Assembly (NCBI GenBank): GCA_950097015.1
Contig: CATNEN010000002.1
Span: 4,650,001-4,714,000 of the forward strand
Length of the DNA: 64,000 bases
DNA from: Macrostomum hystrix
Taxonomy: Eukaryota; Animalia; Platyhelminthes
Direction of reading: 5' to 3'
A program made the translations under genes and the position numbers. Positions 1 to 64,000 of the stretch are shown in pieces. Positions within the stretch are counted from its first letter, which is position 1, and each line of letters begins with the position of its first letter. A model generated the notes under the pieces. It saw nothing but the letters and a program-made list of their open reading frames with translations, had not been told where the DNA came from and searched no databases.

Positions 1-129
1 CGGGATAACCAGATGAAATGCTAAAATAAAAGCAGCACAAATATAAGATTTCCGAAGAAAATTCGCTACTTTCTACTGAAGAACCACATTAAGTAGTGTA
101 GTTGGGATTTTACTAGAACATATTGAGCT

Positions 130-3100
130 TCAATTGAAAGCCAGGTCTTCGCCGCATCGGGTGCGCACCCGCAGTGGCACGGAGAGCCCGACCCGCTGGG
201 CCAGGTCCTCCATGACTCGGCCGAACTCCTGGCCGGCTCTGTCCGCCTCAGATTCGGCCACGTCCCACACCAGCTCGTCGTGCAGGTGCAGCACCAGGCG
301 GGCGTCCCGCAGGCTGGGCTGCTCGCGAGCCGCCTCCCAGCAGCGCAGCATCGCCAGTTTGCACAGATCGGCTGCGCTGCCCTGCACAATGGACCCATTA
401 AGAGTCAGCTCATATAATTAGCCAGGAATTCTAGGAAACCGTTTATGAGCAGTTTTTTTACAGTAGGACTACCAAGCCATTGCCGCCCGTCTTTATACCA
501 AGGGGGAATTCCCTTCAGAATTTTTTTGCAGCGTCTGAATGCTAGCAGCGTTTTGTGGCACGTGGTTGACAGACTTGGCGAGGGTGTCCTGTGGTTGAGC
601 TGCGCCTAATATTTAGGCTTGATCTGTGAAATTGGGAGAAATTCGCGTCAGGGACAGGGTGTCCATAGTGGTCTAGTTCCACCTGAATTGTAGTCCTTGA
701 AGGTCCAGGAGTCCGTCTAGACTCTAGATAAATGTAGGTGACCACCACAGACGAAGATCATGCAGGCACATTCGCGTGACACGCAGCTACAAAAAGTTGC
801 GCATGTTCTTGAGTTTCACACGCAATTCGTGTGCTTGATTTGCTCCGTTAGGTTGCAGCACACAACACTGTCAGGGGGTGGGGAGAAATCCCCTCTTGGT
901 AGTTCTACTGTTAAAAGCGAAACTTTGATTGTCGATTGTTCAGCGCAGGTGAAAAGAGGTTCCTGGTTGAGAACACGCAAGAACGCAGCGCGCCTCACCT
1001 GAATAGTAAAGTTGACCGCCTGTCGCTGCGCCCTCGCCCTAATGGACGGCGAAGAACTATCCATGCCGGCAAAGCAGCGCCGTCGGCCCATCACGGTCGA
1101 GACGCTGCTGTCGCCGGAGTTGGCGGCCTGGCGAGCTACGCGACGAAAATATTCGAAAGGCGTCGGCCAGCTACGCTGCAGGGCTTCGTACATCCGCTTG
1201 ACCTAGAATTAGCCGGATGTCGAGTGCAAATCGGTTAGCAAAAGTACGACTGTGTGCTCCCCAGTTCATCAGGCCTTCTCACCTGACCAATGCTAACAGC
1301 CGATGACAGAATCTCAGTCAGCTTCTGTTGGCAAGCGCCGTACATGGTCGCGTACACCAGCCTCTTTGTGACGTCACGATCAGCCGCGGTGACCTCCGCA
1401 GCTTCACCGTCGGCCGACTTGTCCAGACACACCCTGGCCAGGTCTACAAACACATCGGCATCGGCTGAGAAGGCCGCCTTCAATCGCGCATCGTCTGTTA
1501 GGTGGGCGAAGATGCGTAGCTCCACGTGCCGATAGTCTATGGCCAAGAGTCTGCGGCCGGGGCCAGCCGGAAAGCAAGCTCTGACGCTGTAGCGATCGCT
1601 GTCAGTGGCATCCTCGCACTGCCTGTAAATTGTACCAAACACTTGGCGATGACAAGCGGCTTTTTGAAGTGGCATCAAAGACTCAAACGCTTCAATCTTT
1701 AAATTGATTCTCAACGCTCCTCAAACCACTCAAGCGCATCTGTAAAGACTAAGAGAAGTGGTTGAGTCGTTAGCGAAGCGTTTGTCATTTAAACAACGCT
1801 GTTAGCGAAGCGTTTGAGTCGTTAGCGAAGCGTTTTAGTCGTTTGAGAAGTCTCTTAACTCAAACGCTTTGCTAACGACTCAAACGCTTCGCTAACGACT
1901 CAAACGCTTCTCAAACGACTCAAACGCTTCTCTAACGACTCAAACGCTTCTCAAACGACTCAAACGCTTCGCTTATGACTCAAACGCTTCGCTTATGACT
2001 CAAACGCTTCGCTTATGACTCAAACGCTTTGCTTATGACTCAAACGCTTTGCTTATGACTCAAACGCTTTGCTTATGACTCAAACGCTTCGCTAACGACT
2101 CAAACGCTTCTCAAACGACTCAAACGCTTCTCTAACGACTCAAACGCTTCTCTAACGACTCAAACGCTTCGCTTATGACTCAAACGCTTCGCTTATGACT
2201 CAAACGCTTTGCTTATGACTCAAACGCTTTGCTTATGACTCAAACGCTTCGCTTATGACTCAAACGCTTTGCTTATGACTCAAACGCTTTGCTTATGACT
2301 CAAACGCTTCGCTTATGACTCAAACGCTTTGCTTATGACTCAAACGCTTCGCTTATGACTCAAACGCTTCGCTTATGACTCAAACGCTTCTCAAACGACT
2401 CAAACGCTTCTCAAACGACTCAAACGCTTCTCAAACGACTCAAACGCTTCGCTTATGACTCAAACGCTTCTCAAACGACTCAAACGCTTCGCTTATGACT
2501 CAAACGCTTCGCTTATGACTCAAACGCTTCGCTTATGACTCAAACGCTTCTTAACTAGCCGTTTTACGCTCGTACATAAACAGCGCTCTCAAAATACGAT
2601 ATTGTCTTAAATGTTCTTAGCCAGTTACACATAGGTAGCCATACTTAGCCACTATTGTAGGTTGAGCATTCCGTACACAAATAATAGTTCACAATGCAGG
2701 ACTATACCTGGGAAGGCCTTGCAAATTAGGCAGGGAGCTGTAGAGTCGCCCAGTGACCGCCGAGCGCTGATCCCAAACTGGCCGAATTCGACCGTCGGAT
2801 TCCACGAACTCCTTTGATTCCACGATGCCGTTAGGAGGTGGCAATAATGCATTAAAGTGCCATTTAAAATTGATCCTAGCCTACGAGGTTCTAGCCTAGT
2901 AGCCTTGAGCGTCGCTCTAACGACTTAAAGGTCAGGGGTTCGATACCCGACTCCACTAGAACAACTTGTGTTCTTTAGCAAGACAATTGCTTTGGATTGC
3001 TTCAGTTCATTTTTGTGGTAGAAAAAGCAGGGTGGGTGTCGGCGTCCCCCCAGTCCATGGACTGAACAGCCGGTTGTGGCAGGTGTGATCTAGCATTATT

Positions 3101-6100
3101 ATTATTATTATTAAAAGGGATGAAAGTCACAAAAGTCTTTCTTAAATCCTCACTTTGTTCTTAATAGAAGGCCTAGTCTGTTAAATGTAATAAATACAAG
3201 TATAATTTATTCCATTACAATTTTACGCTGTAACCGGAAATTCAAAATAAGCACCAAAGTCTTTTTCTCAAAATCCGTCCTAAAATCCATGAAATCTCAC
3301 TAGAGATTTGAGCAGGTTTCTGTCCGTGGACAGTCATGTGCCACACCCACAAACGCTCACATGCTGTTAAGAGTAACTAAGAGCAAGAAACTTGTAACAT
3401 GATTGAACTATGGCGTATTAATTAAGTGTCTTTTCTGGACTAAGAATCGAACTGTTGACCTTCAAAACAAATTGGCGACAATTTCTCTAATAAACAGAAC
3501 GTATCGCTAAGATACTGTTCGACCTCTCACCTGGTAGCCCTCGCAGCAGACGCTGACAGTGCGGTGCAGCCGTCTGTAAGCCACCACCAGAGCGGGCAGC
3601 GGATGCTTCGGCGCCATCAGCATGAGCACCTCCTGCCTAGTTGACTGGTCGGCCACGGACTTGGCTAGGCCGCTGTGCTGCAGCTCCTCCTGGGTGAGCC
3701 GCTCGTGAAGGCGCAGCTTTTTGTACAATAAATTTTTCAACTGCAGCGGACTATTGATGCAGAAGGACTCGCCGCCAGCCTTTGTGAGGAAACAGTGTTT
3801 TTTCTATGAAAGCAAGCGTTTCACTTTCCTAAAAATCTTGTCCTAATTCTTAGAAATCAAGAGTCAATTTCTTAGAAATGTGACGTAAATTTCATAGAAA
3901 TAAGATGTCAGTTTCTTAGAATTATGATGTCAGTTTCTTAGAAATAATATGTTAGTTTCATAGAAATATAATGTCAGTTTCTTAGAAATAAGATTTTTTT
4001 CTTAGAAGTAAGATGTCTGTTTCTTAGAAAAAAATGTGTCAATTTCTTAGAAATCTAGCGCAAATTTCTAATACGTCTGGTGTAAATTTCTTAAAAATGT
4101 GGTTTCTTATTTCTTAGAAATGTGGTCAGAAATAAGGTGTCAACTTCTTAGAAATCTGGTGTCAATTTCTTAGAATTCTGATATCAATTTCTTAGAAATC
4201 CGGTGTCAATTTCTTAGAAATCCGGTATCAGTTTCTTAAAAATACGGTGTCAATTTCTTAGAAATCTGGCGTCTATTTCTTAGAAATCTGGTGTCAATTT
4301 CTTTGAAATCTGGTGTCAACTTCCAATACGAGCAAAAAATTATGCAGATTTCTTCTAAAACCAGCGTCCTTTTATGAGTCGTGTCATGAGAGCTATTCTA
4401 TATGAAAATTCAAGAAAAATTGCCACATATTTTTAAGGAAGATTTTGTCATATGTCTGAAAACTATTGGTCGCTCTAAGAAAAATTGTTACCTTTGAGTA
4501 AATTTGCGGAATGTTGCGCATGCGAAAATTACGTGTCGTTTAAGCAAATGTGGGGCCTAAACTTAACTTATGATTTTTTAATCATAATGATTCCTTTTCT
4601 GAATGAAAGCAACACACAAGCAATGCCAAACCTCATAGATATCCTTCTTTAGCCGTTCAAGTCGAGCCTCCAGAGCAGCTTTCATTTCCACCAGCCTCTT
4701 CTTGTCCACCCGAACCCCGGTGCGCTCCATCAGGTAGATTAGCGGCACCAGCGGCGACTCAAGCCGGCTGAACAGATCGAACATGCCCACCTGCCTGAGC
4801 CGTCGTTCCAGGCGCCACCATAGGCGGCCAATTAAAAAGGCCTGCAAAGGTTAGAAAGTTATCAACAGACAAATGAAGTTTTTTAGACAACAGCTAAAAT
4901 GACAGCAGCCCACTCCCAACGGTTTTAAAGACACTCACCTTTCTCCTAACAGTTAGAATGACATCCACCCCACTCCCGACAGTTAGAATGACACCCACCC
5001 CACTCCCAAAAGTTAGAATGACACCCACCCCAGTCCCAACAGCTAGAATGACACCCACCCACACCGGACAGTCAGAATGACACCCACCCCACTTCAACAG
5101 TGACATGACGACCACGCCACTCATAACAGCTAGAATGACACTCACTCCCAACAGTTAGAATGACACCCACCCCACTCCCAACAGCTGACATGACACCCAC
5201 CCCATTTTTCAAAACCCATCCACTACTAAACAGAATTGGTCATCTAAGAGCCACTTGGCGCACCTGTTCACGCAGCGGCAGCGTGCTAACCGCAGCCGGA
5301 TCAAAGCGGCCGGGCAGGTGCCGCAGCAGCAGCGAGTGCGCATCGTCCAGCGGCTTGTCTGGCTCCAGCAGGAAGTGGGCCAATGGCAAGTCCAGCACTC
5401 GCTGGCTCAAGTGCTGCAGCAGTTCTTCGCTGGCATCGGCTGCCGCCTTGTCTTCACTGGCTACAGAGGCCACCAGGTGACAGAATGCCTTTAGATTGGT
5501 GCAGCAAATGGTGGAGACACGGCTAGAGACGATCAGGCGAGTCAGGGAGGCTTGGAAATCGGCGCGGTTAGTGGCGCTCAGGCAGTAGGCTTGCGACAGC
5601 GAGACCGTCCGGCTGCCCACATTGCCGTAGAACAGAAACAGGCCGCCAAACCTGGGCCTGCCGTCAGAAGGCTGTCTACCAATGAGAGTCTCCTCCGTGG
5701 CGTCCGCCTGATCGCTGCCCTGCTGGCGGCCTCGCTCTGTCAGGCACAGCAGCAGCAGATCGCGCGAGATGTCATCCTCGGCGTCCTGGCGTCTGGCGAC
5801 CTCGGCATCAACCCGGTTTGAGTTGGGCTCGAGAATGAACTCAAGGATATCTTCGTCCGGGCTGGGCTTGGCCGCGGCACCAGAACTGGGCGAATTCTTC
5901 GGCGGCGACGTAGGCGGTGACGGAGGCGGCGGCGGAGTCGCTGGTCGCTGTGGAGACGATGGAGGAACTGCCTGCGGCGGCGGCGGAGACGGAGGCGCCG
6001 GCAGTGGAGACGGAGGCGGCTGCGGCGACGGCAGATCCGCCAAGCGAAGTTTCCAGCTCTGGCTGAAGAACTCCGGTCTCGGATTCATAATAAACAGGCG

Positions 6101-7462
6101 GCGGAGCTTGCATGACGGAGCCTCGGTCACTGACGAAGTCTCAGTGGGCCGATAGGTCGATGGACCTAACCAGGTTGGTGGCGCTTATTGAAAGTTGAAA
6201 ACAATTAGAGTGGATTGGATGGTGGGATAGTTTAGTAGGACTAATCTACCTCGACCACCTCCAAGTGTTAAAAGTAAGGAAGCTTAGTTATCACAGCTTC
6301 AACTGGAAGGTCCCGAGATCAAATCTCAGCACAAGAGAGATAATAATAGATAGAACAATACACGGAGGTTGTAGCCTTGTGTTAAGGTCGGGGGTTCGAT
6401 TCCCGACTCCACCGGAACAACGTGTGTAGCAAGACACTTAATTCTGCATTGCTTCAGCTCACCCAGCTGTTAAATGGATACCAGCTTTAGCTGTGGAAAA
6501 TTGAGGGTGGGTGTGGCGTCCCCCCAGTCCATGGACTGAAAAACTGTACGCAGCTGTCCCAATTAGGGCAGGTGTAATCAATTATTATTATTATTATTTA
6601 TATATAACAATGTGCTGGAGGGCTGCGGGCAATGACACATCACTTGGTGACACTAGACCCACAGCCAGCGAGGAGGCAATTCTGCCCATTCCGTTGACTC
6701 CTGAGCACACACACACACAGATACCGTACACAGGCACACAACTCACACAGGTGTGTGCATCTGCCTGACTTTCGCAGATGTCAGTCACTGTACACTATCA
6801 CTCGCCGCGGAATTGAACTCTTGGACCTTGGTGCGAGAGGCAAACGCGTTAGCACCCCCTAAGGGAGACAATTAGTGTCCTCAAGCAGGACACTGATTAC
6901 CAAAGTTGGCTAGGGTAGAAATTTGTTTGGGCTTGGGGGCCTCCATATTCTACGACTGAACGGACTGTACGCAGCTTTTGGAAGCTCCGCGCAATAGCCG
7001 CAGCTGTACCACTAGCTATACGTCTGAACTACGGAGTCCATAGAGTACATGGGGCGACTAGCACCGGAGTGTGTACAGGTACATTTATTCCCAAACCCCC
7101 AGAGTTATTATTGCACATAATTTAGTTTAGCTACCTGGCATATCGCGGCTATAATAAACGCTGCGCTTTCTACCGCATCCGCCGTCGCTTCTAGGATCAT
7201 CGCCAGAGCAATAAGAGGCCGGAGCCGTTCGAAAGACTGGGCCGTCGCGGGGTCCAGCGTACGGCATCCGGCCGGACTCTGCCACCGCCGTTCGCCTGAC
7301 CGCATCCCGGTGCCGCTGCCGGCGCAGGTAGCTCAGCACGTGGCGACATTCCGACGACAGGCCAGACGAGCCATCGGAGGATGTGGACGGAGCAACGGTG
7401 TCATCGATCACTGGCGGCTGTCCTGGCATCGGCCGGTAGCGGTACTGCCGTCCTGAGTGCAT
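130..7462 (-). CDS. POLN: Family A DNA polymerase, DNA polymerase nu-like; 8 coding exons (7135-7462, 5264-6165, 4632-4841, 3531-3779, 2708-2811, 1283-1622, 999-1202, 130-381), ~862 aa
   Basis: All introns are GT-AG with compatible phases. Motifs present: TGRLYSSLPNLQ (exon 2708-2811, absent from the ORF track), motif A LAIDYRHVELRIFAHL, motif B TKRLVYATMYG, QAVNFTIQGSAADLCKLAM, motif C LHLHDELVWDV. Motif B and QGSAADLCKLAM fit POLN better than POLQ, and there is no helicase domain. Confidence 0.85.
461..910. mobile_element. MITE (non-autonomous DNA transposon), family M1 copy 1
   Basis: Terminal inverted repeats CAGTAGGACTACCAAG ... CTTGGTAGTTCTACTG; right end followed by TTAA; internal sequence shared, in reverse orientation, with 18902-19394 and 47324-47943. 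Confidence 0.8.
1765..2550. repeat. 20-bp minisatellite (GACTCAAACGCTTCGCTTAT and variants) in a POLN intron, with a short inverted block at its left end
   Basis: Units line up every 20 bp in 1857-2550; reverse-complement units (GAGTCGTTAGCGAAGCGTTT) in ~1765-1850. Confidence 0.95.
2895..3112 (+). mobile_element. tRNA-derived SINE, family A
   Basis: B-box-like GGGGTTCGATACCCGACTCC, core TTTAGCAAGACA, 3' motif CCCAGTCCATGGACTGAAC and (ATT)n tail; homologous copies at ~6365, ~15457 and ~60990. Confidence 0.8.
3850..4330. repeat. Degenerate ~21-bp minisatellite (TGTCAATTTCTTAGAAATC..) in a POLN intron
   Basis: TTTCTTAGAAA recurs at roughly 20-22 bp spacing. Confidence 0.9.
4900..5205. repeat. 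~30-bp minisatellite (ACAGTTAGAATGACACCCACCCCACTCCCA) in a POLN intron
   Basis: Direct tandem units visible; explains the spurious GVILTVGS ORF. Confidence 0.9.
6365..6600 (+). mobile_element. tRNA-derived SINE, family A (most complete copy)
   Basis: A-box-like GTAGCCTTGTGTTAAGG, B-box GGGGTTCGATTCCC, core GCAAGACACTTAA...CACCCAGCTGTTAAATGGATACC, CAGTCCATGGACTG, (ATT)n tail. Confidence 0.85.
6605..6855 (-). mobile_element. tRNA-derived SINE, family B (internally deleted copy)
   Basis: Minus strand reads CGCGTTTGCCTCTCGCACCAAGGTCCAAGAGTTCAATTCCGCGGCGAG and ends GCCCGCAGCCCTCCAGCA; matches copies at 44710, 49230, 61357 and 62205. Confidence 0.8.
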
Positions 7463-8087
7463 TTTGAAGTGCTGAAAAAAGTGAGCATAGACTCATCAAT
7501 GCTCAACTCAACAGGGACACTGTGAGTAGCACAGCGGTTAGCTTATTCTACTAATTAATTAATAAAAGATTGAACCTGCCCCAGTTGGGCAAGATGTGCA
7601 GCTCTGTGTGTGTGCTAGCGTACAGCACCTGATCAGAATCGGAACATTGTTAGCAGATCTTGAAGTTATGGCATGCAAAGCATTTGGACAAATACACGCG
7701 ACTGTATAGTATTGGGGCATTAGGAAACTTTGATAAAAAAACAGCGAAAAAATAGAAAAACACAATTGGTATAGACAGCATGGGTCGAATACATAAGCCT
7801 GAAGCCTAACGATACGAAGAGCATTACAAACCAGCTATTAGCTGAGGTCTATCTAACGGGGCCGAGTCGGCACTAAGAACTAGGCTTTCCACGAATATGC
7901 ACGCTTGCCTGTCGGTCCCTATCTTATCTAAAGGCTAAGAGGAGTCACCACTAACCACTGCGTGGGCCCTTATATTCCAAAGAGTGGATTGCTTTGCGAC
8001 ACAAACTGCTAGATTCTTTCTGCCGAGAAAAATCAGAACTTAATATTGACTAAGCTTAAAGATATAGTTGCATTTTCACAGAGCAAA

Positions 8088-8594
8088 ATGCTGAGCACAA
8101 CAAGCGGCTTCACGCCGGGACAAGTTCAACGGTTCCGGTCCATGTTCTTCGTGCTACTGATCGGCGTGGTGATTCTCATGCTGGGCGTTGGCATACTATG
8201 CTTCGGCAGGATGTACGGCTTCGACTCTAGTCGATACGATCTATTCATGGTGTTCGGCGTCATCATTGTCACGATAGCAGCCGTGGCCATCACTGTACCA
8301 GTCTGCTGCCAGGTGAGAATCTACATGGAGGTACGCAGGGATAGCAAGGGAGACGAGATCGACTATGGACCAATGGGCACACTACCGGCTGGCACAGGAG
8401 GGTACATGTACCGCCAGCCGCAGCAGATGCCGGTGACCCAGCATCACAGCCAGCTGCCCTTCTCATCGGCAGCCTACATGATGAGCACTCAGCAAGCCCA
8501 ACAGCAGCAGCTGCAGGCCGTGCAGCGAATGGAACCGGCCTACAGTGGCAGCGGCAGCCAGGCATCGATCAATATTCAGAAAAAGCCTTTCTAA
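8088..8594 (+). CDS. Small two-pass membrane protein with a Q-rich cytoplasmic tail (168 aa), unknown family
   Basis: ATG at 8088 directly after a TTTTCACAG acceptor; GC-rich coding-like composition; two hydrophobic segments (FFVLLIGVVILMLGVGILCFG, LFMVFGVIIVTIAAVAITVPVCC). Confidence 0.7.
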   Translation: MLSTTSGFTPGQVQRFRSMFFVLLIGVVILMLGVGILCFGRMYGFDSSRYDLFMVFGVIIVTIAAVAITVPVCCQVRIYMEVRRDSKGDEIDYGPMGTLPAGTGGYMYRQPQQMPVTQHHSQLPFSSAAYMMSTQQAQQQQLQAVQRMEPAYSGSGSQASINIQKKPF

Positions 8595-11500
8595 ACTACT
8601 GAACTGGCAGTAGTATTGCCAATACTTAACAATATTTTGTACCTTTTAGCAACTCAAAAATCTGTGAGAAAAAGTCTGCAAGACTGCAAGCAATTTGTGT
8701 AAGTCAATTTTTAAGTGTTTGAAGGAAAATAATGCCATAAAGCAATAAATTCATTCAGGCATAGTCAACAATGTAATGAATTAAATCTAACAAAGAATAT
8801 AATTACATAAGTGTTTTAGGCCTATGAAAAAATATATACTCAGATACTAAACAAATGCGAGAAAAAACACTTAAATAGTTCTACTATTTCTATACTGGCC
8901 ATAGTTAGTGATGCACTAGGGGCTATATCACAGCACAATATGGATGAAACAATATCAACACATAATTAGAATCATTCTAAAACTCTCTCGCCAACTCAGA
9001 TGAAGTGCAGTTTACATTGGCTAGCTAAATGAAAATGAAAGAAAAGAGAAAAAAGATAATAGTTGTTTTCTTTGCAAATTGCTTTTAGCAACAACAGTAT
9101 ATATATATTTCACTTAAACATTCTTAAGCTGCTGCATTGCTACTCTTTTTTAGAAAAGCTTGTGGAAACTGCTAGATTTGAGTCATCTCTGGAATCTTCT
9201 GGGTTGCTATGCAAATATATATAATTAGCACATCTTTGGCAAATTGTATATAAAATATAATAATAAACATAGCTCTGCATTATTTGTATCCATAGTTTGT
9301 TCAAATCAATGGGATCTTGTTATTATCACTGTAGCTAGCTGGCTGGCTGGTAGCTATAACTATGGTATAAAATTTAGCCTTGCTCTTGTTTTCTAAGCCC
9401 CATGTTATAAACATGTAAATAAATTGCTAAACAAAGCTACTTGCATAGCTTAAGTTTGTATTTTTAAATATAAATGTCAAATAACTTAATATATTTATCT
9501 TCTGGTAACAGTTGGTGATACTAATGCTACAAATATGTAAAATTGCTACTTGCTTTAAAAAACTTTAATAAATAAATTATTTCTAGAGTCATAGGCCTAT
9601 TGCCTCAGGATATTTTATTTTAATAAAGACATTCAAATGTAAATGAACTAATTATATTCTAGAAAAAATCAATAGAATTGAATAATATTGTGACTCAAGA
9701 AATTAAGAAATGAAGATTTCATACAAATAAACCATATAATTTTTTACATAAAAATGACATGACCATTTAAAAAAACTTTAAATGAAGTTGAATTAATAAA
9801 AATAAAAAGCACTCAAAAAGCAAATGGGGGTAAAAAGCTAGTGATTCTATAAATTAGAATTGCAATAATCACGTGAAATTGAAATCATTAAAATTATATA
9901 CAAAGCGGTCATTAAAATGTATATTTTACTTAATACAGCCTATGTCATAATGGCTAATCATAACGTTTGAACTTAAACTGATTATTGTCACCTAAAAAAC
10001 TAAATCCCATTTAAACTTTAATAATAGTATACACAAATAGCCACGAAAAGGGACAGGTGACAATTCGAATTACGAAAGAGCCCAAAATTCATTATATACA
10101 ATAATGTATTAATTTATAATAGAGCTTTTCAACCGATTCCGATAGAAAAGCACTTTTTACTCGTATATTTTGAAGTCGTAACGAAAATGCTGAAGAGAAA
10201 TTAAAAAAACGCGACGTGCTACTTCTATTGATATTATTTTCTTAAAATAAAGTTATAATTATATATTGTAAATAATTTTGTCAAGACATGACGCAAAGTA
10301 ATTAAAGATGCGTTTTTAGGGGATTTAATTGTTTATATATTATTGTAAAAAGCTGGCACAAACTTCAGCGTCAAGTACGCAACATTCAGTAAGAAAATAA
10401 AATGCTGATTTAGGTCAGTGACCGAGGACAGCGTATATAAGTTACGCGAGTCGTCCTTTGTCTCGACAAGATGTCTGTCTGTCTTGTTGATTCTCGAAGT
10501 AGCTAGTGGCGTTTGGGTTTGTCGTACTCCGTACTCGTAAGCAAAATGAAGTTATTTTTATTTAACTTTTTATTTTTTAGTTTTCTAAAAACTGACACTT
10601 AGGTCTACTGAAAAAGTTTTTGTAGCCTAAAACTCTTTATTTTCTTTCGGTATTTATTACATTTGTTATAAAAGTTTTAAATAAAAGTTTGTTTTCGTGA
10701 TTTTTAAGCTCGTTTATCTTGGAAATCGTCGATGACTCATAACTAGTCAATTAAATGCACGAAATTATAAACCGTGCTAATGAGTCATCTAGACATCTAT
10801 GTTGGCGTTTTCATTGGGCACCTTAAGTGGCTAATAAACCTTGTTTTATTTAAGAGACATGCTTTTCAGCAAAAAAATTTAATCTTCTTTTCAGTGTAAG
10901 TGCTATGGGCTAATAACGAAACAAAAGCGAGGGATGCGTCCCTTACAGCATTTTGAGCATCTTTGACTTTTCCAGGCCTAGCTATATCTCTGCAAACAAG
11001 TAGACTGCATTTTCCACTATACTTTCTGATTGGCCTAGGGCCTATCTCTACTGTTTAGATGCCAATTGGAGCTTTCAGCTTTAATTAGTTAGTGGTTTAC
11101 TCATGCAACAGTCGCAAGACAATAGTAATAAGAAAGTCGTTACTTTAGTTAGTGATACCTAATTAGTATACTTACTGAGATTTTTGTCATAATATGCTCC
11201 CTAATGGTCAATACTATTAATACAGATCTTTTCAAAAATATAATAAATTAAATTGAACACCCTGAACTTTTTTGTTTCTAAGGAAACTAGTCCTGTTTCC
11301 ATGCAACCACAAGCTTAAAATGGCACTCGTGAATAAAACTAATAGCCTAGCTGGATTAGTGTGTTTGCAATGCATTGAATTGATATTTTTACTAAAAACA
11401 TTTGGGCTGAAAAAAAATTTTTTCATTAGTACTATACTTTTAAAGTTATTTTTTTAATTATCAGCACGCCGGGATTTATATAAGATCATTTGAGTCAGAT

Positions 11501-11880
11501 TTTTATGTAGATAAGTGTTAGAAGTGTTAGAGCAAACTTTCTAATTTTTACTATTTTTTAGATTTTATTTATATATATATGATTTTTACAGTTCAGTAAT
11601 AAGAAATCTTTACAATGGTTTTGGAAACTAATGTATAATTTTGTAACTGCCAAGTTAGGCCTACAAATTTTGTAATTCCCAAGCTCTAGCCATTACCAAT
11701 ATAGACTCAAAGAGTCTCAGTAGCTAGAATTGAAATAAATGTAGTCTCACCCCTGATTTGAGCTAAAGGACCTTCATGACACAGTCAGACACTGCTCTGG
11801 CTTTACCATTCTCATATTCACAGTAAAATAATCTAAAAAAGCTACTCATAATTTCAGCAGCGATAGTCAGGCAGTCAGCC

Positions 11881-13081
11881 ATGCCACTTGAGTTTCTATT
11901 TGGCCGGAAGAAGACTCCGGAGGAGATGCTGCGACAGAATCAGCGTGCTCTGAACCGAGCTATGCGCGATTTGGACAAGGAGAAAAGCAGGCTAGAGCAG
12001 CAAGAGAAGAAAGTGATTGCCGACATTAAAAAACTGGCCAAACAAGGCCAGATGGATGCTGTGAAGATCATGGCGAAGGACTTGGTGGGCAGACTCATTG
12101 TACCTAGCTCATTTGTTTATCTTCTCCAATCCATTCGTTGCTAGCCTCATAAATCCATTGGTTGCTAGACTCCTAAATCCTTTGGTTGCTAATCTCCTAA
12201 ATCCGTTGGTTGCTGGCCTCCATAATCCATTCGTTGCTAACCTCCTAAATCCTTTGGTTGCTAGTCTCCTAAATCCGTTGGTTTCTAGCCTCCATAATCC
12301 ATTCGTTGCTAGCCTCCATAATCCATTCGTTGCTAGCCTCCATAATCCATTCGTTGCTAGCCTCCATAATCAATTCGTTGCTAGCCTCCATAATCCATTC
12401 GTTGCTAGCCTCCATAATCCATTCGTTGCTAACCTCCTTAATCCATTTGTTGCTAAGTCTTTGACCTTAATTTATAGGTTCCTACACTTCTTGTAAGTGA
12501 AGTATAAGTGTAAGTGTCTTTCGAAGATGTCAATCATCAACGGTAATCATCAATCATAAACAGTTGCTTAATCTGACTAATTCTGTCAGGTGCGGACCAG
12601 AAACTACGTGAAGAAGTTCATCCTTATGCGAGCCAACATTCAGGCCATCAGCTTGAAGATTCAAACCTTGCGTTCCACCAATCAGATGGCGCAGGCCATG
12701 AAGGGTGTCACTCGCACCATGCAGCGCATGAACAAGGCCATGAACCTGCCTCAGCTGCAGCAGATCATGATGCAGTTCGAGAAGGAGTCAGAAATCATGG
12801 ACATGAAGGAGGAGATGATGTCCGACGCCATCGATGACGCCATCGGTGGCGACGAGGACGAAGAGGAGACGGAAGCGGTGGTCACGAAGGTGCTTGACGA
12901 GCTGGGCATTGAGCTCACAGGTGAGCTGGCCGGAATCGGGCCTGGCGGCTCCACCATCGGCGAATCCGCGGCTGCCGCCAAGAAACCTGCTGCTGCTGCC
13001 GCCGCCGCTGCTGGCGGCGCTGAAGGCGGCGGCGATTTGGACGACTTGGAGTCGCGTTTAAATAACCTAAGAAGGCAGTGA
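11881..13081 (+). CDS. CHMP2A: ESCRT-III subunit CHMP2A/Vps2; exons 11881-12084 and 12590-13081, ~231 aa
   Basis: N-terminus LFGRKKTPEEMLRQNQRALNRAMRDLD, AVKIMAKDLVRTRNYVKKF across the junction, C-terminal MIT-interacting motif DLESRLNNLRRQ. Confidence 0.95.
12130..12450. repeat. 24-bp minisatellite (GTTGCTAGCCTCCATAATCCATTC) in the CHMP2A intron
   Basis: Tandem units; ASLHNPFV periodicity in the spurious ORF. Confidence 0.95.
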
Positions 13082-14159
13082 TTGGTTGACATTTGATTTG
13101 TTATAAAAATGGCCTGTTTTTACTGCCCTGTATCATTGATGATAACTGATTTGAGTGTAGAAATGTTTCATATTAAATTTATTAAAATGTGTTATGTAAT
13201 CATAATATTAAAACGAATATAAAAGAAATTTTCTATCTTACAAGAACTTTCGTTTTGCCGGAACAAACATTTTATTCCGTTTTTAGTTCCATCCAACTAT
13301 GAGTTGCGTTCATTTCTCATGTGCAAAACAGCGCGTGTCCATTGTCAGTGCCCAGCTGGCCAACAATATTCAAGAGTCGTCCTTGTATGTTTCCGTTATT
13401 TTCGTCAATTTGTCTATAAGTCAATCACTCAATTAATAAGAATTATATATTTTGCTGCTTATAAAAATTGAACTATTTATAGATTATAAGTGTTAAAAGA
13501 AAGCAAAGTCTTTGTACAGTATCGTGTTTTTTGTTATTTCATTGGTCATCGAAATTATGGTTACGAAATAAGCGTGAAAGTTAGGCTGACCAGCGGGTCG
13601 GCTGCAGTTCATAATTTTGTTCTTTAACCCTAAAAATAGCAGATGAGATTGAAAAATGTATATTTAACTATGGCATGCAAACTGCAATTGCCAAGCCGGA
13701 AAATGGTTGCCACAAGAGTGCTCATGTTTTTTAGTTCAATTTGCAACTTTATATGAATTAGAGCTGTATGTATCCGTAACAGAAAGGAAAACAGTCGATA
13801 GCTCGCTCGTAAGTGCGGCCAAAATATGGCAAAAACATTCGTGAAATAGAAAAAATATATAATATTCTTTTATGCCTACTACGGTTTTGAATAAGTAGTA
13901 TGTATAGGAAAATATGTAACGTCAATTGGAACAGTGAAAAGGAAAATTATAAAGTTCTACCGAGGTGCAAGAGTAAGAAAGTAAAAAAAGTGCAAAAATA
14001 AGGAGAAGCGATTCAAGCTACCTATCAATTTTAAGTATGATTGATAAAGTTGATAAAGACTTACAAAAATAGACAAATTTTAACGGTGCGTCTAATATTT
14101 AACAAATGTTGAGAGAATCCAAGTACAAAGTCAGCCATAAACCAGTACAGAACGAACTC

Positions 14160-17100
14160 CTAGCGGTACTGGAACTCCATCTGGAACAGGTAGCGCTGGC
14201 ACACTTGGCTTACATCGTACACAATGTACTCATTGTACAGCAGCGACAATCCCGGTTGTCCCGTTGGCTTCGGCTTGCCCAGTGGTATCTCTGCGCCAGT
14301 CCAGGAATCCACCACCTTCTCAGCTGGGTCGGGCATGGTGGCGCCAACGCCCTTGGTTGACTGGTACCCTGGCGGCAGTTTGGTGATGTACTCAGCCTTA
14401 GTGCGCTCGTACATGTTGCCCAGAGACACCTCAGACAGCAGCATGATTGCCCGCGGCTCCGACCGGGTTGTGGCACAATAATTGGCCGATTTAGTAACCA
14501 TGTCGGCAAAGTACACTCCCTTGCCGAACATGTAGCCTGTCACTGGCGCTTCCGGCGGGGCAATGCGCAGACCCTGGGGGAATGCCATTGCGGACAGTCT
14601 GTGATAGATGCACTTTTCAAAGATCTGCTAGGTACTGACAGAAAATATTGAACTGACAGAGTCTGACACAGAAACTGACAGCCAGTCTGACACACAAACT
14701 GACAGTCTGATCGACACAATTTAACAGACTGACCCAGACCTTCAGACACGAAAACAACACACAAAGTGACATTCAGACTAGCTGTAAAACCAGCTGACAC
14801 AGAACAGCGAGCCAAGAAGTCCAACCTGAGACAGAATGCCAGCCCAGTTGGTCCGCCTGGAGCCGTGCCACAGCAGCTGTCGATTCGGCAGCTTCTTGAA
14901 CGCCTTAAATCTCTCCTCCTCGCCTTCGCGTCGCACTTTGAAGATGTTGACCACTTTGACTTTGAAGGCCACGTGAGTTGGCGCGTGAGTGTTCTCAACG
15001 TACTCAACCAGCCGCTTGTAGTCCTCAGAATCAGGCGGCAGGACTTCAATCTCGGAGTGCAGCTGCTTGTAGTGCGCCTCAAGCGGATCTTCGCCGGAGC
15101 CGCCATGGGCGGACTTGATCATTGAGTAGGCCACCTCAATCTCCAGCAGGTTGTCCAGCATGTCCAGCTTGGCCTTGATAATCTCTGGCGTGTCCAGCAT
15201 CGGAGGCCGGCGCATGCCGAAGTCGTGCGGAATCAGCGAGTAGAATCTGGTGGACGCCTCCAGAAACTGGGCCGTGGTGCCGCCGCCGCTGCAGATGTTG
15301 CTCAGGTCGGTGAGCACTGAGTAGGCTTCGCGCACCTGTGGAGTGGCAATAGTGAATGGGAAATCATAAGCCTGCTAATTGGCTACGTTTACTGAGTAAC
15401 ATAAAAAGTACAAAAAACTTTTTGAGACACCCCTGATGAAGTTGAAACTTCTGACAGGGTGGTCGTGAGTTCGAATCGCAATTCAAGAAGGACAACTTGT
15501 GTCTCAAGAAAGACATAATTTCCGATTGCTTTATTTACACCCAGCTGTTAAATGGGTATCAGGATTACACCCAGCTGTTAAATGGGTACCAGGATTACAC
15601 CCAGCTGTTAAATGGGTACCAGGATTACACCCAGCTGTTAAATGGGAGCGGGGATTACACCCAGCTGTTAAATGGGAGCGAGGATTACACCCAGCTGTTA
15701 AATGGGAGCCGGGATTACACCCAGCTGTTAAATGGGAGCGGGGATTACACCCAGCTGTTAAATGGGAGCGGGGATTACACCCAGCTGTTAAATGGGAGCG
15801 GGGATTACACCCAGCTGTTAAATGGGAGCCAGGATTACACCCAGCTGTTAAATGGGTACCAGGATTACACCCAGCTGATTAATGGGAGCCAGGATTACAC
15901 CCAGCTGTTAAATGGGAGCCAGGATTACACCCAGCTGTTAAATGGGAGCCGGGATTACACCCAGCTGTTAAATGGGAGCCGGGATTACACCCAGCTGTTA
16001 AATGGGAGCGGGGATTACACCCAGATGTTAAATGGGAGCGGGGATTACACCCAGCTGTTAAATGGGAGCCAGGATTACACCCATCTATTAAATGGGAGCC
16101 GGGATTACACCCAGCTGTTAAATGGGAGCCAGGATTACACCCAGCTGTTAAATGGGAGCAGGGATTACACCCAGCTGTTAAATGGGAGCCAGGATTACAC
16201 CCAGCTGTTAAATGGGAGCCGGGATTACACCCAGCTGTTAAATGGGAGCCGGGATTACACCCAGCTGTTAAATGGGAGCCGGGATTACACCCAGCTGTTA
16301 AATGGGAGCCGGGATTACACCCAGCTGTTAAATGGGAGCCGGGATTACACCCAGCTGTTAAATGGGAGCCGGGATTACACCCAGCTGTTAAATAGGAGCC
16401 AGGATTACACCCAGCTGTTAAATGGGTACCAGGATTACACCCAGCTGTTAAATGGGTACCAGGATTACACCCAGCTGTTAAATGGGTACCAGGATTACAC
16501 GATAAACCTATGCTCGCATTTATTAAATGGGTACCAGCATTAGCTGGGGTAATTGAGGGTGGGTGTGGCGTCCCCTTAAGCTACGGACAAACCTCCAGGT
16601 GTCAGACCACAAACCACCAGGGTTCTCACTCACCTGTCGCTTTGAAATCTTGCCTAGTGGCATCTTCTTGAGATCGATCTCAAACTCGAGCATAGTCTGC
16701 TTCATGCTGTCGATGTCAAAGATGAACTGCAGCAGCTGCTGCACCTTAGGCGCCAGCTTGCAGGTCAGGGACTTCTGGGGGCTGAGCTTCAGCTTGGAGT
16801 CGTCCTCCGGGCCGTAGTCGATCTCCACCGGGAAGAATCTGTTTGGCAGCTTCTTGAACTCGCTGGCAAAGAAATCGTTGCCAGTTTTCTCTTCGAACAG
16901 CTCCAGGAAGTTCTCGATGGCGTAGTCGCGCCGGCTGAAGCTCTGCAGCTTGTTGCCGCCAACTGTGGTGCCGATGCGGCCCCAGGCGCGGAACACCCAG
17001 TAATGCTTGACGCCAACCTCAGACTCCAGGCATTGCAGCTTGTAATACGAGTTGCTGTCCCGAACCAGATCCACCAGGTTCAGCATGGCATTCAAAGGCT

Positions 17101-20100
17101 TGCTGCGCTCCTTCACAATCACCGCCTTGTCCGCCACGCCCGAGTCCGGGTCCACGGCTGAGCCGTCCTTCACCTGCACCTTCATCTTCTTCTCCGTCTG
17201 GGCCTTGAACTTGCGCTCTGAATGGATGGGACAGGGGTTCGGAGTGATGTGAGACACTCACTTAACCAGCATGAGACACTCACCCAGCCTGTCTCCAACC
17301 TGAGACACTCACCCAGCCAGCCTGAGACACTCACCCAGCCAGCCTGAGACACTAACCCAGCCAACCTGAGACACTCACCCAGCCAGCCTGAGACACTAAC
17401 CCAGCCAGCCTGAGACACTCACCCAGCCAGCCTGAGACACTAACCCAGCCAACCTGAGACACTCACCCAGCCAGCCTGAGACACTCACCCAGCCAACCTG
17501 AGACACTCACCCAGCCAGCCTGAGACACTCACCCAGCCTGTCAGCCTCGGAGGCGCCCTTGGTGGCAGTCTTGGCCAGGCGTTTCTCCACATCGCCGCCC
17601 CAGGAGCTGATGGCGTGCGCCTTCACTAGCAGAGCCACGCCGCCTTTACTGCAGGCGTCGACGAAAGCGTCGGAGACGACGTGAACATCGGCAGCTTTGG
17701 CCTTGTCGAAGTCCTTTCCACCGGCGTCCAGATCTTTCTGGCTGCTGATGAGGGCCGTCAGCTTGGCGTCCACGGTGCTGGTGAGAACGGCGCCCAAGGA
17801 CTTCAAAGAGTTCTCCAGGTCTTTCTTGGCTCGGCCAAGGTGCTTGCCAACAACTTTGAACACCGTGCCAGACAGTGGCTGTGTTGTTGAGCTGCTGCTG
17901 CTGCTGCTCACGAGATTAGAGCTGTCAGTCTTTGCTGTGGCTGAAGTCTTTGGGAAAAGTCGGTCAGCTGGCTTGTACCTGTTAGAGGCGTAGTGATGGG
18001 GATCTTTGAGGACTGGGAAGGTCAGATTAGGAATTCTCAGACGATTCCTCATTTCAGATTTGGGATCTCTGAAGATTCTGACTCTGAAGATGATCTCTGA
18101 AGATTCCGGTGTCAGATTGGGATCTCTGAAAATTCTGGTGTCAGATTGGGGATCTCTAAAGATTCCGGTGTCAGATTGGGGATCTCTGAAGATTCCGGTG
18201 TCAGATTGGGATCTCTGAAAATTCTGGTGTCAGATTGGGGATCTCTAAAGATTCCGGTGTCAGATTGGGGATCTCTGAAGATTCCGGTGTCAGATTGGGA
18301 TCTCTGAAAATTCTGGTGTCAGATTGGGGATCTCTAAAGATTCCGGTGTCAGATTGGGGATCTCTGAAGATTCCGGTGTCAGATTGGGATCTCTGAAGAT
18401 TCTGGTTTCAGATTTGGTATCTCTGAAGATTATTGTGTCAGTGGTTGTGTCAGTGCAATAATTTTCTTGTCTAAGCCGGAACTCACTTGTACTTCTTCAG
18501 CAGCTCAACATCGTGATACTCCTCCGGCACCTTGAAGGGCAGTCGCTTAGGTGTCTGGGTGATGTTCAAGCACTTGGCCCACTCGCTCAACATGCCGGTG
18601 CAGCGATAACCGGCCGAGCTGTAGGCCAGCTGGCCAGTTTTGCATTCAGTGCACGGAGCCAGTGCGCCAAACAGCATGGCGTCGGCAACGCGATCGAGTA
18701 GGTTGGACTCGCCTGATGGCACGCCCTGAGCATTGTGCTCAAGCAAGCCAATCAGGGCCGCCTTGCTAACATTGCGCTCCAATTGGTCGCGAATGCGCCA
18801 GTATTCTTCATTTTGCGACTGGGTGATTAATGAGAAAAATACATTATAATGACTCATTTTTCTTGGTGCACTACTTACAGTAGGGTAGTGAGTACTATTA
18901 TCAGTAGAACTGACAATTTTTGTGCTGCACCCGAACGGAGCAACGCAAGCACACAAAACTCAAGAAAATGGGCTAACTCTTTGTTGTGCATCTTCTAAAA
19001 CAAGAATCAAGTCGCCAGCTTATCAGACCGTCGAGATATTCAACGGTTCTGCCCGAACGTCAGATTTTTCCTATAAGTTCTAGCGTATTTCATACACCCC
19101 TATACACAAATTAGCAGTTGCCAGGCCTTCAAAATTGATCAGCATGTCACCCGAATGTGCCTGCACAATCTCAATCTTTGGTGGTCACCCACCCTAATCT
19201 AGACGGATTAGCTGGACCTTTAATGGCTAAAACAGGTGGAAATCGGCCACTATGGAAGCCCTGACGCGAATTTCTCCAAATTCATTGCTTAAGCCGAAAT
19301 ATTAGGCGCAGCTCAACCACAGGACACCCTCGCCTAGTCTGTCAACCAATCAGTCATTAACCAACGGCGGCAAAATGGCTTGGTAGTCCTACTGTTAATA
19401 AATTTTGTAAAACTTAAAGAATTAAGAATTTGAGAATAGTTTTCTACGAAAGATTATAATTTTCCGCTCGTTCAGGCAGCCTCTTTAAACTCTTCAACAA
19501 GCATTTACTGATCTCTATGAGTATTTGACATTCAAGAAGGTTGTGTTCAGTCCAGTGACTGTGGTGGGGCGCCACACCCACGCATATTTCTCCCTCATTA
19601 GGATGGATGAACCGATGTAGCATGTAGGAATTGAGTATGCTGCTCAAAAACACGAATCATTTCTCCTAGGCTAGGAATTAGGATTCGAACTCTAGACAGC
19701 TCTAAAATCTGAGTCAAAGTGTGGCCTCTTAGCTACGACCTCTTTCAGAAAATAAAACTACTAAATAATTATTGACCGTCTCTTTAGTTTTATTTCTGTT
19801 TCTGGGTCAGCCCGAGTGCAGCAAATCAATGAGAATGAAGTTTTCAAGTACAGTTCGCATTTTGCATCTTATTCAATCTATCTACCAGTTTCAGCTAGGC
19901 GCATTAACCCAACTGCAGAAAGTCATAAATCAAACTGGACTGACAGAGAAGAGATCAAAGAGATTCACCGGCCATGCACTGTCAAGGCGGGAAGGAAATA
20001 CATTAAAATGTTTGAAAATTTAAAGCAGAAATTTTGCGAGCTTTGTAGAATTTAATAGCCCAAACGTTATAAAACTGTAAGCAATACAAATTCGAAACAT

Positions 20101-23100
20101 ATTCATTCAAGTACAGCCAAGTGAGAACATACTAACTAGCGCTCATATACCCATTTTACATAATTGATTACCTATTCAATTAAACTAGTTTAACAAGCAA
20201 AACCTAAAGAAGAAAAATAAGCAAAGCCACACCTTCAGCTTAGCCTCATCAGGGTCCAGTTTACTCTTCTTGGACTTCGGCCCGCTGTCGTCCTCTTCTT
20301 TGACTTCGGCGGCTTTGCCGGTCGGCTTCTTTGAACGCTTCTTCCTGTTGGATGCGGGGGCATTGGGAGGAATGTTTACTAGTTCTATTAGTTCTGTCTC
20401 CATATTATCATTCGACTTTTCTCTTGAATCTTATCAATTAATAAAAACGCACACTAGAAGCGACACTAAATCTATTAAAAACACATTTATCAATAATTAA
20501 TCACTCATTTTAAACCAATGTTTATTCATCACCCATCAGCTTATCTCCTAAATCCAAATCTACCAATCATCAATCAGCTTATCTCCTAAATCCCAATCTA
20601 CCAATCATCAATCAGCTTATCTCCTAAATCCCAATCTACCAATCATCAATCAGCTTATCTCCTAAATCCCATCTACCAATCATCAATCAGCTTATCTCCT
20701 AAATCCCATCTACCAATCATCAATCAACTTATCTCCTAAATCCCATCTACCAATCATCAATCAGCTTATCTCCTAAATCCCATCTACCAATCATCAATCA
20801 ACTTATCTCCTAAATCCCAATCTACCAATCATCAATCAATATCTCCTTAATCCCATCTACCAATCATCAATCAGCTTATCTCCTAAATCCCATCTACCAA
20901 TCATCAATCAGCTTATCTCCTAAATCCCATCTACCAATCATCAATCAATATCTCCTAAATCCCATCTACCAATCATCAATCAATATCTCCTAAATCCCAT
21001 CTACCAATCATCAATCAATATCTCCTTAATCCCATCTACCAATCATCAATCAGCTTATCTCCTAAATCCCATCTACCAGTCATTTATCAACTTATCTCCT
21101 AAATTTAATAATTTGACTTTTAATACATTTTTTATAAATGCACAATTATGTGTGACACAAGCACTCGGTTAGATATGAAAGGTGAAAAATAGGCATTTCT
21201 AACAAGCTAAAATAAGCTAAGTTGACGATGAGTCGAGTCGAGAGTAAATTCAGTCTAGAAAAAATACTTGAGCATGTTAGAGTATACTGGCAAAGCATAT
21301 CTTCAAAGCCAAAAAAGAGAGATAAACTTGATATGCCACACCAGGAAGTGCTCTTAGCAACTACTCGCAGCTAGCCGACCTACTGAGCCTCAGCTGACTT
21401 GAACTCAACATCCCATTCAAAGTGAACTTAACTAACTGTAAAGCAGAGCCCTTTTAATTAAAAGGTTCGCAGAACAAAAATGCAAGATAGAACTAGAAAT
21501 AGTTGCAGAGATCGAATCTGTATTAAGCAGATGGGAACGGAGAGCTATGACTGGGGCTAGAGGAAACAGTGAGGCCTTTCAGAGTCCCGCAACAATTTCG
21601 ATCGAATAGCAGGTCAATTATCTCTTCTAAGCTAGAAACTAACATTACGAGGCCAGACAGCTGATAAGACACGCAACACACAAGCCAGTCCACTAGATTC
21701 TTACCCCTTGGCGGCCGAGGCTTCGAAAGGAAATTTCTTCTTTAACTCGGCCTTGTCTTCAGCTTTCAGGCTGGGGAATCCAGCGATCCTGACCAGCGAT
21801 TAAATTGGGAGTTAAAGAGCTGAGTGCGTGTGTTGCCATGCCTCCAATAATCGATGCGACCTGCTCAACTCAGCATCACTATAAACTGAGCATCAGGGAC
21901 AGTGCTCACTGTCACACTGAACTGAATTGAGCATCAGGGACAGTGCTCACTGTCACACTGAACTGAATTGAGCATCAGGGACAGCGCTCACTGTCACACT
22001 GAACTGAATTGAGCATCAGGGACAGTGCTCACTGTCACACTGAACTGAATTGAGCATCAGGGACAGTGCTCACTGTCACACTGAACTGAATTGAGCATCA
22101 GGGACAGTGCTCAGTGTCACACTGAATTGAATTGAGCATCAGGGACAGTGCTCACTGTCACACTGAACTGAATTGAGCATCATGGACAGTGCTCAGTGTC
22201 ACACTGAACTGAATTGAGCATCAGAGACAGTGCTCACTGTCACACTGAACTGAATTGAGCATCAGGGACAGTGCTCAGTGTCACACTGAACTGAACTGAG
22301 CATCAGGGACAGTGCTCAGTGTCACACTGAACTGAACTGAGCATCAGGGACAGTGCTCAGTGTCACACTGAACTGAATTGAGCATCAGGGACAGTGCTCA
22401 GTGTCACACTGAACTGAATTGAGCATCAGGGACAGTGCTCACTGTCACACTGAACTGAATTGAGCATCAGGGACAGTGCTCAGTGTCACACTGAACTGAA
22501 TTGAGCATCAGGGACAGTGCTCACTGTCACACTGAACTGAATTGAGCATCAGGGACAGTGCTCAGTGTCACACTGAACTGAATTGAGCATCAGGGACAGT
22601 GCTCACTGTCACACTGAACTGAATTGAGCATCAGGGACAGTGCTCACTGTCACACTGAACTGAATTGAGCATCAGGGACAGTGCTCAGTGTCACACTGAA
22701 CTGAATTGAGCATCAGGAACAGTGCTCACTGTCACACTGAACAGATAATCAAAGCGGATACTGTCGCACTCACAGCTCAATGTTGCATTTCTCGGTGAAG
22801 TTCCAGCTATCTCTGCGCTGTACAAAGCAGTCAACATGGTGCCAACAGTCTACGGGACCGTAAGCCTTAGCCTGGGCCGAATCGAAATCTTTGCCAGCAA
22901 TTCGCACCTCATCCTGTCGGATTGAATATTAAAAGCAAATGAAAAAACACTTCACGAGCAATTTGTTAACGGCGATTTTTAGCCTGTATCAAGCCTTGAG
23001 TTCAAGTTCAAAGGCCTGGACAAGCTCAGATCTGGAATACGCTGACGCACGCACACAGAATTAATAGCAAAATAGTTTCTACATAGAACTATAGAAACTC

Positions 23101-26100
23101 AATTAAGAAAGTGTGTCGCCCTAATTCAGCCTGTCCAGGCATTTCCCATTTCTACCTGCACTGCTTGCGGGTGCAAGGATAGTCTAAGCTGGGATTTGAG
23201 CCCGTGAGCTATCCGACTTTGTCACGCGAAGCAAGTAGGAGAAAATGGATAGGAAAATCAATCAGGACGGCTTTAGCAACCGGCTGGGTCAAGTGCGAGT
23301 GAAGTCAATTTTGCACAGATTAGTAATAGAAAAACAACTCGAATTTCAAACCGATACGCGTGCTTCGAAGACAGTAAGGATTTGTTGGGGACAGTGCCAA
23401 CTCATCGTCTGAGACTGAGATCAGTCTAGTCCAAATTCCCGAAGACGCCTCAAGCAGGGGGAGTTTGAAAGGGGAGAATCTACAACGGAAGAAGACTTTC
23501 TCGTCTTGAAGATACCATCGTCATTAGTTTCTTTAACAACTGGGAGAAAAGTCACGAAGCCGTGTGATGTGTTTTGAGATGAAAATGAAAACTAGCCTAA
23601 AGCCAGCCAAAGGGATGGAAGATTCGATCTTTAAGCTCATTGTGCTAGTATGCGCAAGTCTCCTTAACGGATGAATTAATTCCTCTGCTATTTTCACTTT
23701 CTTTTTTTGTGAAAATCGTTTGACAAAAGCAGCCAAAGTTGTAGGTTTTTTGGACCGAAGTTGAGTGAAGCGAAATAGAGTGCGCTCACAATAATCCGAG
23801 TGCACGCGGCTTGAGAGCCACACTGCTACTCTACTTTGCTGCGAGAAGCAAGAAGCTGCCACAACCTCCAATAAGCCTGCTGCCTCCATAAATAATAGGA
23901 TACTCTGCGCAGGCGGAAAATTCAATTGATTATGGGTTGAAACGGGCGACACGGCTAATGACTGGGCCGACACGAAGTAGCGCGGAGGCATAGGGGTTAG
24001 AGAGGAGGGGGCAGAGGCGGAGAAGGCCGACAAACTGCGGCCTTGTTGAGGCCAGTTCTGGGCAAAATTTGCAGATGCTCAAACCAGATAGAAGAGTGTG
24101 GCAGAGGGTGGGGCACAGCTTGGTACAGGGTAGAAGAAGTATTCCGTAGTCAGTAGCTAGCAGAGCGGCGTCGAAAAAAGAGGCCTTAACGAGCCCCGGA
24201 CTGTTCATCTAGCGACAGCGGGGCAGATCAAAGAATTAGCAGCGAAACAACCCGGGAATGTCAGTGCGTGAGCGTGCTAGCTCATAATAATATCTTGGTT
24301 TTCAGTTATTGGCGACGCCAAGTCATGCTCAAGTCAAAAGAATTTGTAGGATTTCATGCGCCTACATAAATCAGAAGCGTTATGCTTTTCTGCCAAAACT
24401 AAATCCGCTCAGAAGAAGAGCACTAAAAATATGGTTCGGCATTAGCATATAAATATTGGATTACTCCCACGGATCTGGTGGCAGATTTCTAGTGGTCATA
24501 AACTCGCAGATCAAGGCGACAGATGCTGTCGGGATTATTTTACAACTACTGATATGGGCTTTGCTTAAGTCGGCACAACGCTTGGATGTAATCTGATTTA
24601 GTAAAGAAGAATTCTTAGCAGTAGAGTTTGTGCGCGTGCTTAAACTAATTGATATGAGCTAAAAGTGAGCTAAACTTATGTTTTTTCGTTCAGACGACAA
24701 GAATGTAAATAAATGCACAGCCGCATTGTCAAAGTTGAAAGAAGTCGACCAAGAAACGCAGACTGAGGGTCAAAAAGGTGCATAGATAGAGAAAAATAAT
24801 CCAGGACCTGGACAGTAATTAAAAGTCTGAATTCGAGTGACAGGGACTTCGCCGCACGTCTAACTCAGGAGGCACAATTGCAGGCCCTGAGGCTTCAGGC
24901 GTATCATTACGGATATTGAAGCGATGCCGAACAGAATATGTAATAGAGGGGTCTAGCAACTTTGTGCCAAGTATAGAAAGTAGAGATGCACAAAGGGCAG
25001 GTGTGCAACCCGAGGCCTTATCCGGCTTTCATCAGATCAATCGATTTTCCCAACCTCTGATGAGCCAGTGAAAGTGTAAGAGGAAAAAAGTCATTTCTGA
25101 AACAAAAGATATATGATTGAGGACTGAGCACACTGATGCTTTGGGAAAAAACTCGCAGAGCCGCAGTTCCAATCAGAGCGATGAGCTTGTGAACGCAAAA
25201 TATAAAGTAAATGGATAGGCATGCATCCAGGGAAAGAATGCAGTACAAAAGTCTAGGCCACTGCTTTCTGAGCAACGATTGGTCAAAACAGTGCCAGCCA
25301 CTCTAGTGTCCAGACAAACTGGCACCCCTTGTTGCCGATTTTGTTCGAGAAGCGTCTGATGCGAATTCATTTTTTAAAACTTGCAGACTAAAGCACACAA
25401 GCGCAGAAATCCGTGAAAAAGAATTGCACGAATCCGATTTCATTCTTCGCTGCACTTTTTCGTTTAGGAATAGTTGGAGAGGCCTCCCTTCTTAAGTCCA
25501 GTCAGTCTCAACACGCTCAGTCACTTCAGAGCACCTAGAAGCTGGCGTTTGACGCAATACGGTCACCAATAATAAACTAGCCTCGGACAAACTTAGCTCG
25601 TCAAGTTTCTCAGGTTTGACACCGAGTCAAATAAGGTCGAGATAAGATCTGTCGGAAGGATTGGAGACATAGCAGATAAGTCATGCTTCGATCGGACTAC
25701 AAATACAGTCGCGAACCGTCGACTGAGTCAGGAGCAGCCAAGGGCAACGGAATCGGCGATATCGGCAGGCAGGGAATCTGTGGCAACCTGCTCACCGCAC
25801 CTGGAGGTCATAGCGACCCTGTGGAAAATAGCAGCGGCGATAGCGGCGGCGGTAGTAGTAAGCGAAGCGGCAGCATGAAGCACTGGAGCCCTTTTGCTGC
25901 TTTAGGCAAGCGGGCAAGGGACGGCCTACGCAGATGCAACACGGTGCGAGTTGGCCTGGGCGGCACATCGGCAGGTTCAATGGCTTCAACTTCATCGACG
26001 ACTGTTGACATCAACTTGGGAAATCGACGAAACGCAATGCCCAACATCTTCCTGGGCCAACCAAGCAGCGGCGTGCGGCGCCTCTTTGCCATCTACGGCA

Positions 26101-29100
26101 TCGACGACACGCGCGGAGCCGGCGGAAGAGGAAGCTCAGTCTCGACAGCTTCTATGCTGCTTTCGCCAACAACATCGATGGCATCGTCTGTCCCTGCAGC
26201 AGCTTCAAGCTCTGGCAAAGGCGAGGAGAGCCTGTTCGCCAGGCACTCGCGCACCAACAGTGTGCGCTCGCGCAGACCACCTAGCATTGCTGGGCCAATG
26301 CAGCAGCAGCAGTACCAGCACATGCTCATGGTGCAGCAGCAGAGCCACCTACTGCTGCCACCGACTGGCTACGGACAGCCGCCGGTCTGTCAGCAGTTCA
26401 GCGGCGCTGGATTGGACAGACGTCGCGCCACGAGCATGCGCGATCATCAGGGCAGGCAGCACCGAGCTGCGTCCAACAGTTGCTATGGCAACTGGTGACT
26501 CTTAAGAAAAAATATTTTCGTAGAAAACTTTTCTGAAAAGACTACGAAGACGAAAATTATATGTAAATAAACATTTGCAGACCTGATTATTTGGTTTAAA
26601 AGAATAGCTAGCAACTAGCAAGGTTTCAGCTATTTTATTGTGAAAAACTTGTCTGCTCTACAATTCTAAACCCGATGTATTTCATAACCGCTACAACAAA
26701 TATATTTGTAAAAATCTAATTAACTGGACAAAGAAGTTCATTGCCTCCATAACAAACACGCGCTTGTTGATTTAAAAAAAGTAAATTTAAGTTAACAGAG
26801 TTTTAGCTGCCAAGCCAACTTCATCCCGCTGTACAATTGTTAACTACACGCATTAGAACATTAGAACAATGGTTGATTTCTAATTGCTAACTGAGACACC
26901 TGAGAATATTGAGAATGAGTCAATAATGCTAGCAAGCGAAACATGCCTAGCTAGAGAACAAAATTAATCGCCCCGAATTCAACTTCCTTTATGGATAATC
27001 TCAATTGCAAATCTCACGTGCTAGACATTTTTCTCTGTGACAGACGAACAGACAGGAAGTGGCTATGTCTAATAGTGCAATCACGTGCAGTTTCCAATAA
27101 AAAGTACGGCTTAATCGCACTAGAAGTGTCATTTACAAGTCTATGCTTTAATTTACATTCGATATGTAATAGTCCTATATTATTTTTTTGCGTTATAACT
27201 TGTAGTAGTTCAATGTTATTTCTTGCGCTATAACTTGATTCTCCTGCGATATATATATATTATATAGGTTTATATTATAAATATTTTTTATATTCCAGTA
27301 AAATGCGATAGTAAAACAAATTTTACTAATACTATATAAGTGAGGAGCTTTACTGTTCATAATACAACCCGCCAGTGAGCCAAGAAGGCAACAACTGAGT
27401 TACATCTTTGAATAATCGAGCTTATTGTGTTATTTACTAAGGAGATACATTTGAGTGTGGTGATAAGACGAGGATTGAGGCTGTGACCCTCTGATCCTGG
27501 AGAAACGCCCAGTTGAGACTGGAGAATAAGGAGACCTAGTGCCTTAGAGGGATAAACCGCTCGTGCCAGTGCAGAAGCGCTACCTAGGAGAAGCTCACAA
27601 CGTAAGAGTTGTGAAGTTAAAACGGCCCTTTTCAGGGCCACCGAGTTAAAGATGTACGGAGAGTGCGAATAGTAGAGAAAGAGATAAAAGAGCGGAAGAG
27701 GCCGAAAGATACGCTACCAAGAGAGAGAAAAGTAGAGTCATAAGCCCTGTTACAGATAAACAGCAGCTAATAGTGTTTCTTATGTTTGCTGTCAAATTAT
27801 TTATTGAACTATTGAGTGAGTTAATTTAGTGAGTTACACTAAATTATCTAGAACTGCTAGGAGCTGTTTTAAAGCAACAATTTATGGCAAGCAAATAGAA
27901 GGCCGTAATGATTCCACTTTAGCCTACTAGCTGAGGTAGAGAACACTCAAACCAGCGGAGCCTCACAATGAAGAGGCATGCATTTAGCAGTGAAGTGCCA
28001 TGCAGCGAGGCCCAATGCAAACCAGGCCCTCAAAACCATGGCGAAAGAGAAATCGGTTTTTTTTCTCTTTTCAACAGGCGATGCGGTAAGTATTGAATTT
28101 CTTGGAAAGAGCAAGCATTGTAGTCACGATAGAAAGTACTTTAATAAGGCATGCTAGAATCAGTTACATTAGAATTCTAAATCAATAGAATAATCGTTAC
28201 ACAAAATGCCGCAGAATAAAGTACTCACCTTTGGAATGAATGAGTCGCAAGCGCGACACTTTGACTTGCCGCTCTTGGCATACTCGACCTTGAAATCCTT
28301 CAGGTTCACCATCGGCTCGTCTTCGGCTTCCCCGTCGGCGCCATCAGTGCCACCCGAAGTGCCAGCCCCGCCGCCTAGATAGGTAAAATTAGGTTGGAAG
28401 TTTTATTGAAGGGGTCGACTAGCTCAAGGCGCCGCCTAGACTGCAAATTTTAGGCGACAAATTCTTGTCTTAAATCGTGCTTAATCGATCTATCCTGCTT
28501 GTTTTTTACGCGTTTTATGTCTTCTAAATATATTTTTTACTGTCTCTTCTGTCACCTGTTTCATTTCTCTTCTGTCCTATCTCACTTCTATCGTATATTT
28601 CCTATCCCATCACTTACAATGTCTAATCTCTTTCCATTATCTCTCTAAAAAATGTCTGATTTATCCATCGTTGCATAATGTTTTCGAGTTTATAGTGACT
28701 AAGTTAGACAGAATTTTTCGTGTTTCTCTATTGTCCAATCTGGACACTCATGGCCATCTATTGAATTTATTTTATCTGCGATGAATAAAAAAATTTGCAC
28801 ACCCCCAAGTTAAGAATGATGCGTATATCCAATAATCGTGTTTGAAACACACTACTAATTTTGTGGCATTAAGTAGAAATATGAACAAATGAATGTTATA
28901 ATTTAGCAAATCTAAAAAATAGCAAAAAGCAAAGTAGTTCAAAAGGTCACCAATACGGGGACTTACCGATTTTCTCTCTAACCTTTTGCTGATCGTCCCA
29001 GCGAAGGGAATCGAAGTGGCCAATCTCTGTCACATCCTTTGGCCGCTGACGCTTGAAGAAGCAGGCAAAGTGGAACCAGTTCGGCACTTTGCCATCAAAG

Positions 29101-29448
29101 TGCGGCGACTAGACAATGGAAAATTTCAGAATAAGAGACATCGGTAAGCTGTCAGCAAACTTACATTCATCAAACGCCTAGGGAGAGATGAGTCACGGGA
29201 GAGATAGGACAGGTGAGAGATGAGACAAGGGAGAGATAACACAGAGGAGAGATGAGACTTAGGGGCAGAGCAGAAGTTGAAAAAGGTCTGGAGTTTAGCA
29301 AGCAAAATCTCTCCCATCCCTAACCTATAAATCTCACCTGAATCATAACAGCCAGTCGCAGCGAGTCCTTAGCAATGGTCATTTTGCAGCCTTTGCAGCT
29401 GGCACGATTGCTTTTAGCATATTCACAGATATATGAATGGTCAGACAT
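14160..29448 (-). CDS. PARP1: Poly(ADP-ribose) polymerase 1; 11 exons (29338-29448, 28967-29108, 28229-28374, 22774-22913, 21705-21788, 20233-20344, 18487-18818, 17533-17978, 16634-17217, 14826-15335, 14160-14573), ~1006 aa
   Basis: ZnF1 ([13 protein letters not shown]...WFHFACF), ZnF2 ([13 protein letters not shown]...WHHVDC), Zn3/PADR1 (CTECK...[11 protein letters not shown]), BRCT, WGR (FRAWGRIG), regulatory domain and the catalytic H-Y-E triad ([23 protein letters not shown]). All junctions are GT-AG and phase-compatible. Confidence 0.97.
15457..16580 (+). mobile_element. SINE family A copy whose central segment is expanded into a 27-bp tandem array
   Basis: Head GTGAGTTCGAATCGC...CAAGAAAGACA before the array and SINE body ...CCAGCATTAGCTGGGGTAATTGAGGGTGGGTGTGGCGTCCCC after it. 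Confidence 0.8.
15535..16500. repeat. 27-bp minisatellite (GGATTACACCCAGCTGTTAAATGGGAGCC type), about 35 units
   Basis: Exact tandem periodicity (DYTQLLNGS in the spurious ORF). Confidence 0.97.
17250..17535. repeat. 22-bp minisatellite built from the PARP1 5' splice site
   Basis: Minus-strand unit CTGGCTGGGTGAGTGTCTCAGG; the real donor G|GTGAGT at 17533/17532 is the first unit. Confidence 0.9.
18020..18430. repeat. 28-29-bp minisatellite (GTCAGATTGGGGATCTCTGAAGATTCCGGT) in a PARP1 intron
   Basis: Tandem units visible. Confidence 0.92.
18902..19394. mobile_element. MITE family M1 copy 2 (deletion near the left end)
   Basis: Right end GGCTTGGTAGTCCTACTG followed by TTAA; internal AAATATTAGGCGCAGCTCAACCACAGGACACC shared with the other copies. 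Confidence 0.78.
20540..21100. repeat. ~36-37-bp minisatellite (ATCAATCAGCTTATCTCCTAAATCCCATCTACCAATC) in a PARP1 intron
   Basis: Tandem units visible. Confidence 0.93.
21888..22741. repeat. 41-bp minisatellite (GAGCATCAGGGACAGTGCTCACTGTCACACTGAACTGAATT), about 21 units, with an internal palindrome
   Basis: Head-to-tail units with no spacers; most units contain GACAGTG-CT-CACTGTC. Confidence 0.96.
25683..26498 (+). CDS. Intronless Ser/Gly/Gln-rich, probably disordered protein (271 aa), nested antisense in the long PARP1 intron (22914-28228)
   Basis: 816-bp ATG-to-stop ORF with GC-rich coding-like composition in AT-richer surroundings; motifs [18 protein letters not shown]. Confidence 0.65.
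   Translation: MLRSDYKYSREPSTESGAAKGNGIGDIGRQGICGNLLTAPGGHSDPVENSSGDSGGGSSKRSGSMKHWSPFAALGKRARDGLRRCNTVRVGLGGTSAGSMASTSSTTVDINLGNRRNAMPNIFLGQPSSGVRRLFAIYGIDDTRGAGGRGSSVSTASMLLSPTTSMASSVPAAASSSGKGEESLFARHSRTNSVRSRRPPSIAGPMQQQQYQHMLMVQQQSHLLLPPTGYGQPPVCQQFSGAGLDRRRATSMRDHQGRQHRAASNSCYGNW
27619..27644 (+). promoter_or_regulatory. Canonical replication-dependent histone mRNA 3' stem-loop with no recognisable histone CDS upstream
   Basis: AAAAC-GGCCCT-TTTC-AGGGCC-ACC: 6-bp stem, TTTC loop and canonical-type flanks, followed by purine-rich AAAGAT and GAAAGAGA. Confidence 0.7.
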
Positions 29449-32429
29449 GCTGGCTCACTGAAAAATGATTAGATTACAACTTTGCAATTCTCTAGTAGGC
29501 ATAGGATCCTGGTTAACTTAAAGTATTGCATAAATTTAAATGACTGCTTTTTGGAGTAAAAAAGACCACTTATATGTGACTAATGAGGATAAAAAGATTG
29601 GCCAATGGTCTAAAATTGTACAGCTAGGTTTGACTAGGATATACATAAGAAGAAAAAATGACAGGCTAAGCAAATTTCTTATATGCCCTCGTTTTGTTAA
29701 GTTTTAGACAAAAAGCATTCTTCAATCTAATTAAATCTTCTTTTAAACAGCTACTTTCTTAAAAAATACAAAACAAAGTTTTCAATCTAAAATATATTAA
29801 TTCTTTAATCTAGGACTTTGAATATATGAGTATACTCATTTTAAGATTAAACTAGCACACTAAGCCCCCATTGAGGGGCACTACTGTTCAGACAAAAAAT
29901 CTCAGAAGGACAAAACACACCTAAAAGTAAACAAACAAACAAAAAAATTATGTCAGTATTAATTTCTATGATTGCGAATATATGTAATTTTGATTCAATG
30001 AGAATTTGAGTTCTCAATAAATACAAAAATGCTCAGTCTGAGCTCAAATACATTCTGAGACAACCAGTGTGAACACCAAGAGCACCATTGTGGCAGAATT
30101 ACAAAAGTAATGTACATTTGATACTACTCAACTTAATGCTACTAAGGTACATCATGTAAATACTATCCCCTCAGCAGCAGAGAACATATGTCCCACCAAA
30201 CAGCAGAGAACGATTGTCCTCTCAGCAGCAGAGAACCAATGTCCCCCAGCAGCAGAGAACCAATGTCCCTTAGCATTAGAGAACTAATGTCCCCTCAGCA
30301 ACAAATGACCACTTTACCACAAACAGCAGAACTAATGTCCCCTCAGTAGCAAATAACCAATGTCCCCCAAAATTTGATATCATGATAGACATCAGATTGA
30401 GTGAGATAATAGCTAGGTGTAAAATGAAATGATTTTACCTTTTATTACATTTTAGGCAGGCTTAGGAATAAAGTATAGGCCTAGAGAAAGTCATTTAAAT
30501 TGATAAAAAGTTTAGTGGAATATAATAGCCATAATATTAAATCTTTAAAATCTGAAATTATCCCTTTAGGCTTTTTCATTATTTTATCAATGTATTCTTT
30601 ATTCTTTAACTCTGATCAGACAATATGAACTTCTTACTAAACCCTCCAAGTGATGGTGAATAAGTGAATATGATCAATTATCAATAGCTAGGCTTTTCTA
30701 AGCTTAAGTTGAGGCACAGAAACAAATATAGCCTAGATAGCCGATAGGCATTGTTATGCCTATTGTAAGGGCCAATAAATTTTATAGAGTAGGCCTAGTC
30801 TTATGCTATGATAGACTCAAATAAACAATTTTGTGTGTGTTGATTTGTCTAAAGACACAACTAATATATGAGTGTTAAAGAGTGTTACTTATATTAACAC
30901 AACTACTCTATATCTTTTCAAGCTTCTGGAAACTTAAGACTTCTGTGCCAGAACACAACAAGTTAGCAAATGCTAGGTCTCTGTATTAATAAGCTTAACC
31001 TACTAAATCTAGGCCTACTAAGCTTAGGCTGTGCTACAGTAGGCCTACATATAACATATATAGGACAGGGCCTATGAAATATATAAGCCTGCGAAGCCTA
31101 AAAAGCATAGGCCTAGCCGGTACTTTTACTAGGGGTGAAATCTCATCAACCGAACAAGAAAATGTCATTTTCAAACATTCCATGTTTGATAACAAAAAAA
31201 CTAAACAAGATAAGAAAATCTAATTTACCGGTACTTGTTAAAAACAGTTTTATCTTTCAAATGAAAGTCTACTCATCTAAATCGGTTAACTACAAAAAAA
31301 GTTGTGTCTATTTTTGTTTCAATTCCGAACAATGAATTTCCCATTTCATCAAACCGAACGATGTTTCTGATGTTCGGTTTTTTTTGCCCAAAAAATTGAC
31401 TTCTGCTCAATAAAAAGCTATAACAAAACAGTGTAAAAGAAAGAAAAAATCATGCTGCATCGATTTAAGTAAAGTTCAATAGTCCGATTTGATAAGAAGA
31501 GGGTTATTTTTTACATCGAAGTATGTACCCCCAACCCGAGTCAAATAGTGCAATTTTCATTCCATCTTGAGTTTTCCTGCTTCAGGCACACTAAACAGCG
31601 AAACAAACAGCGAAAAAGTCATGTGCTGTCTTTGCTCATGAGTTTCCTATGGTTCGCGGAGTTTATAGTCTTTTGCAACGAAGCCTTTAGTGACAAACTC
31701 ACCCTCATTTCATAATTTTAGGCCTGGCAGTACTTGCGATATCTCAGACTTAAAGTCGCTGCAGCTTTATTATGCAAACACAGATGCTTGGTAAAACTTT
31801 AAAATAAATGAAAACCGTGCAGAACTTCAAGTTAAAATCGGTTTCTCCAAGTTTAAAAGTGTTTACGCTGACTAATGAGAATTAATGTAACTCACTTACA
31901 CAAAAAATGTCCATTTTTTCGAAATCTTTCATACTTTTTTCTGAGCGTGTTTTTCTACTGCCAGACTACTAGTCCTACTGGCAGTAGTCTGTTGCGGACA
32001 TTTTAAAAGCTAAAGCAAATGATCCCAACTCTTAGGAAAAAAGATTGAAGGTCCAATAGAGGCTAGGCCTACACAACTGGGACTCCTTGGCAGACAGGGC
32101 AGAGAAGGAGACAAAGGCGGGAGAGAGCCGAACAGACCATTGTGTGATCTCCATGGCAACCGAGTTGCACATATGACAATTGTTGGCTACGATGAATGAC
32201 GGGGCGAGGCCTAGCCAAAGGTATGAAGAAGCAATCTGGACTGGAAGCCGACCCCAAAACCCTGACTCGACTTGTTGGAGGCCACTTAAATTTGCCCATC
32301 AACACACAGCAGATAGGCAAAGTAGCATTAGGCCTATAGGCCTAGCACATAAAGAAAGGTCATAAATAAGAGCAAGTACTTGGGGGCCTAATTTCAAGGC
32401 TGAAAATTTACTCTGTAACTTGATCTTTA

Positions 32430-32880
32430 ACAAAAAACGGATGCAGTCACAATGCAGGGAGACAAAAAGAAGATGAGGAAGAGAGCTGAAAGTATATAGC
32501 GACTAAGCGTGAAAGAGGATAGAGAGGAAAGGGTAAGAAAGAGAAGGAGAGGGTAAGGAAGAGAAGGAGAGGGTAAAAGAGAGAAGGAGAGGGTAAGAGA
32601 GAGAAGGAGAGGGTAAAAGAGAGAAGGAGAGGGTAAGAGAGAGAAGGAGAGGGTAAGAGAGAGAAGGAGAGGGGAAGAGAGAGAAAATGAGGGGAAGACA
32701 GAGAAGGAGAGGAAAAGACAGAGAAGGAGAGGGGAAGACAGAAAAATTGAGGGGTAGACAGAAGGAGAGGAGAAGACAGAGAAGGAGAGAGGAAGACAGA
32801 CAGAGAAGGAGAGGGGAGGAGGAAGAAGGAGATATAAGAAGAGAGGGAGAGCGGGAGAGGTGGTGAACAGAGGTAGGGGG
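32430..32880. repeat. Purine-rich (GA) ~22-bp degenerate tandem repeat
   Basis: GAGAAGGAGAGGGTAAGAGA-type units; explains the LLLSLTLSFS ORFs. Confidence 0.9.
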
Positions 32881-32913
32881 CGAGGTAGAGGGAGAAAGAG
32901 TTCGCTCTTGTCA

Positions 32914-33011
32914 CCAATATTCTCAGCCCCAGTCAGCAGCCCCCCAGCCAAATTGCATGCGGGTTGAAGCTAGCCAATAGACCAATGCCGCACAAAAATT
33001 CATGAGCCAAT
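32914..33011. promoter_or_regulatory. Cluster of four CCAAT boxes (candidate NF-Y promoter)
   Basis: CCAAT at 32914, 32974, 32982 and 33007 (TAGCCAATAG, GAGCCAATC contexts), ~250 bp upstream of ATG 33261. Confidence 0.45.
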
Positions 33012-33260
33012 CAAAATGCTCGAAGACCAAAACCCCTGAACCGGGGTTCAATTTTGGGGTCATTCCATTACCACTCAGCCAGAGGCTAGGCCAGAGATTT
33101 TAGGCTTACTTTGAAGGGTTGGAATTATTGCATAATACGAGTACAAAGCACATTTTAGAAAAAAAAAACAGTAAACAGCCAATTATCGCAGTTTATTTTC
33201 TTTGCTGAGAGCTGCGAATGCAAATGGAATCCCAATCACACGAAAGGACAAAACTAAAAG

Positions 33261-35198
33261 ATGGCTAAAATACTACGAGTAAAAGAGAGCCAGAAAGAAG
33301 AGGGCGGGAGTGAGGAAGCTGAAGAGCAGAAAGAAGATGGTTGGAGTGAGGAAGCTGAGAAGCAGAAAGAAGAGGGCGGGAGTGAGGAAGCTGAAGAGCA
33401 GAAAGAAGATGGTTGGAGTGAGGAAGCTGAGAAGCAGAAAGAAGAGGGCGGGAGTGAGGAAGCTGAAGAGCAGAAAGAAGAGGGCCAGAGTGAGGAAGCT
33501 GAGAAGCAGAAAGAAGAGGGCCAGAGTGTGGAAGCTGAAGAGCAGAAAGAAGAGGGCGGGAGTGTGGAAGCTGAAGAGCAGAAAGAAGAGGGCCAGAGTG
33601 AGGAAGCTGAGAAGCAGAAAGAAGAGGGCGGGAGTGAGGAAGCTGAAGAGCAGAAAGAAGATGGTTGGAGTGAGGAAGCTGAGAAGCAGAAAGAAGAGGG
33701 CGGGAGTGAGGAAGCTGAGAGCCAGAAAGAAGATGGCGGGAGTGAGGAAGCTGAGAAGCAGAAAGAAGAGGGCGGGAGTGAGGAAGCTGAAGAGCAGAAA
33801 GAAGATGGTTGGAGTGAGGAAGCTGAGAAGCAGAAAGAAGAGGGCGGGAGTGAGGAAGCTGAAGAGCAGAAAGAAGATGGCGGGAGTGAGGAAGCTGAGA
33901 AGCAGAAAGAAGAGGGCGGGAGTGAGGAAGCTGAAGAGCAGAAAGAAGAGGGCCAGAGTGAGGAAGCTGAAGAGCAGAAAGAAGATGGCGGGAGTGAGGA
34001 AGCTGAAGAGCAGAAAGAAGAGGGCCAGAGTGAGGAAGCTGAGAAGCAGAAAGAAGAGGGCCAGAGTGAGGAAGCTGAAGAGCAGAAAAAAGAGGGCGGG
34101 AGTGAGGAAGCTGAAGAGCAGAAAGAAGAGGGCGGGAGTGAGGAAGCTGAAGATCAGAAAAAAGAGGGCGGGAGTGACGAAGCTGAAGAGCAGAAAGAAG
34201 AGGGCCAGAGTGAGGAAGCTGAGAAGCAGAAAGAAGAGGGCGGGAGTGAGGAAGCTGAGAAGCAGAAAGAAGAGGGCGGGAGTGAGGAAGCTGAAGAGCA
34301 GAAAAAAGAGGGCGGGAGTGAGGAAGCTGAAGAGCAGAAAGAAGAGGGCGGGAGTGAGGAAGCTGAAGAGCAGAAAGAAGAGGGCCAGAGTGAGGAAGCT
34401 GAGAAGCAGAAAGAAGAGGGCGGGAGTGAGGAAGCTGAGAGCCAGAAAGAAGATGGCGGGAGTGAGGAAGCTGAGAAGCAGAAAGAAGAGGGCGGGAGTG
34501 AGGAAGCTGAAGAGCAGAAAGAAGATGGCGGGAGTGAGGAAGCTGAGAAGCAGAAAGAAGAGGGCGGGAGTGAGGAAGCTGAGAGCCAGAAAGAAGATGG
34601 CGGGAGTGAGGAAGCTGAGAAGCAGAAAGAAGAGGGCGGGAGTGAGGAAGCTGAAGAGCAGAAAGAAGATGGTTGGAGTGAGGAAGCTGAGAAGCAGAAA
34701 GAAGAGGGCGGGAGTGAGGAAGCTGAAGAGCAGAAAGAAGAGGGCGGGAGTGAGGAAGCTGAAGAGCAGAAAGAAGAGGGCGGGAGTGAGGAAGCTGAAG
34801 AGCAGAAAGAAGAGGGCGGGAGTGAGGAAGCTGAAGAGCAGAAAGAAGAGGGCGGGAGTGAGGAAGCTGAAGAGCAGAAAGAAGAGGGCGGGAGTGAGGA
34901 AGCTGAAGAGCAGAAAGAAGAGGGCGGGAGTGAGGAAGCTGAAGAGCAGAAAGAAGAGGGCGGGAGTGAGGGTGCAGGGTGGCAACCACAGCGACGATTT
35001 TTGTCTTTTATGTTGAAGGTGGAAGCTAGGCCTTTTGACATTGATAGCTTCCAGAAAAAAAACTCAATTCCTTCTCGTGGTGACTCGGAAGCAAGGACTC
35101 ATTTGTCTTCTGCTAATAATTTGGTATTTGGTGCTGCATTTTATATCATTGATATGTTTGATTTGATTCCATTGACATTCAGAAATATAGGGGCCTAA
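33261..35198 (+). CDS. Possible Glu-rich repeat protein (645 aa) made of 12-aa SEEAEEQKEEGG units; may only be a stop-free minisatellite
   Basis: ATG in AAAGATGG context, unique 11-aa N-terminus, ~46 repeats, unique ~75-aa C-terminus. No homology evidence. Confidence 0.35.
   Translation: MAKILRVKESQKEEGGSEEAEEQKEDGWSEEAEKQKEEGGSEEAEEQKEDGWSEEAEKQKEEGGSEEAEEQKEEGQSEEAEKQKEEGQSVEAEEQKEEGGSVEAEEQKEEGQSEEAEKQKEEGGSEEAEEQKEDGWSEEAEKQKEEGGSEEAESQKEDGGSEEAEKQKEEGGSEEAEEQKEDGWSEEAEKQKEEGGSEEAEEQKEDGGSEEAEKQKEEGGSEEAEEQKEEGQSEEAEEQKEDGGSEEAEEQKEEGQSEEAEKQKEEGQSEEAEEQKKEGGSEEAEEQKEEGGSEEAEDQKKEGGSDEAEEQKEEGQSEEAEKQKEEGGSEEAEKQKEEGGSEEAEEQKKEGGSEEAEEQKEEGGSEEAEEQKEEGQSEEAEKQKEEGGSEEAESQKEDGGSEEAEKQKEEGGSEEAEEQKEDGGSEEAEKQKEEGGSEEAESQKEDGGSEEAEKQKEEGGSEEAEEQKEDGWSEEAEKQKEEGGSEEAEEQKEEGGSEEAEEQKEEGGSEEAEEQKEEGGSEEAEEQKEEGGSEEAEEQKEEGGSEEAEEQKEEGGSEEAEEQKEEGGSEGAGWQPQRRFLSFMLKVEARPFDIDSFQKKNSIPSRGDSEARTHLSSANNLVFGAAFYIIDMFDLIPLTFRNIGA
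33290..34970. repeat. 36-bp minisatellite (GAGTGAGGAAGCTGAAGAGCAGAAAGAAGAGGGCGG), about 46 units
   Basis: Exact 36-bp periodicity with a few recurrent variant units. Confidence 0.97.
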
Positions 35199-35965
35199 GC
35201 CTGTTGCCTGCAGTGTGTGTTGATTTGCTTTCAAATTTAATCAATTTGTATTGAGTCTGCTTCCTTTCTTGGTTTGTTCGTCAGGGGTTTTTGTTAACCG
35301 AGAAGGAGGCCCTTCCCTGCCGCAGCAGCAAGCAAACCTTGTTGTATTTATCAAGAAGGTAAATTTTATTGTAATCAATATTTTCTGCCTTGACAAAAAA
35401 TACTAATCGTTTAAATATGAGCGTAGATTCTTTCTAGCAGATTCTTGTTTATGTATTATTTCTTGATTTAATTTTAAGTTGCTTGCCGCTGAAAACCAAG
35501 TTAAAGCCACTAAGTAAAACACAATTATATACACATGAAAGAGTTCATAAGCAATTTTTTTGTTTTTTTTAGATTTTTTGTTTTTGATGTGCGCTTATGT
35601 AATATAAAGGTGCAGATAATAGCAAGGCAATGTTTGACAAGCAGGCAGACAAAACGATTGTCGATACGAGTGCAGCAATGAGCATTTGTTAAGCAATTTG
35701 TGAATAAGGAGGATGATGCAAGCATATTTAAATATAAGAAAAGTAAAATAAAATGAGCATTTCGCATTGAGCAGCACAAATGACTATGTAGCCTAATGCG
35801 GCAGTTTTATTTATAAGATTAGAAACCGTAAGCTTGAGAGTGTGATATTTTAGATTAAAATATAGTAATGTTCAAATAGATACAATTAAATAGCGTATCT
35901 ATATGAGATGGCTTAAAAAGAATGATTTCCTCATGCTGCTCAGTGCCTAATGCGGCTGCGGGCAT

Positions 35966-38900
35966 TCATGAGTTCATCTCGAGCCCAGATGAACCCACGA
36001 TTCCGACTGTCATGCCTTTTGCAAACTGGGGATTCGGCAACACAGCGACTTCACTCACCAGTGCAGGGAACTCATCGCTCTGGTCCGGGAAGACGAACGG
36101 CTTCTGTCCTCCGGCCATCCAGCTCGAGATTGACTGGGTGCAAGCAGAGACGATGACTTGTTTGTCACCCAGGAGATGAATAACTCGACTCGGGTAATGC
36201 TGCCAGGAGTCCACACGTCCTCTGCACGTTGTCCGCACGGCGGCCAGCACCCAGCAGTTGAGGCTCAGTTCCGGTAGAGGCAGCGGCAATAGCGGCATGT
36301 AATGCACCTCCGGGATGTGCGCCAGCTTGATCGGCTGAACACCTTGCATGCACCCATCCGGCAGGACCTCGGTTGGACAAGTGCTTTCAGGCTGGTAGAT
36401 GTGAATCGGCCTGCTAAGAAAATATGCTAATGCAACGATAATTGGGTGATCGGCATATGTGCTGGGAAGCCTCATTTCTGTAAAGTAAGTTTCAAGCGGC
36501 TTATCGAGAAAATTAACGATACTCTCACCATTGGATGCGAGTACTAGGCCATGCTTCTCCAAGTAGTCGCAGGTGTCCAGCCGAAGCTGGACTGCATCAG
36601 CTTCAGTGCCCTCAGACCGCAGAATCTGCTGAATTGAGTCAAAAAAGCAATTGCCGGATGAATCAGCCTTATCAATTGAGCAATTCAGTGACTTCGCCTT
36701 CGCATCAAGCATGCGAAGTGCATCGTCGATACTGAGCGCGGCTGGGGTAGAAGCGGCTGCAGGCTGCTGCTCTGAGGCACTCGCGACTCGCATGGGCACT
36801 CGCCGTGGAACCGGAATCGGCTTCCTCTTTTGCAGCCGAGCAGCTTGCCGGGCACTCTTCAAGTTTAGGGCAGCTTGACGCTTCTGCGCTCTGGCTCTGA
36901 AAAAGGCTAGAATGGAGCGGCTTGTCAAGTTAGGATGTGGTATGTCCTGGTAGACGGATGTTTTCCTTCTTTTAGTAGGAATTGCAGGAGCCTGGCCATG
37001 CCGCTTCGTTGGAAACGCGATTTCCTGAGCAGTTGCCTTGCCAGCCGCTGACACGGATGACACCGGGCAGAATGCACCTGCTGGAAAACAGGAAATGATT
37101 CAATATATTTCATTGCGAAATGGCCAACAAGGCATTCAAAATTTAATGAATAGATTCTTTCGTCTTTATTTGACTTAGGTTAGTGCATTAAGCCGTAAGC
37201 AAAAAGGCTCATAAACCCCAAGAGTCATAAGCCCCAAGGCTCATAAACCCCAAGGCTCAATTAGACCAAATTGCTGAAAAATCCCGATAAATCAATAGAA
37301 TCAACTGACAGAGTTCATTTGATCGGTGAATGCACTTCACAACTTGAGAGTGAGTCAAAGGAGTAAATAAATAAAATATATCATAATTTTATAATTTCTT
37401 ACCTGGCTGCTCCTCGTCACTTGATGCCGCATTGACCGCCGGAATTGTTTCCTGTTCTTCATCCGCTGGCATTGGACTGCTCTCAACCAGGTTGCTGCAA
37501 CTGTCTGAGCTCTGCGGGTCAGAGGAGGGGTCGCCTTCAGAGCTGACGTGCTCGTCATTAGGCTGCTCGCAGCAGAAATTGCCAGTCAGTCGGAACAGCA
37601 GCTGCTGCAGTGTGCGATCTGCATCAGTCTGAGCCGGCTCGGTCTGCAGCCGTTCAAGGTAAGCAGCCCCCAGAACGTCCTCGAAGCAGCGCTCAACAGA
37701 GCCGGCGACCGTCTGGCACTTTCTTGAAATCTTGGAAATTTTCGCTTCTGGCTGGCTAGATTGGCTCCCGCCGATGCTGCAGGCAACGTCCTGGATCACG
37801 GGTGCAGGTGGAGGGTCCTGGCGCTTGCAGAGCTTGTCGTAGGCCAGAGCATCCGGATTCCGCGGATAGATGCCGCTCTTCCTGAAGCCAGCGCTGATGT
37901 TCTTAGGAGTCGCCCGCTCCATCAGGACCTCCCGCAGCATGCTGACGAAGCTCAATCTGCTGATCATGCTGCCAAATGCCACTTTCCGAGACCGGTCCGC
38001 CAGAAGCTCTCGCCAGCCAGCTTTCACCGAACGAAAGACGGCAAGATCAAGCGGCTGAAGGACATGCGTGGCATTCGGAACGAGGCCGTAGAGCACGACC
38101 TTCTGTTGCCGCAGGTAGTCAAGAACCTCTAGGGAGAATCTAGAGTCATGCAGATCTGTGAAAAGGACAACTGGGCGACGGGTATTGTGTTGTTCCAAGA
38201 ATGGAACAAATGTTTCCTTTGCGAAAGCCTCAAATGCATTGGCTGTCATCCAACCATTGGGTGAAAATGCATAGTGGTAATCACTTGGATAGGCACCCAT
38301 TTGCTGTTGCTTTTTTCCTGGAAACAGAAAGCGTGGCGGTAAAATTGCACCAGCGCATTGCACGGTAATTAAAACGGTCGTGTGCTTGCGATCACTGCCG
38401 TGAACCTTCTGCACAACATTCACCATGCCCTTCTCAGCTAAAACTGAGTGGGATTTCATTGCCTGTGGCACTGAAATTTCGTCGCAGTTGAACATGCGGG
38501 CCGGGTCCTGCAGAGCTCCATCGAGAAGGCTGTCGCTCTCGAAGTCCGATAGCTCTGTGAACCAGTTGCGGATCCGCCCTTCGGTGACAAGCGTCCGGGC
38601 TGGATTGACAGCCTGGGGTGTCCGGCGAGAAATGTCCGGGTGCCGCTCCAGGAAGCGATTTATCCAGCCATCGGACAAACCAGACTGCTTGAGCTAAGAG
38701 AAAATAAGATTAATGCAGCGAAAAGTTATTTAAAAGTTGAAATGCACAAGATTTAATTCTCAGGGATGGAGAGATGAAGGGATGGAGAGATGAAGGGATG
38801 GAGAGATGAAGGGATGGAGAGATGAAGGGATGGAGAGATGAAGGGATGGAGAGATGAAGGGATGGATATATGAAAAGATGAGGAAATTTCTTATGCTCAT

Positions 38901-39915
38901 CCTTAGGCCTATTTGTTTATAGGGGATATCTCAAAAGTCTGTCTACAAAACTTATTAACATTTTCATCATAATACGATCTCATACTATAATGATGGCCCT
39001 CTGATTATATTTCGGTGGGACTGCCATGCACCATACTGGGGCACCGTGAAAGCGGAACAGTGTGAAGGTTTCCAGGGCGCTGTCTCTAGGGCGAAGCCAG
39101 ATGTAAGTGAAATATAAATATATATAAATATAAAAAATATTTATATAAAAAATATAAATATAAATATTGGGGAAGAAGAGAAACAAGCAACGAAGGAAAA
39201 AGCGGGTGAAGAGAACCTGGAGGGGAAGGGGATGAAGAGAACCTGGAGGGGAAGCGGTGAAGAGAACCTAGAGGGGAAGGGGATGAAGAGAACCTGGAGG
39301 GGAAGCGGTGAAGAGAACCTGGAGGGGAAGGGGATGAAGAGAACCTGGAGGGGAAGCGGTGAAGGGAACCTGGAGGAGAAGCGGTGAAGAGAACCTGGAG
39401 GGGAAGCGGTGAAGTGAACCTGGAGGGGAAGCGGTGAAGAGAACCTGGAGGGGAAGGGGATGAAGACGCTTCTTTTCCGGAACAAAAAATGAAGATGTGG
39501 GTCCTAAACGCATTCGATAGAAATTTGAACATTTTTGGCCTGTTCCCTATACCTTGGTTGCAGGTAGCAGGCCGCTGCGGTCCTCGCTCGCTTCGCTGAG
39601 CTTCACGACTGCTTGGGTCGCCTGTTGCTGCAGCTGCTTCCGAGTGATAGGAATTTGCTGCCGGGCAGCTTGCTTTATTGACTCGCTGAGCAGCTGCTCT
39701 TCAGCTTGGGTGAAGTACCGCTTGCATGTGTTCTTATTGCGCGGCCTCTGCCCATTCAGTACCTTGCGGACTCTGTCATAAAGTGTAGTGGTGGGTACAG
39801 AATATTGATTAGCAGCATCTCGATAATTTATTGATTTCCCACTTCGGATTTGTGCTATTGATGTGGAGTGTGCTGCGGGAATCGAGTGGGAATGTGAGCC
39901 AGCAGAATTTTTCAA
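35966..39915 (-). CDS. Pogo/CENP-B-family DDE transposase (HTH_psq + CENP-B HTH + DDE_1, DD35D) spliced in frame to an OTU-like cysteine protease and a Tudor-like C-terminus; exons 39553-~39900 (5' end unresolved), 37403-38693, 35966-37077
   Basis: AANQYSVPTTTLYDRV (psq); SDGWINRFLERHP (CENP-B HTH); FNCDE, LFTDLH and QPLD with 35 residues between the 2nd and 3rd Asp. Donor CCAG|GTAAGA (37403) and acceptor TTTTCCAGCAG|GT (37077) are in phase. OTU motifs SGNCFFDSI, YADHPIIVALA, EVHYMPL. Confidence 0.8.
38762..38880. repeat. 16-bp minisatellite (GGGATGGAGAGATGAA) in the transposase intron
   Basis: About 7 tandem units. Confidence 0.92.
39205..39465. repeat. 25-bp minisatellite (GAAGAGAACCTGGAGGGGAAGCGGT) in the transposase intron
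   Basis: About 10 tandem units. Confidence 0.92.
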
Positions 39916-40199
39916 TTTTTTTAGTATCTAATAATCGCGACCCACATAGCAGCTGGCCACAAACAAGATCATTAATCTTAGGGCCGGGTTTGGGGCGGCG
40001 GTGAATTAAGTAGCCGTCGAATCCCTTTTCCCTGGATCTGTCTAGACCCCTGTAGGAATGACTGATCGCGGCCATAACTTTTATTGTATGAGTAGTTTAG
40101 GTCATAATTCCCCTCCAAACCGCGATCAGATATCGGGAATCACTCGGGCGTTATGAGTGATCATTAATTCTTCATGTCCCCACTTCTTTACAGTATTCG

Positions 40200-40660
40200 A
40201 GCCTAGCTCGACTTTATGACCTTCCTCCTTTTAGATACATGTAAATGTCACTGTAGGCAGGTCGGCGCCTGCGCTTCCCATTGTCCCGGCGGAGTAACAA
40301 CCATTGGCCGACTGCCGACGGCTGTTCGCGCAGAACATCTGTCGTTTCCCGCCGTCGGTTCATTGGGTAATCGGGGCGGCCCATCGCCGCTCGATTCCCC
40401 GTTGACAGGCTGGCGCGAATGCGGGCTGCTTTGATGGATGTCGGGGTTGGCGTGCTGCAAGACTATTTAAGCAAGCGCTCCGCGCTGCTCCCTCTAGGAC
40501 CCCTCTTCCTTCGGGAAACTCACCTTCATCTCCCCCGCCGGATTCACCTTTGCCGGGCCGGACTCCCACCGGACCCAGGACTTATACTCCGGACCCAATT
40601 CTCCACATAGGGCTTAGACCCTAGAGCTATAAGCTCAGATCAGCGCTCACAGGCCCATTG
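40200..40660 (+). pseudogene. Probable degenerate tyrosine-recombinase fragment (DIRS/Ngaro/Crypton type)
   Basis: One frame reads VGVLQDYLSKRSALLPLGPLFL ... LILRTQFST*GLDPRAISS, resembling the CPVxxLxxYLxxR...PLF and L...GxDP motifs of YR elements. Contains stops. Confidence 0.4.
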
Positions 40661-41931
40661 CCTGTTTCCCTCCCCCTCGTAGCGACAGCCACCTCTTTAG
40701 GTGAGCCTTCTAATTGAGCCTTTGAGCTCCTGGTGCGTTGGCCCCTGCCAGCATCGCAATAAGCTTATCCCTTCTCTGCCTTGCTATCTTTGCCCTACCT
40801 CTCCCCGAGAACTACGGGATTGCAGCACGCGGCCGATCGACATCCGGATAAGTAACCCGCGCAGCGGTCTTTAATTGCTAATCCTAAGGGACCCTTTATT
40901 AAGCTAGGCGGCACTTTAGTGGGCAAGGGGGTAGGACTCTTGGCTTAATAAACATTACAATTCTAGCCACTAATTACTTTAGGCCAATTTAAAAACAATC
41001 TAAATCCTCTCATCCTGCGTCCGCCTCTGTTTTATTTATCTGTTAGACAGCCCTCAGAGATGAGTGGCTAATCTCCTAGGGGGTGGGCTCTGGTGATGCC
41101 GAGCCGAAGGCTGTGGCAGGAAGACAACTGTACGCGCGCATAAGAGTAATAAGGAGCTAGGGATTCGCGAGTAAAATGCGGAACGTAGCGTGTGCATTGC
41201 TGCCTAGTGGCGGGGGATTCCTTGGCCGGCTTTCCTCGCTCACTGGCGGATTCCAGTGTACGCGTCAAATTCCTTTGCCAATTGAGTTCTCCTACTATTC
41301 CCCGCCTCTCGTAACCGCGGCCATGGGAGCGAGAGGTGTGACCTAATAATCATCGCTTGCGTAATCACTTAGCCAGTGTTCTGCTTAATCTCTCCAGCCT
41401 CTGATTTCCTCATCTCACACAGATTCGGATTTGTTAGTTACTTAATGTGTAGGCTGCAGTCTAATGTAAAGAATGTGTTTGATGTTTCATGAGTAGGATT
41501 CCGGCTATGGATTTTCATTCGAGTTCTGAGTACCACCTTTCTAGACCCCTGTAGCGCGAATTCAGGAATCCCCTTTTGAGGCGTGTCTCGATCCATTCTG
41601 GGGCTCTCACCCCAGTCTAAAACGGAAGTTGCAGAATGCCCTATTTTCCGGCTTGTCTAGATCTGCGTGATAAACTAGGAGCTGTGTACTCCGGGGACCC
41701 AAGTTCCCAAATGCCTGCGGTGGCAACGTAGGCGCATTGGGTGGTGGCGCTACCCGAGATCATCTATCCGCTTTGCCGATAGCCTTTCCGCAGTTCTGTG
41801 ACAAGAGCCTAGGCCGATTCGACCACCGCTACCAAGGTTAGGAGTCAGTTGCGCACGTACTACTGACGACAGTAGGCTGTCTAGCCCTGTCCTGTCCGAT
41901 TCCGGATAGTCCGAAGCCTCTCTCTCTAGAC

Positions 41932-42893
41932 CAGGGGTACGCAAACTCCGGCCCGCGGGCCAGATGCGGCCCTCGAAGCTTCCAAATCCGGCCCGTTGCA
42001 CCTTCTGACATCTACAGTGTCCTGTTTCATCTCACTCGTGTCTAATCTCTCCCGTGTCTAATCTCTCCCGTGTCTCATCTCTCCCGTGTCTCATCTCTCC
42101 CGTGTCTCATCTCTCCCGTGTCTCATCTCTCCCGTGTCTCATCTCTCCCGTGTCTCATCTCTCCCGTGTCTCATCTCTCCCGTGTCTCATCTCTCCCGTG
42201 TCTCATCTCTCCCGTGTCTCATCTCTCCCGTGTCTCATCTCTCCCGTGTCTCATCTCTCCCGTGTCTCATCTCTCCCGTGTCTCATCTCTCCCGTGTCTC
42301 ATCTCTCCCGTGTCTCATCTCTCCCGTGTCTCATCTCTCCCGTGTCTCATCTCTCCCGTGTCTCATCTCTCCCGTGTCTCATCTCTCCCGTGTCTCATCT
42401 CTCCCGTGTCTCATCTCTCCCGTGTCTCATCTCTCCCGTGTCTCATCTCTCCCGTGTCTCATCTCTCCCGTGTCTAATCTCTCCTGTTTCTCATCTCTCC
42501 CGTGTCTAATATCTCCTGTTTCTCATCTCTCCCGTGTCTAATATCTCCTGTTTCTCATCTCTCCCGGGTCTAATCTCTCCCCTGTCTTATCTCTCCCGTG
42601 TCTCATCTCTCTCGTGTATCATCTTTCTGTGTCTCATCTCTCCCGTGTCTCATCTCTCCCGTGTCTCATCTCTCCCGTGTCTCATCTCTCCCGTGTCTCA
42701 TCTCCCCAGTGTCTCATCTCTCCCGTGTCTCATCTCTCCCGTGTCTAATATCTCCTGTTTCTCATCTCTCCCGTGTCTCATCTCTCCCGTGTCTCATCTC
42801 TCCTCTATCTCATATTTATACAGTCAATGCGGCCCGCTGTCGTCTTTTAGGTTCTCTCTTTGGCCCGCCAGTAAATAAGTTTGCCTACCCCTG
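41932..42893. mobile_element. hAT (Charlie-like) MITE carrying an internal 16-bp tandem array
   Basis: TIRs CAGGGGTACGCAAACT / AGTTTGCCTACCCCTG; perfect 8-bp TSD CTCTAGAC at 41924-41931 and 42894-42901; subterminal GGCCCG motifs. Confidence 0.92.
42035..42810. repeat. 16-bp minisatellite (TCTCATCTCTCCCGTG)
   Basis: Exact tandem units; related units at 43410-43465 and, inverted, at ~29185-29265. Confidence 0.97.
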
Positions 42894-44415
42894 CTCTAGA
42901 CTTTTAGCCGGTTTCGAGCATTGCTTGGGGTAGGCACGGCAGTCATGCCTGTGGCCTATGGGACGAGTGGGACTGGCCAGCCTGAGGCCGATAGGACCAC
43001 TCCCTGCATCTACTGAACCTCCTCATCTCTCCCTTCATCTCCTCTCTCTCTCCGCGACATCTCGCGAGTTGCTAGGCGGATATTTAATCGACTATGTCGC
43101 CCGCCTCTAGCAATCATCTCTCATGAGGGCAGGTCAGCGGTTGCAAAACACCCAAACCATGTCAGGATGATCTTCTCCATGACTAACCATTTCAATTCAT
43201 GTAAACCCTTAACAGAAATGATAATTAAAACGTTTCATTTGATGGCCATCATATGAAAGAACATTAAAAGCCATTGGACCCGTAAGTACGAGTAACATTT
43301 TGATAGAAAAGCGCAAACTATAAATAATTGTAAAGTCTGACATTACAGCTTCGTGAAAATTAATCAGCCAATTAGTCAACATGGTATTTATACTGTCAAT
43401 GCGGCCCGCTGTCGTCTCATCTCTCCCGTGTCTCATCTCTCCCGTGTCTCATCTCTCCCGTGTCTCGTCTCATGAACTTACTGAGTACGTCAACTTCGAG
43501 AAAAGCGTACTTCATATAGTTTCCAATGCTGCACCGAAAATAGCCTTTATTGTTACCGTTGCAGCTTCTCACAGTAAGCACAGAGCCGTTTGCGTTGTCC
43601 TCAATCATAACATCGCTCTGCGTGGTCAGGTTGATGTAACTTTCAGGTGATGTCGTGTTGCTGGCGCGGAAATGCCACTGTACGCTGTCAGTGTTACTGC
43701 GCTTACTGCACCTGAGCTCAACTCTGCTCAGCTTTGAAACCCAGATCGGAACAGCTGCGACATCCACTGGCGGGGACCTCATTTCAACTAAATAGAAAAA
43801 CTGTACGTGTTTGTAGTACTATATAGAGTTTACTCAAACGGAAAAAAAATTACATAATAAAATACTCACGGGAGTAGAGTTTAGTCATTCGGCCCTCTAT
43901 TAGTAGCTTAGTGGGGCCTTTCAAGACGCCAAAAGCTTCGTATGAGATCAAATTATTCTCTTTGTCGGCGCACTTATAGTACGTGTAGCCGCCATCGTGG
44001 TCCTTGCTTAGCTGAGTAGTTGACAACATTAACTGCCTGCTCCTCTGCCCTTCAATCTCCTCAAACCTGATCGATGCCTCCCTGTACTTATACCACCGAA
44101 GAGACTCCACCGTCAACGTCAGCGTGCAGGTCAGAGAGATATCGTCTTTGGGAGCAACAAAAATCTTCATTGAACTGTTCTCAGGCGGCACTGGTTGGGA
44201 AAAATTATCACCAGCTTTAAAAAAGTTATCATGGACTCGTGGACTGAACATACTTATCGTGAAAATTGTACTTTTTGTTTTTTTTCTGTACTGTTGCTCC
44301 TGTTTATTGCCAGTTGCAATTCATTATAGATTTTCCGACCCTGTTCGCGCTATCCTCCTACAGTCAGGCCCTAAGTTCTTGATTCTTTTCATTATTGATC
44401 TATCGATATTATCGA

Positions 44416-44705
44416 TTAACAACAACAACAACAACAACAACAAAATACGCAAGCCCAAACGTCAGGGGGGCGGCGTCAAATGATGCGCCGCAGAGCCAGC
44501 GCGCGAACATGGTCCGCGCCGGAGGCAGTGTCGGGCGCCCTGGCGTCGCTCAGCAGGCAGTCGACGGGTCCGAGCCTGGCCGCGCCTGAACGGGCCCTGC
44601 AGGGTGAGCAGAAGGACGTCCTGGGCGGGCTGGCGGCAGTAGCTTTCGGCCCGAATGACGTGGCCCGCTAGTCGAAGTCGTCGCTGGCGCAGGCGCTGGC
44701 GCTAA
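44416..44705 (-). mobile_element. 5'-truncated RTE-clade non-LTR retrotransposon (3' end) with a (TTG)n tail
   Basis: Minus strand translates RQRRLRLAGHVIRAESYCRQPAQDVLLLTLQGPFRRGQARTR, the typical RTE C-terminal RRLRxxGHV...G.R.RG motif, ending in TTG repeats. Confidence 0.8.
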
Positions 44706-44709
44706 TAAC

Positions 44710-45050
44710 AGAGAAATTATCGATTATTAGAGCGTTTGCCTCTCTCACCAAAGTCCCTGAACTCGATTCTGCAGATTATGAGAGGCCATATTGATTTGGG
44801 GCGCAGCAGTGAAAAAGGTATTGGTGACTGGTCTTGTAATTTACGGCCTTAAGGGGCCAACCTTCAAGGGCACAGTGAAATTTACACTGCCTGACGATGA
44901 GAAAGTCAGAGCAGGTGTATGCACCTGTGTGAGCGCGTGCCTGCGCTCAATCTGTGTGCGAGTGAGCTCAGGAGTCGGCGAAATGGACAGAATTGCCTCC
45001 TCGCTGGCAGTGGAATTAGAGTCACCAAATGATGTGCCGACCATTACCGG
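44710..45050 (+). mobile_element. SINE family B copy
   Basis: GCGTTTGCCTCTCACC head; ACACTGCCTGACGATGAGAAAGTCAG and AGAATTGCCTCCTCGCTGGC core. Confidence 0.8.
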
Positions 45051-47323
45051 CATAAGTATTTTTGTTCAGTCAACTCCTCGGTCTTGAAATTAGTTAAGTA
45101 CAAAACTACGAGTAATATGCAAGTATTTTAGAGCACTCCAGCTGTACTCACATTCGGTAAAAACGAACTGATGTACTCTATACTTATTATTAGTCAATGG
45201 AGGCTCCATCACACAGTAGAATGAGCCAAATCTTTTATCATCAGTGCTGATAGTCAGGGTTGCCTCAGTGCCAATCACGCTGCCATTCTTCAATCAGAAT
45301 TTGAACCGGCTCGGTGGAGACACTACACAGAGCGGCTGACTCCCACCCGTTACTGCCGTGTAGCGCCTCACGGACAGCACGTCCAGCTCCGCAGAGAATC
45401 GCTGGCCTACCGTCAAAGCTTGCGCGGCTGAATCAAAGGGCGCATAGCTAATCCGCAAGAAGAGCAGGTAGGCAACAGACATTGTTGGTTGAAACATGCT
45501 TTCTGTCCTGATATGCTGGTGAAGAAAGCCAGAACATTGTGTAAGAAGAAGGCACAGCTTTTTTGTAGAATGAAAAACTTCATTTTGTTTAAGTAAGACC
45601 GGAAAATGCGCCCTAGCTGTTAGTCCCAATTGACCCTAAATTGTTTATAAAAAAATCTACCCCTACTGAATAGGTAACTGATAAAGAATCTGATTTTCAA
45701 AATAAACGTTAATGGCAAGGTTGATGAACACTCATATAGCTCATTAATACCCAGCTTAATTGATCCGGTTGACCAGAAAGACGTGGCGATCTGTCACCGA
45801 GAATTGAATGCTTTTAGTCAAGATTTTCGAGACAGTTGAATTCCCGCTGCTATTAAACATACCAGCCTCGACTGGCCAGCCTCGAGTGCCACGACATACA
45901 GAGGCTGCGGGTGACCAGGTATGCTACTGCTATGGATTACTTAAGCATATACTAGCCTCCACTGCAGCAACTCATTCCAGAAAGCCTCCCCGAGTTTGAT
46001 GCATGACTGAAAGCAGTGTACGATATTAACGGCAATAAGACCAGGCTGTTTTATCCGGAGAACTTTATCGGAAAGTTTTATACTACGGAGCATTTCAAAT
46101 ACCCACTGCCTATAGTTCCCAAACCGAATGACAGATTATCGTGAAAGTCCACCACATGGATACAAAATTTCCTTCAGATTTGAGAGCCCAGCTGAGGCCA
46201 GCCTGGCTCAGATCTCTCAAAACGCCCACCCACCCCCGCTTCCCATTGTTCTGGTTCACTCAAGCGTGACGGGAGCTTAAGCTTTAAATTTCCTTTACAT
46301 TTGCGCAAACCCTTAGTAATTTTCCCCAACGCATTGTGAATTTATTGATCTCCCCAATGTAATCTTTAAGACAAGTATTTTCATAAGTTGTTTAGATAAT
46401 TATCAAGTAAATTCATAATTAATGCGCTGTTGCGAATGAATATGAACATCAGCCGCCCCATATCCCCCAAGCTTACTGTACAACGTCGGGCCAATCAAAG
46501 CGCGTGGCAGGGCTCGGTTGTAAGTTAATGTATAAATGTATAAATAATACACGTGGTGAGTGGTGAATAGGAATATTCGTGCAATCAAAGTTTTGGAATA
46601 AGTGTTTAAATTGTTGAATTGGGCAAATTCAGATCCATTTGGAAGCCTGAGTAGACTGGAAACCTCAGATCAGTGCGTATATAAATGGGAAAAAACAGTG
46701 GATTTACATGTGTTATAACTAGAGTGTCTTGCCCCTCGGACACTAGCTTGCTACCAATGAGACAATAAATGTGATATAAAATCTGAAGGGATAGAAGTAT
46801 AGAGCACATAAGTGACTCATGTATTCGTTTCGAACTAATTGTTTAGAATTGTTATAATAACCAGAAAGTTTGAATTCTAAGGAAACTGGAGCTCTTAGTG
46901 GAATTCAGAGAAAGCACTTCGATTGAAATTGAGATTGTGCATGAACGCCTGTCCACGCTGTTTCGTGCGATTCTGAAAATTAAAGAACGAGCCGTCTTGG
47001 TCAACTGAGGTTGAGCAAGACGCGCTGTTGTGCTATTGTAAGAATTGGTATGCGACACTTTTACTGGCAGCCGGAACTTCTCATTAATCTATTAATAGAC
47101 TTCTCATGCTGCTGTTTGTGACAGCTGCGCTTTGATGTCCACGGCGAAGCATCTGATCGGACTACTTAACTGTAAACAGTAAAAGTCTAGGAAAATGAAC
47201 AACTGCGTAGTCCATTTCGAGAATTTCGAATCCGAGTCCAGGGGTATGTGACCTATCAGCAATACGATTACGAGGGTACTTATTGCCTCAGCTAAGCAGC
47301 TGAGAAATAAAGGTAACTATTAA

Positions 47324-47943
47324 CAGTAGAACTACCAAGGGGGGGGGAAATCTCCCCCCTGACAATTTTTTGCTGCAACCGAACGGAACAATGCAAGCAC
47401 ACGAAACTCAAGAACACGGGCCAACTTTTTGTTGCGCATCTTCTGAAACAAGAAACAAGTCGCTAGCTCTTCAGACCGTCGAGATATTCAATGTTTCTGG
47501 CCGAAGGTCCGATTTTTCCTATAAGAGCTAGTGTATTTCATACACCGATTATTCAATCAGTTCAATCAATCAGTTCATGCACTATAAACGAATTTGCACT
47601 GCGCCTCAGTGCGGCCTTTCCAGACCTTCAAACTTTATCAGCATCATCTCCGTCTTTGGTGGACACCTACATTTATCTAGACGGACTGCGGGACCTTCAA
47701 ATGCAAAAAATGTGGAAATAGGCCACTCTGGACACCCTGACGCGAATTTCTAAATTTTCACTACTGAAGCCTAAATATTAGGCGCAGCTCAACTACAGGA
47801 CACCATCGCCTAGTCTGTCAACCAATCAGTCACCACCCTACGCGGTTAGCTTTCAGGCGCTGCCAAAAATGTTCTCAGCGGGGGGGGGTAAATCCCCCCC
47901 TTGGTATAAAAACGGGCGGCAAAATGGCTTGGTAGTCCAACTG
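47324..47943. mobile_element. MITE family M1 copy 3 (longest)
   Basis: TTAA|CAGTAGAACTACCAAG ... CTTGGTAGTCCAACTG|TTAA. Confidence 0.88.
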
Positions 47944-49229
47944 TTAACTAAGGTAATTCTTTTTATGGGCGCCTAGGATCTCGACCCATTCGACGATTTG
48001 AATTAACTGTACAGTCCTTGGATGCGCCGCGCAATAGATCGTGCAGATGAGGCTGTGCCTACTGATCCTACTTGGTTAGGTATACCTTCAATATAGTCAA
48101 CTTGTGTCTTCATATGGCGGGTAAAGTTGATCAATTATTTACATTCTTGCAAAAAAACTGATTTCCAGTTAAGAAAGTATAATTTGATGCTTACTGTTTT
48201 CAAGTTCGATAACTAATTCTTGTTCTCGACTTTTATAACTTAACCTGTTTTACCGCCAATGACTGGTCGTAAAACATTAAAATTGACGTAAAATTTCATT
48301 ATATTCAGTCAGAACACTAAAATAAGTAGCGTAGCAGAGAATCTATCTATAAAATTATTGAAGCGGCTAAAAAGATTCCTGACCTTTACGAAGCAATCGG
48401 AACGAATCTGATAGAATGTAAGGTAAGAAATATAACGCAGGATCTACTGTACACATTGTAAAATTACAGCAAAAGAGAGTAAAAGTTATATAAAACAAAA
48501 AAGTTGTTTTGGCTGATATAAAAATTACGAGTAATGAAAAGCACTTAGCAATGAATCAGGCAGGAGGCACAGCTAAATGTGATTGAAGCAAATTTTAAAT
48601 ATCCATTCAACGCACTGTACGGTATTTTACTCTTCTACTCGGTAATGTCATTTGAATACATCGACAAGAAATTTTACAGCTAAAATAAACTTGTTGATGA
48701 TAAGTTTAATCATTTAACTGCTAGCTAAGCACAAAGTTAAGTACACATATTTATAAAACGAAACGTTAAAAAGCACACAGAACTAGAAATATCTGCCTCT
48801 TGCATGGTTGCTAGAATACACTAATCGCTATCACATGTACGCTCGTATATGTATCGAAATATCCACTGCTTGACAAGCAAAAACTATTTAAAAATAAGCA
48901 TAACAGGACTGCAAGGGTCCGAACAAACAGCAGGCAATAGAAGGCAAATAACAAGAGATGAAAATATTTTGGCATTGCGTGGACAAAAAATTCTTTTCAA
49001 TAAACCGTAAGGGCGCTTATCATGCACTAGTACGAGTATATGGCAACTAGACATTAGAAATTCTAAGGAAAAATGTAACTGCTTGTTTTTTAGGCATCCT
49101 GGTATTCACGCAAATTCCATCGGCGATTTAACACAGGTAAGAAATGTGTACATTTAGCCATGGGATTAAGTATGCTTGTTCAAATCATGTTGAAACTATC
49201 AAATCTCACTAAAAATACCCTATTGATAA

Positions 49230-49570
49230 TAATAATAATAATAATGGAGGAGGGCTGCGGGCAATAATTTAGTGACTCTAGACCCACAGCCAGCGAGGAG
49301 GCAATGCCCATTCCGCTGACTCCTGAGCACACACGCACACAGATACCGGAAGCAGGCACACGCTCACAAGGGGTGTGTACATCTGCCGTGACTTTCTCAT
49401 CATCAGGCAGTGTACACTTTCACTGTGCATTGGAGGTTGGTCCTCAAGGGTGTAAATTGCACGACAAGCCCCCAAGCCTTCTCTCCCCAGCTGTACCCCA
49501 AATAAATGTGGCCTCGCCACTGAATCGAGCTCAGGGCCTTGGTGCGAAAGGCAAACGCGTTTTCAGAGAG
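49230..49570 (-). mobile_element. SINE family B copy
   Basis: (AAT)n tail on + followed by GGAGGGCTGCGGGCAAT...GACTTTCTCATCATCAGGCAGTGTAC...GGCAAACGCG. Confidence 0.82.
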
Positions 49571-49736
49571 AATTCGCAGTTGTGGCATTAAGCCCCTTTA
49601 TGATGACAATTTAAATGCCAAAGACGCCAGAAAAAAATTCTTGACCTTCATGCTGATAAAATGACCATCCTACAATCATTTCTAATTCCTACGGCATTCC
49701 TACAAGCGTACTCAATAGGCATGTGCGAGTCGATTG

Positions 49737-51323
49737 TTATTTCGGGTTAGTCCACGTGTAGAACGCTGGAGTTGGCACATCTGTGCGAGCTTGATCTGCG
49801 AATTGGAAGCCGAGATGGTCAGGATGCGATGCAATTCGATGGCTCACAGCCATGAGAAATGCGAACCAAATCACACCCACGTCTACGTGGGCTCGCCATC
49901 TTCTCGGATCCCATCTTTCGCTTAGTGGCAGAGCCTCCATCCGACCACGAACAATGCCAGCGGATTCTTTTTGCAGATCCAAGAGCGGCCCGATTTCCAT
50001 TTCCACTGTCCACTGTCCACTGTCCACTGTCTTCAAAAGCAGTGCCTTCGCTGCTTCACGAATCGTGTGCTTGTATTTCTTATCACCGATTGGTAACTGG
50101 TCAGCCAGACTTCTTATATTTTCAAGAGTGCTCTCGTTCCAATGCGCTTGCTGCCAATCACGGAGACTACCGAAAATGACAACCTGTCTGTGGTGGTACT
50201 TTGCGTTTAGCCGGTTAATTACTATCCATCTTTGACCGATTTCTATAAACCTGTGCTGTCTCAGTTGGCAATAGGTAATGGCACTCTTGGGGCTTGAGTC
50301 ATGCTCACGATTCTCATTATCCAAATCTTCTCCCCAGATGTCGTTCAAATGTCGAGGATCCTCACCAGCTTGATAGCTGCCGTCATCATTGAGTTTAGGC
50401 ACAAGGTAATCGAAGTACTGATCTCTGACAGTGTCAATAGCTCGCATGCCTTCAGGTAGATTGCTTAGGCCGGCCAGGCCGTTTGTGAATTCAATGAGAA
50501 ATCGTTTCCTCTCGAACTGCACGGGCGACTGAATATCATGAAAATCGTCATAAACAAAAATTAAATATTCGGCGATTAACCAAGTTTCTGGAATGTTCAG
50601 GTTCAAAACCATTGTACTTGCAGAAATATTTAAGTGGAAGTCCTTTAAATCAAGTGTCTTCAGTTTTGGAACCAAAGCTCCATCAGTAGCTCCGTCATCA
50701 GGAACAATCGCTGCCTCAGTAGTGACCGCCATTTCAAGCCATGTCTGTTCCTCGCAGTTAGGACACTCATCGCTTCCATCCCCCTCAATATGTTCATGGC
50801 AGTAATAACTAGTTTTCACCTGAGATGGGCTTTGTTGATGTACGAATCCAACGAATTCTAAGCGATCTTGATCGTGCAAGCAGTGTTGAGCGAGCTGCAT
50901 TCGGAAAGTTAGTTGCAGCGGCATCACAGTGTAACATCTGAACTCCCGCGAAGAGGCATCGATCCAAACTAAGAAACTCCCAGTGGGATATCTGTTATCT
51001 ACGTTGAGTTCGAGTTCAACTAGATTAGAAATCTGCGGTTGTTCACCATTAGTCACCTTGGCAAGATTCAAATTTAGTAAGTCCAAAGCATTGCCATTTG
51101 GCACTCGAAAGGATCTAGCATTTTGATCAACGTGTAGTTGCATTTTCAAACTAAATTTTCTATACCAAACTCCAGGAGAAATCAGGTCAAGTTTGTTAAA
51201 AGGCTTGCAGACAGATTTTGAACTGCCAAGCTCTTCAGCGTTTCCAAGCAGATGTAAATTTTGTACTTGTTCGGTAACAATCTTTATAAAAATATGCAAT
51301 GTCTGCTTCGGAAGATGGGCCAT
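49737..51323 (-). CDS. Uncharacterised intronless protein (528 aa), paralogue of the C-terminal half of the 1233-aa ORF
   Basis: 1.6-kb stop-free ORF; shared motifs LVPxxxxDGSY, DIWGxD, PKSxxTYCxLR, IVRGR, WFAFxMA, PAFYTW. A strong acceptor TTCTTCCTTCTTCAG lies 29 nt upstream of the ATG. Confidence 0.8.
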   Translation of the reverse strand: MAHLPKQTLHIFIKIVTEQVQNLHLLGNAEELGSSKSVCKPFNKLDLISPGVWYRKFSLKMQLHVDQNARSFRVPNGNALDLLNLNLAKVTNGEQPQISNLVELELNVDNRYPTGSFLVWIDASSREFRCYTVMPLQLTFRMQLAQHCLHDQDRLEFVGFVHQQSPSQVKTSYYCHEHIEGDGSDECPNCEEQTWLEMAVTTEAAIVPDDGATDGALVPKLKTLDLKDFHLNISASTMVLNLNIPETWLIAEYLIFVYDDFHDIQSPVQFERKRFLIEFTNGLAGLSNLPEGMRAIDTVRDQYFDYLVPKLNDDGSYQAGEDPRHLNDIWGEDLDNENREHDSSPKSAITYCQLRQHRFIEIGQRWIVINRLNAKYHHRQVVIFGSLRDWQQAHWNESTLENIRSLADQLPIGDKKYKHTIREAAKALLLKTVDSGQWTVEMEIGPLLDLQKESAGIVRGRMEALPLSERWDPRRWRAHVDVGVIWFAFLMAVSHRIASHPDHLGFQFADQARTDVPTPAFYTWTNPK

Positions 51324-52489
51324 TTGCTCACTTCTCTGATCCCGTCGATTTTCTGAAGAAGGAAGAAACGTTTTAAATGAAAACCTAGTGAAAGTTTCAA
51401 CTTAGTGAAGTTTTATTCTAATTATACAGAGATCTGCTCCTCACCATTTAATTATTAATGTGCACAGGTGCACAGGAGCAATTCATTTTTGCTACATTTT
51501 CTGGTGATCTCTTCGTTTCCGCTCAATTAGTATGTGGCATAATTCATAAGAAACATAAAACAACACCAACGGAATAATTTAAAGCGTAAAAAGCTGAAAG
51601 CTATGTCTTGGTAAGTACGAGTATATTTAAAAGTATTGGTTTGTTAACTGTGCCGGGAATACAGAGTATTTCGAAATTTCATATATTTTACTGACATTCG
51701 AAAACTGAGTACCAGAAGCAAGGATCGTTTCTGAGTCTTCGTAAATCTGGGTTAATCGGCATATCATTTTTAACTTGTAGGCTCCTAATTTCTTGATTAG
51801 ACCAGTCGTCCATTCTTCCTTTCTTTCGAAATATTTCTACTTAATCCGTTCATAGCGGAAAACAACGTTCAGGATTTTTCTTTTTAATCAAAGGAAACCT
51901 AAGAAATTAGGTTTTAATTAGGTTTTTAGGATATTCCGATTTCAGTTCTTAGCTTCCTGAGTACATGCAAGATATTTTTCGCAGAATTCTGCAAGCAATA
52001 AAATTGGCACATTGCGTCTAGAAAGTTTCCACAAAACAATATAAAAAAGCAGCGAATCAAACGTTTTAAACCACAAAGTACGTAACTAAGATGTATAAAG
52101 TCAGCACTCGTTTAGTAGCTGTTTTGAATAAATAAATTTACTAATCGAGGATGAAAAAGCATGTCGATCAACAACAGATCTAAGAATTAATGTTATCAAA
52201 AATTAATATAATTTTACGAATTTGAACGAATCCATCAACAGAGAAACAAAAATCATACATGCCAAATATGGGACACAAAAGTACACATGGATAATAAGTC
52301 ACAAGTTAAAGGATTGTTTGATGTCAATAAGAAAAGGGGAATAGTAGCAAGCAGAAGAAAGTAGTAATATATTTTCCGTTTCGTATTGATAAATTACAAT
52401 TGTGCATGACAGAAGAATATAAAAAGGCAAGGAGCAGTCTTTCAAGCCACGTGAATGTTTTACTTTGCTCTTAATGGGACTTAAGTTGA

Positions 52490-55400
52490 TCAATAGTCTC
52501 GCGGGCACTCGTTCATCCTCCACGTATAGAAAGCAGGAATTCTGGTATTTTCTCGCAAAAGATTATTGAATTTTTTCTTTTCCTCCTCTGGCTCGAGCAC
52601 TTGTGGTTGTATTGTGTTCCAAGCTGCCATCATAAAAGCGAACCACGCCTTAGTAACTATGCAGTTCTGCATCATCTCTTCCATCAGCAGCTTCTCTTCT
52701 AGACGACCACGAACAATCGCAGCTGAGTTTTGCAGAAGAAGTCTGGCGTCAGATGGTTTCATATTTCTGCTCGCGAAAAAGTCATTAAGAAGGTTGGCAA
52801 CTTTTATCAAACTGCCAGCGAATTTCGGAGATTCGAGACAATTATCTCCAGAAAGTATTTCAAGAGATTGACGAATTTCATCGACTACATACTGACTAGC
52901 GTCGTCAACCCTCTCTGATGAGAGCTTCTGGAAGCCCACAAGCTTTTTCTCTTGCTCTTGCTTCTCTTTTAGCCAAAACTGAGCCTCCATCGAAGTCTCA
53001 AGTTTTGATTTCTGACTAGCGTCATCGCTAGACTTTGAACTCTCAAGTGAGACACGTGACTCAAGAGTTTTTAAAGGATAATCCATCCTCTTGGAATACA
53101 ACTGGATGATGCGTTCTAATTCTTGAAAAATGTAGTTTTCTCGGCCAGTGTACCTTGCACGTAGTCGGTTTGCAACAAACTTCTTTGCATTTGGTTCGTT
53201 CGGAAATTTAATGCGCCTCAGCATGCAGTAGGTGACGGAACTCTTTGGTATGACAAACTCTTCCTTTTTCTCTTCTCGTGGATCATCACCCCAGATGTCG
53301 AAAAGCGATTGAGGATGGTCTGCTTCACAGCATGCGTAACTGCCATCAGGCGATACATTTGGCACCAGCATCTGGGCATAGATGCGCCTCACATTGGCCA
53401 AGTTGCTTCTAGTACTACTCAAGCCGCGAATATTGCCAAGGAAGTTGGCCAAGTCTAAGAAAATTTTGTCTCTTTTGAAGTCGAACGTCACAATTCGAAC
53501 ATCTGGTGACCCGTCGTCATGCAGATTGACGACGAACTCTGCGAAGTTCATCCCCCTGTCAACCGACAGATGCAACGCATGGGGAGGCTGCGCAGCTTGT
53601 GTCGAGGTTTCGGTCGTTAAAGAGAACTGAATGTCACACAAATGAGCCGACTTAAGCAGCATATTGTCCAGAGTCACCACAGAAAGAGCTGCTGAATTCG
53701 CCAAGTAAGCAGTGCAGTGTTTGCACTTAACATCACTTCGTTTGGTACTGTGTCTTCTGCAAAATGAATTCTCTTGCTTAAGATGAAGCATCTTCTTGGG
53801 ATTTTTAAAGCCCCAATTCCCAACAATAACTAGGTTATTGTCCTTCCAGTCGTTGGGTAGCGCCATTCTAAAGTGCAGGATGACGGTAATAACTTTGTAG
53901 CATTTTAAATCTTTGTCGATGTCAATCAAAAACATGTTAGTCGGAACATCGGTAACGATTTTCGCCACAAATCTGCCTTCATCAAATGAACTTTCTACTA
54001 AAACCATATCCGAAGACTCTGCTGCCGGATTAATTGATACATCCACTTGGTCAGTTATTTCTATCTCTGTTTGAAGTACTTCACCTTTCATTGTCAGCAA
54101 AGGGTGGTTAATGCCAACAAGTCGCTGGGGTACAGCAGCACTGCAAATCCAAACTTTGTCATGACTAAACTCAAAATTATGAGCCGGTGACAATGCTGAC
54201 TTAGGATCGAACCTCAGAGAATATGGGTGACTGTGCTGCGTGCGGATTAAAGCCTGCACTGGAAACACGCTACACAGACTGGATTGTAAAATTTCATTCT
54301 CAGTCATTCTCACAAGCAGCTCCGGCAGGAGAAAATCGCAAGCAACTGGAGGCGTAATCCAAGACAACTCGAGTAGCATTCTCAGCTCGATTTGATGCTC
54401 AGAATTCTTCCCTGTGTACAGTTGCACCATCAGGGGCTCACCAGGTCTCTCTAGAGACGTCAATGATTTGCCGTCAGTTGCTGCCAGAATCTTCACCTTG
54501 CAATGTCCGACTACCGGAAGGTCTTTGTCGAAATTTAGTCGGTTTGATTCCAATAGCTTCCAGTGTCCCAGCTCAGCGCAATCGCCAACCACATAAGCGG
54601 CATTTTTAGGCTGCTCAGACAGTTCTGCTCGAAAGTGCACATGCACTTCTGCTGCCCATCTGCAGTACAAAACTCTGTCATCGGTCATTGCCACGACGAA
54701 TTCTGGCTTGAGAAATTCTTGAACTGAATGTAAAGTCCAAATATAACTAAAAAATTCTTCGAAACGTAACTCCATTCGATGTTCAGAATTCTTCCCTGTG
54801 TACAGTTGCACCATCAGGGGCTCACCAGGTCTCTCTAGAGACGTCAATGACTTGCCGTCAGTTGCTGCCAGAATCTTCACCTTGCAATGTCCGACTACCG
54901 GAAGGTCTTTGTCGAAATTTAGTCGGTTTGATTCCAATAGCTTCCAGTGTCCCAGCTCAGCGCAATCGCCAACCACATAAGCGGCATTTTTAGGCTGCTC
55001 AGACAGTTCTGCTCGAAAGTGCACATGCACTTCTACTGCCCATCTGCGGTACAAAACTCTGTCATCGGTCATTGCCACGACGAATTCTGGCTTGAGAAAT
55101 TCTCGAATTGAACTAGGAATCCAAAAATATTCATTTTTTTCGAAACTTAACTTCTTTCGATGTTCAGAATTCTTCCCTGTGTACAGTTGCACCATCAGGG
55201 GCTCACCAGGTCTCTCTAGAGACGTCAATGACTCACCGTCAGTTGCTGCCAGAATCTTCACCTTGCAATGTCCGACTACCGGAAGGTCTTTGTCGAAATT
55301 CAGTCGGTTCGATTCCAATGGCTTCCAGTGTCCCAGCTCAGCGCAATCGCCAACCACATAAGCGGCATTTTTAGGCTGCTCAGACAGTTCTGCTCGAAAG

Positions 55401-56191
55401 TGCACATGCACTTCTGCTGCCCATCCGCAGTACAAAACTCTGTCATCGGTCATTGCCACGACGAATTCTGGCTTGAGAAATTTTGGAATTGAATATGGAA
55501 TCCAAAAATATTCTTTTGTTTCGAAACTTAACTTCTTTCGATGTTCAGAATTCTTCCCTGTGTACAGTTGCACCATCAGGGGCTCACCAGGTCTCTCTAG
55601 AGACGTCAATGACTCACCGTCAGTTGCTGCCAGAATCTTCACCTTGCAATGTCCGACACCCGGAAAGCCTTCCTTGAAATTCAGTCGGTTCGATTCCAAT
55701 GGCTTCCAGTGTCCTAGCTCAGCGCAATCGCCAACCACATAAGCGTCGTTTTTAGGCTGCTCAGTCAGTTCTGCTCGAAAGTGCACCTGCACTTTTACAG
55801 CCAAGGTGCAATAATATTCCCCCGAAGCCATATCAACAGTAATAAGTGGAAAATAATGTGACAATGTTCTTCTTTTCCAAAGAGTAAGCTTTGATGTTTG
55901 TTTAGAAAATTCCTTCGGTTTTATTTCTTTGTAGAAATCGCTGATAATGATTGATAAATTCTCATTTCTTTCATTCTGCAAACAATAATTTTTTATTTTA
56001 AATCTTTCGTGACATACGAGGTTGACAATTCCCAGCCAAACTCCAGTTTCTTGGCAGTTTGCAGAAGGCTTTAATTCGATCTCCTCTAATTTATCATGGC
56101 CAAATGACAGCTTTGCAGTCATCCTGTCAGACCGTTTTTCATGGCATATCACTCGAATGTACAGTTTGTCGCACCAGTCTTCCCAATCCAT
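52490..56191 (-). CDS. Uncharacterised intronless protein (1233 aa) with four tandem ~127-aa CBM20-like repeats and a conserved unknown C-terminal domain
   Basis: 3.7-kb stop-free ORF; repeat motif VHFRAEL..AYVVGDCAELGHW at 381-384-bp spacing (~54631, 55015, 55396, 55777); C-terminal motifs shared with 49737-51323. Confidence 0.85.
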   Translation of the reverse strand: MDWEDWCDKLYIRVICHEKRSDRMTAKLSFGHDKLEEIELKPSANCQETGVWLGIVNLVCHERFKIKNYCLQNERNENLSIIISDFYKEIKPKEFSKQTSKLTLWKRRTLSHYFPLITVDMASGEYYCTLAVKVQVHFRAELTEQPKNDAYVVGDCAELGHWKPLESNRLNFKEGFPGVGHCKVKILAATDGESLTSLERPGEPLMVQLYTGKNSEHRKKLSFETKEYFWIPYSIPKFLKPEFVVAMTDDRVLYCGWAAEVHVHFRAELSEQPKNAAYVVGDCAELGHWKPLESNRLNFDKDLPVVGHCKVKILAATDGESLTSLERPGEPLMVQLYTGKNSEHRKKLSFEKNEYFWIPSSIREFLKPEFVVAMTDDRVLYRRWAVEVHVHFRAELSEQPKNAAYVVGDCAELGHWKLLESNRLNFDKDLPVVGHCKVKILAATDGKSLTSLERPGEPLMVQLYTGKNSEHRMELRFEEFFSYIWTLHSVQEFLKPEFVVAMTDDRVLYCRWAAEVHVHFRAELSEQPKNAAYVVGDCAELGHWKLLESNRLNFDKDLPVVGHCKVKILAATDGKSLTSLERPGEPLMVQLYTGKNSEHQIELRMLLELSWITPPVACDFLLPELLVRMTENEILQSSLCSVFPVQALIRTQHSHPYSLRFDPKSALSPAHNFEFSHDKVWICSAAVPQRLVGINHPLLTMKGEVLQTEIEITDQVDVSINPAAESSDMVLVESSFDEGRFVAKIVTDVPTNMFLIDIDKDLKCYKVITVILHFRMALPNDWKDNNLVIVGNWGFKNPKKMLHLKQENSFCRRHSTKRSDVKCKHCTAYLANSAALSVVTLDNMLLKSAHLCDIQFSLTTETSTQAAQPPHALHLSVDRGMNFAEFVVNLHDDGSPDVRIVTFDFKRDKIFLDLANFLGNIRGLSSTRSNLANVRRIYAQMLVPNVSPDGSYACCEADHPQSLFDIWGDDPREEKKEEFVIPKSSVTYCMLRRIKFPNEPNAKKFVANRLRARYTGRENYIFQELERIIQLYSKRMDYPLKTLESRVSLESSKSSDDASQKSKLETSMEAQFWLKEKQEQEKKLVGFQKLSSERVDDASQYVVDEIRQSLEILSGDNCLESPKFAGSLIKVANLLNDFFASRNMKPSDARLLLQNSAAIVRGRLEEKLLMEEMMQNCIVTKAWFAFMMAAWNTIQPQVLEPEEEKKKFNNLLRENTRIPAFYTWRMNECPRDY

Positions 56192-59100
56192 GGCTTCTAT
56201 TTGGAAGTCAAGTGAGTAGGTTTGTTTTAAGGCATTGATTCCAATAGCTGCAATGTTTTTATTTATGTACCTTTGTTTTTCAGTAAATAACCTGGTACAC
56301 AGTCTAATTTAAAATAATGTCCGACCTTAATATATGATATGAATAAGAATTTACAGTTGCAACTGGAAATGCTTAAAATTAGGAACAATCAACATGATAT
56401 TTTACTACATTATATTATACTCTATATAGTACTCGTATTTATTTGCATATATTTATCCACAGCTAAAATTTGTACCCACCCGAAATTTGTAACATTTAAT
56501 AAACTCACTATTCACTTTTTGAGCAGGTTATTGCAATTGGGTGCTCTGTGCCAAACAACGGTATCTGAATGTGTATTGTATTCAGATACAATTTTATTCA
56601 GAACTGTATTTAGAGTTCGTCGCCTGTGCCTTCTGGCGCAGGAATCTCTCAACATGTCCCGCCAGCTGACCCATGGGTACAAAGTGTTCAAGGTGTTCAA
56701 GGCTGACCCAACGGCAGCCGGACAGAATGGGCAACAGCACTGGATGACTCATCTAGGGCCTCTGGCCAAATCAGGTACAGGGCTTGCCCGGAAACCCCAC
56801 CTGCTTTTCCAGGTACATCTGGCTTTGGCTCTGAGGGACAGGTGACACCATTTGACCTTAACAGGGTACGCGGCCAGACTGTATAGGGTTGGCGCTGCTG
56901 TTTGTTTCTCTCTAAGGCCCCAGGTCTCTCGGTACCGAGAAGCGTTTGGCCAGGGAGTAGTAGTCACGTTGTTTGTGGTCTTTATCTTCTTTAGCTTTCC
57001 ATTTTTTGTGAGTCACCTCTTACCCTCCACATGCTTCCGGTGATGGCTTCTTTAACCTCTTCTTCAAACTTTGAAAAAAAAAGTGAAACAGGGACCACCC
57101 GGCCACTTCCGAAAGTGCCAACGCCGCCCCATCAGGGGCGATGGACGTCACCTTCGCTCATGCCGCTTGGTCCGAACATCTCCCCTGGCGCGTGGCAGAC
57201 CACATACTCGTAGGATTCACTGGCTTTGGCGTCTGCATCCTCATCGACATCCACGTCATCAACATAATCGGAGGCTCTCCACTGTCTTCTAGAATGAAAT
57301 CCTTGCCATCAGCTCCTGTGCAACAGAGTTGTATGTCAGGGACACGAAAGAAGAGACTATAGTCATCCACTCTGACAGTCAGCCCACAGCATGCCATGGC
57401 TCGTCCAGTTCCTCTGGGTGACATGACAAGCTAAGTTATTTCCTAAGGAAGACCACAGTACAGGTAACAGGACGGACCTAAATGGCCCAGCGCCATCGCC
57501 TGTCTGTGGGCCTAAGGTGTTGGCGGTATGGGCGACCCTTACCCGCTGCGTCCATGGAGCTAAGTAAAGAGTGTACCAATAAATTATGTAACATGCGATT
57601 TTAATAGTACAACTGAACTCCAACATTTGCTAACCTGGATTAAACTAAAAAGTTACTTACGATGCGTTTTAGGAATGGAATACTTTCCATTTTAACTGCC
57701 CAACTGGCTATCAACCATTAACTTCCACTGCCACATTTAACTCTACCATACTACTTGTTGTTTTATTTTGCAGGCCACTAAAGCACTGCAGCCCTAGACA
57801 GGGCTAGGGCTTTCTAAAAATTCCTAAGCCCTAAAAATTCTGACACATGCAGTTAATTTACCAATGAGCATGGGTCTTTGCCACTGCACTATGCCCTTGC
57901 ATATAACCTGCTGGTTTTCTACTTCATAAATTTAGTGACAATCCAGAAAAAATGCCCTAAGCCTTGGATATTGAACAAAAAATTGATCCTCTGTTCTTAA
58001 TGTCCTAGTGTATGATTTAAGTGACAAAAATATAATAAAAAACCAATAACTATTTTAATAACAAATAATAAATAAGAACAAATTATCTAAAATGGACAAA
58101 ATACTTAGACATTTTGCAGCAAAAAATCTTATTAACTATTTTAACTCAGCGCTTTGAAAAACTAAAAAATAAAAGTAACAGTTATGTTACCTATTATGTT
58201 AATTGCTTCTATTACATTTTTGCTTTGTTTTTTATTTAGCCAACATCTTTCCCTAATAGCCAATAGTCTAAATTTGGCTAATAAAAGTAGTTATAACAAA
58301 AAGAGAGCCATAATATGCATTGAATATAAAATTGTCACATTTTTTAAGAAACTTTAGAGATTTTAGGCTATGATGCGTTTCTTCATCCTGAACAATGCTA
58401 AACAAAAATCTATGACTATATTGTTTCTATATTATGTAGCACTCAGCAAGAAAAGGAAAATACTTGAACAAAGCAGAAAAAACAAAAAGAATGTTTGGCT
58501 TTTTCGATATGGACAAACTTTTTTATAAGAAATTTTAGAATGTGAACATGGGCAGTAAACATGGGCAGTAAATCTCGGAAAAAGTAGGATAGTTATAGTT
58601 ACGCTCAATAGTGAAGATAAGTTTTCAAGAGGTATAATTATTTATGTTGTTTATGGCCTTTTAAATAAATGGCGGAAGAGAGATTGCTAAGAGACGAAAA
58701 AGTTAAAACTTTGGAAGACAAAATTTGCAATTATGTCAAACGAGACTAAATTTTAAGTAAAAAAGTTAATTAAATTAACTTTTATATATTTCTGCAAAAA
58801 TGTGAAACTTTATTTGTTTAGACGCATCAAAAGAAATGCTCGGACCACGTCCGTCAGAGTAGTGAGAAGTAAACAAGGAAATCGAATATGAAAACCAACA
58901 AAAAAATTACTGCTACAGACTCAAGCAGACAGTCCAATATGTCAGTGGGGCCTCATCAGGGGAAAGTAAAGCTTTCAAATGCTTTAAAACCTTATCATAA
59001 TAACCCAATTAAAGTATTTTGCCATCTCTTTGAGCATTCTTCCAAAAAAGTCAAAAGAAATTAATACAAATATGCAACAACTTGATTACTGCAACAAAAA

Positions 59101-60501
59101 GCGTGATTTTCGCACATCCGAAACTGGCGATTTCGTCGCTCGGTTAAAGTCACAGTGTTCTACGTGGGAAAATACAGAAATACGAGAACATCTGTACGCA
59201 CTGTGTCAAACCATCGCCAACCCAAACCTATCTTACGTAATTCAACATCTGCCTCAGTAGGACCTGGGCAATTCGCTCGCTTTCGTTTCCGGCTTAACTG
59301 GAGCAGTTAGCGTTCTTCAGCAAGATGCTGTTACAAATCAGTGCCAGTATGTGCTGGTCAAAACGGAGCTGGTTGTTGCGCCTTAAATCCAGTCCAATAA
59401 GCTAGTCCATGGACTGAGCTGCTGTTGTACGAACAGATTCGGCTGCATATCTGTCCCAACTTCTATCTTAACTGATGGAAATTAAGAAAAGAGGACTTTA
59501 AAACTTTAAAATGGTCTTGATCATCGTTATACAAGCAATAAAAGAAAGTTATTGAGCCAAACATGACACAAAACCTTAATAAATTTGATGCAGTTCGTTA
59601 TTTTCATAAATGATTATATTTATTAGCAGAAAAACAATGAAATAAAGCATACTTTTTCATAAGGACATACACAGAAAATACTAAATAACAACCACATCAA
59701 CTACAGAAACAACAAACAAAAGAGATAACAGAGGAAATAAATAAAATGCTGATTCTAAAGTCTTAAATAATCAAAAAATGTATCTAAAGATAAAACTTTG
59801 GAAGACTTCAAAACAAAACGGAAGCAGAGTAAATTCCTGGTTAAATTACTAGCTTAACAGACACCTGTAATAACAATTGACAGCTTGCATGGAATATTAT
59901 AAGGGAAGACACCAAAGCAAAAATAATAAAATGAGTGCTTATCAAGTCAGATATATTATAACGTAGCATAAAAACAACTACCTTATAGTAATTTCTTGAA
60001 CCAACACCATTAAACTAGAAACAGCTAGCATTTTACAGAATCGGTGTCGTGAAAAAGTTTTCGAAAAGATATTGAGCCAGTGTATCTGATCTGATATGTG
60101 GTCAGTTGAGAGATAAATATTTTAGTACACTTAATTACTTTTCTATTGCTTGAATAGAAAGGTGAAATGGACAATCAGCCGGAATTGACAAACATTAAAA
60201 CCAGGCGACTCCATGGCTTCAGCCAGGAGTGTGAAAAGTAGCCACATCGTGATTGGTCAGAGATGTCACTTGAAATGACGTCATCGCTATTTTTAGCCAC
60301 GACTGTACAGTGATTGAGACAGACCCATTGGTGGCATTGCATGTTTACTTAGATGCTTACATAGATTTACACGTAAGTGACTCATTCCCAGCTTAAGCGC
60401 TAATCTAATTGGTAACAGTAAATAAATCAAGCCTATTATAGTCCAACAATGTATAATTTATTACTCAAAAATGTATGTTTACATTTTTGGAGATAATGCT
60501 T

Positions 60502-63500
60502 CTAGTCCAGCTGTAGCAATGGCTCATCAAACTTAACCGCAGACGCAGGCGGCTCTTGACCGCTGCCACCGCCGCCGCCGCCGCCGCCACAGTCCAGCAT
60601 CTCGTCGTCTTTAGCGGCGGAGTGGCCGAATTCTCCACCGCCATCTAGTTCTTCGTCGTCGTCGGCGAATTCCTCGTGCAGCGGAGTGGTGCTCTGGTAC
60701 TGGAATGTACTCTTAGTGAGATCCATCTCGATGGGAAAGATTCGACAGGCCTTCATCATCTCGTGACAGTCGGTGTGGTAGGCGCTCATGGCCTGCACCA
60801 GACGCTGCAGCTGGGAGACCGTGTCCTGAACTGCAGGCAACCAGGGGAGGGTAGGTACGAGTAAGTACATTTGTCTACGAGACACAATCAGTCCACTATC
60901 GATTAATGTTTATAAATGCTCATCATACTGTGCTAGCATCATATGGTCTGCAGAGCTGTGATGGAGGGTTTAACGTAAGATTCATGACCGAAGGATTGTT
61001 AGCCTTGTGGTTAGAGCAGCTTAAAGGTCGTTGGTTCGATTCCCGATTCAACTGGATCGATTTGGATCCTTTAGCAAGACACTCAACTCTGCATTGCTTT
61101 AGTTGACGGTGGGTGTGGTCGTGTTGGCGTCCAACCAGTCCATGGACTGAACAGTTGTACGCAGCATTTTAAAGTTGGACATATTTAAACTTAATCTGGC
61201 ACATTATTTGAATGCAAATCAAATAGTTATTGAAGCCCCTACTCACCGTGCTTGTTGTCCAGGAGTTCAATCTTCACTAGCACATCGTTGCGCATCTTTG
61301 CGAAGCGGCTTCTGGCCTCCTGGCGGCAGCGTAATATCAGCCTGTGGAATAGTGCGGGGAGGTGGGTGGCAGAGCAGTTATCGCGTTTGCCTCTCGCACC
61401 ACGGTCCCTAAGTTCGATTCCACGGCGAGACCACATTTATTTGAGGCGCAGCCGCGAGAGAAGGCTTGAGGGCTTGTCATGCAATTTACACCCTTGTGGG
61501 CCAACCTCCAAGGCACAGGTAAATGTACACTGCCTGACGATGAGAAAGTCAGGCCTCAGGGCAGATGTACACACCTGTGTGAGCATGAGCCTGCGTACAG
61601 TATCTGTGTGCGTGTGTGCTCAGGAGGGAGCGAAATGGGCAGAATTGCCTCCTCGCTGGCTACAGGTCTAGTGTCACTAAATTATGTGCCACTGCCCGCA
61701 GCCCTCCTGCAATTATTATTATTATTATTATTATTATTATGTGGAATAGTGCGATAAGAAGTACACCGAGACAAGGCTTTAGGGGCCATAGTGTCAATTC
61801 GGCCAACGGTGGGAAACTAGGAGGCTGTTGCTATTTTTAGATTCACAAAAATACACACTCAGGAAGTCCTCTAGTCACATGAGTCAGTTTCTATTTTGAG
61901 AACTCACGTGACTCTCGCGGACCCTTGTGTATTTCACCCTTTCTAAAAGAGCTTACACCTAACCCAGATGAAGTCAGATGTACAGCCAGCGGCGATCTCC
62001 AGGTGCTATGTCCATGGACTGGGAGGATAATGCCAACACCCTTCTAAAATTTGAGATCAGAACTCCGGACTCAACGGTTAGAAATCCAAAGCTTAAAATA
62101 CGGTGCTAAACCCATACCTCACCGTCGGTCATCAGATGGCAATATAAAAAGCATTTGTATACAATCACCCCATTAATTTGATTTGAGTAGCTGCACAATT
62201 TATGGAATAATAATAATAAATGCTGGAGGGCTGCGGGCAATGGCGCATCATTTGGTGACACTAGACCCGCAGTCAGCCAGGAGGCATTTCTGCTCATTTC
62301 GCCGACTCATGAGCACACACGCACAGAGGCAGTGTATGCGGGCACACGCTCACACAGGTGTGTACAATTTTACTGTGCCTTGAAGTTTGGCCCTCAATGG
62401 TGTAAATAGCAGGACAAGCAACCAAGCCTTCTCTCCGCGGCTGCGCCCCAAATAAATGTGGTCTCGCCGCGGAATCGAGCTCAGGGACCTTCGTGCAAGA
62501 GCCAAAGGCGTTAACCGTTCTGCCACTCACCCCTGCACTACTTACCTGTACTCATAGTTGCCTGTCTCCACCCGGTACAGAGGCTCCTGCAGAGCTATGT
62601 AGCTGTATTCCTCATCGTCCATCTCCTTCACTTTGAGACAGTAGGACTAAAAAACGGTTAATTATGATTATAAAAAGTATTATATAAGTGTTTCGCAGAA
62701 CAACAGAATCAAGCATCTCATTCTCTAGCTAGTAGACTAGCTACTAAACAATACGCACCAGATATTCAAACTTGCTGTCCAGATATTTTTTTATAGTCAG
62801 CTTGGTATCAGGCACTGCCTTAGTGACAAAAGTGTTCATATCGCTAATCATCTGGAAGTATAAATCATGTAAAGTGTCCTTGAGTGTCAAGATTTTGTTA
62901 TTACTGAGAATGATAATGAGCAAGCTCGAGCAAACTCACCGGTTTGATGGTCCTCAGACAGTCGATGGCCGCCTGCTCCATCCGGCGGTGAATGCTGCCA
63001 AAGTGCGAGAATGCCTCTGATGCGCGCGGCTGCGGCTCCTTGACGCCAATCTCGGAGAACACCTCGCCGAATGCGCGCTGCACCTGGCTGAGCCGGTAAA
63101 AAGACTTGATCAGCGCCTTGGCGTGACTCATAAGGCCGAAAAACATGCCCGCTGTGCTGTTCATCTCCTCCAGCTTCTTGATTAGACCGTCTGGCAGAAT
63201 TCAACAAGCAAGGTTTTTACAGGCGAGTGGATGATGAGCTGGTTGAAGAGGCTGGGTGAATAGATGGAAGCTCGTTAAAAAAAACTGGGTGAGTAGATGA
63301 TGAGCTGGGTGAGTAGATGAGCTGGTTGAAGAGGCTATGTGAGTAGATGAGGAGCTGGTTGAGTAGATGAGGAGCTGGTTGAAGTGGCTGGGTGAGTAGA
63401 TGAGGAGCTGGGTGAGTAGATGAGGAGCTGGTTGAAGTGGCTGGGTGAGTAGATGAGGAGCTGGGTGAGTAGATGAGGAGCTGGGTGAGTAGATGAGGAG

Positions 63501-63976
63501 CTGGTTGAGTAGATGAGGAGCTGGTTGAAGTGGCTGGGTGAGTAGATGAGGAGCTGGGTGAGTAGATGAGGAGCTGGTTGAAGTGGCTGGGTGAGTAGAT
63601 GAGGAGCTGGGTGAGTAGATGAGGAGCTGGTTGAGTAGATGAGGAGCTGGTTGAAGTGGCTGGGTGAGTAGATGAGGAGCTGGGTGAGTAGATGAGGAGC
63701 TGGTTGAAGTGGCTGGGTGAGTAGATGAGGAGCTGGGTGAGTAGATGAGGAGCTGGGTGAGTAGATGAGGAGCTGGGTGAGTAGATGAGGAGCTGGATGA
63801 GAAGATGAGCTGCGGGTTGAAGATTATAAGTTAATGAATACGTTAGATTCTAGTTCTGTTGCAGTCAGTCAATAAAGAAGGCTCACCATTGACTAGGATG
63901 GCTCGAGACAGGCCTAGAGCATCAGCTGTAGTACTGGACATGGACTCAACCACTCTGTGCTTTGCCTTTTTTAGCA
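60502..63976 (-). CDS. PICK1: PICK1, 3' portion (BAR/arfaptin-homology domain and acidic tail); exons 63887-63976, 62940-63190, 62759-62851, 62546-62646, 61247-61341, 60502-60830; PDZ exons lie beyond the window
   Basis: KHRVVESMSSTTADALGLSRAIL, KAVPDTKLTIKKY, SYCLKVKEMDDEEY, GNYEYRLILRCRQEAR, KHVQDTVSQLQR, FPIEMDL; junctions are in phase. Confidence 0.95.
60990..61170 (+). mobile_element. SINE family A copy (PICK1 intron)
   Basis: A-box TAGCCTTGTGGTTAGAGC, B-box GGTTCGATTCCC, TTTAGCAAGACACT, CAGTCCATGGACTGAAC. Confidence 0.8.
61357..61739 (+). mobile_element. Full-length SINE family B with a 14-bp TSD
   Basis: tRNA-like head with B-box AGTTCGATTCC, (ATT)n tail, TSD TGTGGAATAGTGCG at 61343-61356 and 61740-61753. 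Confidence 0.92.
62205..62535 (-). mobile_element. SINE family B copy, inverted relative to 61357-61739
   Basis: Minus-strand head GGGGTGAGTGGCAGAACGGTTAACGCC...GAGCTCGATTCC, with the same core and tail. Confidence 0.85.
63230..63810. repeat. ~20-bp compound minisatellite (GAGTAGATGAGGAGCTGGGT interspersed with TGAAGTGGCTGGG) in a PICK1 intron
   Basis: Tandem units visible. Confidence 0.93.
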
Positions 63977-64000
63977 CTGAAAGCGTGATTTTGAGTGAGC

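Follow-up and report, generated by a model that had tools for sequence, protein, structure and literature searches.

Gene structure and surroundings

Within the window, by which we mean the whole 64,000-nucleotide stretch of Macrostomum hystrix DNA analysed here, the region 35966-39915 contains three minus-strand open frames that consensus GT-AG sites join in frame, and these encode a single spliced protein in which a pogo transposase is followed by an OTU domain (Table 1). Splicing is seen in contig 12 of sequencing run X5 (2,328 nt), which covers 39858-39553, 38693-37403 and 37080-36958 with 12 differences in 1,720 letters, and omits 38694-39552 and 37081-37402 exactly, at CT..AC on the plus strand. 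The type label of this run, 'DNA?', is a guess, and its organism label differs from that of run X1. We infer that X5 is cDNA, because its depth is zero in whole 200-base bins within both introns and also zero on a high-copy repeat where X1 depth exceeds 20,000. The original prediction had placed one consensus phase-1 intron at 37078-37402. Its GT-AG borders, phase and frame hold, but the skip length of 322 in X5 shows splicing to the proximal AG within a NAGNAG acceptor, 3 nt from the predicted site and with the frame unchanged, and the other intron, likewise skipped in X5, had been overlooked. It had also been considered that transcripts might end at the unspliced stop, with the OTU domain belonging to a separate gene; instead, the X5 contig crosses the junction in spliced form. 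Contig 12 extends 123 nt into exon C and contig 10, at the same depth, covers the remainder, with no single X5 contig spanning the DDE core through to the OTU active site. Similarity searches were run with single exons or parts, and the joined model was used solely for motif positions and substitution classes.

Table 1. Features of the pogo-OTU gene and its 5' border, in window coordinates.
Feature	Position	Strand	Remarks
Probable 3' UTR	35581..35939	-	ends at A-rich tract; X5 contig 10 extends to 35581; AATAAA near 35811
C-terminal tail, beta-rich	35940..36271	-	window stop 35966; alternative frame stop 35940
Exon C, coding part	35966..37080	-	basic region, OTU domain, tail
OTU cysteine-protease domain	36281..36730	-	Cys codon 36649-36647, His codon 36304-36302
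Basic region, probably helical	36791..37036	-	KRRK and conserved SVYQ..NLTSRS block
Intron 2	37081..37402	-	322 nt, GT-AG, phase 1, proximal AG of NAGNAG acceptor; skipped in X5
Exon B	37403..38693	-	second half of Tc5 HTH, DDE_1 core, acidic linker
Intron 1	38694..39552	-	859 nt, GT-AG, phase 0; contains two short tandem arrays; skipped in X5
Exon A, surviving part	39553..39858	-	psq HTH, then first half of CENP-B-type (Tc5) HTH; lacks its start codon
High-copy repeat, unrelated	39859..41000	.	adjoins and replaces gene 5' end; drop in copy number after ~40610

Several other features lie in the surrounding DNA. A complete non-autonomous hAT-type element at 41932-42893 has 15-bp terminal inverted repeats (TIRs; CAGGGGTA.GCAAAC) matching at 14 of 15 positions, a perfect 8-bp duplication, CTCTAGAC, on either side, and an interior formed by a 16-bp tandem array. 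A 36-bp tandem array occupies 33261-35198 and is open over long frames in either direction (645 aa, Glu-rich on the plus strand); just upstream of it, at ~33200-33250, LLRAANANGIPITRK is similar to the eye to the Tc5 HTH in exon A, a likeness for which tblastn gave no support. A PARP gene on the minus strand, with WGR, regulatory and catalytic domains, and exons from an immunoglobulin-domain gene are the neighbours at 14163-29450 and 43420-45300, and no tie between them and the pogo-OTU element was seen.

Domains of the encoded protein

The psq HTH, CENP-B HTH and DDE_1 domains of the original prediction are recovered by Pfam as HTH_psq in exon A (E 9e-5, above the cut-off), HTH_Tnp_Tc5, which intron 1 divides between exon A (E 0.006) and exon B (E 0.01), both halves being below the cut-off, and DDE_1 in exon B (E 1.5e-10). 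There is no Pfam match to a Ginger1-type core (H2C2 finger, rve, GPY/F), only to DDE_1 and the pogo HTHs. The DDE_1 triad consists of three Asp codons at 38483, 38156 and 38048, and 35 residues separate the last two (DD35D), as in every relative aligned. The claim of an intact D-D35-D thus stands as regards the three Asp residues and their spacing, but not as regards the second motif, which reads DLHDSR in the window and NLHDSR in the homologue L001, neither having the canonical DGHxSH context; all 15 of the other aligned relatives have DGHxS. The pairing of HTH_psq with HTH_Tnp_Tc5 for DNA binding, DDE_1 and DD35D are shared with the pogo Fot/Fot-like group (PMC7386202), which the window protein resembles in architecture; it departs from that group in its C-terminal OTU domain, in DLHDSR for DGHxSH, and in that no TIR or target-site duplication (TSD) was seen. 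Fot and Fot-like elements are recorded there from fungi, protists and algae, not from animals (PMC7386202), and the window core is 32-35% identical to unannotated and insect pogo-like transposases.

The OTU domain in exon C matches PF02338 (E 1.7e-9), and its predicted structure, with pLDDT mostly above 90, finds OTUD3, OTUD1 and OTUD5 as its best fold matches, OTUD3 foremost (E 9.7e-10; TM 0.83 by target), so that the OTU fold is common to the window protein and these deubiquitinases. In an alignment of 65 rows the catalytic Cys is invariant and the His nearly so, and both are kept in the window and in L001. Profile, alignment and model therefore agree with the proposed OTU fold carrying a catalytic Cys and His. 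The motifs given for it, SGNC and VHY, were right as to the Cys and the His, but only the window has the Ser of SGNC: FGNC stands in runs X1, X5 and X6, and YGNC in L001. None of these has the Asp of the DGNC loop (Cys-3), which is present in 46 of the 65 aligned domains, and the residue at His+2 in the window is non-polar. In OTU proteases it is mostly the backbone of the Cys-3 residue that contributes to the oxyanion hole. For this reason the loss of Asp is predicted to be a change that need not abolish activity.

In the 65-domain tree the OTU domains of the window and L001 form a clade (support 100/95) on a long branch, and the branching singles out no donor lineage. Across the whole domain, their identity to the nearest relatives does not exceed about 38%. 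These proteins (P0029-P0102) have OTU fused to Mab-21, NACHT-LRR, SEFIR, HEPN_DZIP3, COR-B with GT4-conflict, TPR or kinase domains and, judged by such partners, represent a shuffled module of invertebrate immune-type proteins. No transposase domain was found in any of the 18 long OTU relatives scanned, most of which have immune-type partners, and the named proteins among the long relatives are from molluscs.

These features bear on whether the element carries a working deubiquitinase. The domain could instead bind ubiquitin without cutting, act on another tag, or cut the transposase itself, as the replacement of the Cys-3 Asp by Phe, Tyr or Ser, the want of a polar residue at His+2 and the long branch might indicate. 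We regard this as unlikely: Cys and His are retained in both relatives under what appears to be purifying selection, His+2 varies among other relatives as well, and the predicted fold is confidently OTUD3-like. The favoured reading is a deubiquitinase tethered to the transposase.

The C-terminal tail is 46% identical to that of L001 and is a conserved coding segment. Its model consists of beta strands at a pLDDT of 47.5; a fold search with this low-confidence model gave a best Z of 3.3 and TM below 0.5, with Tudor absent from the list, and no Pfam or Atlas profile, Tudor included, matched the tail. The proposed Tudor-like tail was thus named by neither kind of search, and the implied parallel with OTUD4/ALG13 is unsupported. 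Some ordinary pogo transposases (P0011, P0026, L008) also end in a beta-rich segment whose position and motif spacing are similar by eye, although the similarity of the tail to this pogo domain is not significant. The basic region is colinear with the pogo basic helix, again without significance (E 0.17). In other pogo transposases a PHD finger follows the basic region (L007; P0009 by eye). The beta-rich ends and the PHD finger at the matching place suggest, as a lead only, that the OTU domain was inserted into a native pogo C-terminus. Given where the PHD finger lies, OTU also has the look of a chromatin or ubiquitin module that pogo transposases can exchange.

Conservation between relatives and decay of the window copy

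The best match in the exon B search was P0001, which bears both DDE_1 and OTU and is encoded on L001, a Logan contig of 3.2 kb (SRR30276804). Its order of psq-like start, Tc5, DDE_1, basic region, OTU and tail is that of the window. DDE and OTU lie within one 663-codon frame, with no intron at either of the window intron sites. Together with the exact skipping of both introns in X5, this fusion bears out the prediction of one spliced pogo-OTU protein. Identity between the two is 67% in the DDE core, 49% in the OTU domain and 45% in exon A (about 67% at the DNA level), and the basic region at 36791..37036 is 38% identical to P0001 over its range and 57% over its core. Rough estimates, with dS near saturation, gave dN 0.25 and dS 2.67 for DDE, 0.50 and 1.91 for OTU, and 0.38 and 1.16 for the tail. 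The most constrained part is the DDE core, and by these estimates every domain appears to be under purifying selection between the window and L001. Because dS is nearly saturated, the domains are constrained and the OTU domains are sisters, the comparison indicates that the fusion is old and has been maintained by selection.

The fusion is also rare. In a search with OTU and tail against 1.84 billion representatives, only P0001 fell below 1e-30, which goes against the common, catalogued family that the original prediction had named as its refutation. With P0001 as query, a word-limited search for full-length fused relatives returned P0001 itself only, a weak negative, and scans of metagenome and viral contigs yielded no transposase and one unrelated OTU protein. 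The latter (L009, 770-1807) comes from a metagenome contig of 2 kb; its frame of 346 codons contains no transposase, and its N-terminal part is OTU-like but divergent (SGNCFFES).

Neither relative is undamaged. In L001 the frame is broken by a premature stop and shifts ahead of the tail, and Asn replaces the second catalytic Asp. Immediately upstream of its start codon (2-134) lie about seven tandem 19-bp repeats, which could be putative subterminal transposase-binding repeats. The window copy lacks its 5' end and has no ATG. The stretch 39859-39915, which had been taken as part of the gene, is instead the end of the high-copy repeat, and the first 19 codons are repeat sequence. X1 depth is 21,000-51,000 over 39800-40599 versus ~165 on the gene (about 100-300x), and further copies of the repeat end at 39859 in X6 and X7. 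The high-copy part, 39859-40610, begins TGATGTGGAG and has a short inverted match, CTCCACAT, at 40601, with lower-copy sequence beyond; it could be an LTR or a MITE. Past 39858 the X5 contig, which extends for another 608 letters, diverges from the window and reads VRIQEATDYV in frame, opposite the first helix of the L001 N-terminal domain. A search of the window for the missing 5' end with the 30 unplaced X5 letters found nothing.

At the other end of the gene, in the pieces overlapping 35955-36068, the window exceeds each of the four runs by 4-5 letters, and translation in the alternative frame gives GFIWARDELMNARSRI, which agrees with how L001 ends; the window copy therefore has a private frameshift, a 5-nt insertion that shifts its last ~16 codons relative to all four runs. 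Among the coding differences listed between the window and the runs (40 of 296 rows), 16 are non-synonymous and 1 is synonymous, with P 0.056 under neutrality and 0.0025 at an omega of 0.5. This ratio among the listed differences fits neutral drift and not purifying selection. Divided by lineage, the listed changes are 7 non-synonymous to 0 synonymous for X1 and 9 to 1 for the window. The supposed integrity of the copy thus gives way to a 5' truncation, a frameshift and unconstrained listed changes and, since its start is missing, the window copy is probably non-functional.

Nature of the element and its relation to known transposons

On balance, we favour the view that the window holds a decaying copy of a pogo-superfamily cut-and-paste lineage, which would have captured its OTU domain long ago and kept it under selection. 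Selection between families combined with decay within copies is typical of transposons. Since this is the pattern found here, a transposon fits better than a domesticated gene. The original prediction had offered both a transposon lineage with its own protease and a domesticated, DNA-binding deubiquitinase; with both copies damaged and the recent changes apparently unselected, the former is the better fit. The protein is a pogo-type transposase that probably, though not provably, belongs to a mobile element. As had been noted from the sequence, no TIRs are apparent: a repeat search found neither TIR nor TSD around the gene, nor when its 3' flank was compared with the remaining window sequence, but only low-complexity matches, the material searched being a window without the gene's 5' end and, for L001, a 3.2-kb contig. 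The family looks low-copy in X1, because at a likeness of at least 85% most of exon C occurs there in a single version. Elsewhere, a pogo-like element without OTU fills contig L004 (2-4060) and has 26-bp perfect inverted ends starting with TA.

According to the main competing explanation of the gene's status, a single-copy host gene for a DNA-binding deubiquitinase arose from a pogo transposase, and what lies in the window is an allele or duplicate of it that has been broken. Pogo domestication is common (PMC7386202), and this explanation would accommodate the low copy number in X1, the want of a TIR, the change in the second catalytic motif, where L001 has Asn instead of Asp, and the fact that a run with another organism's label contains a version that is 99% alike, spliced and apparently expressed. 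Nevertheless, we hold it to be distinctly improbable, as both sequenced relatives are damaged, the listed changes in X1 and in the window are almost all non-synonymous, and the part most constrained between relatives is the DDE core. An intact frame under purifying selection among alleles, by which a domesticated gene would be recognised, was not found in the copies seen; other copies may differ. That a transposon remnant merely lies beside a separate OTU gene, the two being joined on paper or by read-through, agrees with the division of the X5 transcript over two contigs, but it is largely refuted and highly improbable given the exact in-frame splice in X5, the continuous frame of L001 and a five-domain order common to both at saturated synonymous divergence.

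If the gene belongs to a cut-and-paste element, as we favour, its parts may be assigned by comparison with other pogo elements: the HTH pair would bind the element ends, and the DDE core would excise and insert the element. The tethered OTU domain would then act in cis to strip off ubiquitin, or a tag resembling it. The likeliest substrates would be the transposase itself and proteins, such as those of chromatin and repair, located at the break and the element's ends, whereby the complex could be shielded from degradation or repair could be tuned. A bolder proposal, which we advance only tentatively and consider rather doubtful, is that of an undescribed, still-mobile pogo family that needs its own tethered deubiquitinase, drawn from the invertebrate immune OTU pool, in order to escape ubiquitin-based host restriction.

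Protease-bearing transposons are already known. The closest precedent, missing from those named in the original prediction, is Ginger1, whose transposases bear a C-terminal OTU or Ulp1 domain (Bao et al. 2010, PMC2836005). As in the window, a DDE transposase and a C-terminal OTU domain occur there in one spliced invertebrate protein; unlike the window protein with its pogo DDE_1 core, Ginger1 has a Gypsy-integrase-like core and CCGG/CCGT target duplications. The difference in cores therefore implies either independent capture or a swap between elements. Bao et al. proposed for the Ginger1 protease the same link to ubiquitin and repair as is proposed here, and why Ginger1, Helitron and Mutator elements acquired such proteases has been a guess since 2010 (PMC2836005). 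Helitrons carry OTU (PMC11417382) and Mutator elements Ulp1 (PMC2836005), so that in these, too, a ubiquitin- or SUMO-type cysteine protease has been captured repeatedly by DNA transposons; they differ from the window element in transposase chemistry or family, and the Helitron OTU sits upstream of RepHel. Gao et al. 2020, who surveyed pogo elements, do not use the word OTU (PMC7386202). Our literature search, which returned Ginger and Helitron papers and had Repbase and most subscription journals outside its range, gave no report of a pogo-OTU or DDE_1-OTU protein. The combination is thus apparently new, in that we found no report of it.

The value of the finding is comparative and experimental; no new chemistry is demonstrated, and the window copy is broken. 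The pogo case adds an apparently independent protease capture to those of Ginger1, Helitron and Mutator, and it does so in a group with cell-based transposition assays, described for Passer (PMC9976928). The role of the protease in transposition is consequently testable in the pogo group by a Cys-to-Ala change. If the proposal of a mobile family dependent on its own deubiquitinase were true, no earlier case of the kind would precede it in the IS630-Tc1-mariner group, and it would provide a compact system for asking why DNA transposons keep capturing ubiquitin/SUMO proteases.
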